A DNA stretch of 64,000 nt, from contig JAHDYR010000062.1 of the NCBI GenBank assembly GCA_019828565.1, forward strand, positions 483,666 to 547,665, written 5' to 3'. This document shows, piece by piece, positions 1 to 64,000 of this stretch. A program made the translations under genes and the position numbers. Below the pieces are notes generated by a model. It worked only from the letters and a program-made list of their open reading frames with translations. It made no database searches and was not told the DNA's origin. Numbering within the stretch: position 1 is the stretch's first letter; each line of letters opens with the position of its first letter. This DNA comes from Carpediemonas membranifera BICM (Eukaryota > Protista > Fornicata).

Positions 1-1223
1 TGGGAACTGCATCCAGCGAGAGAGAGAAGAGCATATGGTGGGTGGTCACCGCTTGCGTCCAAGGTGATTTGTCTCTTCCCAAATTGGTATCTCCGGATAT
101 ATGCGATATATAAATAATGCAATGTTAGCTCAGCGATTAAGGACAGCGCTCCTGGTATCAACAGGGCGCATCATGCCCTGCGTATTCTAGCAGCACGCGG
201 TCTCTCCGCATCCCGCATGTTCAATCTCACTACGTTGTTTGCTCGTCTGATATTAACAGCAGAATGACACCAGAAAATTTACCAAACATGATGTGGACGG
301 GGAGTGCTTCAATATTTGTCTCTTGATACGGTTCATGTTTGCTAGTTGCCTCACTGAGAACGTAGGATTGCCTTCATCAGGTATATGGACGCAACATCAA
401 GGTATTCCTTCGCGATATCGTCTGCAAAGAGGTAGTATTCCTCTATTTGAACCAAATCTTTGATTCTTCTGCGCATCGTCTGTAATTCAGTGACGAATTC
501 GTGTCTTCTCATGTTTGTGCACTTTATGCACAAACATGAACCTCCATTGATTTGAAGCAATTCTGGCACTATTAAGCGCCACGCTACGAGTGAGCATGGC
601 ATGTTTCAACACCTAGCCGTCGTCACAGTTTAGTCAGTTTTGACTCGAACCGAACCAGTGCCTATAACACCATCAATACTGAAGTTCAGATCCTTTTGAA
701 GTGATAAACTAGTAGAATAGAAGGATGAATAACACTGTGCTCAGTTTTAGCTCCGTTGGACATGAAACATATTTTTCTATCGATTTGCGTTTGCTTGCGA
801 AAGTTTGTGCTATTTTCTCCAGATAAAGGCGTGCGCAAGGAAATCTGGAGGCTAGCGCTGTTATAATGAATGTTAAACTGTTACGTAACGGTGTCGGTAT
901 CCAACGCGCATCCCCCGTTCTTGAGCAGAAGCAAACTTTTTTTGGCAGTATTTCCCGAAAACCTCAACTTTGAGCAAGAATAATTTTTTGGGGGAGCTGT
1001 CACAGACTGAGAGAGAGTTGGAGCTAGCTTAAGCACACCTCGGGCAAGCCTCTGTTAGTTTTTGGTCGAGCTCTGCTGAAAAGTGAGTGAGTTCATGAGA
1101 GCAGTACGTATCAACGTTCCTTGGGCCCAGTATTAGTTGCATATTGCTTTACACCCCATGGCAAGGCGTCGCTAAATTGTTTGAACGCGTTTAGTTTTTC
1201 TTGCAAATGCCATTTTTTCTGGC

Positions 1224-1282
1224 ATTCTGGAACCAATTCTGGAACCATTTGTTCCAGAAAAGGTACCAGAATTGACTGCATG
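1224..1282. mobile_element. Putative DNA-transposon terminus with subterminal repeats; the element probably extends leftwards
   Basis: TTCTGGAACC twice, inverted GTTCCAGAA and GGTACCAGAA, ending ...GACTGCATG exactly where the 298-bp repeat is cut off. Aligns almost without gaps to 33635-33694. Confidence 0.4.
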
Positions 1283-1434
1283 CATGCCGGCCTTCTTCTC
1301 AATCGCCACAAAGTTGGGCGCGTCATCCTTCGCCGTTGATAGAGAAGGGAAGGGTAGACCGCTGTCACCCTCGTCGGCACCGGCCAACAGAGCGAGCTGC
1401 CAGCGCGACCAGGCCGCCGGATTCATTTGCGGAG
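1283..1434. repeat. Partial 298-bp satellite unit, left flank of LINE A
   Basis: Identical to part of the unit in 19069-21445. Ends with ATTCATTTGCGGAG (1421-1434), the TSD of LINE A. Confidence 0.95.
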
Positions 1435-2688
1435 TCAGTTCACCAATGATTTCAGCAAAGTGGAAACACTTCGATCATGGATGGACAAGGACCAACAGGC
1501 CTGGCCTATATGGATAGGGCAGTGCCCCATGGAGCTCAGAAGGAGCGGCCTTGGCCTCCTGTCTGAACATTCAAGGGTTGCTATCAGGGCATACCGCTGG
1601 GCGCGAGTGGGAGCTCCACGCCCATACCAAGGAATCAAAGTGTCTTCATGGAACGTATGTTTACAAGGAAAAGGAAAACAACCGTCGAGGGCCAGTGCTA
1701 GCACCGGCGGCTACATGGTTTTGTCAAGACCACAAGGAAGGAAGGGCAGCACAAAAGGGAAACAGGGGCCGTCGATAGGGGCTAAAAGGAGACTACGAAC
1801 AAAGCAACAACAACTACACAGAAAGGCCCCGCTACTCAGAAAAGGGCGACGCATTTTTAGGACCGCGCCTTTTTGAAAGAATGGCCTATATAGTACGGAG
1901 CATGGACAATGGGAGAAACTGGAAGGCCTGGACGGAGACCTCACCCGGATATGTACATGTGGCCCGACTTTCGGACCCAAAAATTCCGACCCAGTTTATG
2001 GACTAGGAAAAGGGGAGAAATTTTGCACTCAACAATGCAGGTAGAAATACCGACAAGGATCAGGGATTCCACGCAGAAGCAGTGGGAGGACATCAGGGAA
2101 CTACTGGACAGCTTCCTCGCTGAAAGGAACGATTCAAGGACTCTACTTCTTCGTAGAACAGGCAAGTTTACAGGAAAGTCGCTCAATGCGAACTCCAAAG
2201 GACGCAAGGAAGTAATCATGAACGCCAGACGCATCCTCTTCGCAACCGGCGTCACTGACAACAAGGACATCATCCTCAGGAACCCATGCGGCATCCACGG
2301 CCTCCGCGACCTTTTCTACATGCTCACAGAGGCGCTCAACCCCAGAGACGAGGAAGCAAAGGACATGGCACAGGCACTGGAGCCCAAGACGCTGAAAGCG
2401 GGCTTCACTGGCATGGCAAGATGGCCATCTGAGAAGGACATCGAGACGGCGATCCTCAAGCCGAAGGAAGATGGGCCCATCGAATGGGATGTAGACAGGG
2501 ACAGCGTCAAGAAGGCCGAAGGGTCGTTCATACTGGTATCAGGGGCTCATGGAGACGAGGCCGTAGAAGGCGTGCCTTACGACAAGGTATGGGATCCGGC
2601 AAACCAAGGCCCGGTCACCAGAGTGGCCTACGAGCAAGAGGACGGCAAGTACAGGGTCATCCTAGAGCTAAGCGACACGTCAGCATGG

Positions 2689-2754
2689 TGTGCCCTTAAC
2701 CTGCGGAATTCGTAAAACAGTCTTTATCATATTTCTGGGCCCTAGCACGGCACA
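2689..2754 (+). repeat. Gypsy-1 5' LTR (66 bp)
   Basis: TG...CA ends with a 6-bp terminal inverted repeat; identical to 7543-7608. Confidence 0.95.
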
Positions 2755-2775
2755 GTATCGATATTGCCGATTCAA

Positions 2776-5700
2776 ATGAAGACTCTTACAATTGACACCC
2801 CGTTCGCCGTCGAGAGAGCACTCCAGGAGTACCTCTCGGCGATGCCCCACGAGAAGAATCCAATTTCGTTCTTTAGGGCATTGTCCCCCGAGACAACAGA
2901 AAAACTTCGCGCCCAGTGGCGCCCAACCACTCTTTTTGACACTTTCGAGGACCTACAACGAACCGTTCTGTCCGATTCCGATGCTCGCCGCGCGGCGAAC
3001 ACAAGCTCTGCCAGTACTGCGGCACGAGCCCGTACAACGAAGACCGACAACCTCACCGCCATCTGGGTAGAGGAGGTACAGAAGACCATAAGAAAAGCCA
3101 CGTTCGCCGCCTGTAGCGAGTGTGCAGCTAAGCACAAGGACCCCACCCTGACAGCAATGACCCGGGAGTGCCTTGAAGCTCAACATCCCCAGATACTGAC
3201 TGACTGCGGCAAGAAGGCCTGCGACTTCTTCACCCAGCTGACCGACGACCACGACATCGCAAACGTCGAGACAGTCGCACGGCCTGGCAACCTGACCGGC
3301 CCGGACGGCGAAGACGTCTCGGTGGCGTTCGTGTACATGCCCCCAGTGCCCGAGGAGACCAAGCCCGCCCCCTCCTCGGCGGCTTGGCCAGTCTTCGATG
3401 GCGGGGACGTCTACGCTTTCCTCGCCAAGGAGGCGACCTCCATCGCCCCCTACCTCGCATATACCCTCTTGACTAGTACGGACCCGGGCGCAAGAGCCAA
3501 GCTCCTCAAGGCAAAGCTCGACAACATCACGCTATACGGTCCGGAGCCCCGGCACCGAACGGCCGTCGAGAAGGCACGTAAGCTCATAAGCGCCCTCAAC
3601 CCAGACATCAAGGACGTCCCCACCATCTCCGCAAAACTGCTCGAGCGGATCATTCGGGACTTCGCCACTAGAGGTTTCTCCAAAGAAGCCGAGGATGTAT
3701 ACGAAGAAGAGATTGAGGACTACTCCGACAAGATCAGCGAACTTCTCGACAAACTACGCGACTTGGATGTTGATCACGACGAGAACATCATTATCCCATG
3801 GCGTGCCTTCAGACTCGCCAGCCCACAAGCCGACAACAACGAGCAGGCGTCGGGCACTTCAGGCAGGAAGCCGCTCGCTCGCAGGCTCGATGGTCGCGAT
3901 CCGTTCCAGCAGTTTAGGGACAAGACCAAGTTCCGCATGCCTCCTTCCCACACGAGATACTGCACACAGCATGGCTGGAACCCGCACCACGAGACGAAGG
4001 ACTGCAGGTTCCTCATCAGACGGGAGGCTTACAAGGCCCAAGAACGACAGCCACAGACCGAGAAGCGTCAGGAACGCAGACCCGAAGAGCGGCAAAAGCA
4101 GCCCGGCAACCGCGCACGCCCTGTGGCGCCCACCAGTCACCAACAGTCGGATCGCCGGGCCGGCCGCATGGACCTCCGCCCCTCGTCTACCCTGAAGAAC
4201 CCGCGCCGCGTCGATGAGGTGTTTGACGCGGATGAAGCGTCTCATTCGGAGTTGGAGAACGAAGTCTACGAGATCGAGGACATCATACTCGACAAGGACC
4301 CGGTGAAGGTCCCGGCTGTTATCAACGGCCAGCACATGAACGTCAAGTTCGACATCGGCGCTTGCACGTCGGTCATATCAGCCCCTGCCCTCGCAGCGAT
4401 CCCCGACGTGACCCTGATACCGACCTCAGTCGAACTTCTCGGCGCTGGGGACGATATCATCTCCACTGGCAAAGCCGCCAAGGTCTCGCTGACCCTCCCC
4501 AGTGTCGACGGAAAGACCGTGACCACCACTGCGTTGCTCATGGTCACGAAGGGCCAGAGGAAGAAGGTCCTCATTGGACGCGATTTGCTCCGCCGCCTCG
4601 GCTTCCTGCTGAACGACCGGCTACTAATACCGTCCGCTGACCCGATCGATGACGACGACGGCCTGGGACAGCACCCCTACCTCGACTCGACAACAGAAGA
4701 AGTCGACCCCGAGGAAGAGTGGCGCAAGGTTAAGCTGCCGACCGAAGAGAACCCGGAGCTGGCTGCCTGGCTGACCGACTTCCTTCGCGAGCGCAAGGCC
4801 GTGTTTGGCCCTCTACCTCCGGATGGCAGCAGGATGCCGCCACACGAGATCGTCGTCGATCCAAGCCGCCCTACACCCAGGGCCCGACCCAGGCCGTTGA
4901 AGGGTGATCCGGGAAACTCAGCCCTCGCGGAGATCGACAAGATGCTCAACCAGGGCGTGATCCGAGAGAGTCAAAGTCCGCACTCTAGCCCGCACGTCAT
5001 GGCAAAGAAGAAGAGCGGCGAAGACCGCTTCTGCATCGCTTACAACGTCTTGAACAACGCCACCATCGACGACCTGTACCCCACGCCGGACATCCGATCG
5101 TTTGTACACGAGGCGAGCGGATGCTCCGTGTTCGCGGCGCTCGACCTGCGCAGCGGATACTGGCAGCAGAACATGGCAACCGATAGCATCCCGCTCACCG
5201 CATTCACCGTCCCGGGCGGGCATTACGAGTTCTTACGTACACCATTCGGGCTGAAGAACGCCCCAGCAAAGTTCCAGCGAGCCATGGACGAGATGCTCGC
5301 TGGTATCGACGGTTCGAGAGCCTATATCGACGATATCTTTGCGTACGCCCGCTCCATTCAGGATTTCAAGTCGACCCTCACCCAGATCTTCGACCAGTTG
5401 GAAGCTTACGATATCAAACTCCGCGCCGACAAGTGTGCCATTGGCATGAAGGAGGTTGAAGTCTGTGGGTTTATAGTCAACGAGTCTGGCAGGTCGGTTT
5501 CCCCCTCACGTATCGCAGCCATCCAGGACCTCACACCCCCAACGACGACAACGGAGCTGCGCCGCACGCTAGGCAAGTTCAACTATCTGTCAAACTATAT
5601 CCCACACCTCGCCCACGCATCAGCCCCGCTCAACGCCCTCCTAAAGGGATCGCCGCAGAAGTCGGCCCCCCCTCGATTGGACTGCCACTGAGGACGAAGC

Positions 5701-7516
5701 ATTCGCCCGTATGAAGACCCTAGTAGCCGAGCACACCGCCCTCGCGCTCCCAGACCTGAGTGCAAAGTGGACTCTCGAGACCGACGCATCGTCGACCGCC
5801 ATCGGTGGTGTACTGTGGCAGGGCGAGGGTGACGAGAAGGTCCCACTCGCCTTCTACAGCAAGACCCTCGACGAGACCCAGCAACGGTGGTCCACGGTGG
5901 AACAGGAGCTTTTCGCCATTGTCTATTGTGTAACGCGACCAGAGTTTTCCCCCCTCTTCAAGCTGAAGCCGTTCGAGCTTCGCACGGACCATCGTAATCT
6001 GATATGGCTACTCAGGAAGACAGACGAGGACGGCACTAAGAAACTGACACGATGGCGACTCACCATGACAGAGTATCCGTATAACGTCACACACATAGCT
6101 GGAGCGCAGAACCTCGTAGCCGACGCACTGTCGCGGCCATCATCTCAGCGCAAGAACGAGGTGCGCTGCTCGATCGACCACGTCACCACGACGCGCCAAG
6201 AGCAGATCACCAGGGCGCACGCCGGTGCACAGGGCCACGTCGGCCCAGACCAGACCATCGCCAATCTGAAGCAGTCCGGTGTCACGTGGCCAGGCATGTC
6301 GGATGACGTCCGCGCGACCTTACGCCAGTGTCCAATCTGTCGCAAGACAAAGCCAGCCCGCAAGGAGCCGATCAAGTGGCACTCTACTCAGCGCATCCGC
6401 CCATTCGAGACGGTGCAGGTGGACACCATTGGCCCTTTGCCCGAGAGAGACGGTCTCAAGTACGTCATCACGGTGGTGGACGTGTTCTCGAAGTTCACCA
6501 TATTGAAGCCCACACGGTCAACGAGCGCAGCCGAGGCAGCAGCCGCATTGCTGGAGATCTGGGCGACTTTCGGCGTCCCGGCCGAGCTCCAGTCTGACCA
6601 AGGTACACAGTTCAGGAATGCCCTAGTCGAGGAGATGAACGAGCGACTGAGCCTCAAGCACCGGTTCAGTACGGCATATCATCCGGCCAGCAACGGCGTA
6701 GTCGAACGCCTGAATGGTACCGTCATGAGACGCTTAAGAGCGCTCCTGCTGGACGCCCGCGACGACAACTGGCCCGCATACCTGCCCATCGCCCAGCACG
6801 TTATCAACGCCACCCGCCACTCCACCACAGGCCTCAGCCCCTTCGAACTATTGTTCGGACGCAAGTCAACCATGCTGCGCGTCGCGCCCGACGCCCTGAC
6901 CAACGCAACCCAGATGCTCGAGCCGGGCTCAGTCGAAGCCGACGACATCGTCCGCTTCCAGGCCCACGTCACGTCGCTCCAACAACTTGCCGCGATCAAG
7001 GTCAAAGCCTACGAGGTAAACAAGGCTGCAGGCTCCTCGGACAGCACACGGGCCTGGGAGAACGAAACCTACGTCCTGCTGAGATACCCGGGCAAGCCGC
7101 CGACCAAGCTACTCCCGCCTCTGCGCGGACCGCTCCGCATGGAGGGGAAGGGCGATCACCCCAACACCTACAAGGTGATGGATCTCGTGTCGAAGTGCGT
7201 CGCCACAGTCCACGCAGACCGACTCGTCACATTCCACGCCGACGGCCTCACGGAGAAGGAGCTCGAGGAAATTGCCGCCTACGAGCAAGATGAACAACCC
7301 GTGGAGGCAGTCGTAGGCCACCGTAAGAAGAAGAACGGCTCTCTGGAGCTACTGATCCGTTGGGAAGGCCTCACCCCCGACGAGGACTCATACATCCCCT
7401 ATAATCGCTACTACGACCAGCTCGAGGCTATCGACAGTTATCTCGAGCTCAATCCTGGTCTCAAGCCGATGTTTGAGAGTGCTAAGAAGAAGTTCCGCAG
7501 GAGCGGTCGCCGTTAG
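2776..7516 (+). CDS. Gypsy-1 Gag-Pol polyprotein: CHHC knuckle, aspartic protease, RT, RNase H, integrase, chromodomain; one frameshift in a C7 run at ~5666-5672
   Basis: YCTQHGWNPHHETKDC; FDIGA; LDLRSGYWQ, PFGLKNAP, YIDD; ETDAS...EQELFAI...TDHRNL; HHCC; DTIGP, SDQG, NGVVE; C-terminal VEAVVGHR...LLIRWEG. Removing one C gives KSAPLDWTATEDEAFARMK. Confidence 0.95.
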
Positions 7517-7542
7517 TCATGCGACACGCATTGGGAGGGAAG

Positions 7543-7608
7543 TGTGCCCTTAACCTGCGGAATTCGTAAAACAGTCTTTATCATATTTCTGGGCCCTAGC
7601 ACGGCACA
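7543..7608 (+). repeat. Gypsy-1 3' LTR (66 bp)
   Basis: Identical to the 5' LTR; preceded by the PPT and followed by TSD ATGG. Confidence 0.95.
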
Positions 7609-9447
7609 ATGGTCCATCAGCCGCTTCATGGAGGAGGCTAGGGACATCCTCAGGCTTCAGGCACCGGAGGCCCCGGCCATATGGCAGGCAGCATGGAACA
7701 AGTCAGGGATCTACCTGAAGGGGCAGAACCAATATCCTGGGCGAAGGGGAGGAGACCCCCTTAGCAACGAGCCGCCGTTCCGGAAGGTGAGGCTGGAAGT
7801 GCTCAAGGCCACCTCGGTCCGCAGCAATAGGGACGAACATGCCGATCTGGACAGGTCGTCCGCTAGCACGGTCATCGACGGAGACGAGGAGCAACATGTC
7901 AAGGACAAGGAGGAACGACGCCAGCAGGCCACCATGCCCGGCAGAAGAAGCCTCGACGACAGCCTCCTGGAAGTGAACAAGGACATGGTCGGGGCCAACC
8001 AAGGCAAGATCGACCAGGACGAGGAGGTCGACTCAAACAAGGTCAGCAGCCAGCCGCCGAGGATGCCTAGAAAGGACAAGGAGAAACGACTGGTGATCGG
8101 AGCCATCGACTTCGAGTGCGCAGACCCTGGCGTCAAGAAGGCAGGGATCCCTGCCATCCCGGTTGAGGGCGGGATCGTACTCTTTGACCTCAGCACTGGG
8201 GACATTCTTGGACACGGGCATGGCCTGTATTACCAGGACATACCGGCAGCAAGCATGGACCAAGCGAGGTACACGGCATGGGCAGTGACGGGGCTGCCGC
8301 CGGCCACCTTCGTGGAGGTCGGGACGGGGCGGCCGCCGATCGAGTATGAGAAGCACATACATACTTTCAGGGACTGGGCCAACCGCCTGGCGGCTCAGCT
8401 GGCAAGGATCGAAAGGTCGGAGGGTTGGAAGATAATCATGTATGCAAAGGGGGATGGAAAGCTTCCTCCTCACGAACCCCACAAATGGACTGGAGCAAGG
8501 AACCAGGGAATTCTTCCAAGCTAGGCTGGTGGACGAGAAGAAGCTACCAGAGATCCTGGAGAACAACGGCAAGGAGGAGGCTGGCCAAAACCTCAGGGAC
8601 AACCTCGACAAGGCCAACTACCTGGAAGCAGTAACAACATGGTCAAATGGATGGCAGAACAGGAGCGAGCCCAAGGGAGTCTGTCCGTACCACAGACACA
8701 CCGCGGGTTGCTACCACTGTGGGTTGGCGGATACAGTAGTCTTCACAGCCAGGATCAGGGCCCTATGCAAGGAGAGGATGAGCACCCCAGACGTCTACCA
8801 CTACATGGGTAAGGCACTCGACAAGACCATGGAAGCAGTCGGGAAGGCGGAGCCGGGCATGGATATCATGGGAGGCCCGGAATTCGCGACAAGGAGGGAC
8901 ACCTTTGAGATCTTCGGCACGTACCCGATCGGGGACGCAAGGGACGTCAGCAGGGAAGTCGGCGACAGGATCCTCGTAGTCCCGGACAACGGACACCGCT
9001 TCGGCATCGGCTTCGGGTTCGGGGAGGTTCTGTTGGGCATGAAGGGCATCTTACTGGCCCCCCTCACAATCATGGACAACGAAGGTGTACTGGAGAGAAG
9101 CCCGCTATGGACCATCATGGAAGAGCCACGGCTAACCAGCTCCGCATGGTACGCGTCAGGAAGGGCCTAGGGGCAGCAAGGGAGGAGGACATCATAACCA
9201 TGGCCATGCTATACGAGTGGTGGCCCTCGAAGGAGGCTACGGCTCATCAAGGAGTCTGGGGCTGCGACAACCTAGCAGAGAGCCTCAGGGACTATGAGAA
9301 GGTCATAGTCAACGTCAAGGCCCCCAGGAACAGGGGTAGGATCACCCTAGGGGCGAGCTTCATCCCGAGAGACTGGGGCATGGTCAGGGTCAGCGAGGCT
9401 GGGACCATCCTAAGCCGCATGCGCAAGGAAGGGGCCAGACTAGTCTC

Positions 9448-9571
9448 TGTGGTTCGTTTGACGAACTATGTTTACAGGGGAGAAGACTCGACACAATGGT
9501 GTCGAGGAGAAACTCCTTGACTAACTAATATCATATATAAATCTGTGTAATCTTGGGTGAGACCCATGACA
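9448..9571 (-). repeat. Gypsy-2 3' LTR (124 bp)
   Basis: Identical to 15362-15485. Contains TATA-like TTTATATATG (minus strand) and the hairpin CTCGACAC/GTGTCGAG. Confidence 0.95.
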
Positions 9572-10228
9572 CTGCCCCTCCATGCCTCAATGAGGCATGA
9601 CCCCAGACAGCGTGAGCTTTGACGGCTGGCTACTGCCAGTGGGGGTGAATGTTGGCTCTTGGGGGCCGGTCCTGGTGGGTGCCAACCACCGATCGAGCCC
9701 CTTTTTTGCGACCTTGGCGGGGACACAACAAGAAGCACAACGACGTGCAAAATAGCACGGCTTACAATCGCGCGGTACCGCTGGGTTAGAAGGATCCTAC
9801 CATAGGGGTTCTGCCCCTCCTCGGCTTTTCCTCGCCGAAAATCGAAATGTGACGTACCTTAAAATGCTTGGGTGCAGGTTATGGCCATCCAAACACAACG
9901 ATGGTGAAACACCGCCCCTTTCCAACTGTTTGCGCCATTAATCAGGTTGGTGCTGAAAATGGCATTTTCAGGCCTCAACGAGGCCTCTACGGCGAGATAC
10001 GAGCCTTTTTCTTTGCAGCGTGAATTCACACCACGACTACGCTCAGATAGAGCTACTAAACGACTAAACAACATCAAGACAACAATAAAGAGATCATAAC
10101 TCCATGTTTGAGCGGCTTTCCATTCGGGATTGGGATGTTTCATTTTGCACCAATCTTGGTGCAAATGGTGACGGAACATTTGGGGGAATTGGCGCGGTTG
10201 CTGCAGCTAGTAGCTTCTGAGGAATCTG

Positions 10229-11257
10229 ATGATCCTCGAATGCTTTCTCTGCAGCGCCGTTGTGCAACATTGGGCTCCGACATCCAAAAATCTGCGATCG
10301 TCACGCGTAGCGCCGGGCAACAGGAGGCGCAAGAGGCTTGTGCGCCGTCCCGTGTGTCACTCCGAGCCCGCTTCGTCGGTAGACGAGACCTCGAACGATG
10401 ACAGCGAAGAAGACGAATCACCGACTTCTTCGGACGATGCCCCGGGGAATGACAGCTCCCCAACGCTGCCAGACGGCCAGCCCGAAGCCAACCAGCCTGC
10501 TGACGTGACTACTACGGTTCGCCAGCTCTCCCACGCCTCAGGAACGGACGTTTCGGACTTGAACCGGCTGGTCCATCGGCTGTTGGGCGAGCACGCCCAT
10601 TCGATTGCTCTAACACTCACTCCGCTTATGAATTCTCTCCGTGAACAGCGGTTCGAGCGTGAGTTCTCCCTCGAAGACGTCGAACGCCAACTTAAGGGTG
10701 TTTCTTGTGCGCGTCGCGTGTTGCTCGATCTTCAGGCCTTCATGAAACTTGCCCAGGCACTACCTGAACTGGACCTGCATCGCGCCGCCACTTGGCACCA
10801 TGAGATGGACGCTATCCGACGCAAGCTCCCTGGTAGGGGTGACAAGTCCCTCTGCCACCTCCTGGCCTTAGCCGTCTTCCCGGGAGTCTATGGTTTGCTT
10901 CAAGAGGCTTGCTACCGGTCCTCTGATATACCGGAGATGGAGAAGCGATTCCGCTTGGTCATGCGGGTATTCAAAGCCCATCCACAGTGGGTACCGGTAC
11001 TCATGACTACGGGCGACGGAGGGCTCCAGTTCACTGATGAGCTCCGTACTTATCGACTGGAACGAGTTGTTGGCAGTCGCAATGGCCCGGGTAGTCGACT
11101 CCTCACGTTGAAATGGGAAGACTACAGGTTTGTGACACGGTCGTACCCGACGCCGGAGTTGCTAGAATTGCCTGAAGTGGTTGCGCACCTTGCTCGTCAC
11201 GGGGTTGAACCGCGCAGTACTGGACCTGCCTTCGCTGGTCGGGGCCGCCGACTCTAA
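10229..11257 (+). CDS. Gypsy-2 antisense accessory ORF with C-terminal chromodomain-like segment; true start probably near 10135 via a frameshift
   Basis: 342-codon open frame with an acidic linker, helical core and YRLERVVGSR...LLTLKWEDY...SYPTPELL. Converges on the pol stop at 11301. Confidence 0.65.
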   Translation: MILECFLCSAVVQHWAPTSKNLRSSRVAPGNRRRKRLVRRPVCHSEPASSVDETSNDDSEEDESPTSSDDAPGNDSSPTLPDGQPEANQPADVTTTVRQLSHASGTDVSDLNRLVHRLLGEHAHSIALTLTPLMNSLREQRFEREFSLEDVERQLKGVSCARRVLLDLQAFMKLAQALPELDLHRAATWHHEMDAIRRKLPGRGDKSLCHLLALAVFPGVYGLLQEACYRSSDIPEMEKRFRLVMRVFKAHPQWVPVLMTTGDGGLQFTDELRTYRLERVVGSRNGPGSRLLTLKWEDYRFVTRSYPTPELLELPEVVAHLARHGVEPRSTGPAFAGRGRRL

Positions 11258-11300
11258 CAACTAATCAACAATAAATCAGGCGAGATGAGAATAGGAGGGT

Positions 11301-14300
11301 TTACAACCCTTCCGACTTGGCCTGAGCAGACGACAAGAAGTCATTCAGAGCAGCAGCGTCTCTAAGGGAGCGGTATGGCTCCCAGGTAGCCTCGGAGTCT
11401 TCAAATCCTTGCCAATGGACAAGGTACTCTCTCTTTGAGACCGAGCCCGAGCCACGCGACTTGGATATCCGGTCGATATACCACTCCTCCACGCCGGCGG
11501 CCGCCACCTGCTTGATCTGTTCCTCTGATAGGGTGCCGGGGACGAACTTTCTGACGCGAGACGCATCGACCCGGATGGGTTCCGCTCCGGGCTGACCTAA
11601 GTCTTTCACCATGTAGGCTACTACAACACCGCTCTGCTTGACAGACGACACTCGTCGCATAGGCCCTCTCCAGCCCGGGGAAAGCTTGTTTGGAGGGCGC
11701 GAGGGATATTTCACGAGCACAAACCGTGACAAGATCTCCGTGCGGGTGGTGGAGGCATTCGCCAACGCGTCTTCGCGCATGGCCAGGACACGTGCCTTGG
11801 CCAATTGTGTAGCGGCTTCGGCAGCGAGGAGATGCGACGTACGAGCTGCTGCCGTGCTGTTCTCGGTAACGTATAACTTCTCCGGCACCGCCATGTTGCT
11901 CCCGAACAGTATCTCGGCGGGGGAAAGGCGTGTTGGTTGTCTTGGCATGGAATTGACAATAAACTGCGCAACCGGTAAATGCTGACGCCAATTGCCGTTT
12001 CTGAGCTCAAACTTCCTTGCCTTGAGCACTCTCTCGACCATCTGGTTAGCTCTCTCAACCATTCCGTTGGACTGAGGGTGATGCGCGGTGGTAACGTGTG
12101 TCTCGAATCCCATGTCCTGTGCCAGCTTCTTCATGAGAGCATTATTGAACTCGGGACCTCCGTCAGACTGCAGCACTCGTGGGCAACCGTAACGCAGCAC
12201 CCATGTGTTGACGAAGGCATCCACGGCATCGCGTGCGGTGGTAGACTTGACGGGGGCTAGCTCCGTCCACCTGGAACACATGTCTATCATGACTTGGACG
12301 TATTTGTAGCCGTCACGCTCCGGGAGCGGACCTAGAGTATCGATTGCCACCCGCTGGAACGGTGCATCCACAGCCGTGTGTAGACCGTCTGTTTTTTTCA
12401 ACAGGCGGTCTCTCCAAGACCTGGCAGACAGGGCACTTGGCGACGTAGTCGTAAACGTCACGGCGAGTAACTGAGACACCGGCTTCCCGCAAACGTTCCA
12501 TGGTTAACCGTCCGGAGAGGTGGGCGTTACCGAACAGGTGGGCTTTGCTGATCTCATCAACTGACGCTAGCGAGAATACGCGCGACAGACCGTCGGCTCC
12601 CCCGTTGTCTAAAACCGGCCACGTGCTTCAATTCGAAATCTAGGTCTGCAATAGAATCGGCCCATCTACGCACCTTAGCGTTACTCGACCTATACATGTA
12701 CAAGAGGTTGCGATGGTCGGTGAGGAGCTCGAATCTCTCCCAGGACAAGAACTTCCTCCACTTCTGAAGGGCTGACACAATCGCAAAGGCTTCCTTCTCG
12801 CCGACACTCCATCTGGATTGGACGTCTGTGAAGGCTTTGGACATATAACACACGGGGCGACCCTCCTGCAGGAGGACAGCCCCGTACCCCACGTCGGATG
12901 CGTCAGTCATCACGACATGAGGTTTGGTCGCGTCGAACATCGCCAAAGAATCTGCCGAGCACAAGGCTTCTTTGATATCCGCTAGGGCAGCCTCTAGCTC
13001 TTTCTCTGGCACGGCCGTACGGTTAGTCGTTGCAGACACGAGTGGTTTGGCGCGGGTCGCGTAGTTCGGTACGAAGTCGCGGAAGTAGTTAAAGAATCCG
13101 ACTAGACCTTGCATCCCCTTGACTGTAGGCGACAGCTTCATGTCTTGGATATCGTTGACTCTCTCTGGTGAGATCCTGACTGACCCCTCGGAAATGATCC
13201 AGCCGAGGAACTCCACCTCGGCCCGACCGAACTGACACTTGTCCCTTCCGAGCTGGAGCTTGTACTCACGGGCGCGCTGGAGGACCTTCCTCAGGTTCTC
13301 GATGTATTCCTCAGGCGTGGCACCCATGACGATCACGTCGTCGATGTAAATGATGCAGGCGGTCCCAAGTAGCCCTCTGAACGCGTTTTCCATCGCTCTC
13401 TGAAAGAAAGCACCGGCATTGCGAAGCCCAAAGGGCATCCGTGTATATTGGAACTGGCCGAAGGTAGTCCTGAACGCGGTATACTTCCGGCAACGCTCAG
13501 TAAGGGCGATCTGGTGGTAGCCGGCAGACAGATCGAGCGTTGCGAACACTCGCTTACCCGAAAGTTGTGTGATAACTTCGTCAATTCGAGGGATGGGGTA
13601 ATCAAATGGCTCTGTCATGGTGTTGACTTCACGAAAGTCGACGACAAAGCGAGTCTTGCCACCCTTCTTGGGTACGATGATAGTTGGGCTGGAATAGGCC
13701 GATTGACACGCCTGTATATACCTCTTGGCCAGAAGGGTATCGATGTGTTCCTTGACAACCGGGACCTTTGGGGGCGGAACATAGTAGGGACGTACGTGGA
13801 CGACTCGATCGCCCTTGAGGCATAGGTCGTAGGGCTCGAGCTTGCTCGGTTCAGTACGGTCACGGAAGAGGTCTTCGTACTCCTTGAGCAGCTTGATCTG
13901 CTGGCTCGCGATACCATCGGGGAGGGTAAGAGCCTTAGCTTCAAACTTGCTCGGGACGGGAGGATCGTCAGTTGCTTCGCTCTCCGAGTTGCTAGGCTGG
14001 GCCATTGAGGGCAGCAGTCCGATCTCTACCATCTGGCTGTAACCAAAACTGACTTCGTACGCAGTTTTGAGAACGAAAGCGCGAATCTTCAGCTCGCAGC
14101 CACGTGGCGTGAAGGGAGATGGCCTCAACGTGATCTGCACCGATACGGCGCCTTCAGCTTCTCGTATTCCACCTGCCGTTTGGATGCGTACAGTATCGTG
14201 GTTGATCCTGGTAACGGCTGGCGAGGAGCACAGATCGGGAGATATCGTGGCACAGTCAGCACCAGAGTCTAGTAAGACCTTCACTTCGGCCTTCTCGATG

Positions 14301-15340
14301 ACTCCATTGACTACAGGCAACGACCCTCCACCTGACGCAGCGGAAAATAAACACTTCGCCCCGTTTACTGGGGACTTAAAACGGCAGAACTTCTCGAGGT
14401 GACCCTGCTTCTTGCAAACCGGGCATGTGGCACGATCCCGCGGGCACTTGAAGGATGGATGGCCCGTCTCGCCGCAGTTGTAGCACACCAGCTCGCGCTT
14501 GCCCTCTCCTCGTTGGTTCGGGGCTCTTGCGGCTGGCTTATCCTGATGATGAGGCTTGGCGATTGGCTTGGGGGCGGGATGGGTGGGTTCGTGGTGAAGA
14601 CCGCGATGGGGTTTGCCCGACTTAGCCTTGGTTGACGACTGCTTGTCGGTCATTCCGATGGAACGCAGCATGGCACGAGATTCCTCGATATCGCGAGCGA
14701 TATCAATCACCCGCGGCATAGCCTGTTCGAGGGAGAAGCCTTCGGTGAGATCCTTAACCTTGTACTGAACGCGCGAATTATCGGGTAGCTTAAAGCAACG
14801 CGCGTAGGTGTCGCAGAGGATCTCAGAGTCTACCCCGGGATCAACAAGGGAGAGGAGGGTTCTGAACCGTCGGTTCACTCGAACCACCTCCTGCGGAGTA
14901 AAGGACGAGATGGAGAGACGGAACAAGTCGAGACGGGCAGAAAAACGGGACGGTTGCAGTGCTCTACCGAGCCGCTTGAGGACGCGGTCGTCTTTAGCGA
15001 GACGCTTGGCCTTGCGCTTACGCTTGTGCGTCTTTCGGACAGCTGCGGTTAGGATGAGGGACTGCTGGAGGGGTTGCTCGTCGTCTTTAGGCGTTCCGGC
15101 TACTGGTGAACCTTCATCGTTCACGGGGACAGAGGCCTCAGCCGAGGGGATGGCTTCAGAGGCCTTGGCGAAGAGGTTAAAGCCGAGAGCGTCAGCGTAC
15201 CGTTGGACTTCGGTGTCAATCATGTCGGCAACGTCGGCATCACCGCCTTTGGCTCGGTACTCGGACAAATCCTCGGCGAATCGGACTAACGACTCAATGG
15301 TCGTCTTCTTTAGCATAGGCATATTGTTATAGAGCGTCAT
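11301..15340 (-). CDS. Gypsy-2 Gag-Pol: two CCHC knuckles, protease, RT, RNase H, integrase, chromodomain; frameshifts in homopolymers near 12613 and 12395
   Basis: CYNCGETGHPSFKC, CPVCKKQGHLEKFC; LDSGA; LDLSAGYHQ, MPFGL, YIDD; TDASD, TDHRNL; CPVCQ; IDTLGP, SDGG, NGMVE; WYIDRI...EYLVHWQGF...TWEP. Confidence 0.95.
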
Positions 15341-15361
15341 CAAAACGTGGAATACTAGTAT

Positions 15362-15485
15362 TGTGGTTCGTTTGACGAACTATGTTTACAGGGGAGAAGA
15401 CTCGACACAATGGTGTCGAGGAGAAACTCCTTGACTAACTAATATCATATATAAATCTGTGTAATCTTGGGTGAGACCCATGACA
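15362..15485 (-). repeat. Gypsy-2 5' LTR (124 bp)
   Basis: Identical to 9448-9571; the gag ATG follows 21 nt downstream. Confidence 0.95.
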
Positions 15486-16704
15486 TCTCGGCAGCTATCC
15501 CGGACGAGCCCAGAGCCAACACAGTCAATGTCCCAGGCATCACGTATGTCCCCACCATCGACGGAAAGTCCGAACAGCCATACCAAAGTAGGTTCTTCGA
15601 CAACGGCCTGGAGGAAAAGGCGAGGCGGATTAGCACCAGGATGGTGGGCAGGCACTTCGGCCAGGACGCGGATCAAGGACATCACGACCAGCATGGAGAC
15701 AGGGAAGAGGACAGAAGGGTAGGACACGGAGCCGGCGGTAGAGCTGGTGTCAGAGCTGACGACAGAACCGGCGACAGAGCTGGTAACATGAACAGGACCT
15801 CGGATCGTAACCACGGAGGAGACGACAGGGAGAGACAGGACAACACGGGAACGCAGATGAGAGGCTCGTTCAGCGGGAACACCTGGGCCGGTAGAGGCTC
15901 AGAGGGAGGCATGGACAACAGCAAGGATCACTCTTCCTCCACGACGCTCAAGCGCAAGGAGGGCAGCACGAGTAGGATCATGGACTCGGACAGCGGAAAG
16001 AGAAGCAGGTACGAAGAGGACACGGACTGGGAGTCTGGAAGCAGACAGGCAACCGGCATGGACTCGGAGAAGCTGCGGCTCCGAAAGCAGTTGGCAGAGG
16101 CGCAACAAGAGATCTCAGCGCTCAAGGCTGCCCGACTCATGCAAGAGCAAGGCCACGGAAGGTTGGTGCTCTCCGGCGTCGCGACTAAGCCCAGCAAGGA
16201 GAAGCCCACGATCCCCCGGCACAAGCACAAGAAGGCTAAGAAGGCCAAGCAGATCTCACCCATGGACCTGATGACCCAGTTCATCATGGTAATGCAGAGT
16301 CTACAAGGACAGCAAGCGAGTCAGGCCGAGGACAGCTGCAGCGGCAGTGGGGAGTCCACGGAGGAGGAGTAAGGACATGGTAAAGCAGTATTCTTTCAAG
16401 GAACAAGCAACATTTTCTTTATAATTCACAAGCCCTGGCTCCCACCCAGGGCCCGGCATTAGCTGAAATGCACTGCCGGTAGGCTGTAGCGGCAGCCAAA
16501 GGGGGGGTCACGTCATATCGTCCCCCTCCTAAGTACCCTGCCCGAAGAATGGAAGGTCACCAGGAGGTAACAAGGTTGGCCTGACAAGGGTCACCGAGAC
16601 CGGCATCTAGGCCCCTTGTTAGGACAAGGATAGCAGGAGAGGAGCGGGAAGCTGGGGCTCCCAAATTCTGGGAATTCGCAGGATAAGGAACCAGGACAAA
16701 GGCA

Positions 16705-18150
16705 ATGGTAACCTACAAGATACTTAGTCTGAACACAGAGGGACACATAGGAAGAGGAAAGGACTTCACGGCGTCTATGGCAACGGCGATTCAGCTAAGG
16801 TTGAAGGACATAGAGGCAGTACTCATACAAGAGACATGGAGAACGGCGAATACGAGGGTTCATTGCTTCATGGACCTTGACTACGCACTAGCAGGGAGGG
16901 AGACGGAAGAGGACCTGGTCTTAGCCAACGAAAAACGAAAGGCGGATGTCAAAAGTCAGCACCGCATCAACCGACAACTAGGCATAGCAGGCAATGACGA
17001 ACCTGCGCCAAGATGGAAGGGAACAAGGGAAGGCATCGGCACGATAGTGAGCCCACACGCAACTGCAAAGTGGGACATCGGCATAACGGACAGCCTATCG
17101 GGAAGAGTGCAAGCCAGCATAATGAGAACCGGCAGGGACATACTAGTCATCAACGTGTATGGCCCTCCATCCGGCCACAGCAAGCAGGAGAAGGATGGAT
17201 TCAGGGACACTATACAGAAGATCATGGACATGAAAGGGAGCATGGAGGCCATAATTATGGGAGACTGGAACATCGACCCAGGCCAGATGGAAAGATCCAC
17301 CCGGTGGAAGGATATGATGGAGAAGCACAGGCTCAAAGCCATCATACCCAAGTCTGGGACGCTCACATCAGGAACATCAACCCCGGACTTTGCAGTGACA
17401 ACACCAGGAATCCAGGGGGCGGAGATTGAGGTGGTAGAGTCTCAGAAGGTCGGGGTATGGGGCTCAGCACACAATGGAATCACACTAGCATGGAAGGAAC
17501 AACGGTACTATGGCAGAAGTGAGCGAGACGTGGCTCTGGCCATACCCGAGGTGCACACCTGGCCCATGAAAAAGAAGGAGGGGCCAGTCACAGTCTCAAA
17601 GCTGAACAGGATCAAGAGCTCGGACCAATGGGAAGAGACTATAAGAGCATGCATGGGCGACCCAGTGAACAACAGGGGAGCAAAGGCAAGGGACAAAGTG
17701 TTCGGGAACGGAGTGTGGAGCGAACTCCAGCGAACCCCATGGACAGAAATAGGCAACAGGACCAGGAAGGAAAGGATGAAAGAGGAGCTGGAGAAATACT
17801 GGGGAGAGCGCAGGGCCAAATGGATGGCCGACCTCAGCAGAAGTGCAAAAGGGGGGTATAGGGCCTCAAGGGCCTCAGTGGAAGCTGCCATCAGAAGGTG
17901 GTGGTGTGATAACCAATACAAGGGAATGCCGGAGAGCCTCCTCAAGGACGGAGTGATAACCACGGACAAGGCGGCCATCAGCGAGATCCTCTTGCAACAG
18001 TATGCTAGAGTCAGCAGAGGCAGGGAACCCACCTGGAAGACATGGAGGGGCAGGGACGGAAATGAGTTCAAGGAAAGCGAGGTCAAAGCCGCAATCACGG
18101 CAGGACTACGGGAACTGGCAAAGGTTTACAACAGCTTCAAGGTGGAATAG
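16705..18150 (+). pseudogene. LINE A ORF2: APE endonuclease intact, RT removed by an internal deletion after 18097
   Basis: LSLNTEG, LIQET, INVYGP, IMGDWN, TPDFA, SAHNGI. Near-identical to LINE C up to VKAAI (18097), then jumps to a terminus resembling the end of LINE B ORF2. Confidence 0.88.
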
Positions 18151-19068
18151 AAGCATGTCATGAATCCCTGACTCCAGGACCGGGAAGGGATGGACAAGGA
18201 ATCAGCCATGGACCACCCTCGCTGGGTGCTAAGCTCCTGGGATCAGTGAGGAAAGGCCCCACGTATCCCGGTAGCCAGGAACCAAAAGCAAGGGAAGGAA
18301 CGACTGCAAGGAAAGAACAGGAAGGACAGACCAGAAATAAGAAAGAAAGGACATGCGACAAGGACAGAGCAAGGATAAGGTCAAGGAAATCCATATTCAT
18401 ATGGTTGCACCACTCGTTGGGACCCCAAGGAAACTGCAGGGACTGGCCACGGGGGTCGGAGGGGCACAGGTGCCCCTGCCGCCCTTGTTAACGACATGGG
18501 AAACCAAGGACATGTAGTGCAAGCGAAATGTTGTAAGGGGTAACAGGACAACCAGGCCTAGTGCCTGGGGGTACACCACCCATGCCCTGACCCACGCCAC
18601 CTAACCGGGGTAGACAGCATGGACTTAGTCACTTTCCCCGCCTTCGGGTAGGCTTCTTAACAGAGTCGAGGGGGCATGGAATTGGGGAACCGGACAGACG
18701 AGAGGGTGCCGTGGCTGAACGGCTCTACAAGGACTGCAGGGAAGCAAGGAGTGTCATAGTCAAGGTTCTGCAGGACGATCCTGCCTGTCAACGCCCCGAG
18801 GACAGACCCCCAGGCTCCCCGGATAGTTGCCGGACCTTCAGGGAGACAGGAAAGCATATTTGCACGGAGATGGCCGCAGGGCTTCTGGGGCGATTGGAAT
18901 CGGCTTTCCGCGGAGACAGTAGCACCGAAAGCCCAAGGCAAACGCTGCTGACCAGTTTGCCACGGGAAATAGGCAGTACCCCGGGGCACTCAGCTCCAAG
19001 ACAACGGGAAACAAGCTCAGTCCGGGGTCAGAATCCAAGCACCATAAATTTCTTTCTTTCTTTCTTTC

Positions 19069-21445
19069 ATTCATTTGCGGAGATCATCTCTCTGACACCC
19101 GACCAGCCTTCAGCCCAGGAGCTGACGCACGTTTATGGCTCCCTGCAATGCGCAAGTCAGAAGTGTTACCAGCAACATCACCTTATCCATCCAATATCAC
19201 ATTTATCTTAAACCAGCCAGGCCCCAAGCATGCCGGCCTTCTTCTCAATCGCCACAAAGTTGGGCGCGTCATCCTTCGCCGTTGATAGAGAAGGGAAGGG
19301 TAGACCGCTGTCACCCTCGTCGGCACCGGCCAACAGAGCGAGCTGCCAGCGCGACCAGGCCGCCGGATTCATTTGCGGAGATCATCTCTCTGACACCCGA
19401 CCAGCCTTCAGCCCAGGAGCTGACGCACGTTTATGGCTCCCTGCAATGCGCAAGTCAGAAGTGTTACCAGCAACATCACCTTATCCATCCAATATCACAT
19501 TTATCTTAAACCAGCCAGGCCCCAAGCATGCCGGCCTTCTTCTCAATCGCCACAAAGTTGGGCGCGTCATCCTTCGCCGTTGATAGAGAAGGGAAGGGTA
19601 GACCGCTGTCACCCTCGTCGGCACCGGCCAACAGAGCGAGCTGCCAGCGCGACCAGGCCGCCGGATTCATTTGCGGAGATCATCTCTCTGACACCCGACC
19701 AGCCTTCAGCCCAGGAGCTGACGCACGTTTATGGCTCCCTGCAATGCGCAAGTCAGAAGTGTTACCAGCAACATCACCTTATCCATCCAATATCACATTT
19801 ATCTTAAACCAGCCAGGCCCCAAGCATGCCGGCCTTCTTCTCAATCGCCACAAAGTTGGGCGCGTCATCCTTCGCCGTTGATAGAGAAGGGAAGGGTAGA
19901 CCGCTGTCACCCTCGTCGGCACCGGCCAACAGAGCGAGCTGCCAGCGCGACCAGGCCGCCGGATTCATTTGCGGAGATCATCTCTCTGACACCCGACCAG
20001 CCTTCAGCCCAGGAGCTGACGCACGTTTATGGCTCCCTGCAATGCGCAAGTCAGAAGTGTTACCAGCAACATCACCTTATCCATCCAATATCACATTTAT
20101 CTTAAACCAGCCAGGCCCCAAGCATGCCGGCCTTCTTCTCAATCGCCACAAAGTTGGGCGCGTCATCCTTCGCCGTTGATAGAGAAGGGAAGGGTAGACC
20201 GCTGTCACCCTCGTCGGCACCGGCCAACAGAGCGAGCTGCCAGCGCGACCAGGCCGCCGGATTCATTTGCGGAGATCATCTCTCTGACACCCGACCAGCC
20301 TTCAGCCCAGGAGCTGACGCACGTTTATGGCTCCCTGCAATGCGCAAGTCAGAAGTGTTACCAGCAACATCACCTTATCCATCCAATATCACATTTATCT
20401 TAAACCAGCCAGGCCCCAAGCATGCCGGCCTTCTTCTCAATCGCCACAAAGTTGGGCGCGTCATCCTTCGCCGTTGATAGAGAAGGGAAGGGTAGACCGC
20501 TGTCACCCTCGTCGGCACCGGCCAACAGAGCGAGCTGCCAGCGCGACCAGGCCGCCGGATTCATTTGCGGAGATCATCTCTCTGACACCCGACCAGCCTT
20601 CAGCCCAGGAGCTGACGCACGTTTATGGCTCCCTGCAATGCGCAAGTCAGAAGTGTTACCAGCAACATCACCTTATCCATCCAATATCACATTTATCTTA
20701 AACCAGCCAGGCCCCAAGCATGCCGGCCTTCTTCTCAATCGCCACAAAGTTGGGCGCGTCATCCTTCGCCGTTGATAGAGAAGGGAAGGGTAGACCGCTG
20801 TCACCCTCGTCGGCACCGGCCAACAGAGCGAGCTGCCAGCGCGACCAGGCCGCCGGATTCATTTGCGGAGATCATCTCTCTGACACCCGACCAGCCTTCA
20901 GCCCAGGAGCTGACGCACGTTTATGGCTCCCTGCAATGCGCAAGTCAGAAGTGTTACCAGCAACATCACCTTATCCATCCAATATCACATTTATCTTAAA
21001 CCAGCCAGGCCCCAAGCATGCCGGCCTTCTTCTCAATCGCCACAAAGTTGGGCGCGTCATCCTTCGCCGTTGATAGAGAAGGGAAGGGTAGACCGCTGTC
21101 ACCCTCGTCGGCACCGGCCAACAGAGCGAGCTGCCAGCGCGACCAGGCCGCCGGATTCATTTGCGGAGATCATCTCTCTGACACCCGACCAGCCTTCAGC
21201 CCAGGAGCTGACGCACGTTTATGGCTCCCTGCAATGCGCAAGTCAGAAGTGTTACCAGCAACATCACCTTATCCATCCAATATCACATTTATCTTAAACC
21301 AGCCAGGCCCCAAGCATGCCGGCCTTCTTCTCAATCGCCACAAAGTTGGGCGCGTCATCCTTCGCCGTTGATAGAGAAGGGAAGGGTAGACCGCTGTCAC
21401 CCTCGTCGGCACCGGCCAACAGAGCGAGCTGCCAGCGCGACCAGG
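19069..21445. repeat. Tandem array of about 8 identical 298-bp units
   Basis: Units start at 19069, 19367, 19665, 19963, 20261, 20559, 20857 and 21155. Each contains the last ~50 codons, stop and downstream sequence of Sin3 on the minus strand. The array runs directly into Sin3 coding sequence at 21446. Confidence 0.98.
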
Positions 21446-21967
21446 GGCACGCATAGAGGTTCGTGGCGAGCTTCTGGACGTGGCTGATGAGGCGCCGTGC
21501 TGTCCATATGGGATAGGCGTGGGGCCCGCACACAGCCCGCCCGTGGTCCTCGAACTCGGCCTGCTCGACGTGGTTCGAGCAGACCCGCTCGATCGACCGC
21601 TGGCACTCCTGCAGGATGTCGCTGCGGCTCACAGGCGTGCGCTCGATCTCTACGAAGGTCTGGGGGGCGCGCTTGTGGGCGATGATGTCGTCCCGGGTGG
21701 CCATGCGGATGCCGGCCTCGCCCTCCGGCACAGCGGGATCGGGGTCGACGGGGAGGCTGTCGCGGCAACGCTGGACGAAGACCTCAGGCGCTCGGCCCTT
21801 GAATCTGTCGCGACTGTTGCTGGCCGCGGCATCCACGACGAGGTCGAACCGACTCGCCAGGGCCCACACCATGCGGATCATGGCGTACAGCGGGGCAGAG
21901 ACCACCATGGTGACGTCCTCGGCATCGGGGGCGAGCAGACGGTTGCCCACAGCGGCGCAGACGTACT
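21294..21967 (-). pseudogene. 3' fragment of the Sin3-like gene, continued at 32672-32737 across LINE B
   Basis: Near-identical to ~63292-63965 and 37925-38598. Confidence 0.9.
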
Positions 21968-22987
21968 GAAAGAAAGAAAGAAATTTAACGTATCCTGTAC
22001 ACCTGTGTAAATCAGGGAATTACCAGTTTGCACCACCCCATGTCCCCGGGAACGCCTTAGCGTGTTGACTTCCCTTCGTGAGCGAGCCTGAGACTACGTT
22101 GGGGGCGTTAGCACCATCACCGTCAGGGTCCAGCTGGTAAGGCTGGGTAGTCCCTTGCATGTTGACCTATCAACTGGCTGGCCCGATACCCCCAAAGTCG
22201 GGATAACCCAGGTCTTACTCTTGGGGGTCCTTCGGGCCCCCGTTCTGCCTGGCACCCGCAAGGCCTTGCCCTGCACACCCGCCACCGGGGCCTTCTGCTC
22301 GGTTTCCCCCTACAGGGCTCCTCTCAGGGATATGTTCTCCATACCATTCGACCCAGTTTGCAATTTTTCAGGCACCCGCCGAAGCGGTTTCGGGCTTGGC
22401 GTTTGCCGTACCACGCAATTGGGCCAGTTATGAAACCCACCGATCATCGCTGGGTAGCTATATGATTCACGGCTGCGTTCGGGCTCTTCCACACTTTCCG
22501 TTCCGGCATGGATCCCCTCCTCAAGGATTTGTTCCCTTTAGGGCTTCTTCCTAGCTTCCGGCTGGTTCCAAGTTTTGGGTGCCGGGCCGTTCGGCGCAGC
22601 TCTGTTTTGGTCCAGGTGCCGCCCAGGTGGTATTGTTGCCTTATGGTTACCCTCCTGTTTGGCTGCTGCGCCCCGATACCTCGCACGTACGTGTATACAT
22701 GTGCATACGTGCCCCGCCCTATGGCTCTGGGTTGTTTCTTATACGTGTGAAGAGTGTGCCGGTTCTGCCGGCTGAATGTTGTCTACGTTCCCAGTATGGG
22801 TGAGCGTTTGTGTGTTAGTGAGATTAGTGTTCGGGGTTGAGTCCCCCTTCCGCGGCTGGGTGCTACCGGGATACGTGGGGCTTGCGTCCCCCGCTGATCC
22901 CAGGAGCGCTCCGCTTCGGTTGAGGCGTGGTGTTGGGTCCCAGCTTGACCCTGGTCCCAGAGGTCATAGGATTCTGGGATGGTGTAC

Positions 22988-25900
22988 TTACCCGTCTTTC
23001 CGGAGGTTCAGAAGGGCACGTCTGCCGTTCTGCAGTCCCTCTCTGACGGTATGGTCCTCGCTGCGGAGGAGCCAGAGCATTTCCAGGATTGCCCTTGAGT
23101 TGTACCACTCCGCCTCCTGCCCTTGCCTTAGGGCGTGGTACTGTGTGCGTAGATGCGCCTCCGCCAGGATGTCATTCCATCCTTCTGGGCGTTCTACCGC
23201 CTTGCATTGGCAGATGATGTGGCTTTGTGTTCCCAGGGGCTGGTTGTATGCCCATTCTGAGAGGATTTTTGGTGGTTTCCGCTGCGGTTCTGGTGACAGT
23301 GTACAGGCGAGTAATGGTGTCACCTTCTGAGTCCAGGGTACATAGGGGGCAACACCGCTTGATCCTGCTCAGGAGGGCCTGGGGCTGGCCGATCGCGCTC
23401 CCAAGTATGGCTCTGCTTCTGCCACTGTTGCTGGGGGAGGGGAGTGTGTTGGATGCAGTCATGATTACTCTCTTGACTTCCCGTCTGGTTATCATCTCAC
23501 CCTTGATCATTCCTGGTTTCTTGGGTCTCTTCCCTTGCTGCATGCTGAGGATGACTTCCGGGGCTAGTACTGTTGCCACCCCTTTGGCCGTTCGGCTCCC
23601 GGTGTGCAGTAGTTCTTCTGCTGTGAGGGTCCAGCCTCCCCTCTTTGCTCTTTTCCCTGGCGGGCATCTCCTCCTGTGTGCCCTGGAGGACGCTCCGTCG
23701 CCATTGGTAGAGGCGATGTAAGACCGATCCTCTCTCCGCTGTCGCCCAGTCCAGATTCCCTAGGGGGGTCGGACGGTCCGGGTCGTGCGCAGACTCATAG
23801 AGCCTCACCGCTCTCTGCCCCATATCTGCCTCCCAGCACATCCATCCCATTAGTACACGGGCGGCTCCTCCTCCCCCTGGTCCTGTGCCTGCCATTAGGC
23901 CGCGCCAGTTGTTCCAGATGGCTCTTCCCCCTGAGCGCTTGGCCCCAGATCTCGATCCCGAACTCGATCTTGGGCCAGAGGAAGGTTCTGAGGATGGATT
24001 CCGAGGTGGCGGCCGGGGTGGATCCTTTGGTCCACCCTGCTCTCCTGCCAGGGCTAGGTATTTCCGGGATTGTGACGTCTTCATTTTGATGCATGCTGCC
24101 AACGGATTCTTCCCGCTGGCTAGCCAGAGTCCCAGATACCTTGCTGAGTCTGACGCCAGTGTGGGGAGTTCCTTGGATGCTGACCGCTGCAGTTACGTCG
24201 GTACTTATCACCACACTTTTGCCTGGGCTGGTCTGGAGTCCATGGGCTTCAATTACCCTGACCACTGCGTCTGTGCCTTCTTCGGCGAGCTGCGGGGTCT
24301 CGGCTGAGATGCTTGTATCATCTACAAACATTGCAATGAGGCAGTTTTTGGGCCTATCGTCCGTTGGAGGGAGGCCGGGGTCCGGGATCTCTCTATGCCG
24401 GAGGTACAGTGCCGCCTGGCTTAGCCAGTTAGCTGTGAAGAGAATGAACAGAGTGGGGGCCACCACACATCCTTGCTTGACCCCCATGTTTGTTCTGGAC
24501 CATGTGCTTGCCCCTCGTACCGAGATGTACGTTTCTGTAAGTGTATTTCGGATGGCCCTCGTCAGTCTTGGGTGTACCCCCATGAGCGTCAACTTGTTCA
24601 CCAGCAGGTCCCTTGGGACCGTATCATATGCTTTTGCTATGTCAAGTAGGACGCTGGTACGGTTTCCGGACTGGTGGAGTTGGGCTAGGAGGGCTATGTG
24701 ATCCACTACAGTTTTCCCTTTCATGAACCCAACTTGCTCTCTGGGGATGAACTTCTCCACCGTCGGCCTGAGGCGCCATTTCAGTATCCTCCCGTAGGCT
24801 CTGTATAGGAGGGGGTGAGGGAGATCGGTCTGTACGAGCTGGGCGTGAGCTTGTCCTTCCCAACCTTGTGGATAGGCGACACCGCTGCATACTTCCATGT
24901 GGTTGGCATGGTCCCGCTGTCGTATACTTTCGCGAGCAGGACTGTGATTGCCTCGTACGCTGACTCGGGGAGGTCCCTCAGACAATCTCCAATAATCCCG
25001 TCCGGGCCTCCGGCCGAGGACTTCCTTATGGACTTGACCGCAGCTGTCACTTCTTCAAGCGATGGCGGATGGTCCTCCATGTCCGTTTCCGGCTCGGTTT
25101 CCCAGGTGGGTTCCTTCCCGGAGCTTACCTTCGCGTACTGCTCCTGGAGGGAGTCTGCAATCTCCCTCTGCCTTGCTAGAATCTTGTTTCCAGCCTTCAG
25201 CATCACCGGGAGACCGGCGTGCTGCTTCTCGTTCCAGAAGCGGAACACTTGGTTTGCGAGGATCCTTTTTGTCGTTTTGTACCCATCACGGGATCCAACC
25301 TCAACCTGCTCATTCCAGTCATGTTGGAAGGTCCTCCATGATCTGCTCAGCGCTCCGTTGAGGGACTTTTTTGATATCTTTGGCGGCGGTTTTGCTCCAG
25401 GTGGAGGCTTTGGCCAGCCGTTCCCATACCTCACTAGGGATACGTTCCTGGTTTTCTACAGCGAATGGGTGCCTTCTGGAGGTAGCAAACCCGGTGGACA
25501 ACCATTTCCTTATGAGAGTCTCCATCTCGTCCACTGGTATTTTGCTGTCTAGTGGTGGCCACTCTTCTAGCTTGGGCCCTGTTCTCCTGGGTTTGACCAG
25601 CCACGTATCGATCCGTGGGATTTCCAGTCTCTTTGATATCTCTGGTTTCCCTGTCGGGTTGCTATCCCAGGTGAGCTCTATGGCTTTGTGTGCCGACCCC
25701 CAATGCCCGATTGTGGTCTTGTCTATTACCCTAACAACCGGGTTTTGGATACCCCCTGTTACCGCTGCATAGTCTATTGTGGACGTTCGGGAGTTAGTCC
25801 CGTACGTCGGTGCAGTTGGTGCTATTGGGGTGAGGTTCCATCGCTGGAGGGTCATCGCAGTTGCTTGCCTGAGTTTCCCTGGCCTCCTGTTCCAGTCCCC

Positions 25901-26350
25901 GATGATGATGATGTCACACCCCTCATAGTTCGCGACTGTTTGCTCTAGCATCCGGTCGAACTCCTCAATCTCGGGTCGTGCACATCCACTATCGGGAGCG
26001 TAGATATTGATGACTGCCGTGGTCCTCGATGCTTTGAGGATGCTTACTTGGATTCGTGGGTTCGTCCCGTCGGACACGCCTACGTCCCATTCCGCTTTGG
26101 AGTGCGGGCTAATCAGTGTGGCCAGTCCCTTTGTGGGTCGCTTGCGCGTTGCCTCTAATGGCTTGACCTCTCCTGCACAGGCGTACTGGAGATCTACCCA
26201 GCAAGGGATGGTGGTATTACCGTACCGCTTGGTTTCCTGGAGGAGGATCGCATCAGTCCTTATCCTCTTGCGGATGGATAAAGCTATGGATCCGCTGTAA
26301 TCGTTTGCGCCCGCTAGGTGCCCTTCGCTGTTTAGCGATATTATTCTCAT
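22988..26350 (-). CDS. LINE B ORF2: APE endonuclease, reverse transcriptase and C-terminal Cys/His finger; several frameshifts
   Basis: ISLNSEG, LLQET, INIYAP, IGDWN, TIDY, SAH; AGGPDGI, YRPISLT, QVGF, LDIAKAYDTV, GVKQGCVVAPTLF, MFVDD; CPLC...SHIICQC. Confidence 0.9.
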
Positions 26351-26924
26351 TCAGGTTGTTCTGACATAAACTGCGGGAGTTACCCTGCGCGCACTAATCT
26401 GCTCTTTGTAGACATTCCCTTTTTGGGCGTACCTTTTGGTGGGTTGCTGAGGCCTCTAACTGAGCAGTCGTTTCCTTTTGGGCAGGCTTGTGCCTGTATT
26501 CCCTTAGTTCCCGGCCTAGGGCATACCATTCCCTTTCACAGTCGGGGCCTCACGATGCTTGTCGGCATTGCTGCCGGTCTCCGCTTAGCTTCCTTCCTCG
26601 CCGCATGGCAGGACCATTTCCTAACGAGCTTAGGTGGGAGCGACAGTGGTTGTTGCCCCTCCCAAGGCTGGAGTTACAGCCTGCCGGACAGGCAGGGCTC
26701 TTTTTACCTTTTGGTAACCCTGCCCCCGGCCCCTGTGGGGCACAGGGGTTTGTTGAAAAAGAGAATGTGTTGCATTATTGCTCCCGCCGGAATGGTTCGC
26801 CGGTGTCCATTTGGACTTTAAGGCCCTACTAGTCACAGCCTGGCCATATATGCTGGTTCATATATATACTTTTAGCTCAGACTTATATCACACTACCCTC
26901 TGCACCTCTTACTTATGATTGTTT

Positions 26925-29900
26925 CTACTCTCCTTCCTTCTCCTCGTCTCTCTTCCTTCTCAGGTCAGACCTGAAGTTATCCATCTTGGCTGCTAGGGTG
27001 AAGCTGAGGGCTTCGTTGGTTGCCGAGAGTCGGGCCGCGCGGCTGAGTAAGTCCTCGTTCTCTTCGGTTAGAGACGAGCACTTCTCCGTTGTCTTCCTGA
27101 GGTCCTTCCGCATCTCGTCCAACGCAGCTTGGGCTGCTCTCCGGGCTTCCCGTTCTTCCTCCAGCTCCTGGCTTTTGGCCTTGAGCTCGTTGATGGTTCT
27201 GGCTGCAGCTTCTTCCAGCTGTTGTCTGACCTCTGCTTCTCGCCGAGCCATGGCTTGGTCCAGCAGGGCCGCTATGCCTCTGCCCAGGTCGGTGTCCTCC
27301 TGTCGTGCTCTTTTGGGCTGCAGGTCCTCTTGGTCCACCTGTCTGACCTGGCGGGTCTTGGCTGATGGGTTGGGGGTATGGGGGGGGCACAGCTCTTAGT
27401 TGGAGGGGGCCCGGGCTCTGTTCGCTCTGTCCTGCTACTTTGCGGTTGTTCAGTGACAATTTGCCCGCGTGGAGGGCCATATAGGCCCCCTATGCCGCCA
27501 TTCGGCAGGTAGACCTCCGTCCTCCTGTGGAGCATCTTGGCGAGTTCAGTAGCCCTTCGTCTCACCTTTGTTCGAAGCGCCTGCTTCCTCTCGGTCCTCA
27601 GTCTGTTCTTGGCGTTAGTGCTGGCGCCTTCCGGGAAAACACAGTTCAGCGTGTCCCATGGCTTCCCCCCTTTTGGGTGTTCCACGCCTGAGCCCGCCAG
27701 GGCGAGTTTGCCTATCCAGGAGGCGCTCCTCAAGGAGCCTACTCGCTTCTTCCCTCTTTCTGCTGGTTCGTCCGTGATACCCCAGTCCCGGGGGAGGAAC
27801 GAGGGGAGGAAGTTGATGGAGCCTGTCTCCGGGTCGACACACATGTTGGCCAGGAGTTCTCGGTCGTCGGCTGGGACCTCCGTGAAGTAGTTGAAGATCT
27901 TCTTCCTGGCTTCTCTGCCCATGTGGCCTCCAGCTATGTCGAATTTGTGGACGGGCATCAAAGACGCCGCTTGGGATAGGGTCATCGTTTTGGTGTCGCT
28001 GACGTCTAGAGTAAGCATCTTTTCCGCGTCTATTTCCGTGGGCTCCCCCCTCAGGTTCGCCCAAGGGAAACCGTCTTGGACAGCGCGGCTGCGCCCGTTC
28101 CACTCCGAGTGGATTTCCAGGAGGATAGGTCGCGCTGGTTCGCCTACTCTCGCGAGCGATTCTGGGTTTCCGATGATCACGGCTGTTCCTTCCAGGGCTC
28201 TGGTGATACCCTTTCCGGAGCTGAAATCGTTTTCCTCCCAGTTTGTCATGATAATCTGGTCCCGTTTGGGGTTCTTGGTGCCAAAGAGGTTGACTTGTTG
28301 GGACAATGGGGTTAGGCGACCGGCCGCCACGGTGCCGAGGCCGTGTCTGGCGTTGACTTTGGTCGCCAGGTCCTTGTATTGATCATGGTACGGCGACTCC
28401 CTGCCCATGAGCATGCTTCCTAGGGCTGTGAGGTGGGCTTCTACCTGCCCCCAGTCCCAGCCTGGGTTGTCTCTCATCCAGAACGCTGTTGCTAGTCTGG
28501 CGTAGAATATGGAGACATCTGCTAGGGCGCAGTGGCAGTGGTGGGGTGCGTACTTGTGATAGGGGCACACCACTTTTGCCTCCGGGCGCTGTTGGTACCT
28601 TCTGGTCCAGGTCCGGCCCAGTTCGGACTGGGGTCGGGAGGGGAGGCCGGTGAGGCTCTTCTCCCCACTATTGGGGGTAGAACCAGGTCAGCGTGTCGAG
28701 GATGTTGGGGAAGATCGTGTTGAGGTCAGTTTCATCCATGAGGCGTAAGCTTAGCCAGGTGCGGAGGTTCCCGTCTGGAACGAACTTCTCACTGGTCAAG
28801 ATGCTTCTCTCAGCCTCGACTCCCTTAGCCACGATGTGGACGTGGGTCTTCTGTGGCCCCGAGTCGTCTTCCAGTCTCTTCAGCTCTGTTGCCATCTCGG
28901 TGCACCATCGCTTGGCGTGGGGGAAGTCTGCTTCGTATCCCTTGGGGGCTTTGCCCGTGGTGACGTCGACAAACGTAGCTGGTGGGCAGCCATGGATGTA
29001 GTGCGTGGCCCACAGACATTGGTCCAGAGCATCCACTGTGATGTCCTCCCCAAGCATCCCGTGCATGTAGTAGAGGATTTGCTCGTTAGCTGGGTCGAAA
29101 ATCAGTGCCGCCCCTTCGCAAATGATGGCCTCGTCTCCTTGGTTGGATCTGGCTCTTCCTTCCTCAAAGTCCACCATAGCGATCAACTGCCTGGTGGTGT
29201 TGGCTCGTTGGGTGATATTGGAACGAGGCGGGCTAGCTCCCATGCTGGGCCCGCATGTGCCCTTGTTTGGCGTGGTAGGTGTGTCATCAGGGCCGGAAGT
29301 CCTGCTGCCGCTCGGGCCCAGGGGGGTTTCTTCTTCGTTAGTACCCAGGGCTCCATGAGATGCCCCGTCCCGTACGGGCTCTACAACTTGGGTCTGCCCC
29401 GTTGTGAGCCAGTAGTTAGTGATGTTGCGCGTCAGAAAGGAGGCAGACACCAGTTCGCGGGCAATCCTCGCGGGTGGGGGCCAGAGACGCCTGGTCTTAT
29501 CCCATGCCGACCAGAGTTCGGGGAAGCCGGGGACTGACCACCGTTGGATGAGGTCTCTGACCTCCTCCCTCAGGTCTGCCTCTGCTGCAGAAGGCTCTTC
29601 TTCCAGGGGTGGGGGTGGGAAGACTGGCCTCATCACACCCTCGGTTCTGCTGTAGATGAGGATCTCCTCGACGGGGCCCTGGGTCCAGATCTGGATGGGC
29701 GTGCCGTCTGGTCTGCGGAAACCTCCCTCCGGGGGGTGAGGGGCGTGGTAGCCTTGCCCTTTGGCTAGTTCCCGGCCTAGGTCGGCCCAGAGCTTCTTGT
29801 TTTCGCGTCCTAGTGAGGGGGAGCCCTCTGGCTGCAGCTCCCGCGGAGATGGCGTGTCCGGCGGCATGGAGGAGCCACATTGCAGCCTCCATCCCGTACT

Positions 29901-30774
29901 TGGTCTGGATGCCGTTGCCTGAGATCGAAGAATGTCCTGCAGCTTGCAGCGATGTTGCCACGAGCTCTAGGAGGAGCGTCCTTGCGACCTTTCCCGTTCG
30001 GGCAGTGAAGTCCGTTGCGTCATCTCTGGTGAAGACCATGGCAACGTCCCTTGTGGGAATTGCCGCATCTGCTGAGGCTCTGATGCAGTCCCATTCGTCC
30101 GGTGTGGCCAGTTGCTTGCCCAGTGGCGTTAACGACTCCTTGATCCCATTTGGGGTGGTGTTTGCGCAATCCAAGGCGTCTGGGACGCTTTGGAAGCTGT
30201 TCGAGGTCATTGTGTGGCGTGGTCTCGAAAAGTCCCGGTTATGGATTCGGCCGAGATCAAGGCCCTCCTCCACGGGGAGAAGTGATGGGGTGTGTCGCTC
30301 ACTAGCTGGTGCCGTCTGGCTCGTCTGGTGGGGATGTGCTACGTACTTGGAGTAGTCCGCCTGGACTCTGGGGTAGAACACAAATTTGGGGGACCCTGGG
30401 CGAAGCCGGCTTAGTGTCTCTGCCTGCTCTAGGTCCAGCCGGTTCCCTTCAATGAATAGCCAGTATGGCTGTTGGGCGGCTTTTGTGTACCGTCTCAGGA
30501 GAGGAAGTGATGCAAACAGCTTCTTGGCCCGGCTTTTCCGGAGCTCCCCTGGGCCTTCCTTTGCTGTAAAGCTTCCCTGTTCTGGGTCTACAATCTTGTC
30601 GTATCCTATCGCGTTGCCGAGCTGGATAATGGACGTATTTGCTTTTTCCCTTCTGGTTTTCCTGAGATCCCTTCTGGGTGCAGCCTTAAGGGCGAATAAG
30701 CCATAAATCATGCTTTCTTCCCTATCTGGCATGTCCCTGTTGGGATATTCCCCTGTTTCCATTTGGAGTGGCAA
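26925..30774 (-). CDS. LINE B ORF1 (~1250 aa reconstructed) with MAEL/arenavirus-NP-like DEDDh exonuclease domain and C-terminal coiled coil; start uncertain
   Basis: Overlapping frames 29497-30774, 28668-29867, 27272-28573 and 26925-27338. Removing one base from the G5 run at 28673-28677 joins WFYP to NSGEK...VVCPYH. Homologous to LINE A ORF1 along its length. Confidence 0.8.
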
Positions 30775-32737
30775 AAGGCGGGAAGTGCACTTTTGCCAGC
30801 TTCTTGGAGGGGCTTGAGGAGGTTTGGTGGAGGTTCCAAGGGGCGCCAGCCAGCGATGTCCTGGTCTTGTATGGCTCCTTTCCCTTCCTCAGGGCGGATG
30901 GTTCAGGGGCGAGGTATGCGAGGTTTGTTGCGGACCTTGTTTCCACACAAAACATGTCTGGCGAAAACCCAAAAGGGAACCTTATTGCAGGGACAGAGAG
31001 CATCGCCCCACACGGGGCTGCTGTCCCTTATTCCCCATGCGTCCGTTCCATCTCTCCTTCCACCTTCACGCCTCCTCCTGGCCATTCGGCCGGCGCCTCC
31101 GCTGCCCAGCGGTCCCCAGAGGGGGAGGTGCATTACCAGGGGTTATGCACTCCGATCCCTATCGATTCCTTGGCCCGAGTACGGCCTGGACTCCGATTTC
31201 GGGGGCGCCGCCTCTTTCCCGGGAAGCAGGGCCCTCTTCGCACTCCGACGGGGGATCCCGTATTCCCCTCCGGCCCCAGGGTAGTCCCTTGCCTTGTGGC
31301 GGCAGGGGCTTCACCCCTCCTTCTCGGGAGTCCCCGACTCCTGGCCCGGCGACTCCTCGGGGTTGGGAGGCGCATTTCCTGCGGTCCATAGCTGACGATT
31401 TTGCCCAGGTGGACGTCCTGGCCAGCCGGTGGCGGGAGCGTGCCGCTGCCTTTTCCTACCTGGCTCAGAATTACCGTGACGAGGACCTGAGTCCCCACGA
31501 GTCTAAGTCGGCTCGGGGTTTCGACGCTGAGCTGAGGGGCCAAATGCGGGTCTATAGGCGCCTTCGTGCTCGCATAGACGCCCGGCTGCACCAGCTGGTT
31601 GCCATTCACGCCCCTCGTCCTGTATCTTGTGGTCGCAGCCCGGTTGTTTCCTTCCTGGTAAACACCGTGATGGTTTATGCCTTTTGGCTTCGGCTGGGCG
31701 TTTCTTGTGGGGCTGTGGACGGGGCCCTCAGCGCTCCCGGTCTGTTGTCCGGTATGGCTGGTGTACTGGGGGCCTGTTGTGGTGGCCCTGTTGCCTATAC
31801 CGGCGGCGGGCGGTGATCCCGGCTCTCGTGGCGATGACGTCCACAAGCCCGGTCTTGGGCGGCATGAGAGCACGGGCGCCGGAGTAGTGTGGCCCAGTGG
31901 CCTCCCAGTGAGAGCCTATTGGCCGCCGGTCCCGGTGCTCTCGGGTTACTTTGCCATATGGCCCCAGTTAAGTTGTCTGAGGCAATCGTGTCGCAGTGCC
32001 TCTGGGGCCTACTGCGGGTACCGGTTACGGTAAGGGTTTCAATCATAAAGGTGGCGCAGTACGCTTGTTCGCGTTGATTTCCCTTGTGGGTTTGTGCGAG
32101 GAGCGTTTAGTTGCGACTGGTCCCCTTGTGGGTCCCAGGAGCATGGGCGGTAGGTTTTGTTTGTTGTTAGAGTACTGTGTATTCTGTCAACGCTTTCCTA
32201 CCGAGGCTAACTTATTCCCTTTTGGGTGGTTTTTGCCTCTGTGCATTTTTGGGCACACGAGGACGATCATCTATTGCTCGACATAGCTTGGCGCACGGCG
32301 AGGTATACAGGGCAGGGGAGTGGGCTCCAGGTGGGGTGCGCACCCCACCTGGAGCAGCCAGTTGTCCTCTGCCGGCCCGCTCTGGCGCTAACCTGCTTCG
32401 CAACGGGCGATCTCCTCCGGGGAGCAATTTGCTTCCCCAATGTGCCCTATGGCTAGTGGGTTAGGAGAATACTTCCCATTTCTGCTCTCGTGCCCCAGAG
32501 CAGACGAACTCTTGGTCCTGAAATTACCATTTGGTGGATGCTGGCGCCGCGGGGCACCGTCGCTCGCTTCGAGCTCGAATAGCTTTCAATGAGATCCGAT
32601 AAATCCCGATTGCCAGCTTTTGGCCTTTTTCCGGTTGGTTTCGTCAACTTCCCATACCGGACATTTCAACTAGCGGCGCAGACGTACTGGCACGGCGCCT
32701 TGTTATTGCTCGAGGCCGTGGTGATGACGCAGTGCAC

Positions 32738-33694
32738 GACCGACTGAGGGGCGGGTTGAGACTGTTTCCGAGCCCTCTTGTCCTTCTTCTTCGAATAGGT
32801 CTGGAAGGGGATGCTGATGTAGCGCGAAACCGGAGGCTGCCATACCACAGTGCTAGTGGTACCTGATGCTGCCTGCAGGTTGTCCTGCAGCCTTGATAGG
32901 TTGATCTCGCCGAAGTCCTTGAGGAACACACCCTTGACCTTACCCTCGGTGTTGATCTGGTAAGACGAGGGGGCGAGTCCATCCAGAGCGTGGATAAGGG
33001 CATGACGAAGAGAACAAGCCATCGCTTGCTTCTTCTTGTAGAGAGCTCGGATATCATCTGGCAGAATAGCCCAGCACACCTCTGAAACCGCAACAGGCAT
33101 GGCTTGAGCACAATCGCGTTGAAAGTAGAATACTTCTTTTGCAATTGCAATCAGGATTTCTCGTTTTTGGGTCTTTTCCATGATGCCTGTATGTGCACTT
33201 TAAGGTTGAAGATTGCTCACACAATTTGACTTTTCTTTATCGAATGGGATAAAGTTGAAGTAAATAAAGTACTATTCCGTTGCTAGGACAGCAAGGGGAT
33301 GTTACAGTAGGAGTTTCAACACTTTTTGAGAGGATACCCCTCAGAGGTGACAGTGCAACACCCGAAATTTTGTCTATACACGTCATATACAAGGTCTAAT
33401 GCATCTTTGCCAACCACTTTTAGCGTTTGTATGTGTCAGACGATCGAGTTCTGAAGAGCGACTTTGGCCAAGTCATGCGACCTTATCCTGCACTGACGAT
33501 ACGGAAAACGATCATAAATATTTTTTGTGACATCGACATGCGCTAATAATGTTTCCAGAGGTAGAACTAGGCTAGTAGAAGACTGTCACCCACTTTGGGG
33601 ATGATCCGACGACATCGATCAAAATCAATCAAGGATTCCGGGACTTGATTCTGGGACTTTAAGTCCCGGTTAGAGTACCGGAAAAAACAGCATG
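32738..33694 (-). mobile_element. Putative DNA-transposon remnant with one terminus at 33694 and an ORF starting at 33181
   Basis: Terminus TTCCGGGACTT, TTCTGGGACTT, AAGTCCCGG, GTACCGGAA...CAGCATG resembles 1224-1282 and abruptly interrupts LINE C ORF2. Interior is more AT-rich. No transposase motif recognised. Confidence 0.4.
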
Positions 33695-36477
33695 ATAATC
33701 CAGTAGCGCTGGTTTAGGGGCTCCCTCTCTGGTGCCCTCCAGTAGATGCTGCACTCTCTCCCTAGCTTCCCACATAACCGTGCCCCGCCCCCATTCTCTG
33801 TTTCTGACTGGTATATCCTGGTCCCTGTAGTTGACTATCCTTTTGACTGCCAGCCATTCCATGTGTGCCTGGAGGTCCACCCATCCATTCATCAGCCTCA
33901 TGGCTGCGCCCCCTCCCGGTCCTGTTCCTGCCATGATTCCCTGCCAGTCATTCCAGATCCTTCTACCTCCCGGTGCGTTCCCCCACACCTCGACTCCGAA
34001 GAGGATCCTGGGCCATATATATTTCCAGTAGTAGCCTGCTTGCTAGTGCTGGCATGTTTGCCCTGGTCCACCCTGCCCATCTCACCAGTCTCTTGTACCT
34101 TTCGCTCTGCTCCTGTTTCCGCCTTATGCAGGCCGACATAGGGTCCTTCCCACTTGCGATCCATAATCCCAGGTATCTCGCCTCCTTCTCTGGCAGTAGT
34201 GTTACCCCCTCGATCCTGACTAGGGCTGTTCTGTCCACGCTAATCATTACATTCTTCTGGGCGTTCACCCTCATTTCATGCTCTCTGATTATGTCCACCA
34301 TTATGTTGGCGACCATCTGGCTATGCTCCGGTTTGCTCCCTGTGACCGCAGTGTCATCCACAAACATGGTAAGTGCTGCCGGTAGTCGGTCGCTGAGGTG
34401 GCTCGTGGTCCTTGGCGGTTCTCTGATGTCGTACCGTTCTCCCTTGATTTTCTTTCTGGCCAGGTGGGGCCAGTTAGCCATGAACAGCACAAACAGTGTC
34501 GGTGCCAGGACGCACCCTTGCTTAACTCCCCTGTTGGTTCTTTCCCATGCCTTTTGCCCCCTTGACTGATATCCAGGTTTCCTTTATTGTGCCTTGAATT
34601 GCCCTGATCAAGTGCTCCTCCACCCCCATACCCTGTAGCTTATCCATGAGAATGTCCCTTGGTACCGTGTCATATGCCTTCTCGATGTCCAGAAAGATTG
34701 ACGTGGTCTCACCCCCCTCCTGGTGCCGCTGCACAATGTACTGTATCTGCTGGATGACGTCCCTGTCTGACTGGAAACCAGCCTGTTCTCTTGGTATGAA
34801 CCTTTTCGTTGCTGCTTCCAGACGTATCTTGAGCAATCTACCATAGACCCTGTATAGCAGTGGTGTCAAAGATATTGGTCTATATGATTCCGGCTTGACC
34901 CTTGGCTTCCCTGTCTTGTGTATGGCCGACACTGTGGCATACTTCCATGCTTTGGGTACGTCACCCTCCCTGTAGACCCTATTAATGAGCCTCGTCACTT
35001 CCCTAAGGCCTTTCTCATCCAGCTCTCTCAGCATGTCTCCAGATGTGAGGTCAGGCCCTGGTGCGGTGTCCCTCTTGATCCTTTTGATTGCGGCTTTGAC
35101 CTCGCTTTCCTTGAACTCATTTCCGTCCCTGCCCCTCCATGTCTTCCAGGTGGGTTCCCTGCCTCTGCTGACTCTAGCATACTGTTGCAAGAGGATCTCG
35201 CTGATGGCCGCCTTGTCCGTGGTTATCACTCCGTCCTTGAGGAGGCTCTCCGGCATTCCCTTGTATTGGTTATCACACCACCACCTTCTGATGGCAGCTT
35301 CCACTGAGGCCCTTGAGGCCCTATACCCCCTTTTGCACTTCTGCTGAGGTCGGCCACCCATTTGGCCCTGCGCTCTCCCCAGTATTTCTCCAGCTCCTCT
35401 TTCATCCTTTCCTTCCTGGTCCTGTTGCCTATTTCTGTCCATGGGGTTCGCTGGAGTTCGCTCCACACTCCGTTCCCGAACACTTTGTCCCTTGCCTTTG
35501 CTCCCCTGTTGTTCACTGGGTCGCCCATGCATGCTCTTATAGTCTCTTCCCATTGGTCCGAGCTCTTGATCCTGTTCAGCTTTGAGACTGTGACTGGCCC
35601 CTCCTTCTTTTTCATGGGCCAGGTGTGCACCTCGGGTATGGCCAGAGCCACGTCTCGCTCACTTCTGCCATAGTACCGTTGTTCCTTCCATGCTAGTGTG
35701 ATTCCATTGTGTGCTGAGCCCCATACCCCGACCTTCTGAGACTCTACCACCTCAATCTCCGCCCCCTGGATTCCTGGTGTTGTCACTGCAAAGTCCGGGG
35801 TTGATGTTCCTGATGTGAGCGTCCCAGATTTGGGTATGATGGCTTTGAGCCTGTGCTTCTCCATCATATCCTTCCACCGGGTGGATCTTTCCATCTGGCC
35901 TGGGTCGATATTCCAGTCTCCCATAATTATGGCCTCCATGCTCCCTTTCATGTCCATGATCTTCTGTATAGTGTCCCTGAATCCATCCTTCTCCTGCTTG
36001 CTGTGGCCGGATGGAGGGCCATACACGTTGATGACTAGTATGTCCCTGCCGGTTCTCATTATGCTGGCTTGCACTCTTCCCGATAGGCTGTCCGATATGC
36101 CGATGTCCCACTTTGCAGTTGCGTGTGGGCTCACTATCGTGCCGATGCCTTCCCTTGTTCCCTTCCATCTTGGCGCAGGTTCGTCATTGCCTGCTATGCC
36201 TAGTTGTCGGTTGATGCGGTGCTGACTTTTGACATCCGCCTTTCGTTTTTCGTTGGCTAAGACCAGGTCCTCTTCCGTCTCCCTCCCTGCTAGTGCGTAG
36301 TCAAGGTCCATGAAGCAATGAACCCTCGTATTCGCCGTTCTCCATGTCTCTTGTATGAGTACTGCCTCTATGTCCTTCAACCTTAGCTGAATCGCCGTTG
36401 CCATAGACGCCGTGAAGTCCTTTTCCTCTTCCTATGTGTCCCTCTGTGTTCAGACTAAGTATCTTGTAGGTTACCAT
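33695..36477 (-). pseudogene. LINE C ORF2 (APE plus RT), frameshifted and 3'-truncated
   Basis: TAPGPD, YRPISLTP, QAGF, FLDIEKAYDTV, GVKQGCVLAPTLF, MFVDD, RYLGLW. Confidence 0.9.
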
Positions 36478-37733
36478 TGCCTTTGTCCTGGTTCCTTATC
36501 CTGCGAATTCCCAGAATTTGGGGAGCCCCAGCTTCCCGCTCCTCTCCTGCTATCCTTGTCCTGACAAGGGGCCTAGATGCCGGTCTCGGTGACCCTTGTC
36601 AGGCCAACCTTGTTACCTCCTGGTGACCTTCCATTCTTCGGGCAGGGTACTTAGGAGGGGGACGATATGACGTGACCCCCCCTTTGGCTGCCGCTACAGC
36701 CTACCGGCAGTGCATTTCAGCTAATGCCGGGCCCTGGGTGGGAGCCAGGGCTTGTGAATTATAAAGAAAATGTTGCTTGTTCCTTGAAAGAATACTGCTT
36801 TACCATGTCCTTACTCCTCCTCCGTGGACTCCCCACTGCCGCTGCAGCTGTCCTCGGCCTGACTCGCTTGCTGTCCTTGTAGACTCTGCATTACCATGAT
36901 GAACTGGGTCATCAGGTCCATGGGTGAGATCTGCTTGGCCTTCTTATCCTTCTTGTGCTTGTGCCGGGGGATCGTGGGCTTCTCCTTGCTGGGCTTAGTC
37001 GCGGCGCCGGAGAGCACCAACCTTCCGTGGCCTTGCTCTTGCATGAGTCGGGCAGCCTTGAGCGCTGAGATCTCTTGTTGCGCCTCTGCCAACTGCTTTC
37101 GGAGCCGCAGCTTCTCCGAGTCCATGCCGGTTGCCTGTCTGCTTCCAGACTCCCAGTCCGTGTCCTCTTCGTGCCTGCTTCTCTTTCCGCTGTCCGAGTC
37201 CATGATCCTACTCGTGCTGCCCTCCTTGCGCTTGAGCGTCGTGGAGGAAGAGTGATCCTTGCTGTTGTCCATGCCTCCCTCTGAGCCTCTACCGGCCCAG
37301 GTGTTCCCGCTGAACGAGCCTCTCATCTGCGTTCCCGTGTTGTCCTGTCTCTCCCTGTCGTCTCCTCCGTGGTTACGATCCGAGGTCCTGTTCATGTTAC
37401 CAGCTCTGTCGCCGGTTCTGTCGTCAGCTCTGACACCAGCTCTACCGCCGGCTCCGTGTCCTACCCTTCTGTCCTCTTCCCTGTCTCCATGCTGGTCGTG
37501 ATGTCCTTGATCCGCGTCCTGGCCGAAGTGCCTGCCCACCATCCTGGTGCTAATCCGCCTCGCCTTTTCCTCCAGGCCGTTGTCGAAGAACCTACTTTGG
37601 TATGGCTGTTCGGACTTTCCGTCGATGGTGGGGACATACGTGATGCCTGGGACATTGACTGTGTTGGCTCTGGGCTCGTCCGGGATAGCTGCCGAGACTA
37701 GTCTGGCCCCTTCCTTGCGCATACGGCTTAGGA
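33695..37733 (-). mobile_element. LINE C: copy of the LINE A family, 5'-truncated and 3'-interrupted, retaining APE and RT
   Basis: Near-identical to LINE A 9408-9447 plus 15490-18097, without Gypsy-2. 5' junction with the 298-bp repeat at 37733/37734. Confidence 0.92.
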
Positions 37734-38076
37734 CCTCGTCGGCACCGGCCAACAGAGCGAGCTGCCAGCGCGACCAGGCCGCCGGATTCATTTGCGGAGA
37801 TCATCTCTCTGACACCCGACCAGCCTTCAGCCCAGGAGCTGACGCACGTTTATGGCTCCCTGCAATGCGCAAGTCAGAAGTGTTACCAGCAACATCACCT
37901 TATCCATCCAATATCACATTTATCTAAAACCAGCCAGGCCCCAAGCATGCCGGCCTTCTTCTCAATCGCCACAAAGTTGGGCGCGTCATCCTTCGCCGTT
38001 GATAGAGAAGGGAAGGGTAGACCGCTGTCACCCTCGTCGGCACCGGCCAACAGAGCGAGCTGCCAGCGCGACCAGG
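37734..38076. repeat. About 1.15 units of the 298-bp satellite at the 3' end of Sin3 copy 2
   Basis: Same unit as the main array; one substitution at ~37926 removes the Sin3 stop codon. Confidence 0.95.
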
Positions 38077-41000
38077 GGCACGCATAGAGGTTCGTGGCGA
38101 GCTTCTGGACGTGGCTGATGAGGCGCCGTGCTGTCCATATGGGATAGGCGTGGGGCCCGCACACAGCCCGCCCGTGGTCCTCGAACTCGGCCTGCTCGAC
38201 GTGGTTCGAGCAGACCCGCTCGATCGACCGCTGGCACTCCTGCAGGATGTCGCTGCGGCTCACAGGCGTGCGCTCGATCTCTACGAAGGTCTGGGGGGCG
38301 CGCTTGTGGGCGATGATGTCGTCCCGGGTGGCCATGCGGATGCCGGCCTCGCCCTCCGGCACAGCGGGATCGGGGTCGACGGGGAGGCTGTCGCGGCAAC
38401 GCTGGACGAAGACCTCAGGCGCTAGGCCCTTGAACCTGTCGCGACTGTTGCTGGCCGCGGCATCCACGACGAGGTCGAACCGACTCGCCAGGGCCCACAC
38501 CATGCGGATCATGGCGTACAGCGGGGCAGAGACCACCATGGTGACGTCCTCGGCATCGGGGGCGAGCAGACGGTTGCCCACAGCGGCGCAGACGTACTGG
38601 CACGGCGCCTTGTTATTGCTCGAGGCCGTGGTGATGACGCAGTGCACCGCTGCCCGCACGGCGTCCGCGGAAGGGGTGTTGAGGGCAAGCGCGGGTAGGG
38701 TGCCGGGCGTGGAGTTCACCTGGAGCGCCTTGACGACGGCGTGGAGGTTGAACGCCTCTGTAGTGGCTACAGAGTGAGCGGTGGGTGCCTCGGCGTCACT
38801 GTGCGCCTTAGCCTCGGGCTCCTCCTCCCGCTCGTCTTCCTGCGACTCCTCCTCCTCGAGATGGGCCCGCTTCTCCGGTGCAGTCCGTCGTGCCCGCCGC
38901 CGTCTTGTCTTCAGTATCGTATCAGCGTCCTCGAGAGTAAACGCTACGTCGACATCGTCGCCCTTCGCCTGCGACCGGGTCAACCTGGTCACCACCATCG
39001 CCTTGTCAGGCTCCGACTCGTGGCCCACACTCACCCTTGTTCGGGGCCGAGGTTCTGGTGAGTTGGGGGCCGACTGGGCCTGCTCGGCAACTGTGAATAG
39101 GGCGCGGTAGACCCTGGTGGTCTTGGGGGCAGCGGCGGTGCGGGCGTCGTTGCCGTCGACCAGGCCAGAGGAGACGGTCTCCTGGTCGAGCCCGAGGAAC
39201 TGGCCGAGGTCATCCCGCAGGAGGCGTCTGACCTTGCGTGCGCCCTCGATGGAGATGGTGAATCCCGAGGCGGCGACCTCCTCCTCCGTAGGCATGGACC
39301 GCAGAGTCGAGGCGACAGAGAGGTCGGGCCACCGCAGGGACACGGGCCGCGTGGGGGCCAGGTCGTCTAGGTGCGTGCAGATGTCGAACGTGCTCCACTC
39401 GTCGAGCTCCTTGCCCTGGACGGACATGAGGTGGGTCACGTAGTTCGACTGTGCGAGCCAGTCGTGCCGCACCTCCTTATCCGAGTCCGCCGCGGTGTGC
39501 TCCGTGCGGAACAGGAGGTCGAGCAGCAGCGTGCGGGCGTTGAGTGTGCGGCGGTCCCTGTATCTGAACCTGTTGCCCTCGAGATCGCAGGACCGGGGCC
39601 AGGCGATGGCCGCCCTCCTGTACCACGACCCCATGAGGTCGTCCACCTGCGACCGCATCACCTCGAGCTTGGCCTCGAGTCTGCTGACGAGCACGGGCAC
39701 GACCTTGTCTGGTCGGGTCCGGATGAGCTCCATCAGCTCGGGGGCGCTGGGGCCGTAGATGAAGGAGAGGTGGTGGATGTCGACGTCGCCGAGGATACCG
39801 GGCGTCGTGGGCCGGACGCGCTGGTACGCTTTGAGTTTGTCGAGGACGATCTCAGTCCGCTTGATGTGGATGTCGTGCACGAGGCGCTCGTCCTCGAGCA
39901 AGGCGAGGTCGTCGCAGGCGGCGTTGGTGACGCAGACGTTGGAGGCAGAGTGGCGCGAGGCAGCCTCCTCGTCGAACTCAGCGGCGGCCTTGGCCTTCTT
40001 GTCGGTCTTATCGAGCTCGTCGAAGGCGTAGTACGGGATGGTGCGGTACGTTGTGTTGAGCACAGACTCCCCGACGCTGTCCATGCCGGTGGACACGGGG
40101 GCCCGCTCGCTGTCGGGCTGCTTGACGTAGGACCGGTCGTGCCGCTGCCACGTGCGGAGGCGGTCGATGACCGTCTGGCGGTGGGGCTTCTTCGCCTTGT
40201 ACACGCCGCTGCGGGTGACCATGTCGTGTGGGATGAGGCGGAGCAGCGTGGCGAAGGGATCGGGCTCCACCGGCCGGGGAGACTGTCAGCTCCCGGATAC
40301 GGGCGTCGAAGGGGGCGAGGTGCCGGCCAGTGTCGTTCGACAACCGCAGCAGGGCGTCCACGGAGGCGCCGTAGAGCCCGATGGGGTGGTAGAGGGCGTA
40401 ATCTGCAGTGTCAGCCTCCTCCTGCCCCTCTGCATCGGGGGCTTGGGACCGGGCGTCGAGGTACTGCTGCAGCTTGATGGCGAGGGAGCCCCTAGCCTTG
40501 AGGGCGGTGCTGCGGCCGACCATGAGGCGGGGATCGACCAGGTCGGTGTTGGTGAAGAGGATCGAGAGCTCGTCAAACATGGTGGTGGGAGTCATGTCGT
40601 ACTGCTCGAGCACGTTGGTCGCCGTGAAGGGCTGGAAGAGCGCCATGAAGGCCGGCTTGTGCTCGTCGAAGAACTCCATGTGGGTCTGAAGCGTCTTGGC
40701 CTGGAGCAGGCCGTTGCAGATGACCTCCGCGAAGCAGGCAGCCCAACCCTCCTTGTGGACTGAGACGATCGTGCCGGACTCGTCAAAGACATACAGAGGC
40801 CCCAGCTGGGTCATGACGTCGTCGCTGACGTTCTCCTTGGAGTACTGCAGGAAGGCGTCGGCCATGGCGTCCTCGATCACAGTGTACAGGGCATAGGAGA
40901 ACCAGTCTGAGTGCGGCATCCGCTCGCGGGCGGGGACCGGCGAGGGCGGGTTGTCCACAACTGTCTTGGCCGCGAGTTGGCGGCGTCGGGAAGACCTGGA

Positions 41001-42001
41001 TGCGGCGGCCCGGGCGGCGTTGATCTCCTCGTCGAGGTCCTCGGACCCAGACTCGGCGTAGTACACGTACTGCTTGCGGCGCTTCCTGCCCTTGGCGGCC
41101 TGCTTGGCGACCTGCTCCTGGGCCTCATCCCCAGTGGCGGGCCAGTTGTACGTGTCGATCGTGTACTGCTTCCAGTCCTCGGGCAGGAAGACCAGGAAGC
41201 CGTGGCGGAGGTCGGGGTGGCCTCTGAAGAGCGTGTCGATCGTCTGCACCACGCCCAGCGTCCTGATCTGCTGCTGACGGTACTGCTTGAGGACGTCCAG
41301 GAATGCGTTGTACAGCTTCTGCTCCTTGAGCATATCTCCCTCGGTCATCGTAGGAGCAAACAGCTTCTTACGGACCTGCATGATGTAGTCCTTGGCCACT
41401 CTCAGCATGTTGTTCCTGCTCTCAGCCGTGGCGAAGTCCGAGTTGGGTTCGTCAGGTATGGGCCGGGGTTGTTGGACGGGGGCGGCGAGGGCGGCCTCAA
41501 CCACGGCGGCGCGAGCTGGGTCGGGTTTGTGGCCCTTGGCGGGAGCCATGACGGCGTCAGAGATGTGACGCTTCTTCATCTTGGCCTTGACGTGCTCGGA
41601 ATAGTTCCCTTGGTCGTCGAAGCGGTACTTCTCGGGCAGGAAGGCGTTGAACTTCGTCAGGATTGAGGGGTCCGCCCCGACCAACTGCCGGAACTTCATC
41701 ACCACCTCTAGTGTCGATAGCACCTTGCGGCGGTAATCCTGCATGGACTTGACGAACTCCGCGTACACCTCTGAATCATGCCGGTACTTCTCCTGGATGA
41801 ATCCCAGGAACTGCCGGGCCTCCATGAGCGGGTTCACGGGGCGGTCTGTGTTGGCGGGCTGGGCGGAGATGGGCTCGGCCTTGGGGGCGACGAGCGCAGT
41901 GGCACGAGGGACCACGCTGTTGGCATTGGCACTGGCAACTGCGGCCGCGCCTGCGGACTGGGGCTTCGGCTGGGGGGCTGGGAGTACGTGCTGCGGCTGC
42001 T
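37895..42001 (-). pseudogene. Sin3-like gene copy 2, 5'-truncated and fused to an RCC1-like gene fragment
   Basis: Inverted, near-identical copy of 59890-64000; extra G at ~40276-40279. Confidence 0.9.
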
Positions 42002-43160
42002 CCCCAGCCCCACAGACCCTTGGGCGTCCTGGCGATGTGGGTAATATTGCTGCTGTAGACCTCGAGGGCTCTGGGAATCCTGGCCCTGGTGAAGGCGAAA
42101 ATGGACTCGCTCTCGTCATCGCTGATAAAGATATTGCCAGTGATAATTTCAGGGCCATGTCCTGCATAGTCGATGATGTCGAGCATGAAGAGTCGGCCCA
42201 TGTACATGCGGTGATAATAGCATTCTGATTGATTTTCCATGAGAAGAAGAACTTGCGGCAGAGGAACCAGAGGCACTTGGCCTCGGCGGTGAAGATCTCT
42301 CTGTCGATCTCTCTGTTAAGCCTGTGCTTGAGGTCAGGGTTGGCCCCGCCACCCAGCAGACACGCCCACACCGCGCCCTGGTTGAGCGTGTGCAGGGCGA
42401 CCGGGAGCTCCTGTCCCGGTGCGAGTTCGACGTTCATGGACAGCGGGGGGCCGTGCGAGAGAAACGTGACTATCCTGTTGACAAAGCTGATGGCGATGGT
42501 GGAGGTCGAGGGCCAAGAGCGTTCTAACGGTCTCCTCGGAAGTGGCCTGCCTGGCATCGCTGTCTTTGTCCGGGAACTCCTCGCCGAACTCGCGGGTGAA
42601 GGCCTCTCGCATGAGAGTGGGAATGTCACCAGGCAAATCATCGTAGTCGCTCGAGACAAGGGAATTCAAGCTAATCATTGCACCAAGCTGGACGTCTCTG
42701 TGGCTCTTGGGCGCTAAAGAGCGCATGGCGGCGAGGCGAGCGCGAGAAGCGTCCATCCATGCGAGGCGGGCATCTATCTCCTCGTCGGTAAGCACCATGC
42801 CGTTCAGCTTAGCAATCTCAGTATCGACATTGTTAATGCAGGCGTCCAGCCGCTGAAAGGCGTCCTGAACAGCCATCGTCTTCGAGAATGACTCGACTGA
42901 CTTGGACCTCTGTGTCAACGCCTCAGCAGGCGCGGGTGACCGCTCCTACTAATATCCCCCCTCCCGCTGACACCGCGGTCGCCCCAGACCGTGGACCCGA
43001 GTCAGTGGTTGATGTATCGTCTCCTCCTCCCGGTGACACAGTGGTGTCGCTCTGGCTGTGGACTTGAGTCAGTGTCTGACGTGTCGGCGTACGTGCTTCG
43101 ATCGATTCAGATTCGGCCGAGATTGTGGTGGATGTCTCTAGGCACCCAACAAGTTCAATC
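42002..43160 (-). pseudogene. Inverted duplicate of the upstream region and 5' half of the RCC1-like gene
   Basis: Near-identical to ~49022-50161, with the same frame breaks. Confidence 0.9.
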
Positions 43161-43343
43161 AAAGTCGACCAGAATATGGGTCTAGAGTCGGTTCAGATAC
43201 CGTCACAGCCCGAGTGCCAGTAACTTTATCGACCAAGAACGCCATTAAATCGCACATCGCCAAAAAAAACAAGTTCAAAATTCAACAAGAACCGGCTAAA
43301 ACAGTAAGTCAAAGCCACCAACTCCGCTCACTCCTGGGCCCTC

Positions 43344-43840
43344 TTAAAATCCTCCATGCAGAACTTGAACTTGCGCTTCACGGGCAGCCTTGGCACTGCG
43401 CTCTCCTGCCCTGGCCGTCCCAGTCATCTCACCCCTGGGGAGCTTACTGGGCGGCGTGGGTGCCGGTGCCTCAGTCATATACGCGCTATTAAGACACTGC
43501 TCGGCCGTCCATCTCTTATCCGGGTCCCAGGTCAGCAGGCCGTGCAGCATGTCGAGGACACTGTTGGGAGCTGCGGGGAACATGGATCTGAACGTCTGGG
43601 ACTGGACAGAGGTCGGTTCTAGGAAGGCTGGGTATGTTTCCCGGGCCTTAGCTTTGAACTCGTCATCCATTGGCGGAAGGATGGAGGCCATGACCTCGAG
43701 GAGGTCATGCTCCGTCTCTGCGAGGAAGAGGTACTCGCGACGGAGCAGGTGGGCGAATATAGCCACCACTGACCACATGTCAGTGGCCGAGCCGTAGTGG
43801 GTGCATCCCCACATGTTCTCGGGTGGGCGGAAGTTGAAGA
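43344..43840 (-). pseudogene. C-terminal fragment of a CDK (CMGC) protein kinase
   Basis: RPPENMWGCTHYGSATDMWS...DMLHGLLTWDPDKRWTAEQCL (subdomains VIII-XI). No N-lobe, HRD or DFG seen upstream. Confidence 0.7.
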
Positions 43841-44243
43841 AGGTGCGGCAATCATCGGCGTCATCAGAATGTGCTTGCCGGCAAATGAGCGGGAAAGACG
43901 AATTTTCCCTTCATGCTAGAGTACTTTGGACTTACCAGCGACTCCTCTGCCTCGCCCTACTGGGAAATCCCGGTCACCTGTGCGATGAGCAGCGGCTACA
44001 CGGCTACAGACAACCCCCTAAAGATTACATGCGGCCAGTCCGGCGAACATCGGTTCACAGTCTACAAGAACGGCGACGACACCACCGCGGATAGCTGGTA
44101 CATCGACATTCCCGACATGCAGACAAAGTATGACTGGATGGCGGCAGACTCGGCGCTCACGGGCCTGGTTGTGCCCACTGAGTCGAGCAAACGGACGCTG
44201 AACATCTGGATCATAGACAGTCAGGACTGTGATGCGGACGAGC

Positions 44244-45770
44244 TCACCGGCGCGGTAAAGCCGCGATAAAGCTGCGGAAGATGATCCAGAAGACCAAGAC
44301 AACGGTCAGCGCCAGCTGGGTCACAATCAGCAGGATCAGCGAGATCGCGGCGATATAAATCATATTCAGGATAGAGTCGTGATCGAGTCTCTGGATCAGA
44401 GAGATGATCTCCGCAAATGAATCGAAGTTCTCGCTGACGACAGCCTGAGCATGGGCGTACAGGGTCGTCTGGTCGCCCGAAGTAAGGTCGGCTGGGCTGA
44501 CGCTCATCGTGTTGGCGATGACATCGAGCTGATTGGTGATCCCAGCGGCGATACCCCAAGTCTTCCGGGCGACGCGGGCGGGGATGACGGGGACCTCGTC
44601 GGGCTCGTAGAAGTAGTAGTACTCGTTGCCGCCGTGTTCCATGTCGATCAGGAAGTCGTGGTGGCCCTTGATGACAGTGGCTGCGGCGGAGATGGACGTC
44701 GCGAGGGGGTCGTCGAGGTCGAGTGCGTCGAGGCGCGTGTCATTGAGGTACAGGAGGGACGAGAAGAAAGAGCCCTCCCCCACGGCGAAGCTGACGTTGT
44801 GGAGGTCCTTGGTGGCGCTCATGTCAGAGCGGAAGACCTCGGACAGGATGCAGAGGAAGGTGCAGATTATGGCAATCATCAAGACATTGATGACGGCAGC
44901 ACCGATCAGCAGGCGGAAGAAGGGCGACGAAGTGTTCTGCTTCATACCGCCAGTGGCAGACGTACCAGTGGACGAGGCGCTGAAGCTCGACCCAGAGCCA
45001 TCGGAGGAGACGCTCTTGTCATCATCGACAGTCTTCAGTGCGGAGCTGCTGGGCGCGGGCGTGGTCCTGCATGACGGAGTCGAGGAACAGGATGTACCAC
45101 TCCCGGACGGCGGGGTTGTCCGGGTAGCGGCGGAAGAGGCGCGTGTAGAGCTGGTTGGCCTTGTTCGTCGAGATGCCGATGGTCCTGGCGTGCTTGATGA
45201 TGAGCGGCAGGTCGGGGCGACGGCGAAGGAGCAGGGGCCAGAACTTGCTGACCTGGACGAGGGTGCGGAGGTGGTGGGACCTGGCCTGGGACAGCTTGCT
45301 CTGGACCTCGAGGAAGGACGCCGCGTTGTCCCTGCCGCCGAGGATGTAGATGTGCTCCATCTGCTCGATGTAGCGCGCATCGCGAACTCGTACATGCTGT
45401 GGTCGATCCTGCCGCGGGAGAGACACTCCTCGGAGATGCTCTGCAGCACATCAGGGGCGGTGTTGATCGGCGATGCACTCATCGTGGCGATGGTCAGCAG
45501 CGTAAGGCGGAGGGCGCGGTGATGTCGGGCGAGTAGGCGACGCACGTGCGACGCAGGATCATGTTGGCACGCCGTAGAGGTTGCTCTCGATGTCGCGGGT
45601 GATGCCGCCGAGCCCAAAGAGCTTGCGCTCGTGGTGCACGAGTGGCCGGACGCCGAGCTCGAGGTTGTTGACGGAGATGAGCGAGGTCGGCGATCTTGAG
45701 GTTCTTCAGAGCCGTGTTGCCCTCGAGGCGGGCCATCTCGGCCCGGTGGTCGTCGATATCATCGAATGAG
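44244..45770 (-). pseudogene. Fragmented TmcB/TmcC-like multi-pass membrane protein gene
   Basis: SKFWPLLL...ANQLYTRLFRRYPDNPAVREWYILFLDSV helical motif, DDDKSVSSDGSGSS linker and two hydrophobic TM segments, spread over several frames. Confidence 0.55.
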
Positions 45771-45789
45771 AAGAGCAGGGGCTCGACGT

Positions 45790-46568
45790 TTGGGATGCTC
45801 TTGTAATGATGCTCTTGTAATGATGCTGTGACCGCTCCAGGAAGTTGTCGGGTGACACGAGAACGGTAACGTGCGGAATCTCGACCTCACCACCGAACTG
45901 CGTCTCCAGAGCCAGAGAGATGGCCTCGCAGTACGTTGACTTTGCCCTGACATAGTACAGGACAAGGGTTGGCCTGCCACTCGATCTGCCATGAGAAATG
46001 GGCGGGGCGTTAAGGAGAATGTTCTCGAGGAAGACTAGAGAAGAGTATGACTTGCCTGAGCCCTGGACGCCCGTGAGTACGGCGGTGAAAGGCTGGCCTG
46101 AAAGGCGAGCCAGATCTCGTCGCCCTGGACGCCGAAGCACTCAGACTCGGGCTGGTCGGGACGTTCATTCACTAGAAGGCGCTGCTTGGAAGTATATGTC
46201 TTGGATGCAACGAATGATCTGATGTCTTCGTCGAGGGAAGTCAGCGTGTTAAACGCAGGAGCAGAGCCATTGGCATTGGAAGTGAGTGAAAGCTGCTGCA
46301 TGAGACTCATGGACTTCTCCTCGAGTGGGTTGTATGGCTCTGCTATGATGGGCGTCTGGAATGACGTGGCGTCCCGGATCTGAGGCCCGTGGCGACCTTG
46401 TTGCCTCGCAGGTGCAGAGAACTGGCGACCATCGTGCTTGCTCTTCAGTTGCTTGCTTCTGTCTTGTCTCTGCTTCGGAGCAGGCGTTGAGGGGTTGTTC
46501 ATGGCCTTTTGAACCATCTGCTTGAGTTCACGGAGCTCGCTCTGCGTTTCGCTGCTCATTGACTTCAT
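45790..46568 (-). pseudogene. Truncated P-loop NTPase gene
   Basis: Walker A in FTAVLTGVQGSGKS and VTVLVSPDNF. Frameshifted, and ends at a 14-bp tandem duplication (GATGCTCTTGTAAT, ~45794-45827). Confidence 0.6.
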
Positions 46569-46859
46569 TTTTCTGCGGCCTTTTGACGGCTAGCGGCTTT
46601 CTTCTTTGCCTCGGCTTTTGCTGCCATGCCTGATTTGCCCATTTTGCCTTCGTTCCTCGTCAGGTTGGTGCATTACGAGTATACATGGCTGACGATACAA
46701 CTCTCGTTGTTTCGATTATGTATGCTCAACTGGCCTAGTAGGCGTGGACAGAGTCGTAAAGCTCTTCTCAGACTTGCAGTATTTGTCCGCACCAAATGTG
46801 AGAAGTCATCCATGCGAATCATGACCTCGTTTTTCAGGTCGATCCAGTACCCGCTGCGT

Positions 46860-46968
46860 AGTGCGGCCCTCGATTCCAGCCCGTTCCGCTGCCCACTGGC
46901 TTTGTTCACATCGACATTGAGTTCAGCGCTGTGATCCTCTCCATGGGCTATCGGCAGATGATCAGCGC
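46860..46968 (+). pseudogene. Small fragment of an RCC1-like family paralogue
   Basis: Similar to 50417-50519 (GTGATCCTCTCCATGGGCTATCGGCAGATGATC vs GTCATCCTCACCATGGGCGATCGGCGGATGATC). Confidence 0.55.
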
Positions 46969-47149
46969 CTTCAACAAACACGGTCGGGTGGGTCTTGGTA
47001 ATTACCCATCGGGTCGACCGCATCCTTCTCCTCCAGCATGCGAAGAACACAACGCCGCTCTTGACTTGACCTTTGGATAACCCTGTTTTATTCCCTCACC
47101 TTGTTAACCACCCGAGCAACGGGCTAACTGACCACATCTGAACACGTAA

Positions 47150-47219
47150 CGAAGCACGTACGCCGACACGTCAGACACTGACTCAGGTCCACAGCCTGAA
47201 CGACATCACTGTGTCACCG
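47150..47219 (+). repeat. 70-bp dispersed repeat, also at 49078-49147 and inverted at ~43032-43101
   Basis: CGAAGCACGTACGCCGACACGTCAGACACTGACTCA...GTGTCACCG, about 4 mismatches between the direct copies. Confidence 0.85.
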
Positions 47220-47263
47220 AGGGGGAGGAGATTAGACGTATAAATTTGACGATATCTTTTACA

Positions 47264-48931
47264 TCACTCATCTCGGCAACGCTTGTCAGAGGAACTCGGC
47301 GGTCCACACAGGGTATTAAAAAAATGTTCCCGCTTGTCTTTGGACTTGCCAAGGTCGGTAACAAGTGTGTTCAACTCATGGATCACGATCCCATGGTGGT
47401 CTAATGAATCTTTCAGCTGCTTGAACTGGCCGAATAGAGAGCAAATCAAGAAAGTATGACAGGGGTTTTCCGCCATTATGTCCGAGATCAACGATTCCTT
47501 CATCTCATCGAGCTGCTCGACCCATGCAAAGTCCCAGTCAAACACGAGGAACATTGGCTTGGAAGTGTCCGCCAAGTCCTTCCTCACGGCGATGTTGGGA
47601 ACCCGCGCGTCACGGTGAAGGAAGCAGTATTTCTTCTTATCAAAATCGAACACCTTGAACAGATGGCTTCGCATGCACTCCATGAACTCTCGCACTCTCT
47701 TGGGCTGCTTCAAAAGCTCTTTCAGCCTGAGCGCGGCAGCGGGGCCGATCAGGTATTCCTTAGACAAGTTGGGTTGCTTGAGACAAACGTGATTGCCATA
47801 GGGATCGGAGCCCGGTGGACGAAATGCTGATAACCTGCCATCCCTACGTACGACGAAGAACAGCTCATACGAGAACTTGCCCACGAAACCGGCCACCGCG
47901 GTCAGAGCTGCAACACCGAGGCGTTGGTTACGAGCAAGGTGGGGCATGGCGCCGGGGCAAAAATGTGCGCGATCGATTTTCCAGACTGACTCGTTGGCGA
48001 TGTAGATGAATGAGTTGGACGTCATAACGAACTCCTCGGTGGGGTTCTCGGCGGGGTTCTCGGCGTGGACGAAACTGTGCAGGATCTCTGGGAAAAAGCG
48101 AGTCCAAGGTGTGGAAGGCGTATTGGCGCTCAATTCCGTAGCCAAAGCTTTCGCGTTGCAAACGACCGCAGGGAATAGCTCATCCAGCATGGCGGTCGAA
48201 TCTGAGACATCTCGACGGATTCTATGAACGTTATCTCGAATCTCGCTGCTTGGGATGGCGAAGACACCGAGGTCGGTCACGGCTTCCATGTCGAACGTGA
48301 TTGCATAGTCGGGGTGGCAAACGCAAACAGTTGAATTGCTGAGCAATGCGGGCGGGAACTTGCTGTCAGCTGCCTTCTCGGGGAATTGTGAATGGACAGC
48401 GCGGAGGGTGCACTCTGTCAGGTGTGCCGTATAGAGCGCCGCCTGGAAGCAAGCATTTCTATCGGGATTTGTATTGGAAGACTTTGACACCTTAAGCTCG
48501 CATAGATGAACAAAGTATCCAAACCTGAGCTTTGGCAGCTCGACAGCAACCACGACGTCTGCCTTGGAGTTGGCTGTGGCGAACAAAGTTCCAACCTTCA
48601 GGACCTTGCCGATTGTGTCGAAGCTGTTGCTACAGAACATCGAATCTGACCGCTCAGTCAGAACAGGCATGCCTGACCGAATGAAGTTCTGCATCTCCTT
48701 CTGGCCGAGGACAAACACCTTCGCCTTAACATCATCCCCATCGTGCCGAAACTTGTCTTTCACTGCCTCTTGCAAATGCTTGGAAAACTGCGTCTCCTGG
48801 GCGAAACTACAAGAGTCCTTGTCTTGTGAGCTGAACATGACCTTAGTAACAGATCCTTGTGAGTCCCAAATGATCCCCGGACCTGCCGCACCCGAAGGTT
48901 GCTGCGTGGAGACCCCGCTGCTTCTTTCCAT
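47264..48931 (-). CDS. Crinkler/RHS-like protein with PD-(D/E)XK nuclease-like and kinase-like domains
   Basis: ADVVV...LCELK...FQAALY (restriction-endonuclease-like) followed by FLHRDARVPNI...LVFDWDFA (kinase catalytic loop and DFG variant). Intact ORF of about 555 codons. Confidence 0.65.
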   Translation of the reverse strand: MERSSGVSTQQPSGAAGPGIIWDSQGSVTKVMFSSQDKDSCSFAQETQFSKHLQEAVKDKFRHDGDDVKAKVFVLGQKEMQNFIRSGMPVLTERSDSMFCSNSFDTIGKVLKVGTLFATANSKADVVVAVELPKLRFGYFVHLCELKVSKSSNTNPDRNACFQAALYTAHLTECTLRAVHSQFPEKAADSKFPPALLSNSTVCVCHPDYAITFDMEAVTDLGVFAIPSSEIRDNVHRIRRDVSDSTAMLDELFPAVVCNAKALATELSANTPSTPWTRFFPEILHSFVHAENPAENPTEEFVMTSNSFIYIANESVWKIDRAHFCPGAMPHLARNQRLGVAALTAVAGFVGKFSYELFFVVRRDGRLSAFRPPGSDPYGNHVCLKQPNLSKEYLIGPAAALRLKELLKQPKRVREFMECMRSHLFKVFDFDKKKYCFLHRDARVPNIAVRKDLADTSKPMFLVFDWDFAWVEQLDEMKESLISDIMAENPCHTFLICSLFGQFKQLKDSLDHHGIVIHELNTLVTDLGKSKDKREHFFNTLCGPPSSSDKRCRDE

Positions 48932-49294
48932 GTTCTTGTGTGTGGTGTGGAGTTGTGCCCAAAATGATGGATGGAAAAAAAGTGACTCGCGCAAGTCGAC
49001 AGCGAAATAAACAACTGTTTGGAACTTGTTGGGTGCCTAGAGACATCCACCACAATCTCGGCCGAATCTGAATCGATCGAAGCACGTACGCCGACACGTC
49101 AGACACTGACTCAAGTCCACAGCCAGAGCGACACCACTGTGTCACCGGAGACGATACATCAACCACTGACTCGGGTCCACGGTCTGGGGCGACCGCGGTG
49201 TCAGCGGGAGGGGGGATATTAGTAGGAGCGGTCACCCGCGCCTGCTGAGGCGTTGACACAGAGGTCCAAGTCAGTCGAGTCATTCTCGAAGACG

Positions 49295-51037
49295 ATGGCT
49301 GTTCAGGACGCCTTTCAGCGGCTGGACGCCTGCATTAACAATGTCGATACTGAGATTGCTAAGCTGAACGGCATGGTGCTTACCGACGAGGAGATAGATG
49401 CCCGCCTCGCATGGATGGACGCTTCTCGCGCTCGCCTCGCCGCCATGCGCTCTTTAGCGCCCAAGAGCCACAGAGACGTCCAGCTTGGTGCAATGATTAG
49501 CTTGAATTCCCTTGTCTCGAGCGACTACGATGATTTGCCTGGTGACATTCCCACTCTCATGCGAGAGGCCTTCACCCGCGAGTTCGGCGAGGAGTTCCCG
49601 GACAAAGACAGCGATGCCAGGCAGGCCACTTCCGAGGAGACCGTTAGAACGCTCTTGGCCCTCGACCTCCACCATCGCCATCAGCTTTGTCAACAGGATA
49701 GTCACGTTTCTCTCGCACGGCCCCCCGCTGTCCATGAACGTCGAACTCGCACCGGGACAGGAGCTCCCGGTCGCCCTGCACACGCTCAACCAGGGCGCGG
49801 TGTGGGCGTGTCTGCTGGGTGGCGGGGCCAACCCTGACCTCAAGCACAGGCTTAACAGAGAGATCGACAGAGAGATCTTCACCGCCGAGGCCAAGTGCCT
49901 CTGGTTCCTCTGCCGCAAGTTCTTCTTCTCATGGAAAATCAATCAGAATGCTATTATCACCGCATGTACATGGGCCGACTCTTCATGCTCGACATCATCG
50001 ACTATGCAGGACATGGCCCTGAAATTATCACTGGCAATATCTTTATCAGCGATGACGAGAGCGAGTCCATTTTCGCCTTCACCAGGGCCAGGATTCCCAG
50101 AGCCCTCGAGGTCTACAGCAGCAATATTACCCACATCGCCAGGACGCCCAAGGGGCTGGGGGATAATAACTATTGTCAGCTGGGGTTCGGGTCATCTTCT
50201 TCCCTTTTCGAGTTCCTCGACCCGACCCGCCTCACCTTCCCCGCATGCCTGGTCGCCGAGCTCGAGACCAGCCTGCCCCCCTGGGAGAAGCACAGGATGG
50301 CGACAGATGTGTCACTGGAACACAGACGGGCATTTATACTCACCCCAGACGGCACTGTCATGGCGGGCTGGAATGCGACTTGGTATGTCGGCCCAGTCGA
50401 GATAGACGATTACCGCTTCCACCCAGTCGCCGTGCCCGCTGGCTTTGTCCCAGATCACATCATGCATACAGACAACGACACTGTCATCCTCACCATGGGC
50501 GATCGGCGGATGATCGGCGGGAACAATGCTCATGGCGAGCTGGGACTCGGGCACAAGAATCGGATGACTGGCTTCGTCGACCTGCCCTTCAGGGTCGACC
50601 GGATCATGGCCCCTTATCGTGACTGCAACCTCTTCCTCAGTGGCCGCCAGCTGCTCTTCGCTGGTCGTGTTCGCATTGATTTCGCCAAGGGCCTGCTTCC
50701 GAGAAATCACGAGGGCGACGAAATCCTCACACCCACCCCGCTCCGGTTCCCAGAGAGGGTCAAGGGGTTCTTCGCATCCGACGTTGAAGCTGACACCTTG
50801 GAGCTGATCTGGGTCACCGAGGGCCGAAGCCATCTTTTTAAGGTTCGAAATGAACCGATCATCATCCCTTTCGAGGCAACCGCAGTCAGCGGCAACTCCA
50901 TCCGCGACCCGTCCGGTCAGTGGTTCTGGGTGTGGCATCAATCGGGTGGCGTGGCTGTGATGAAAGAGTGTGATGACTGTTCAGATGTGCAAGAAATAGC
51001 ACTTATCGACGTCGACCCTTGGACCCGGATGTTGTAA
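49295..51037 (+). pseudogene. RCC1/BLIP-II-like repeat family protein, two frameshifts in the 5' half
   Basis: GDNNYCQLGFG, GNNAHGELGLG, FILTPDGTVMAGWN. The frame breaks are shared with the duplicate at 42002-43160. Confidence 0.65.
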
Positions 51038-51400
51038 TATCCACATGAAAAAAAAGCTTTCGCCTTCAGACACTGCCGCGACTGATGCGCGAGCCTTCGT
51101 CGGTTCAGAGGTTCAGAGTGTGGCGTCGCGCCCTGTACCAGCCATACCACGTCAGCTCGACCGCCATAAACTCTCCCCAAAGTTCAGACAGACACGGCAA
51201 CTTGGATCTTTACAAAGTTAGAAATAGAGGTCACGCTTTCCGTTCTTGATAGCGTCGAGCTTGCGCTTGAAGGCCTTCTTCCTCGGCTCTAAATAAAAGA
51301 TCGTCACCTTCAGACACACTGGCTTCATTTTATACTACTGGCTATTTCTCCCCTGTGTGGGTCGACCCTTTAAACTGCTTGCATCCACTAAGCCAGCAAT

Positions 51401-53071
51401 TTACAACGTGTTCATCCCGCGGACGTCCATGCCCTGCGTGTCCATGCCCGCCGCCTGCTCCTGGGCTGCCCGCTGTCCCCGACCGGCAGAGGGGGTGGTC
51501 CCGGAGATGACGTCGTCGATACGAAGGAGGTGGGTGGCGTTCTCCACGGCCGTCTTGACGCACTGGAGTCGGACGGACATGGGGTCCCAGATGTTGGCCG
51601 CAGCCATGTCCTGCAGCTTGCCAGTGTAGCCGTCCACACCCCAGGTCTCCATGCCGGGCTTGTTGTGCATCGAGCGGAGCTCAGTCACGACGCGGATGAC
51701 CTCAGCGCCGCAGTTTTGGGCGAGCGTGCGTGGGATGACCTCGAACGACGAAGCCAGGGCCGCATACGCCTTCTGCTCGAGCCCAGTGATCTTTTCGGAG
51801 CACTTGGCGAGGTGGGTGGCGAGGGCCATCTCGTACGCGCCGCCGCCGGGCAGCAGACGGGGGTCGATGATGATGTTACGGGCAACGTTCATGGCGTCGG
51901 CAAGGTTGCGCTCAATCTCATTCAGGACGTCCTTACTGGCGCCGCGGAGCAGGATGGAGCAGGCCATGGGCTGGACTGGGACGTCCTCGTCCTGCGTGAT
52001 GAACGTGAAGTACTCATCGCCGATCTCCTTGATTTCAAACGTGCTGGCTGTGCCAACGTCCGACGCCTTGATGTCCTCCATGCGGTGGACAACAGTGGCG
52101 CCCGTCACGCGGGCCACACGGTGCAGGTCGGTCTTCCGGAGCCGGCGGATGCATGAAACGCCGTGACGAGCAAAGATCTCCTGAGCCTCGTCGTCCAGCC
52201 CCTTCTCGGTGATGACCGCGGAGGGGTTGACGTCGAGGATGGCCGAGCACTGCTTCTGGACCCACTCCCGCTCGAGCTTGAGGAACTTGGCGTAGTCCTC
52301 GCCCTTGGAGACGTCGATCTCGAGGGTAGACTCAGCCTTCTTGTACTCAAACGAAGAGTCCAGAAGAACAACACGGGCGTCGCGCTTGAAGCGGTCCATG
52401 CCGGCGTGGACGACGTCCTTGTTGATCATAACGCCGTTCAGCACCTGGCAGTCTTCTACGGCACCGCCAGGGATCTTCTCGACCTTAGCATAGCGCTTGA
52501 TGTCGATCTCGGGAGTCGCCTGGCCCTCCTTGGTGACGGCAACGGTGCGGACAGCCTTCAGCGCGAGGTTGCAGACGAGGTCGCTCCAGGACTTGACAAA
52601 CTTGGTGCCGACAGTGCTCTTGATGACAGTGCGTATCTCATCGTCGTCGGTTGTGTCGATCGTCTTGGTAAGAGTCTTTGTGTGAGCAACGGCCTCCTCG
52701 AGAGCCTTGTAGTAGCCGCTGATCACGGTTGTGGGATGAAGATGGTCTACCTCGAGCAGGCGGCGTGAGACAGCAAGCGCCTCACCAGCCAGGATGATCA
52801 CAGCCGTCGTGCCATCGCCAGCGCTGTCGTCCTGAGATCTGGAGATCTCTAGCATGAGCTTGGCAGCAGGATGCGAGACATCGACCTCACGAAGAATAGC
52901 ATTACCATCGTTGGTCATGACAATACCGCCCATGGGGTCCAGGATCATCTTGAGAGCCGCAGAGGGCCCGAGAGTTGTCCTAATCACGTCAGCAACAGCC
53001 TTAGCGGCCTGAATGTTGCCATTGTTCTTTTGGCGCATCGCACTACTGTTCAAAACAATAACGTTCTCCAT
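51401..53071 (-). CDS. CCT3: T-complex protein 1 subunit gamma (CCT/TRiC chaperonin)
   Basis: NIQAAKAVADVIRTTLGP, MILDPMGGIVMTNDGNAILRE, GDGTT, DIKRYAKVEKIPGG, LRGASKDVLNEIERNL, LLRIDDVISG. Confidence 0.96.
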   Translation of the reverse strand: MENVIVLNSSAMRQKNNGNIQAAKAVADVIRTTLGPSAALKMILDPMGGIVMTNDGNAILREVDVSHPAAKLMLEISRSQDDSAGDGTTAVIILAGEALAVSRRLLEVDHLHPTTVISGYYKALEEAVAHTKTLTKTIDTTDDDEIRTVIKSTVGTKFVKSWSDLVCNLALKAVRTVAVTKEGQATPEIDIKRYAKVEKIPGGAVEDCQVLNGVMINKDVVHAGMDRFKRDARVVLLDSSFEYKKAESTLEIDVSKGEDYAKFLKLEREWVQKQCSAILDVNPSAVITEKGLDDEAQEIFARHGVSCIRRLRKTDLHRVARVTGATVVHRMEDIKASDVGTASTFEIKEIGDEYFTFITQDEDVPVQPMACSILLRGASKDVLNEIERNLADAMNVARNIIIDPRLLPGGGAYEMALATHLAKCSEKITGLEQKAYAALASSFEVIPRTLAQNCGAEVIRVVTELRSMHNKPGMETWGVDGYTGKLQDMAAANIWDPMSVRLQCVKTAVENATHLLRIDDVISGTTPSAGRGQRAAQEQAAGMDTQGMDVRGMNTL

Positions 53072-53656
53072 TACTGTGATCAATCGCCGGAATTGCCGAG
53101 AAGCTGGATCTTAGATAAAATGCACAGTACCCAGATTCGCCCTGGTCGTCCTGGCAGCAGTAGCAGTGGTCGTTCTAGGGCATAGGGATCTAATAGTGGC
53201 CCAGCTGATAGCTTTATGAGTCATATACACGGTTCCCCAGCAGCTTCAAGGGTTGGGCTGCTTGACTAGTGCTCAACGCAAGAGCGGGGATGGTGGGAAT
53301 ATGGCACCTCAGTTACTGGCGAGAAGCACAGATGTGAGCTGTTATTCTGTCCCGCTGTCATCCGTCGTTCGGATGACCAACGACTCCAGCAAAGAACAAC
53401 GGCCATGCTACCTGTCTCGCAGCCCACCCGTGTCATAGTACTGTTGCCCAACACTCGCCAGTCTCTGCTGAGAGAGTCTCACCCGCCCGTCCTCTCGTGC
53501 CGGACGACATCCCACCGGAGGCGGTGTGATTCAGAAAAATGAGGAAACAAGAGAGGCTGTGTACGCTGCTCAGCTGCATCAGACCGCGCTAGTGATGATT
53601 GGACTGTTGAGCGGCCCAGAGGTCACGGAGCAGTTTTACGGCAACAATTTCTGTCG

Positions 53657-54589
53657 ATGGCCGCAGCCTCCGAGGTATTGGCATATCCGCCTCTTATCGA
53701 CTTCGGAACGGTTCGAGCATCGAATTCATACGAAGCAAACATCTTTTTTGCTCGCGATGGGCAGCGGCTGGTGCGAGACTTCGACATTTTCACAGAGGAT
53801 CAGCAGGACAGCCTCTTCTTCAAACTAACACCTGCAAAGGAGTCTATATTGAAGCTTACACTCTTACTGCAGCCTCAAAACGAGGGATTGTTCAACACCT
53901 CGATTGTTCTCGAGAACGGAGCCGGACGGCAACCCATCCCCGTCCGCGCCCACGTCATCGGCCAACACGAGAACATACGGCGCAAACGCTCAGCATTTGA
54001 TCGCCTAGCGGTCTGCCATCGCGTGACGAACCAGGAGCTGCCGTCCTACGTCGACTTCTCCACAGCCAGGATCAGAGCCGATCCTCTGACCAAGCTAGGC
54101 GATGCTAGCGACGACGAGGGGTTCGAGGACTTCGATCCTGTCGGCCTTGCCCCCATTTTGACGACGGTGGACGATAACGTCCCTTCTCTGGCCTCAACGT
54201 TTGACGCTACCACGCAAAAGTGGCACGCCGAGAACGAGGAGGAGGAGTCCGACGAAGACTGGGACGACGAGTCCGAACCCCTTCCAGTCCCCTCTGGCGG
54301 GTTGAAACTACCCGACGACGAGGCCAACAAGAGTGAGGCGAGCGACTGGGACATGACCGACGACGACGAGGGCATGGGGGCCCCAGCCACTGCAGCTGAA
54401 GACCCAGCCCCCGATTACAAGGAGTTAGACACCATGGCAGCGTACGAATGGTCGCCACAGGACGAGAGGGCAGCGAGGGAAGCGATGCGGAGTCATCCCG
54501 AGGGTGTCGTGTCAGTCGACGAGGCGGAACTCAGGGCAGCGATCGTGGAGGACCAGCGCCAGGCTTCCGAGAGGTTACTGGCGGATTGA
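53657..54589 (+). CDS. Hypothetical protein, possible N-terminal Ig-like (ASH/PapD-type) domain and acidic C-terminal half
   Basis: 310-aa ORF; YPPLIDFGTV followed by a beta-strand pattern; acidic segments containing DDEGFEDF, DEDWDD and SDWD. Confidence 0.6.
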   Translation: MAAASEVLAYPPLIDFGTVRASNSYEANIFFARDGQRLVRDFDIFTEDQQDSLFFKLTPAKESILKLTLLLQPQNEGLFNTSIVLENGAGRQPIPVRAHVIGQHENIRRKRSAFDRLAVCHRVTNQELPSYVDFSTARIRADPLTKLGDASDDEGFEDFDPVGLAPILTTVDDNVPSLASTFDATTQKWHAENEEEESDEDWDDESEPLPVPSGGLKLPDDEANKSEASDWDMTDDDEGMGAPATAAEDPAPDYKELDTMAAYEWSPQDERAAREAMRSHPEGVVSVDEAELRAAIVEDQRQASERLLAD

Positions 54590-54818
54590 TGTACCATAGA
54601 AGCATAAAACTTGGGGTTTTTGAGGTTGTTGTCATGTCCATTGCTGGGCGGCAAAGACACTCTTCACAGTCTTGCCGCGTGATCTCCAAGCACTGAATGA
54701 GGCGGCTGCATCGCCAGCACCTTGCCCCAACCTGACACCATTGGGCTGATTCGCTCCAAAGTCGATTCAAGTCATCACCACGGCTTTGGCCTCCACTGAC
54801 GTTAGTAATACTCAAAGG

Positions 54819-56045
54819 ATGGTAGATTACGAACAGCATTGCAAGGAATGTTCATGCACTGCCTTTGAACCGCATCCTTTTAAGAAGGGTGGTTTCTGCC
54901 GCGCATGTTTCCATCGCCACCCCGAAATTGGCGGTACAAGCGCTCCTGCTGCAGCTCCGGCGAAGAAACCCGAACCTGCCCCCATGGTCCCCAAGACCAT
55001 GTCGTTCACGAAACCCACGCCTCTTGCTACCGCCCCCTCTCCTGCAGCTTCTGTGCCTTCTCCCGCCATGGCCGCCAAACCTGCCACTGCAAGCAAAGAG
55101 ATCGAACCTGCCGAGCAGTCTCTGAAGAACCGCATCGCGATGTTTGCGGACAAGCCCCTCATGAATAGCTCGAACACTCGCATGTCGGTCCGCCCCCCGG
55201 GCCATTCAGCCTCCCCCTCCCCTGTAGGACGCATGTCAACCACTCTGCCCAAGACTAAGCCAGCCTCTGATCTGCACGAGAGCCATACCGACTCATCGAT
55301 TGAGTCTTCGCCCAGCACTGCCGACGGAGCCAGCGCGGCCATCAGAAAGTCGTTCGGAGCTCGCATCGTGGACCCGGTCACCCGGAAGTCCAGCCGTCTC
55401 GAGCCTGTCAACCCGCCTGTTATTGACTATAAGGACCTTGACCGCCGCGCCCTGCCTGCCTCTAGAATGCCGGAACCCGCCCCTCAAAGTGCCGGAGAAC
55501 CCGACACAACCGAGATGCCGGAGTCTGTGACAACTGCACTGAAGAGTCGTCCCCGTGTGGCGAACAAGCGCCGTCCGCCATCCTCTGTCACCGTCGATGA
55601 CCAGCCCCCCGCCGCCGCCCCCCCTAGTGCACCCACTCCGGCTCCGGCTCCGGCCAAGGCGTCCAGGTCCAGGACGATGGGTGTCCTTCCCCAGCCTCGT
55701 AGAGAGGAGAAGACCACCAAGCCCGCGAAGGCTGCCTCACCCTCGCTGGGTCGAGCAGTCCAGGAGACGCGCCACGAGGAGAAGCCCGCCCCCGCCCCCG
55801 CTCCAGCAGTCGCACCAGCCCCAGTTGTAGGCACCCCCGCTGCCCCGGCCCGATCTACAGCGCCTGCCGCCCCGACGGAGGCCAAGGAGCTCGCCAACCT
55901 CAGGATTAGGGTGGCCGAGCTGACGCTGCAGTGTAAGCAGCAGGCGATGCTGCTCCAGCGCGTGCTGATGGAAGAAGAGGCGGACGGCGTGCTCAGTAAG
56001 ACGGTACGTGAGATCAAGGCGATCTTGGAAGATTCGGCACTGTAG
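54819..56045 (+). CDS. Pro/Ala-rich protein with N-terminal Cys/His finger, capping-protein-interaction (CPI)-like motif and C-terminal coiled coil
   Basis: CSCTAFEPHPFKKGGFCRACFHRH; LKSRPRVANKRRPPS; heptad tail LANLRIRVAELTLQ. Confidence 0.7.
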   Translation: MVDYEQHCKECSCTAFEPHPFKKGGFCRACFHRHPEIGGTSAPAAAPAKKPEPAPMVPKTMSFTKPTPLATAPSPAASVPSPAMAAKPATASKEIEPAEQSLKNRIAMFADKPLMNSSNTRMSVRPPGHSASPSPVGRMSTTLPKTKPASDLHESHTDSSIESSPSTADGASAAIRKSFGARIVDPVTRKSSRLEPVNPPVIDYKDLDRRALPASRMPEPAPQSAGEPDTTEMPESVTTALKSRPRVANKRRPPSSVTVDDQPPAAAPPSAPTPAPAPAKASRSRTMGVLPQPRREEKTTKPAKAASPSLGRAVQETRHEEKPAPAPAPAVAPAPVVGTPAAPARSTAPAAPTEAKELANLRIRVAELTLQCKQQAMLLQRVLMEEEADGVLSKTVREIKAILEDSAL

Positions 56046-56122
56046 GAATCTGATGTTGATGTAAACTAGATTAGACAGTTACATACCCCCACCATAAACC
56101 ATATAACACTAATTTACCACCC

Positions 56123-58248
56123 TTACTCGCGGGCTCCTTCGTCCTGGAAGTCCTCAAACCTGACCATATCGTCCTCCTCGGTAAGAGCCTTGCCCTCCAT
56201 CTCCACGAAGAAGGAAGTGTCCTCATATGGTGGCTCGAGCTCAGACGGCATCACCTGGCCGCTGGGGAGGGAGGGGGCGACCGGGGAGTCCATGGGAACG
56301 CCGAGGGGCGAGTCAGAGAGCTTGACGTCCGTCTTGAGGGTGAACGAGGTGTAGTCGGCGTACTCGTTCATCTGGCGCGTCCTCACTTCGTTGGCGACCT
56401 GCTTAGCTTCGTTGGAGAGCTCAAGGGCCGAGGCCTTCCGGTCGACGACGTCGGCGACAAACGTGTCCCATTTGGCGAGGTCGAGGCCGACCTGAGCAAC
56501 AGTAGAGGTCATAGCAGTGGAGTGCAGCGCCTTGTTGAACGCCACAGCGATAGAAACGAGCTGGACGTGCGTGGGAGGGTTGTCCCAGTAGGCGAACAGG
56601 TCAGGGACGCCCTTGAAGCAGTTCTCGATCCTGGGGAGCAGTGAGCACCCGAGGACGGGGTAGAGAGAGCCGGGAACCTCACGGCCACCTGGCACGGAGA
56701 CAAGCTCGGAGCCAGAGTTCAAAACAGACAACAGGATAGTCTCAGAAGCCACGCCGAATGTAGTGTTGTCGGGATAGTACAGGATTGCGTCAATGACCTT
56801 CGATACGAACCCGGCCTCGATCAGCAGCTTGACAAATATTGCCCTGGCCTCCCGAGGCAGGGTGGGGCGGTCCTTGTCGCGTGCTAGGTCAGCCGGGAGG
56901 TTGGGCCTGAGCCCCACGAAGGTAGGCTCGCCGTCGTCCGCGCGTCTGGAGGCTTCGGCCTGGGTGTTGTTGGACAGCAGGGCTGCGATAAACTGCACCA
57001 GAGTGAGTCGACGGAGGCCGACCTTATCGGAGTCCTGGGATATCTTGAGTGCCTCAGCCATGGCCGGCAGGGCGTCTACCAGGGCCAGGTGGATGGGGAC
57101 GCTGTGACTGAGCTTCGCCGGGAGCCCGAGCACCGTCGTGTCGGGGGCATGGATCTCTACGGTGCCCGTGCCGCTGTCGGAGTCTTCCTCCTCTGTCGAC
57201 TCGTCCTCCAGGCCCTCGGGGAAGTAGGACGGCTGGTGAGTTGGCTTGGAATCAGGTACATGACGCATGATTGCGGCTGAGATGAGGGTGGAGAGGTCGC
57301 GGACAAGAGAGACAGGTGTCGCCGGGTCGACGAACTTCTTAATCAAGGCGGGGATGTGTCTGTCGAGGGAAGCTGCGAAGATTAGGGCGGCGGGGTGGGG
57401 CCTGTTACGGACAATGGGGTCGCGGAGACACAGCACGCGGTAAAAGAAGCCGAGGATGTTGGTGTACGTGTCTGAAGGCTGCTGCATGTCGCACAGGACG
57501 TCGTCCGGGCTGTCCGAGGTTGCTTCAAGGACCATGTCGACCCAGATTTGCATGGGGCCGGCGCTGAGGAGATGCAGTGCTCTCGGGAGGTTGGCGGCCG
57601 AGGCGGTCTCCTCCGTGGTGAGCAGGCAGAAGAACTCGTCGACAGCAGAGTACTTGATGTGCCTTGCAAGGCTCTTGAGGACCTCGGGGTTCTCGTCAAG
57701 GAACTCCAGCACCTCGGCCATGCCGTCACGCAGGCCCTCGGCTGCCTGGACAGTGCGTTGGACGCGGCGCATGCGGGAGAGCTCCTGGTCTTCGGGAACC
57801 TCCTGCTCAAGGATCTCGAGGAAGCCCTTGAAGAACGCGGCGAGCCACTGGTGCGGCGGGGCCGTGAGGGCATGCGTGATAGGGCCGAGCTCCATGCGGA
57901 TGAGCTCAGAGGCAACATCGCCAAGGTTGCGGACACGGATGGCGCTGCTTTCCTTCGGGGGCTCGGTGTGGAGGAGGTGATGGAGGAGCGCTGTCGTGTT
58001 CGCTGGATCCATGAGCCTGTGTGAGGGAATCGAGGTGTACAAACATCTCAGCAAGCTTTCTATTGTGTGCATCATTGTTTGTATAGTCACCAATGCTCTT
58101 GCAAGTGCCGAGGAAGTCATCTTCGTTCTGTGTGAGGAAACGAGGCGTTACTGACCATGAGTTCGTCCAAAGTTATGTCATCTCGGTCCAGAAGAGTGTT
58201 AAGATTGGACACAGGAAGGGCGTAGCTGTATTCGGACCAGAAGCTCAT
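56123..58248 (-). CDS. SAPS / PP6 regulatory subunit (SIT4-associated protein) with two 28-nt introns (58128-58155, 58017-58044)
   Basis: Spliced N-terminus MSFW...LLDRDDITLDELM|NEDDFLGTCK...NRKLAEM|LMDP; LARHIKYSAVDEFF, VGLRRLTLVQFIAALL, YPDNT. Confidence 0.85.
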
Positions 58249-58430
58249 CCTGTTCTTTGACGTGGCGGGTTTTGCACCTGTCAGAATGAGGCCCATGTGG
58301 GCTGAAACCCGCCCAGTATCCAGCCGGCTGTCTGAACCACTGCATTATTTCTACTTCAGGGGCCCGATTATTGAGTAGCGGGCTGTGCAGTTTAGAGTCC
58401 GGCACGTGCCGCTGACTCGACAAATAGAAG

Positions 58431-58934
58431 ATGACGGCAGACAGAGCCCTAACGCAGTGTGTAAGCGATCTATGTATGGTTAATTCATCCATTTCTGCAG
58501 TATTACCGCGTCTCGACGATGCGATTGAGTTCTTTGACGCGACGCCGCCCAGTTCAGCCCGTGGTGATCTTGTGGATAACCTCACAGCAAGCCTAACGAT
58601 CTTTAGCAATCACATAGCCCGCCTAATGACTGTTGAATCACGCCTCCAGCTTGCAATCCGGCACCCCCAGTCTGAACGGACAGCAGCTCTCTCCCGCGGC
58701 AACGACACCGAGATCCGCGACCAGACCACACAAGAGGACGATGGAATACTTCATATATCCCCAGCTACTGTCTCCCCGCGCCTATCCCCGCTTTCACCTC
58801 GACGCCCGCCCCTCAAGCGTCTCAAAGACACGCCAAACCCGCAGCAACATAAGGAGGGGAAGCCTCGGGCAGTGCGGTCATTGTATGGCGAGATGAAGCA
58901 AGGGAACACGCCCCTCGGATACTGGAAGGAGTGA
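58431..58934 (+). CDS. Hypothetical protein (167 aa)
   Basis: ATG-initiated ORF in divergent orientation to SAPS, with a helical N-terminal half; no motif recognised. Confidence 0.45.
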   Translation: MTADRALTQCVSDLCMVNSSISAVLPRLDDAIEFFDATPPSSARGDLVDNLTASLTIFSNHIARLMTVESRLQLAIRHPQSERTAALSRGNDTEIRDQTTQEDDGILHISPATVSPRLSPLSPRRPPLKRLKDTPNPQQHKEGKPRAVRSLYGEMKQGNTPLGYWKE

Positions 58935-59312
58935 GTCTGGAGACTTCGGCTCGTCGCGGGCACAACGTCGAATATGGTACTTGTGTATACATTCATCTTT
59001 AAACACTCTGCTTATCGGTGGCGCGACATCCTACGCACCTTAGTGCGGGCTGTGGTGGGATCCCACCACAGCCCGGGACCCATGACACAGGATGGATGGA
59101 GGGGAGCTCAGTTTCCAGCGCTGTCGTGTCTGCTGCAGGGCGTGGTTCGCGACGCATGGCTGGCTGAAACTTTTGGAGGATGTCAGAATTGACAAAGTGG
59201 ACTTTCGTTCGAAAGGGACAAAATTTGTATCACTACGACAAGGAGTTGCTGCTACCCCCTGGCAGACGCAGTTGGCCTGTTTCGCGGAGCTGAGATTTTT
59301 TCTTGCAGACAG

Positions 59313-62300
59313 ATGAACTCGAACGAAGGCGACAAGAGCCAGATACAGCGACAAAGTGTACTGCTCGGAAATTCCGCCCTTCCTGCTGCAGTAGCTAGTA
59401 CTCCTGCAGCTCAGACGCAACAAGCTGCTCTTCAGGCCGCTGTCGTGCAACCTGCGCTCGGCGTGATCCCACCGCAACAATCAGCTGTTCAACAGAGCGC
59501 AGGTGTTGCCGGTGTGAATGTGGACCGTATTCGCCAGCGCCTTGATGCCGAGCACCGCGCACAGCTTGATGAGATCCTTGCCCAACGGGCCCCCATCAAA
59601 GCAGTCCAGCGCGCCCCCGCACCGGCTCCAGTTGAGAGCAAGAGCAACGTTCTTCAGGTAGAGATCGAGCGCACCAAGGAGGACCGTGATCGGGTCCTCG
59701 GCCGCTACCCGCCCGCGGACAAGCGCACCGAGGACGAGCAGGCTCGGTACGACAAGCTGAAGGCCCACTACGACGCCCTCATCAGCCGTATGTCCTCAGC
59801 CCACGATAAGGACGCCGGCAGACCCCAGGAGCAGGTGCAGAGGCCCACCCAGCAGCTATACCAGCCCCAGCCACCCCAGCAGGCCCCCCAGCAGCCGCAG
59901 CACGTACTCCCAGCCCCCCAGCCGAAGCCCCAGTCCGCAGGCGCGGCCGCAGTTGCCAGTGCCAATGCCAACAGCGTGGTCCCTCGTGCCACTGCGCTCG
60001 TCGCCCCCAAGGCCGAGCCCGTCTCCGCCCAGCCCGCCAACACAGACCGCCCCGTGAACCCGCTCATGGAGGCCCGGCAGTTCCTGGGATTCATCCAGGA
60101 GAAGTACCGGCATGATTCAGAGGTGTACGCGGAGTTCGTCAAGTCCATGCAGGATTACCGCCGCAAGGTGCTATCGACACTAGAGGTGGTGATGAAGTTC
60201 CGGCAGTTGGTCGGGGCGGACCCCTCAATCCTGACGAAGTTCAACGCCTTCCTGCCCGAGAAGTACCGCTTCGACGACCAAGGGAACTATTCCGAGCACG
60301 TCAAGGCCAAGATGAAGAAGCGTCACATCTCTGACGCCGTCATGGCTCCCGCCAAGGGACACAAACCCGACCCAGCTCGCGCCGCCGTGGTTGAGGCCGC
60401 CCTCGCCGCCCCCGTCCAACAACCCCGCCCCATACCTGACGAACCCAACTCGGACTTCGCCACGGCTGAGAGCAGGAACAACATGCTGAGAGTGGCCAAG
60501 GACTACATCATGCAGGTCCGTAAGAAGCTGTTTGCTCCTACGATGACCGAGGGAGATATGCTCAAGGAGCAGAAGCTGTACAACGCATTCCTGGACGTCC
60601 TCAAGCAGTACCGTCAGCAGCAGATCAGGACGCTGGGCGTGGTGCAGACGATCGACACGCTCTTCAGAGGCCACCCCGACCTCCGCCACGGCTTCCTGGT
60701 CTTCCTGCCCGAGGACTGGAAGCAGTACACGATCGACACGTACAACTGGCCCGCCACTGGGGATGAGGCCCAGGAGCAGGTCGCCAAGCAGGCCGCCAAG
60801 GGCAGGAAGCGCCGCAAGCAGTACGTGTACTACGCCGAGTCTGGGTCCGAGGACCTCGACGAGGAGATCAACGCCGCCCGGGCCGCCGCATCCAGGTCTT
60901 CCCGACGCCGCCAACTCGCGGCCAAGACAGTTGTGGTCAACCCGCCCTCGCCGGTCCCCGCCCGCGAGCGGATGCCGCACTCAGACTGGTTCTCCTATGC
61001 CCTGTACACTGTGATCGAGGACGCCATGGCCGACGCCTTCCTGCAGTACTCCAAGGAGAACGTCAGCGACGACGTCATGACCCAGCTGGGGCCTCTGTAT
61101 GTCTTTGACGAGTCCGGCACGATCGTCTCAGTCCACAAGGAGGGTTGGGCTGCCTGCTTCGCGGAGGTCATCTGCAACGGCCTGCTCCAGGCCAAGACGC
61201 TTCAGACCCACATGGAGTATTTCGACGAGCACAAGCCGGCCTTCATGGCGCTCTTCCAGCCCTTCACGGCGACCAACGTGCTCGAGCAGTACGACATGAC
61301 GCCCACCACCATGTTTGACGAGCTCTCGATCCTCTTCACCAACACCGACCTGGTCGATCCCCGCCTCATGGTCGGCCGCAGCACCGCCCTCAAGGCTAGG
61401 GGCTCCCTCGCCATCAAGCTGCAGCAGTACCTCGACGCCCGGTCCCAAGCCCCCGATGCAGAGGGGCAGGAGGAGGCTGACACTGCAGATTACGCCCTCT
61501 ACCACCCCATCGGGCTCTACGGCGCCTCCGTGGACGCCCTGCTGCGGTTGTCGAACGACACTGGCCGGCACCTCGCCCCCTTCGACGCCCGTATCCGGGA
61601 GCTGACAGTCTCCCGGCCGGTGGAGCCCGATCCCTTCGCCACGCTGCTCCGCCTCATCCCACACGACATGGTCACCCGCAGCGGCGTGTACAAGGCGAAG
61701 AAGCCCCACCGCCAGACGGTCATCGACCGCCTCCGCACGTGGCAGCGGCACGACCGGTCCTACGTCAAGCAGCCCGACAGCGAGCGGGCCCCCGTGTCCA
61801 CCGGCATGGACAGCGTCGGGGAGTCTGTGCTCAACACAACGTACCGCACCATCCCGTACTACGCCTTCGACGAGCTCGATAAGACCGACAAGAAGGCCAA
61901 GGCCGCCGCTGAGTTCGACGAGGAGGCTGCCTCGCGCCACTCTGCCTCCAACGTCTGCGTCACCAACGCCGCCTGCGACGACCTCGCCTTGCTCGAGGAC
62001 GAGCGCCTCGTGCACGACATCCACATCAAGCGGACTGAGATCGTCCTCGACAAACTCAAAGCGTACCAGCGCGTCCGGCCCACGACGCCCGGTATCCTCG
62101 GCGACGTCGACATCCACCACCTCTCCTTCATCTACGGCCCCAGCGCCCCCGAGCTGATGGAGCTCATCCGGACCCGACCAGACAAGGTCGTGCCCGTGCT
62201 CGTCAGCAGACTCGAGGCCAAGCTCGAGGTGATGCGGTCGCAGGTGGACGACCTCATGGGGACGTGGTACAGGAGGGCGGCCATCGCCTGGCCCCGGTCC

Positions 62301-63965
62301 TGCGATCTCGAGGGCAACAGGTTCAGATACAGGGACCGCCGCACACTCAACGCCCGCACGCTGCTGCTCGACCTCCTGTTCCGCACGGAGCACACCGCGG
62401 CGGACTCGGATAAGGAGGTGCGGCACGACTGGCTCGCACAGTCGAACTACGTGACCCACCTCATGTCCGTCCAGGGCAAGGAGCTCGACGAGTGGAGCAC
62501 GTTCGACATCTGCACGCACCTAGACGACCTGGCCCCCACGCGGCCCGTGTCCCTGCGGTGGCCCGACCTCTCTGTCGCCTCGACTCTGCGGTCCATGCCT
62601 ACGGAGGAGGAGGTCGCCGCCTCGGGATTCACCATCTCCATCGAGGGCGCACGCAAGGTCAGACGCCTCCTGCGGGATGACCTCGGCCAGTTCCTCGGGC
62701 TCGACCAGGAGACCGTCTCCTCTGGCCTGGTCGACGGCAACGACGCCCGCACCGCCGCTGCCCCCAAGACCTCCAGGGCCTACCGCGCCCTATTCACAGT
62801 TGCCGAGCAGGCCCAGTCGGCCCCCAACTCACCAGAACCTCGGCCCCGAACAAGGGTGAGTGTGGGCCACGAGTCGGAGCCTGACAAGGCGATGGTGGTG
62901 ACCAGGTTGACCCGGTCGCAGGCGAAGGGCGACGATGTCGACGTAGCGTTTACTCTCGAGGACGCTGATACGATACTGAAGACGAGACCGCGGCGGGCAC
63001 GACGGACTGCACCGGAGAAGCGGGCCCATCTCGAGGAGGAGGAGTCGCAGGAAGACGAGCGGGAGGAGGAGCCCGAGGCTAAGGCGCACAGTGACGCCGA
63101 GGCACCCACCGCTCACTCTGTAGCCACTACAGAGGCGTTCAACCTCCACGCCGTCGTCAAGGCGCTCCAGGTGAACTCCACGCCCGGCACCCTACCCGCG
63201 CTTGCCCTCAACACCCCTTCCGCGGACGCCGTGCGGGCAGCGGTGCACTGCGTCATCACCACGGCCTCGAGCAATAACAAGGCGCCGTGCCAGTACGTCT
63301 GCGCCGCTGTGGGCAACCGTCTGCTCGCCCCCGATGCCGAGGACGTCACCATGGTGGTCTCTGCCCCGCTGTACGCCATGATCCGCATGGTGTGGGCCCT
63401 GGCGAGTCGGTTCGACCTCGTCGTGGATGCCGCGGCCAGCAACAGTCGCGACAGGTTCAAGGGGCCTAGCGCCTGAGGTCTTCGTCCAGCGTTGCCGCGA
63501 CAGCCTCCCCGTCGACCCCGATCCCGCTGTGCCGGAGGGCGAGGCCGGCATCCGCATGGCCACCCGGGACGACATCATCGCCCACAAGCGCGCCCCCCAG
63601 ACCTTCGTAGAGATCGAGCGCAAGCCTGTGAGCCGCAGCGACATCCTGCAGGAGTGCCAGCGGTCGATCGAGCGGGTCTGCTCGAACCACGTCGAGCAGG
63701 CCGAGTTCGAGACCACGGGCGGGCTGTGTGCGGGCCCCACGCCTATCCCATATGGACAGCACGGCGCCTCATCAGCCACGTCCAGAAGCTCGCCACGAAC
63801 CTCTATGCGTGCCCCTGGTCGCGCTGGCAGCTCGCTCTGTTGGCCGGTGCCGACGAGGGTGACAGCGGTCTACCCTTCCCTTCTCTATCAACGGCGAAGG
63901 ATGACGCGCCCAACTTTGTGGCGATTGAGAAGAAGGCCGGCATGCTTGGGGCCTGGCTGGTTTAA
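59313..63965 (+). CDS. SIN3: Sin3-family paired-amphipathic-helix co-repressor; two compensating 1-nt indels near 63462 and 63711 are likely errors
   Basis: PAH repeats EARQFLGFIQ...YAEFVKSMQDY...FNAFLP and AKDYIMQVR...YNAFLDVLKQY...LFRGHPDLRHGFLVFLP. HDAC-interaction region RSYVKQP...SVLN...EDER...IYG...VPVLVSRL. Copy 2 has the uninterrupted frame at both indels. Confidence 0.9.
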
Positions 63966-64000
63966 GATAAATGTGATATTGGATGGATAAGGTGATGTTG
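63814..64000. repeat. Source sequence of the 298-bp unit (opposite orientation) at the 3' end of the intact Sin3 gene
   Basis: Reverse complement of part of the array unit; runs off the end of the window. Confidence 0.9.

Follow-up and report, generated by a model that had tools for sequence, protein, structure and literature searches.

A predicted Maelstrom-type DEDDh exonuclease domain in the ORF1 protein of Carpediemonas LINEs

The ORF1 proteins of LINEs are known to act as RNA chaperones, and some of them include an esterase. In a stretch of 64,000 nucleotides of the Carpediemonas membranifera genome (contig JAHDYR010000062.1, positions 483,666 to 547,665, designated 'the window'), two diverged LINEs, A and B, appeared to encode an exonuclease domain within ORF1. 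This raises the question of which kind of exonuclease the domain represents, and whether it is an ancestral, selected part of the retrotransposon lineage, as a preliminary description of the sequence had proposed, or a host gene captured recently.

Anatomy of the elements and position of the domain

DNA similarity between LINE A and an intact copy found elsewhere in the genome (L031) spans positions 1432-19060 of the window, and 298-bp satellite units flank the element on both sides at these bounds. Searches were run on each broken piece of ORF1 by itself, with natural intact copies as references. The element was resolved into the following parts.

1909..2688, + strand: LINE A ORF1, piece 1, from the start codon to the insertion point of the first gypsy element (in-frame join to 7613, as in L031)
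2689..7608, + strand: gypsy/chromovirus insertion (gag-pol-chromodomain), nested and not part of the LINE (66-bp LTRs, TG..CA; duplication ATGG)
7613..9447, + strand: LINE A ORF1, piece 2, comprising a disordered linker, the exonuclease domain and the region beyond (comparison with L031)
9448..15485, - strand: second gypsy insertion, nested and not part of the LINE (124-bp LTRs, duplication TCTC)
15490..16372, + strand: LINE A ORF1, piece 3, the low-complexity and coiled-coil C-terminus, to the stop codon
16705..18150, + strand: LINE A ORF2, apurinic-type endonuclease (APE) part (Pfam)

The LTRs of the first gypsy element form a 66-bp direct repeat (2689-2754 and 7543-7608), and its 4-bp target duplication, ATGG, is present at 2685-2688 and 7609-7612; the TCTC duplication of the second element lies at 9444-9447 and 15486-15489. 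Position 7544, considered as an ORF start, was rejected, as it falls inside the 3' LTR of the first gypsy element; the true ORF1 consists of 1909-2688 joined in frame to 7613 onward. Both joins were confirmed in the natural uninterrupted copy, L031:2143-5658 (contig C27), where an ORF1 of 1167 aa reads through, and the 1172-codon open frame is found again in a second LINE A copy, on contig C4. In the intact copies, the 1167-aa ORF1 is followed by APE-RT.

Relative to L031, the window copy carries a compensated pair of indels (+1 at 7720 and -1 at 7756) that recodes 12 codons of the linker, and it lacks 5 nt at 8453 and 1 nt at 9121; apart from indels, its domain is that of L031. The LINE A copy in the window is young but dead, on account of the two nested gypsy insertions and the deletions at 8453 and 9121.

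Judged by its sequence, the domain encoded at 8085-8830, within the ORF1 protein of LINE A, is a DEDDh 3'-5' exonuclease and has a predicted Glu/Cys/His/Cys zinc site of the Maelstrom (MAEL) type. The domain is spread over two overlapping open frames (7544-8524 and 8442-9170). Its N-terminal half closes with a strand ending in YAKG, and its closing helix extends to approximately position 8830 according to the secondary structure of the model. The features below are all on the + strand, with columns numbered as in alignment A2 (12 sequences, 23-51% identical to A).

8085..8452: first (N-terminal) half of the Maelstrom-type DEDDh domain in LINE A ORF1 (codons, invariant columns, alignment with the protist protein P0016)
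8108-8110: ExoI Asp (column D22)
8114-8116: ExoI Glu (column E24)
8165-8167: predicted zinc-ligand Glu (column E41)
8219-8221: conserved His
8453..8453: 5-nt deletion (GTGGA is present in intact copies) that shifts the reading frame within the domain
8454..8830: C-terminal half of the domain, in the other reading frame (codons, invariant columns, model secondary structure)
8457-8459: ExoII Glu (column E140)
8532-8534: invariant Asp (column D165)
8682-8693: Cys-Pro-Tyr-His block (codon check)
8682-8684: predicted zinc Cys (column C215)
8691-8693: predicted zinc His (column H218)
8715-8717: ExoIII His (column H226)
8718-8720: predicted zinc Cys (column C227)
8730-8732: ExoIII Asp (column D231)

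A codon check placed each of the exonuclease motif residues first named for LINE A at the codon that had been assigned to it. The frame break had been attributed to the run of five G at 8449-8453. A break inside the domain is indeed present, but it does not correspond to slippage on the G run: GTGGA is deleted after 8452. Across this point the intact copy L031 reads YAKGVEMESFLL, from which the deletion takes out Val-Glu. Among 30 copies compared, the deletion is private to that of the window.

When the window was searched by tblastn with the LINE A pieces, one diverged relative was found, at 29645-28493 on the - strand (E 1e-18 and 3e-9). This is LINE B, whose features, all on the - strand, are as follows.

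28517..29177: homologous domain of LINE B ORF1 (tblastn, codon check)
29177-29160: DFE
29123-29106: predicted zinc Glu, in ICEGAA
28832-28809: AKGVEAE
28570-28553: CPYH
28537-28517: HCALAD

The window copy of LINE B is also broken, between 28668 and 28573, and intact LINE B copies are found elsewhere in the genome (L050:1880-4852 and L051). The absence of DNA similarity between A and B, first judged by eye, was borne out, none being detectable by blastn (word 11). Their ORF1 flanks had been described as highly diverged; they are, but they can still be aligned, at approximately 15-29% identity compared to approximately 34% in the domain. The alignment of the A and B ORF1 proteins, which had been proposed as a check, extends along much of their length, and the domain is the best kept part.

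The exonuclease is the only recognisable module of this ORF1, in which Pfam finds no RRM, zinc knuckle or esterase. The N-terminal 425 residues gave a model that is folded only from residue ~46 to ~290 (pLDDT 59.7) and that matches nothing in the PDB, arenavirus NP included (best Foldseek E 1.3, best VIA-align Z 4.9). A nairovirus OTU protease was considered for this part and rejected: the matches were weak (E 1.3-5), and alignment A4 contains no conserved Cys/His. The C-terminus of ORF1 is of low complexity, with coiled-coil-like matches. A feature search of the ESM Atlas with the N- and C-terminal parts yielded no usable match.

Family identity of the domain

A profile (HMM) was built from alignment A1, made of natural intact representatives of six LINE subfamilies that are 32-51% identical to A, and used to search 1.84 billion representative proteins. 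Only 17 matches were obtained: Carpediemonas sequences, four long proteins from a second assembly (GCA_002919055.1), one spurious mucin, and P0016, a 352-aa Rhizamoeba saxonica transcript product matched at E 2.7e-4. P0016 belongs to the Pfam Maelstrom family (PF13017, E 5.7e-19), and among solved structures it is closest to the three of Maelstrom, in an alignment that also matches the zinc-ligand Glu; through P0016, E41 of the LINE domains is placed opposite the Glu that binds zinc in Bombyx MAEL. Conversely, a profile restricted to LINE sequences (A3, 11 sequences) aligned with P0016 over 183 columns, from ExoI to ExoIII (hhalign probability 98.4%, E 5.4e-15), a match well above the level of chance. 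In alignment A2, the LINE domains and P0016 have in common the blocks IDFE, P-x-E-G, AKG-x-x-ME and C-x-YH-x7-YHCALAD. The acidic residue of ExoII is Glu, not Asp, in the LINE domains, and it is Glu in P0016 too.

Pfam gave no PF13017 match for any LINE domain, even at E 10, whether window pieces, the intact ORF1 or the 12 aligned domains were submitted. Profiles A1 and A2 found nothing significant among PDB sequences, the weak matches of A2 being ERI2 and CRN-4, aligned at ExoI. A word-index protein search returned Carpediemonas fragments only, and with P0016 as a query it returned P0016 only.

The fold was examined on an AlphaFold model of the domain computed on A1, which is of medium confidence (pLDDT 71.8, pTM 0.74), and of low confidence around the zinc loop. 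Foldseek placed the Drosophila MAEL domain (4ybg) on top of the PDB matches (E 1.3e-3), and almost all others were DEDDh/DnaQ-like exonucleases or domains derived from them. With VIA-align, 27 chains among 48,161 PDB representatives reached Z >=8, and all of them were DnaQ-like exonucleases or derived domains. The predicted model has, by both methods, an RNase H-like, DnaQ-like fold. The VIA-align scores were:

3'hExo: Z 11.0
ERI2: Z 10.8
RNase T: Z 10.4
Pol III epsilon: Z 10.1
MAEL: Z 10.1-10.4 in the search of all representatives, with the longest alignments, 188-194 residues (5af0, 4ybg and 9nhc together: Z 10.1-10.6, 188-195 residues)
Lassa NP: Z 8.3
LCMV NP: Z 7.9

These scores leave 3'hExo, RNase T, ERI2 and MAEL tied at Z 10-11, as would be expected if the domain were a generic DEDDh exonuclease of the ERI-1 or RNase T kind, lying outside the Maelstrom family and having acquired its zinc site by convergence; the failure of the PF13017 model and the identity of the weak A2 matches (ERI2 and CRN-4) go in the same direction. 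We consider this very improbable. The hhalign match to a PF13017 protein covers the whole domain, with AKGxxME and C-x-YH-x7-YHCALAD in common; the Cys-x2-His-x8-Cys spacing equals that of MAEL (C290, H293 and C302 in Bombyx; PMC4408791); and the longest structural alignments are those with MAEL structures. On its sequence profile and modelled fold, we file the LINE domain as a very diverged Maelstrom relative, and not as a Pfam-recognised member of the family. As the LINE domains fall below the Pfam threshold and match no PDB sequence, this assignment is based on the profile-profile link, the fold and the motifs, and the link to Maelstrom is a transitive one, via one protist protein, P0016, in addition to the fold.

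Distribution, selection and descent

The published genome of C. membranifera (24.2 Mb, 69 contigs, 57.1% GC), in whose paper transposons are not described (PMC8516963), was searched over all its 24.2 Mb and 69 contigs. The first half of the domain gave at least 150 matches genome-wide, and a domain profile of six subfamilies at least 161 (24 Mb). The sole public run in which the sequence occurs is not recorded as RNA and looks like DNA (longest contig 395 kb); only seven short contigs were recovered from it. The domain is present in the ORF1 of at least seven LINE subfamilies, with a domain identity of 24-51%; in the seventh, a very diverged one annotated as J8273_6114, the domain and the APE are in one predicted protein. 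At each locus with enough sequence, an APE homologous to that of A or B was found approximately 2.3 kb downstream on the same strand, so that the domain is always in a LINE context. These elements are APE-type LINEs: ORF1 is followed by an ORF2 with Pfam Exo_endo_phos and RVT_1, and many dispersed copies exist. Only three RNase H matches were found genome-wide, which, with the Pfam analysis of ORF2, indicates that these LINEs have no RNase H.

The LINE families are young: identity reaches 100% among many of the copies, and ORF1 is intact in some. In the A family, 30 copies compared over the 732 nt of the domain show 99.0-100% identity, and 13 of them do not differ from L031. As the organism can be cultured, young families with intact ORF1 make activity and mobility assays look feasible.

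Full LINEs in the second assembly, GCA_002919055.1, also carry the domain. On its contig L055, an ORF1 of 1250 aa with the domain precedes an APE-RT ORF2 of 1177 aa, for whose RT the nearest solved structure is human L1 ORF2p (E 1e-20). The apparent restriction of the domain to Carpediemonas may be a sampling effect, since TE proteins are under-represented in protein databases.

Conservation was then assessed on alignment A2. Only 13 columns are invariant among its 12 sequences, and all nine predicted functional residues are among them, in agreement with the earlier claim that catalytic and zinc-binding residues are kept. They comprise the predicted metal-binding residues of the DEDDh motif, D22-x-E24, E140 (Glu replacing Asp) and H226-x4-D231, and the predicted ligands of a structural zinc site, E41, C215, H218 and C227, in the pattern Glu...Cys-x2-His-x8-Cys. 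D165 is also invariant. Substitution rates, a check proposed at the outset, were estimated by the Nei-Gojobori method. Between subfamilies, dS ranges from 1.0 to saturated, and dN in the domain is 0.40-0.82, always lower than that of the flanks. For the least saturated pairs, dN/dS is approximately 0.39 (A compared to s2) and 0.23 (B compared to s6), ratios that are rough because dS is saturated. In the 30 young A copies compared to L031, the codon differences are 15 synonymous and 3 non-synonymous, the events not being independent.

The domain and the APE gave maximum-likelihood trees that both recover an A-like clade (support 99/99 and 92/97), and a B clade is common to the two. In both trees, two elements of GCA_002919055.1 fall outside these clades, on long branches that are weakly placed. 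The recovery of the same major clades in the two trees fits a single old acquisition followed by vertical descent. A PF13017 search of the C. membranifera genome detected no cellular Maelstrom gene, and the A1 profile yielded no near-identical cellular gene among the 1.84 billion representative proteins.

Retroelements do take up host exonucleases: the DEDDy ORF3 of bdelloid LTR elements was acquired at least twice (PMC5408684), which lends some plausibility to a recent and independent capture of a host exonuclease by LINE A and LINE B. However, this scenario is already largely refuted, and we give it next to no credence, given the lack of a PF13017 match in the genome, the LINE endonuclease that follows all matches examined, the congruence of the domain and APE trees, the A and B ORF1 proteins that align beyond the domain, and the same architecture in a second genome, GCA_002919055.1. 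The ancestral and selected module of the preliminary description is supported over recent host capture by the spread of the domain among subfamilies, the congruent trees, the saturated dS with invariant motifs, and the absence of a detected cellular MAEL gene.

Taken as a whole, we regard it as likely that a MAEL-type DEDDh exonuclease forms an ancestral ORF1 module of Carpediemonas APE-type LINEs, transmitted vertically and under purifying selection on catalysis. The data show the homology of the domain, its modelled fold, its LINE setting, its age and the conservation of its residues. The module, built into an ORF1 of ~1170 aa, was probably already there when the present subfamilies diverged, and would then have descended vertically with the endonuclease and the reverse transcriptase. 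Selection would act on catalysis and not only on the fold, as suggested by the acidic residues and the ExoIII His, which are invariant across saturated divergence.

Activity, possible role and known systems

The Entamoeba histolytica protein EHI_192630, a protist MAEL with both motif sets, is a Mg/Mn-dependent exoribonuclease, and Lassa NP, which also has both motif sets, is an active exoribonuclease, whereas animal MAEL, from which the DEDD residues have been lost, shows no nuclease activity and only binds RNA, in single-stranded form (PMC4408791; PMC2628886). By analogy with Entamoeba MAEL and arenavirus NP, the LINE domain would be an active Mg/Mn-dependent exoribonuclease.

A catalytically silent module is the alternative. 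The ORF1 protein would then coat the LINE RNA and retain only the fold, in keeping with the general nature of LINE ORF1 proteins as RNA chaperones, with the Glu that replaces Asp in ExoII, and with animal MAEL, which binds single-stranded RNA and has no nuclease activity (PMC4408791). We judge this unlikely: the DEDD residues lost in animal MAEL are all invariant here, at 23-51% identity and saturated dS, and P0016, a Pfam-positive amoebozoan MAEL, has the ExoII Glu too.

An active exonuclease would work inside the LINE ribonucleoprotein. Three roles of the domain can be envisaged. It could, as a tentative proposal by analogy, clear double-stranded or small RNAs that trigger Argonaute silencing, as arenavirus NP and ERI-1 do. 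The genome has two Piwi-domain genes, and no match to Ribonuclease_3 (Dicer-type) was found in it, which weakens this anti-silencing reading. It might also, a somewhat more hesitant suggestion, shorten the LINE RNA at its 3' end, or remove template RNA during target-primed reverse transcription, in elements that have no RNase H. That the domain would serve in RNA binding only seems doubtful. A broader scenario, to which we assign little probability, is that the exonuclease is a transposon counter-defence that destroys small-RNA or double-stranded RNA silencing triggers of the host, and that the cellular MAEL genes of protists and animals, and perhaps the exonuclease of arenavirus NP, share a gene pool with this ORF1, the transposon or the host having taken the module from its opponent.

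Maelstrom is a host transposon-silencing factor, and the exonuclease of arenavirus NP shields viral RNA from innate sensing. The rare zinc-bearing type common to both would here be an old, selected part of a transposon packaging protein, and the finding raises the questions of what an RNA exonuclease does for retrotransposition and of the origin of Maelstrom.

In full-text literature searches, no LINE ORF1 bearing a MAEL-type or other DEDDh exonuclease was encountered. What comes closest is the DEDDy ORF3 known from bdelloid LTR and Athena elements; its authors stated that DEDDy exonucleases were previously unreported in retrotransposons (PMC5408684). The ORF3 of Juno/Vesta LTR and Athena elements is likewise a DnaQ-superfamily 3'-5' exonuclease that retroelements carry as an accessory, with a DEED variant (PMC5408684), but it is DEDDy (RNase D-like), is encoded by a separate ORF3, and belongs to rotifer LTR and Penelope-like elements, and is thus not a DEDDh/MAEL domain in a LINE ORF1. 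The known types of LINE ORF1 (RRM/CCHC, L1 coiled-coil-RRM-CTD, esterase/PHD) resemble the present one in their position upstream of an APE-RT ORF2 and in a coiled-coil-like C-terminus, and differ by the RRM, zinc knuckle or esterase, which Pfam does not detect here.

Arenavirus NP (Lassa, LCMV), in its C-terminal exonuclease, also combines DEDDh and Glu/Cys/His/Cys sites in the RNA-packaging protein of an RNA-templated replicon (PMC4408791), but its structural match is below that of MAEL, and the N-terminal part of ORF1 has no similarity to the NP N-domain. Protist MAEL proteins (EHI_192630, P0016) have the same DnaQ-like fold, full DEDDh set, Glu/Cys/His/Cys site, Cys-x2-His-x8-Cys spacing, and AKGxxME and YHCALAD blocks; they are stand-alone cellular proteins of ~350 aa, whereas the LINE domain is buried in an ORF1 of ~1170 aa and lies below the Pfam threshold. 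Finally, animal Maelstrom (4ybg, 5af0, 9nhc) ranks first with Foldseek, yields the longest structural alignments, and has the ECHC site in common with the LINE domain. It has, however, lost the DEDD residues and carries an HMG box, whereas the catalytic set of the LINE domain is complete; and it is a host factor of the piRNA pathway that silences transposons, whereas the LINE domain belongs to the transposon itself.

Elements nested in LINE A and its satellite flanks

ORF1 of LINE A hosts two gypsy elements, the second nested like the first:

2685-7612: gypsy/chromovirus, 66-bp LTRs (TG..CA), target duplication ATGG
9444-15489, minus strand: second gypsy element, 124-bp LTRs, target duplication TCTC

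The LTRs of the gypsy/chromovirus, only 66 bp, are unusually short, and its gag-pol ORF starts 10 nt past the 5' LTR; its insertion into ORF1 is frame-neutral. In the second element, an additional ORF on the plus strand (10229-11257; 342 aa) separates the integrase from the 3' LTR.

Units of a 298-bp satellite flank LINE A on both sides (1279-1434 and 19069-21454), and the end of LINE A at 19060 is followed by an eight-unit array of this satellite. This suggests that LINE A inserted into, or targets, the satellite. A further copy was found in the window:

35085-37697, minus strand: second LINE A copy, inverted, 99.6% identical

Its match to LINE A starts precisely at position 15486 and continues from there, so that the copy begins in the middle of ORF1; another satellite unit lies approximately 36 nt from its start.

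Divergence among LINE A copies

L031, a natural copy located elsewhere in the genome, served as reference. Relative to L031, a +1 change at position 7720 and a -1 change at 7756 recode 12 codons of the ORF1 linker in the window copy. When the genome was searched with the first part of the broken ORF1 frame, 10 more copies matched it at 100% identity beginning with residue 36, and the recoded patch falls within this matching region. Two young A sublineages thus seem to be separated by a compensated, tolerated frameshift. The interval between APE and RT is 342 nt in the window copy (17753-18094), compared to 15 nt in L031 (L031:7041-7055); L031 thus combines an intact ORF1 with a deleted ORF2.

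The N-terminal ORF1 domain (L031:2158-3432; residues 46-290) is kept among the A-like subfamilies. Its predicted model consists of a helical part and a small beta part; a comparison with PDB structures gave a best Z of 4.9 and no match.

Silencing genes and a second assembly

Two Argonaute genes were located on contigs of the C. membranifera genome:

G000:C7:87108-88037: Piwi-domain (Argonaute) gene
G000:C65:23790-24737: Piwi-domain (Argonaute) gene

The Pfam Ribonuclease_3 domain had no match across the whole genome; C. membranifera may lack a Dicer or have one that is strongly diverged.

GCA_002919055.1, an assembly made up of short contigs, is probably that of Carpediemonas frisia. At one of its loci, L055, a chromodomain-like ORF is located downstream. 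Both L055 and a further locus, L054, carry full LINEs, in which the layout of ORF1 exonuclease and APE-RT is the same as in C. membranifera.

Follow-up and report, generated by a model that had tools for sequence, protein, structure and literature searches.

Non-LTR retrotransposons of the locus

The window, a stretch of 64,000 nucleotides of the Carpediemonas membranifera BICM genome, contains copies of two LINE families, designated LINE A, LINE B, and LINE A' (Table 1). LINE B was recognized as a full-length APE-type non-LTR retrotransposon lying within a copy of a Sin3-like gene, a segment of which is duplicated as an 18-bp TSD (21951–21968 and 32672–32689). The assignment to APE-type LINEs is based on the order of the reading frames (ORF1, then ORF2 with an N-terminal APE endonuclease and a reverse transcriptase, RT), the TSD, the simple-repeat 3' tail, the occurrence of 5'-truncated copies, and the absence of LTRs. 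The LINE RT matched L1 RT and R2 RT, in either case weakly. No RNase H match was found in LINE B ORF2 by Pfam scan.

ORF1 of LINE B is composed of a conserved N-terminal region, a low-complexity linker, the MAEL-type domain, a second conserved region with the FLPRDWG end, and a C-terminal coiled coil. Its extent is supported by coding-like codon use from approximately 30760 to 26925 on the minus strand. The initial annotation had placed the domain in an ORF1 of ~1250 aa; the placement stands, and the length becomes ~1280 codons if the start is at 30762. About three frame breaks (near 29800, 28675, and 27400) interrupt ORF1 in this copy. The second conserved region (27700–28400, minus strand), which follows the MAEL-type domain in the homologues as well, ends with F-[IL]-P-R-[DE]-W-G, and neither this region nor the conserved N-terminal region had a match in Pfam. 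The model of a whole ORF1 protein (P0007) was poor (pLDDT 39), with a supported coiled coil at residues 935–1028. Coding-like codon use was also observed at 31133–31915 (minus strand), in the long 5' region of LINE B upstream of ORF1, and possibly reflects an extra ORF or a longer ORF1.

The 46-nt motif in the 3' UTR of LINE B has its counterpart at 18233–18275 (plus strand) in LINE A, the two families being otherwise diverged. This motif is a candidate recognition signal for ORF2p. A search of Rfam with positions 1–38000 of the window, the motif included, gave no match.

Table 1. Positions of the LINE features described in the text.
Feature	Position	Strand	Remarks
LINE A, second family	1435..19068	+	14-bp TSD 1421-1434 / 19069-19082; tail same as in LINE B
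LINE A MAEL-type domain	8090..8770	+	first and last D at 8108 and 8730; with its own break of the frame, 8452-8454
LINE B, complete non-LTR retrotransposon of APE type, 10,703 bp	21969..32671	-	within Sin3-like gene copy; evidence from TSD, EN, RT, tail
LINE B 3' end, TAAAT + (TTTC)n	21969..21987	-	19 nt identical to LINE A
LINE B 3' UTR motif, 46 nt	22862..22907	-	85% identical to LINE A; predicted stem-loop
LINE B ORF2	22988..26350	-	frame broken at several sites; encodes APE endonuclease, RT, and a C-terminal Cys/His region
LINE B ORF1, ~1280 codons, four frame pieces	26925..30762	-	start codon uncertain
MAEL-type DEDDh domain of LINE B ORF1 (predicted)	28480..29190	-	residues and homologue model
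+1 frame break inside the LINE B domain	28670..28687	-	most likely located in the G5 run, 28673-28677
LINE A', copy of family A	33860..37733	-	5'-truncated downstream of the MAEL domain; EN and RT present; 3' limit approximate

Two Gypsy LTR elements (2688–7608, plus strand, and 9448–15485, minus strand) are inserted in ORF1 of LINE A. Both bear a chromodomain and have very short terminal repeats of 67 and 124 bp. A database protein, P0002, spans the first Gypsy interruption at 93–99% identity. At 18097–18200, LINE A passes directly from early ORF2 to the 3' UTR; the RT region has been lost internally, with both ends and the TSD retained. The RT of family A was taken from the LINE A' copy. LINEs A, B, and A' all lie within the 3' part of Sin3-like gene copies or within a 298-bp tandem array made from the 3' end of this gene. 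Sin3-like segments were located at 1279–1434, 19069–21968, 32672–32737, 37734–42665, and 59193–64000, and comprise at least two near-identical long gene copies. The 3' part of the gene is possibly an insertion hot spot or a preferred target of these LINEs.

The MAEL-type domain and its relatives

The catalytic set of the LINE B domain consists of D11 (29171), E13 (29165), E131 (28811; Exo II), H223 (28534; predicted catalytic), and D228 (28519). Predicted zinc ligands are E29 (29117), C212 (28567), H215 (28558), and C224 (28531), and two extra histidines, H47 (29063) and H70 (28994), are present. The initial annotation had read a DEDDh layout from the minus strand, and its peptides were recovered in the translation; the first Asp (GAC, 29169–29171), the Glu next to it (GAG, 29163–29165), and the final Asp (GAT, 28517–28519) have exactly the coordinates it gave, as does the G5 run. 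It had left the third acid unnamed. This residue is E131, within A-K-G-x-x-x-E, and the layout becomes D-E-E-D-h. The peptides YYMHG and IHGCPP, matched by eye, contain the two extra histidines of the MAEL EHHCHC set. With them, all six residues of this set are present in LINE B, according to a by-eye mapping to the published alignment. A six-frame search of the window for C-x2-H-x7-H-C-x3-D, a pattern chosen post hoc after it had been seen, gave two occurrences, one per LINE family, with 0.003 expected from residue frequencies.

The frame of the N-terminal half of the LINE B domain reaches a stop at 28670 and that of the C-terminal half opens at 28687, which leaves a single +1 break. The two halves are considered one domain because intact homologues align on both sides of the break. 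Near-identical repeats within the window differed by three single-base indels per 2.6 kb and three per 4.1 kb, nearly all in homopolymers. An assembly error is a plausible cause of the break, with which this indel pattern fits without proving it; alternatively, the LINE B copy could be dead.

Relatives of the domain were collected by several searches. The word-based search gave two matches among 3352 candidates, both hypothetical proteins of Carpediemonas membranifera. HMMER with a profile of the N-terminal half against 1.84 billion representatives gave ten matches (five from C. membranifera, four further family members, and one repeat protein); the profile covered only 176 positions of this half and may miss distant relatives. 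The cluster look-up added P0013 and P0012, and the search for longer proteins added P0014–P0016. P0012 is a near-copy of P0010 and was left out of the counts; P0009 was dropped as a repeat protein. No homologue was found among 305 candidates in a separate search with the N-terminal half of the LINE B domain, or in a metagenome scan with the domain as the query. Overall, 13 further family proteins were obtained. Seven of them (P0002, P0003, P0005, P0006, P0008, P0013, and P0014) are labelled C. membranifera, and the other six are P0004, P0007, P0010, P0011, P0015, and P0016. All long homologues share one architecture, with the conserved N-terminal region, linker, MAEL-type domain, second conserved region, and coiled coil.

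Pairwise identities in the family are mostly 25–45%, and the N-terminal halves of the LINE A and LINE B domains are ~34% identical. Residue conservation was counted over 16 sequences, some of them near-identical. The first Asp was present in 14 of 15 (Tyr in P0005), the following Glu in 15 of 15, and the Exo II Glu in 13 of 13. The Glu on beta2 was found in 15 of 15 sequences, the His on beta3 in 14 of 15, and the second His in 5 of 15; C, H, H, C, and D of the tail motif were each present in 12 of 12. From the catalytic set DEDHD, D, E, H, and D are therefore kept, and the third acid is Glu (DEED).

No nuclease match was obtained when the LINE B pieces, their read-through, or the homologues were scanned with Pfam, and none of the 12 aligned members matched the Pfam Maelstrom family (PF13017). 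PDB sequence searches gave no match for the domain. In the Atlas, the N-terminal half matched unnamed clusters with scores of 0.92–0.95, two of them mostly arthropod, and Maelstrom with 0.85, which is a lead only; the C-terminal half of the LINE A domain gave no usable match. The clusters at 0.92–0.95 possibly represent another uncharacterised DEDDh/MAEL-like family.

The metagenome scan for RTs revealed 58 loci, eight of which had at least 4.4 kb upstream of the RT. The domain was present in two of these eight (L001 and L002) and in none of the other 56 loci, six of which extend far enough upstream. L001 and L002 are LINEs free of frameshifts. Their ORF1 of at least 1074 aa carries the domain at residues 328–551 (E 8e-75) and is followed by a 1173-aa APE-RT frame. 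An identical sequence of 7499 nt gives way, after TAAAT(TTCA)n, to different Gypsy-like flanks in the two; identity together with different flanks indicates two insertions of a young family. The flank of L001 is a Gypsy gag related to the Gypsy elements of the window. In an RT tree of 22 rows, built without L002 (a duplicate) and without loci aligned over fewer than 120 residues, LINE B, LINE A', and L001 formed one clade with 99/99 support; the other rows were unnamed metagenome RTs. In agreement with the initial annotation, other full-length elements carry the domain as well, namely LINE A and L001/L002, along with ORF1-like database proteins. At least three distinct elements whose context is known have the domain within ORF1.

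Predicted fold and structural neighbours

Structure prediction and structure searches were performed with the intact domain of P0013, which is 32% identical to the N-terminal half of the LINE B domain, using an alignment of 12 rows. The AlphaFold model (pLDDT 87.8, pTM 0.87) had a DEDDh fold, so that the RNase H-like fold expected from the initial annotation was predicted for this homologue. In the model, the D/E pair lies on beta1 and the next Glu on beta2. A short helix begins with the CPYH histidine, the two Cys are located in loops, and the final Asp belongs to the helix that follows. In Bombyx MAEL, E137, C290, H293, C302, and R306 occupy matching secondary elements (PMC4408791).

With Foldseek, DEDDh nucleases (3'hExo, TREX, and DnaQ) led, and Maelstrom ranked 48 by E-value (top listed TM-score 0.51); the viral matches were DEDDh exonucleases. 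VIA-align against 48,161 chains placed Maelstrom at ranks 1, 2, and 4 (Z 13.1, 12.7, and 12.3; rmsd 3.7–4.0; 193–199 residues aligned). DinG, ERI2, and 3'hExo had Z of 12.2–12.3 with 162–175 aligned residues, and other listed chains had up to 183 aligned residues. In a second structural comparison, Maelstrom occupied ranks 1–4 with Z up to 13.2. The lead of Maelstrom over DinG, ERI2, and 3'hExo is less than 1 Z and is regarded as a tie, the aligned length being longest for Maelstrom. Arenavirus NP reached Z 9.6 (rmsd 3.7, 156–157 residues aligned) and has ECHC and the DEDDh fold in common with the model. The earlier description as a Maelstrom/arenavirus-NP type of domain is thus retained as regards the DEDDh fold, with MAEL closer than arenavirus NP by Z and aligned length.

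Judging from the residues and the model, the domain is very probably a MAEL-type DEDDh domain with a predicted ECHC zinc site. An orthologue of Maelstrom was rejected as an explanation: the HMG box had no match in the ORF1 proteins scanned, the catalytic residues are kept, and the domain is located in a repeat.

Proposed function and comparison with known systems

The domain is probably a catalytically active nuclease. Catalysis is suggested by the retention of the residues across 25–45% identity and by an Entamoeba MAEL that has both motifs and is active as an exoribonuclease. EhMael is a Mg/Mn-dependent ribonuclease (PMC4408791).

We tentatively propose that the MAEL-type domain of ORF1p would act as a 3'-5' exoribonuclease removing antisense, double-stranded, or small RNAs that trigger silencing. 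In LINE particles, the ORF1 protein is present in many copies and coats the RNA, so that a bulk task would fit it better than a task performed once per insertion; enzymes of the latter kind are placed in ORF2, unlike this domain. Arenavirus NP would be a parallel, as an RNA-coating protein that uses an ECHC exonuclease against host defence. Such a counter-silencing role appears to be the best explanation of the data, although we would rate it somewhat short of probable. An RNase within an RNA-coating protein would need substrate selectivity, and the missing Pfam Maelstrom match, the Glu at Exo II, the D-to-Y change in P0005, the tie of Maelstrom with other nucleases by Z, its low Foldseek rank, the use of a homologue for the model, and the broken frames of both window copies also weigh against it. 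Searches of the literature on C. membranifera, PMC8516963 included, gave nothing on Argonaute, Dicer, or other RNAi genes, and several free-living relatives among the diplomonads are without Dicer and Argonaute (PMC11437800).

In the main rival reading, possible but rather unlikely, an active nuclease works in cis within the retrotransposition particle: it would shorten the element's own RNA from its 3' end down to the tetranucleotide tail priming reverse transcription, or would take over from RNase H the clearing of RNA or flaps at integration. Wherever the 3' end of an insertion is visible (A, B, L001, and L002), it consists of TAAAT with a short (TTTC)n or (TTCA)n and lacks poly(A); these four ends and the lack of an RNase H match in ORF2 would both fit action in cis. 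The fold neighbours ERI1/3'hExo and RNase T are trimmers of 3' ends, families A and B share the candidate stem-loop in the 3' UTR, and the same role was proposed for the DEDDy ORFs of bdelloids (PMC5408684). Nevertheless, one event per insertion needs no location in ORF1, and the UTR motif was not found in L001/L002. LINEs with repeat tails also retrotranspose without such a domain, which counts against trimming in cis.

A non-catalytic RNA-binding module replacing an RRM or a zinc knuckle would agree with the absence of RRM, CCHC, PHD, and esterase Pfam matches in any ORF1 scanned, with the Glu at Exo II, and with the binding of ssRNA without cleavage by Bombyx MAEL (PMC4408791). We consider it improbable: although the family members are only 25–45% identical, hardly any variation is seen in the His or in the residues that bind metal, which metazoan MAEL lost, and Exo II varies between D and E in nidoviral ExoN (PMC7968707) and is Glu in the DEED variant of bdelloid ORFs (PMC5408684). 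Action of an active nuclease against RNA or cDNA of competitors such as Gypsy, limitation of the element's own copy number, or proofreading for the RT is quite improbable. In the window, as in the two metagenome contigs, Gypsy elements and the LINEs form nested arrangements, and the DEDDh enzymes TREX1, a fold neighbour, and Plex9 restrict L1 (PMC10123124); yet self-limiting elements are expected to be outcompeted (PMC5408684), and the RT is encoded in a separate ORF with no physical link to the domain. Finally, a fragment of a host MAEL gene trapped amid insertions, or a motif arising by chance where the frame shifts, as a pile of nested insertions with two broken copies might suggest, is ruled out for practical purposes by the TSD-bounded placement in both families, the homologue alignments, in which every long homologue has the domain between like flanking regions, and the intact in-frame ORF1 of L001/L002 upstream of APE-RT.

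MAEL domains are known from a host anti-transposon pathway in animals, where they are inactive, from a few parasitic protists, where they are active, and from arenaviruses, where they serve immune evasion. The location in a LINE ORF1 puts a MAEL domain on the side of the transposon and gives the catalytic-type MAEL family a defined biological setting. If the counter-silencing role holds, these LINEs may have redirected at the host a domain otherwise employed in defence against transposons: their ORF1p, resembling arenavirus NP, would coat the RNA of the element and suppress RNA silencing by destroying its triggers. Catalytic MAEL domains may then have passed as a module between retroelements, RNA viruses, and hosts, and Maelstrom itself may descend from this mobile pool. 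We regard this broader scenario as doubtful at present. The intact and recently spread L001/L002 makes the ancestral MAEL function and LINE-encoded counter-silencing testable.

With the MAEL-type domain as a conserved part, the architecture of this ORF1 had no match in our searches. Literature searches, which covered few subscription papers or Repbase reports, found no report of LINEs with a MAEL or DEDDh domain, and no MAEL-type domain in a LINE is described in passages of PMC3985635, PMC10123124, and one preprint. The novelty claimed initially is upheld insofar as no earlier report of a MAEL domain in a LINE ORF1 was found in these searches, but exonucleases as such are not new to retroelements, since DEDDy enzymes have been described in LTR and Athena elements of bdelloids (PMC5408684). 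A paper on KolobokP also mentions DEDDh (PMC9587614).

Among known systems, the MAEL domains of metazoan Maelstrom (5af0, 9nhc, and 4ybg) were the best and longest structural matches (Z 12.3–13.2, 187–201 residues), with the four zinc ligands placed alike. The LINE domain differs from them in keeping the catalytic residues, in its low identity (10–12%), and in being encoded by a transposon instead of serving host defence. With the MAELs of Entamoeba (EhMael, EHI_192630) and trypanosomatids, it has DEDDh and ECHC in common. The Entamoeba row Eh_67476664, compared by eye in the supplement of PMC2628886, has the same C-x2-H-x7-H-C-x3-D spacing and a similar layout of D-F-E, P-x-E, the beta3 His, and H-G. 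In contrast to the protist MAELs, the LINE domain lies inside a LINE ORF1 and has Glu at Exo II, and sequence searches gave no link between them.

In arenavirus NP ExoN (4o6h and 3r3l), the nuclease is fused to an RNA-coating protein, as here, and the identity of 17–19% is the highest among the listed chains. The arenavirus NP exonuclease prefers dsRNA. Arenavirus ExoN, which also has the ECHC site, acts as a suppressor of innate signalling (PMC7968707). In bdelloids, DEDDy exonuclease ORFs are carried by Juno/Vesta LTR elements and Athena/Terminon elements, with a Cys-His-Cys set in Vesta2 and Vesta5 (PMC5408684). These enzymes are of DEDDy/RNase D type and encoded by a separate ORF3 in LTR or Penelope-like elements, whereas the domain described here is of DEDDh/MAEL type and fused into a LINE ORF1. 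In overall organization, LINE B and its relatives resemble the APE-type LINEs with an esterase ORF1 (CR1/L2/RTEX), with which they share two ORFs, APE and RT, a repeat tail, and an ORF1 combining an enzyme with a coiled coil; they differ in that the ORF1 enzyme is a predicted nuclease and ORF1 is longer, 1100–1280 aa.
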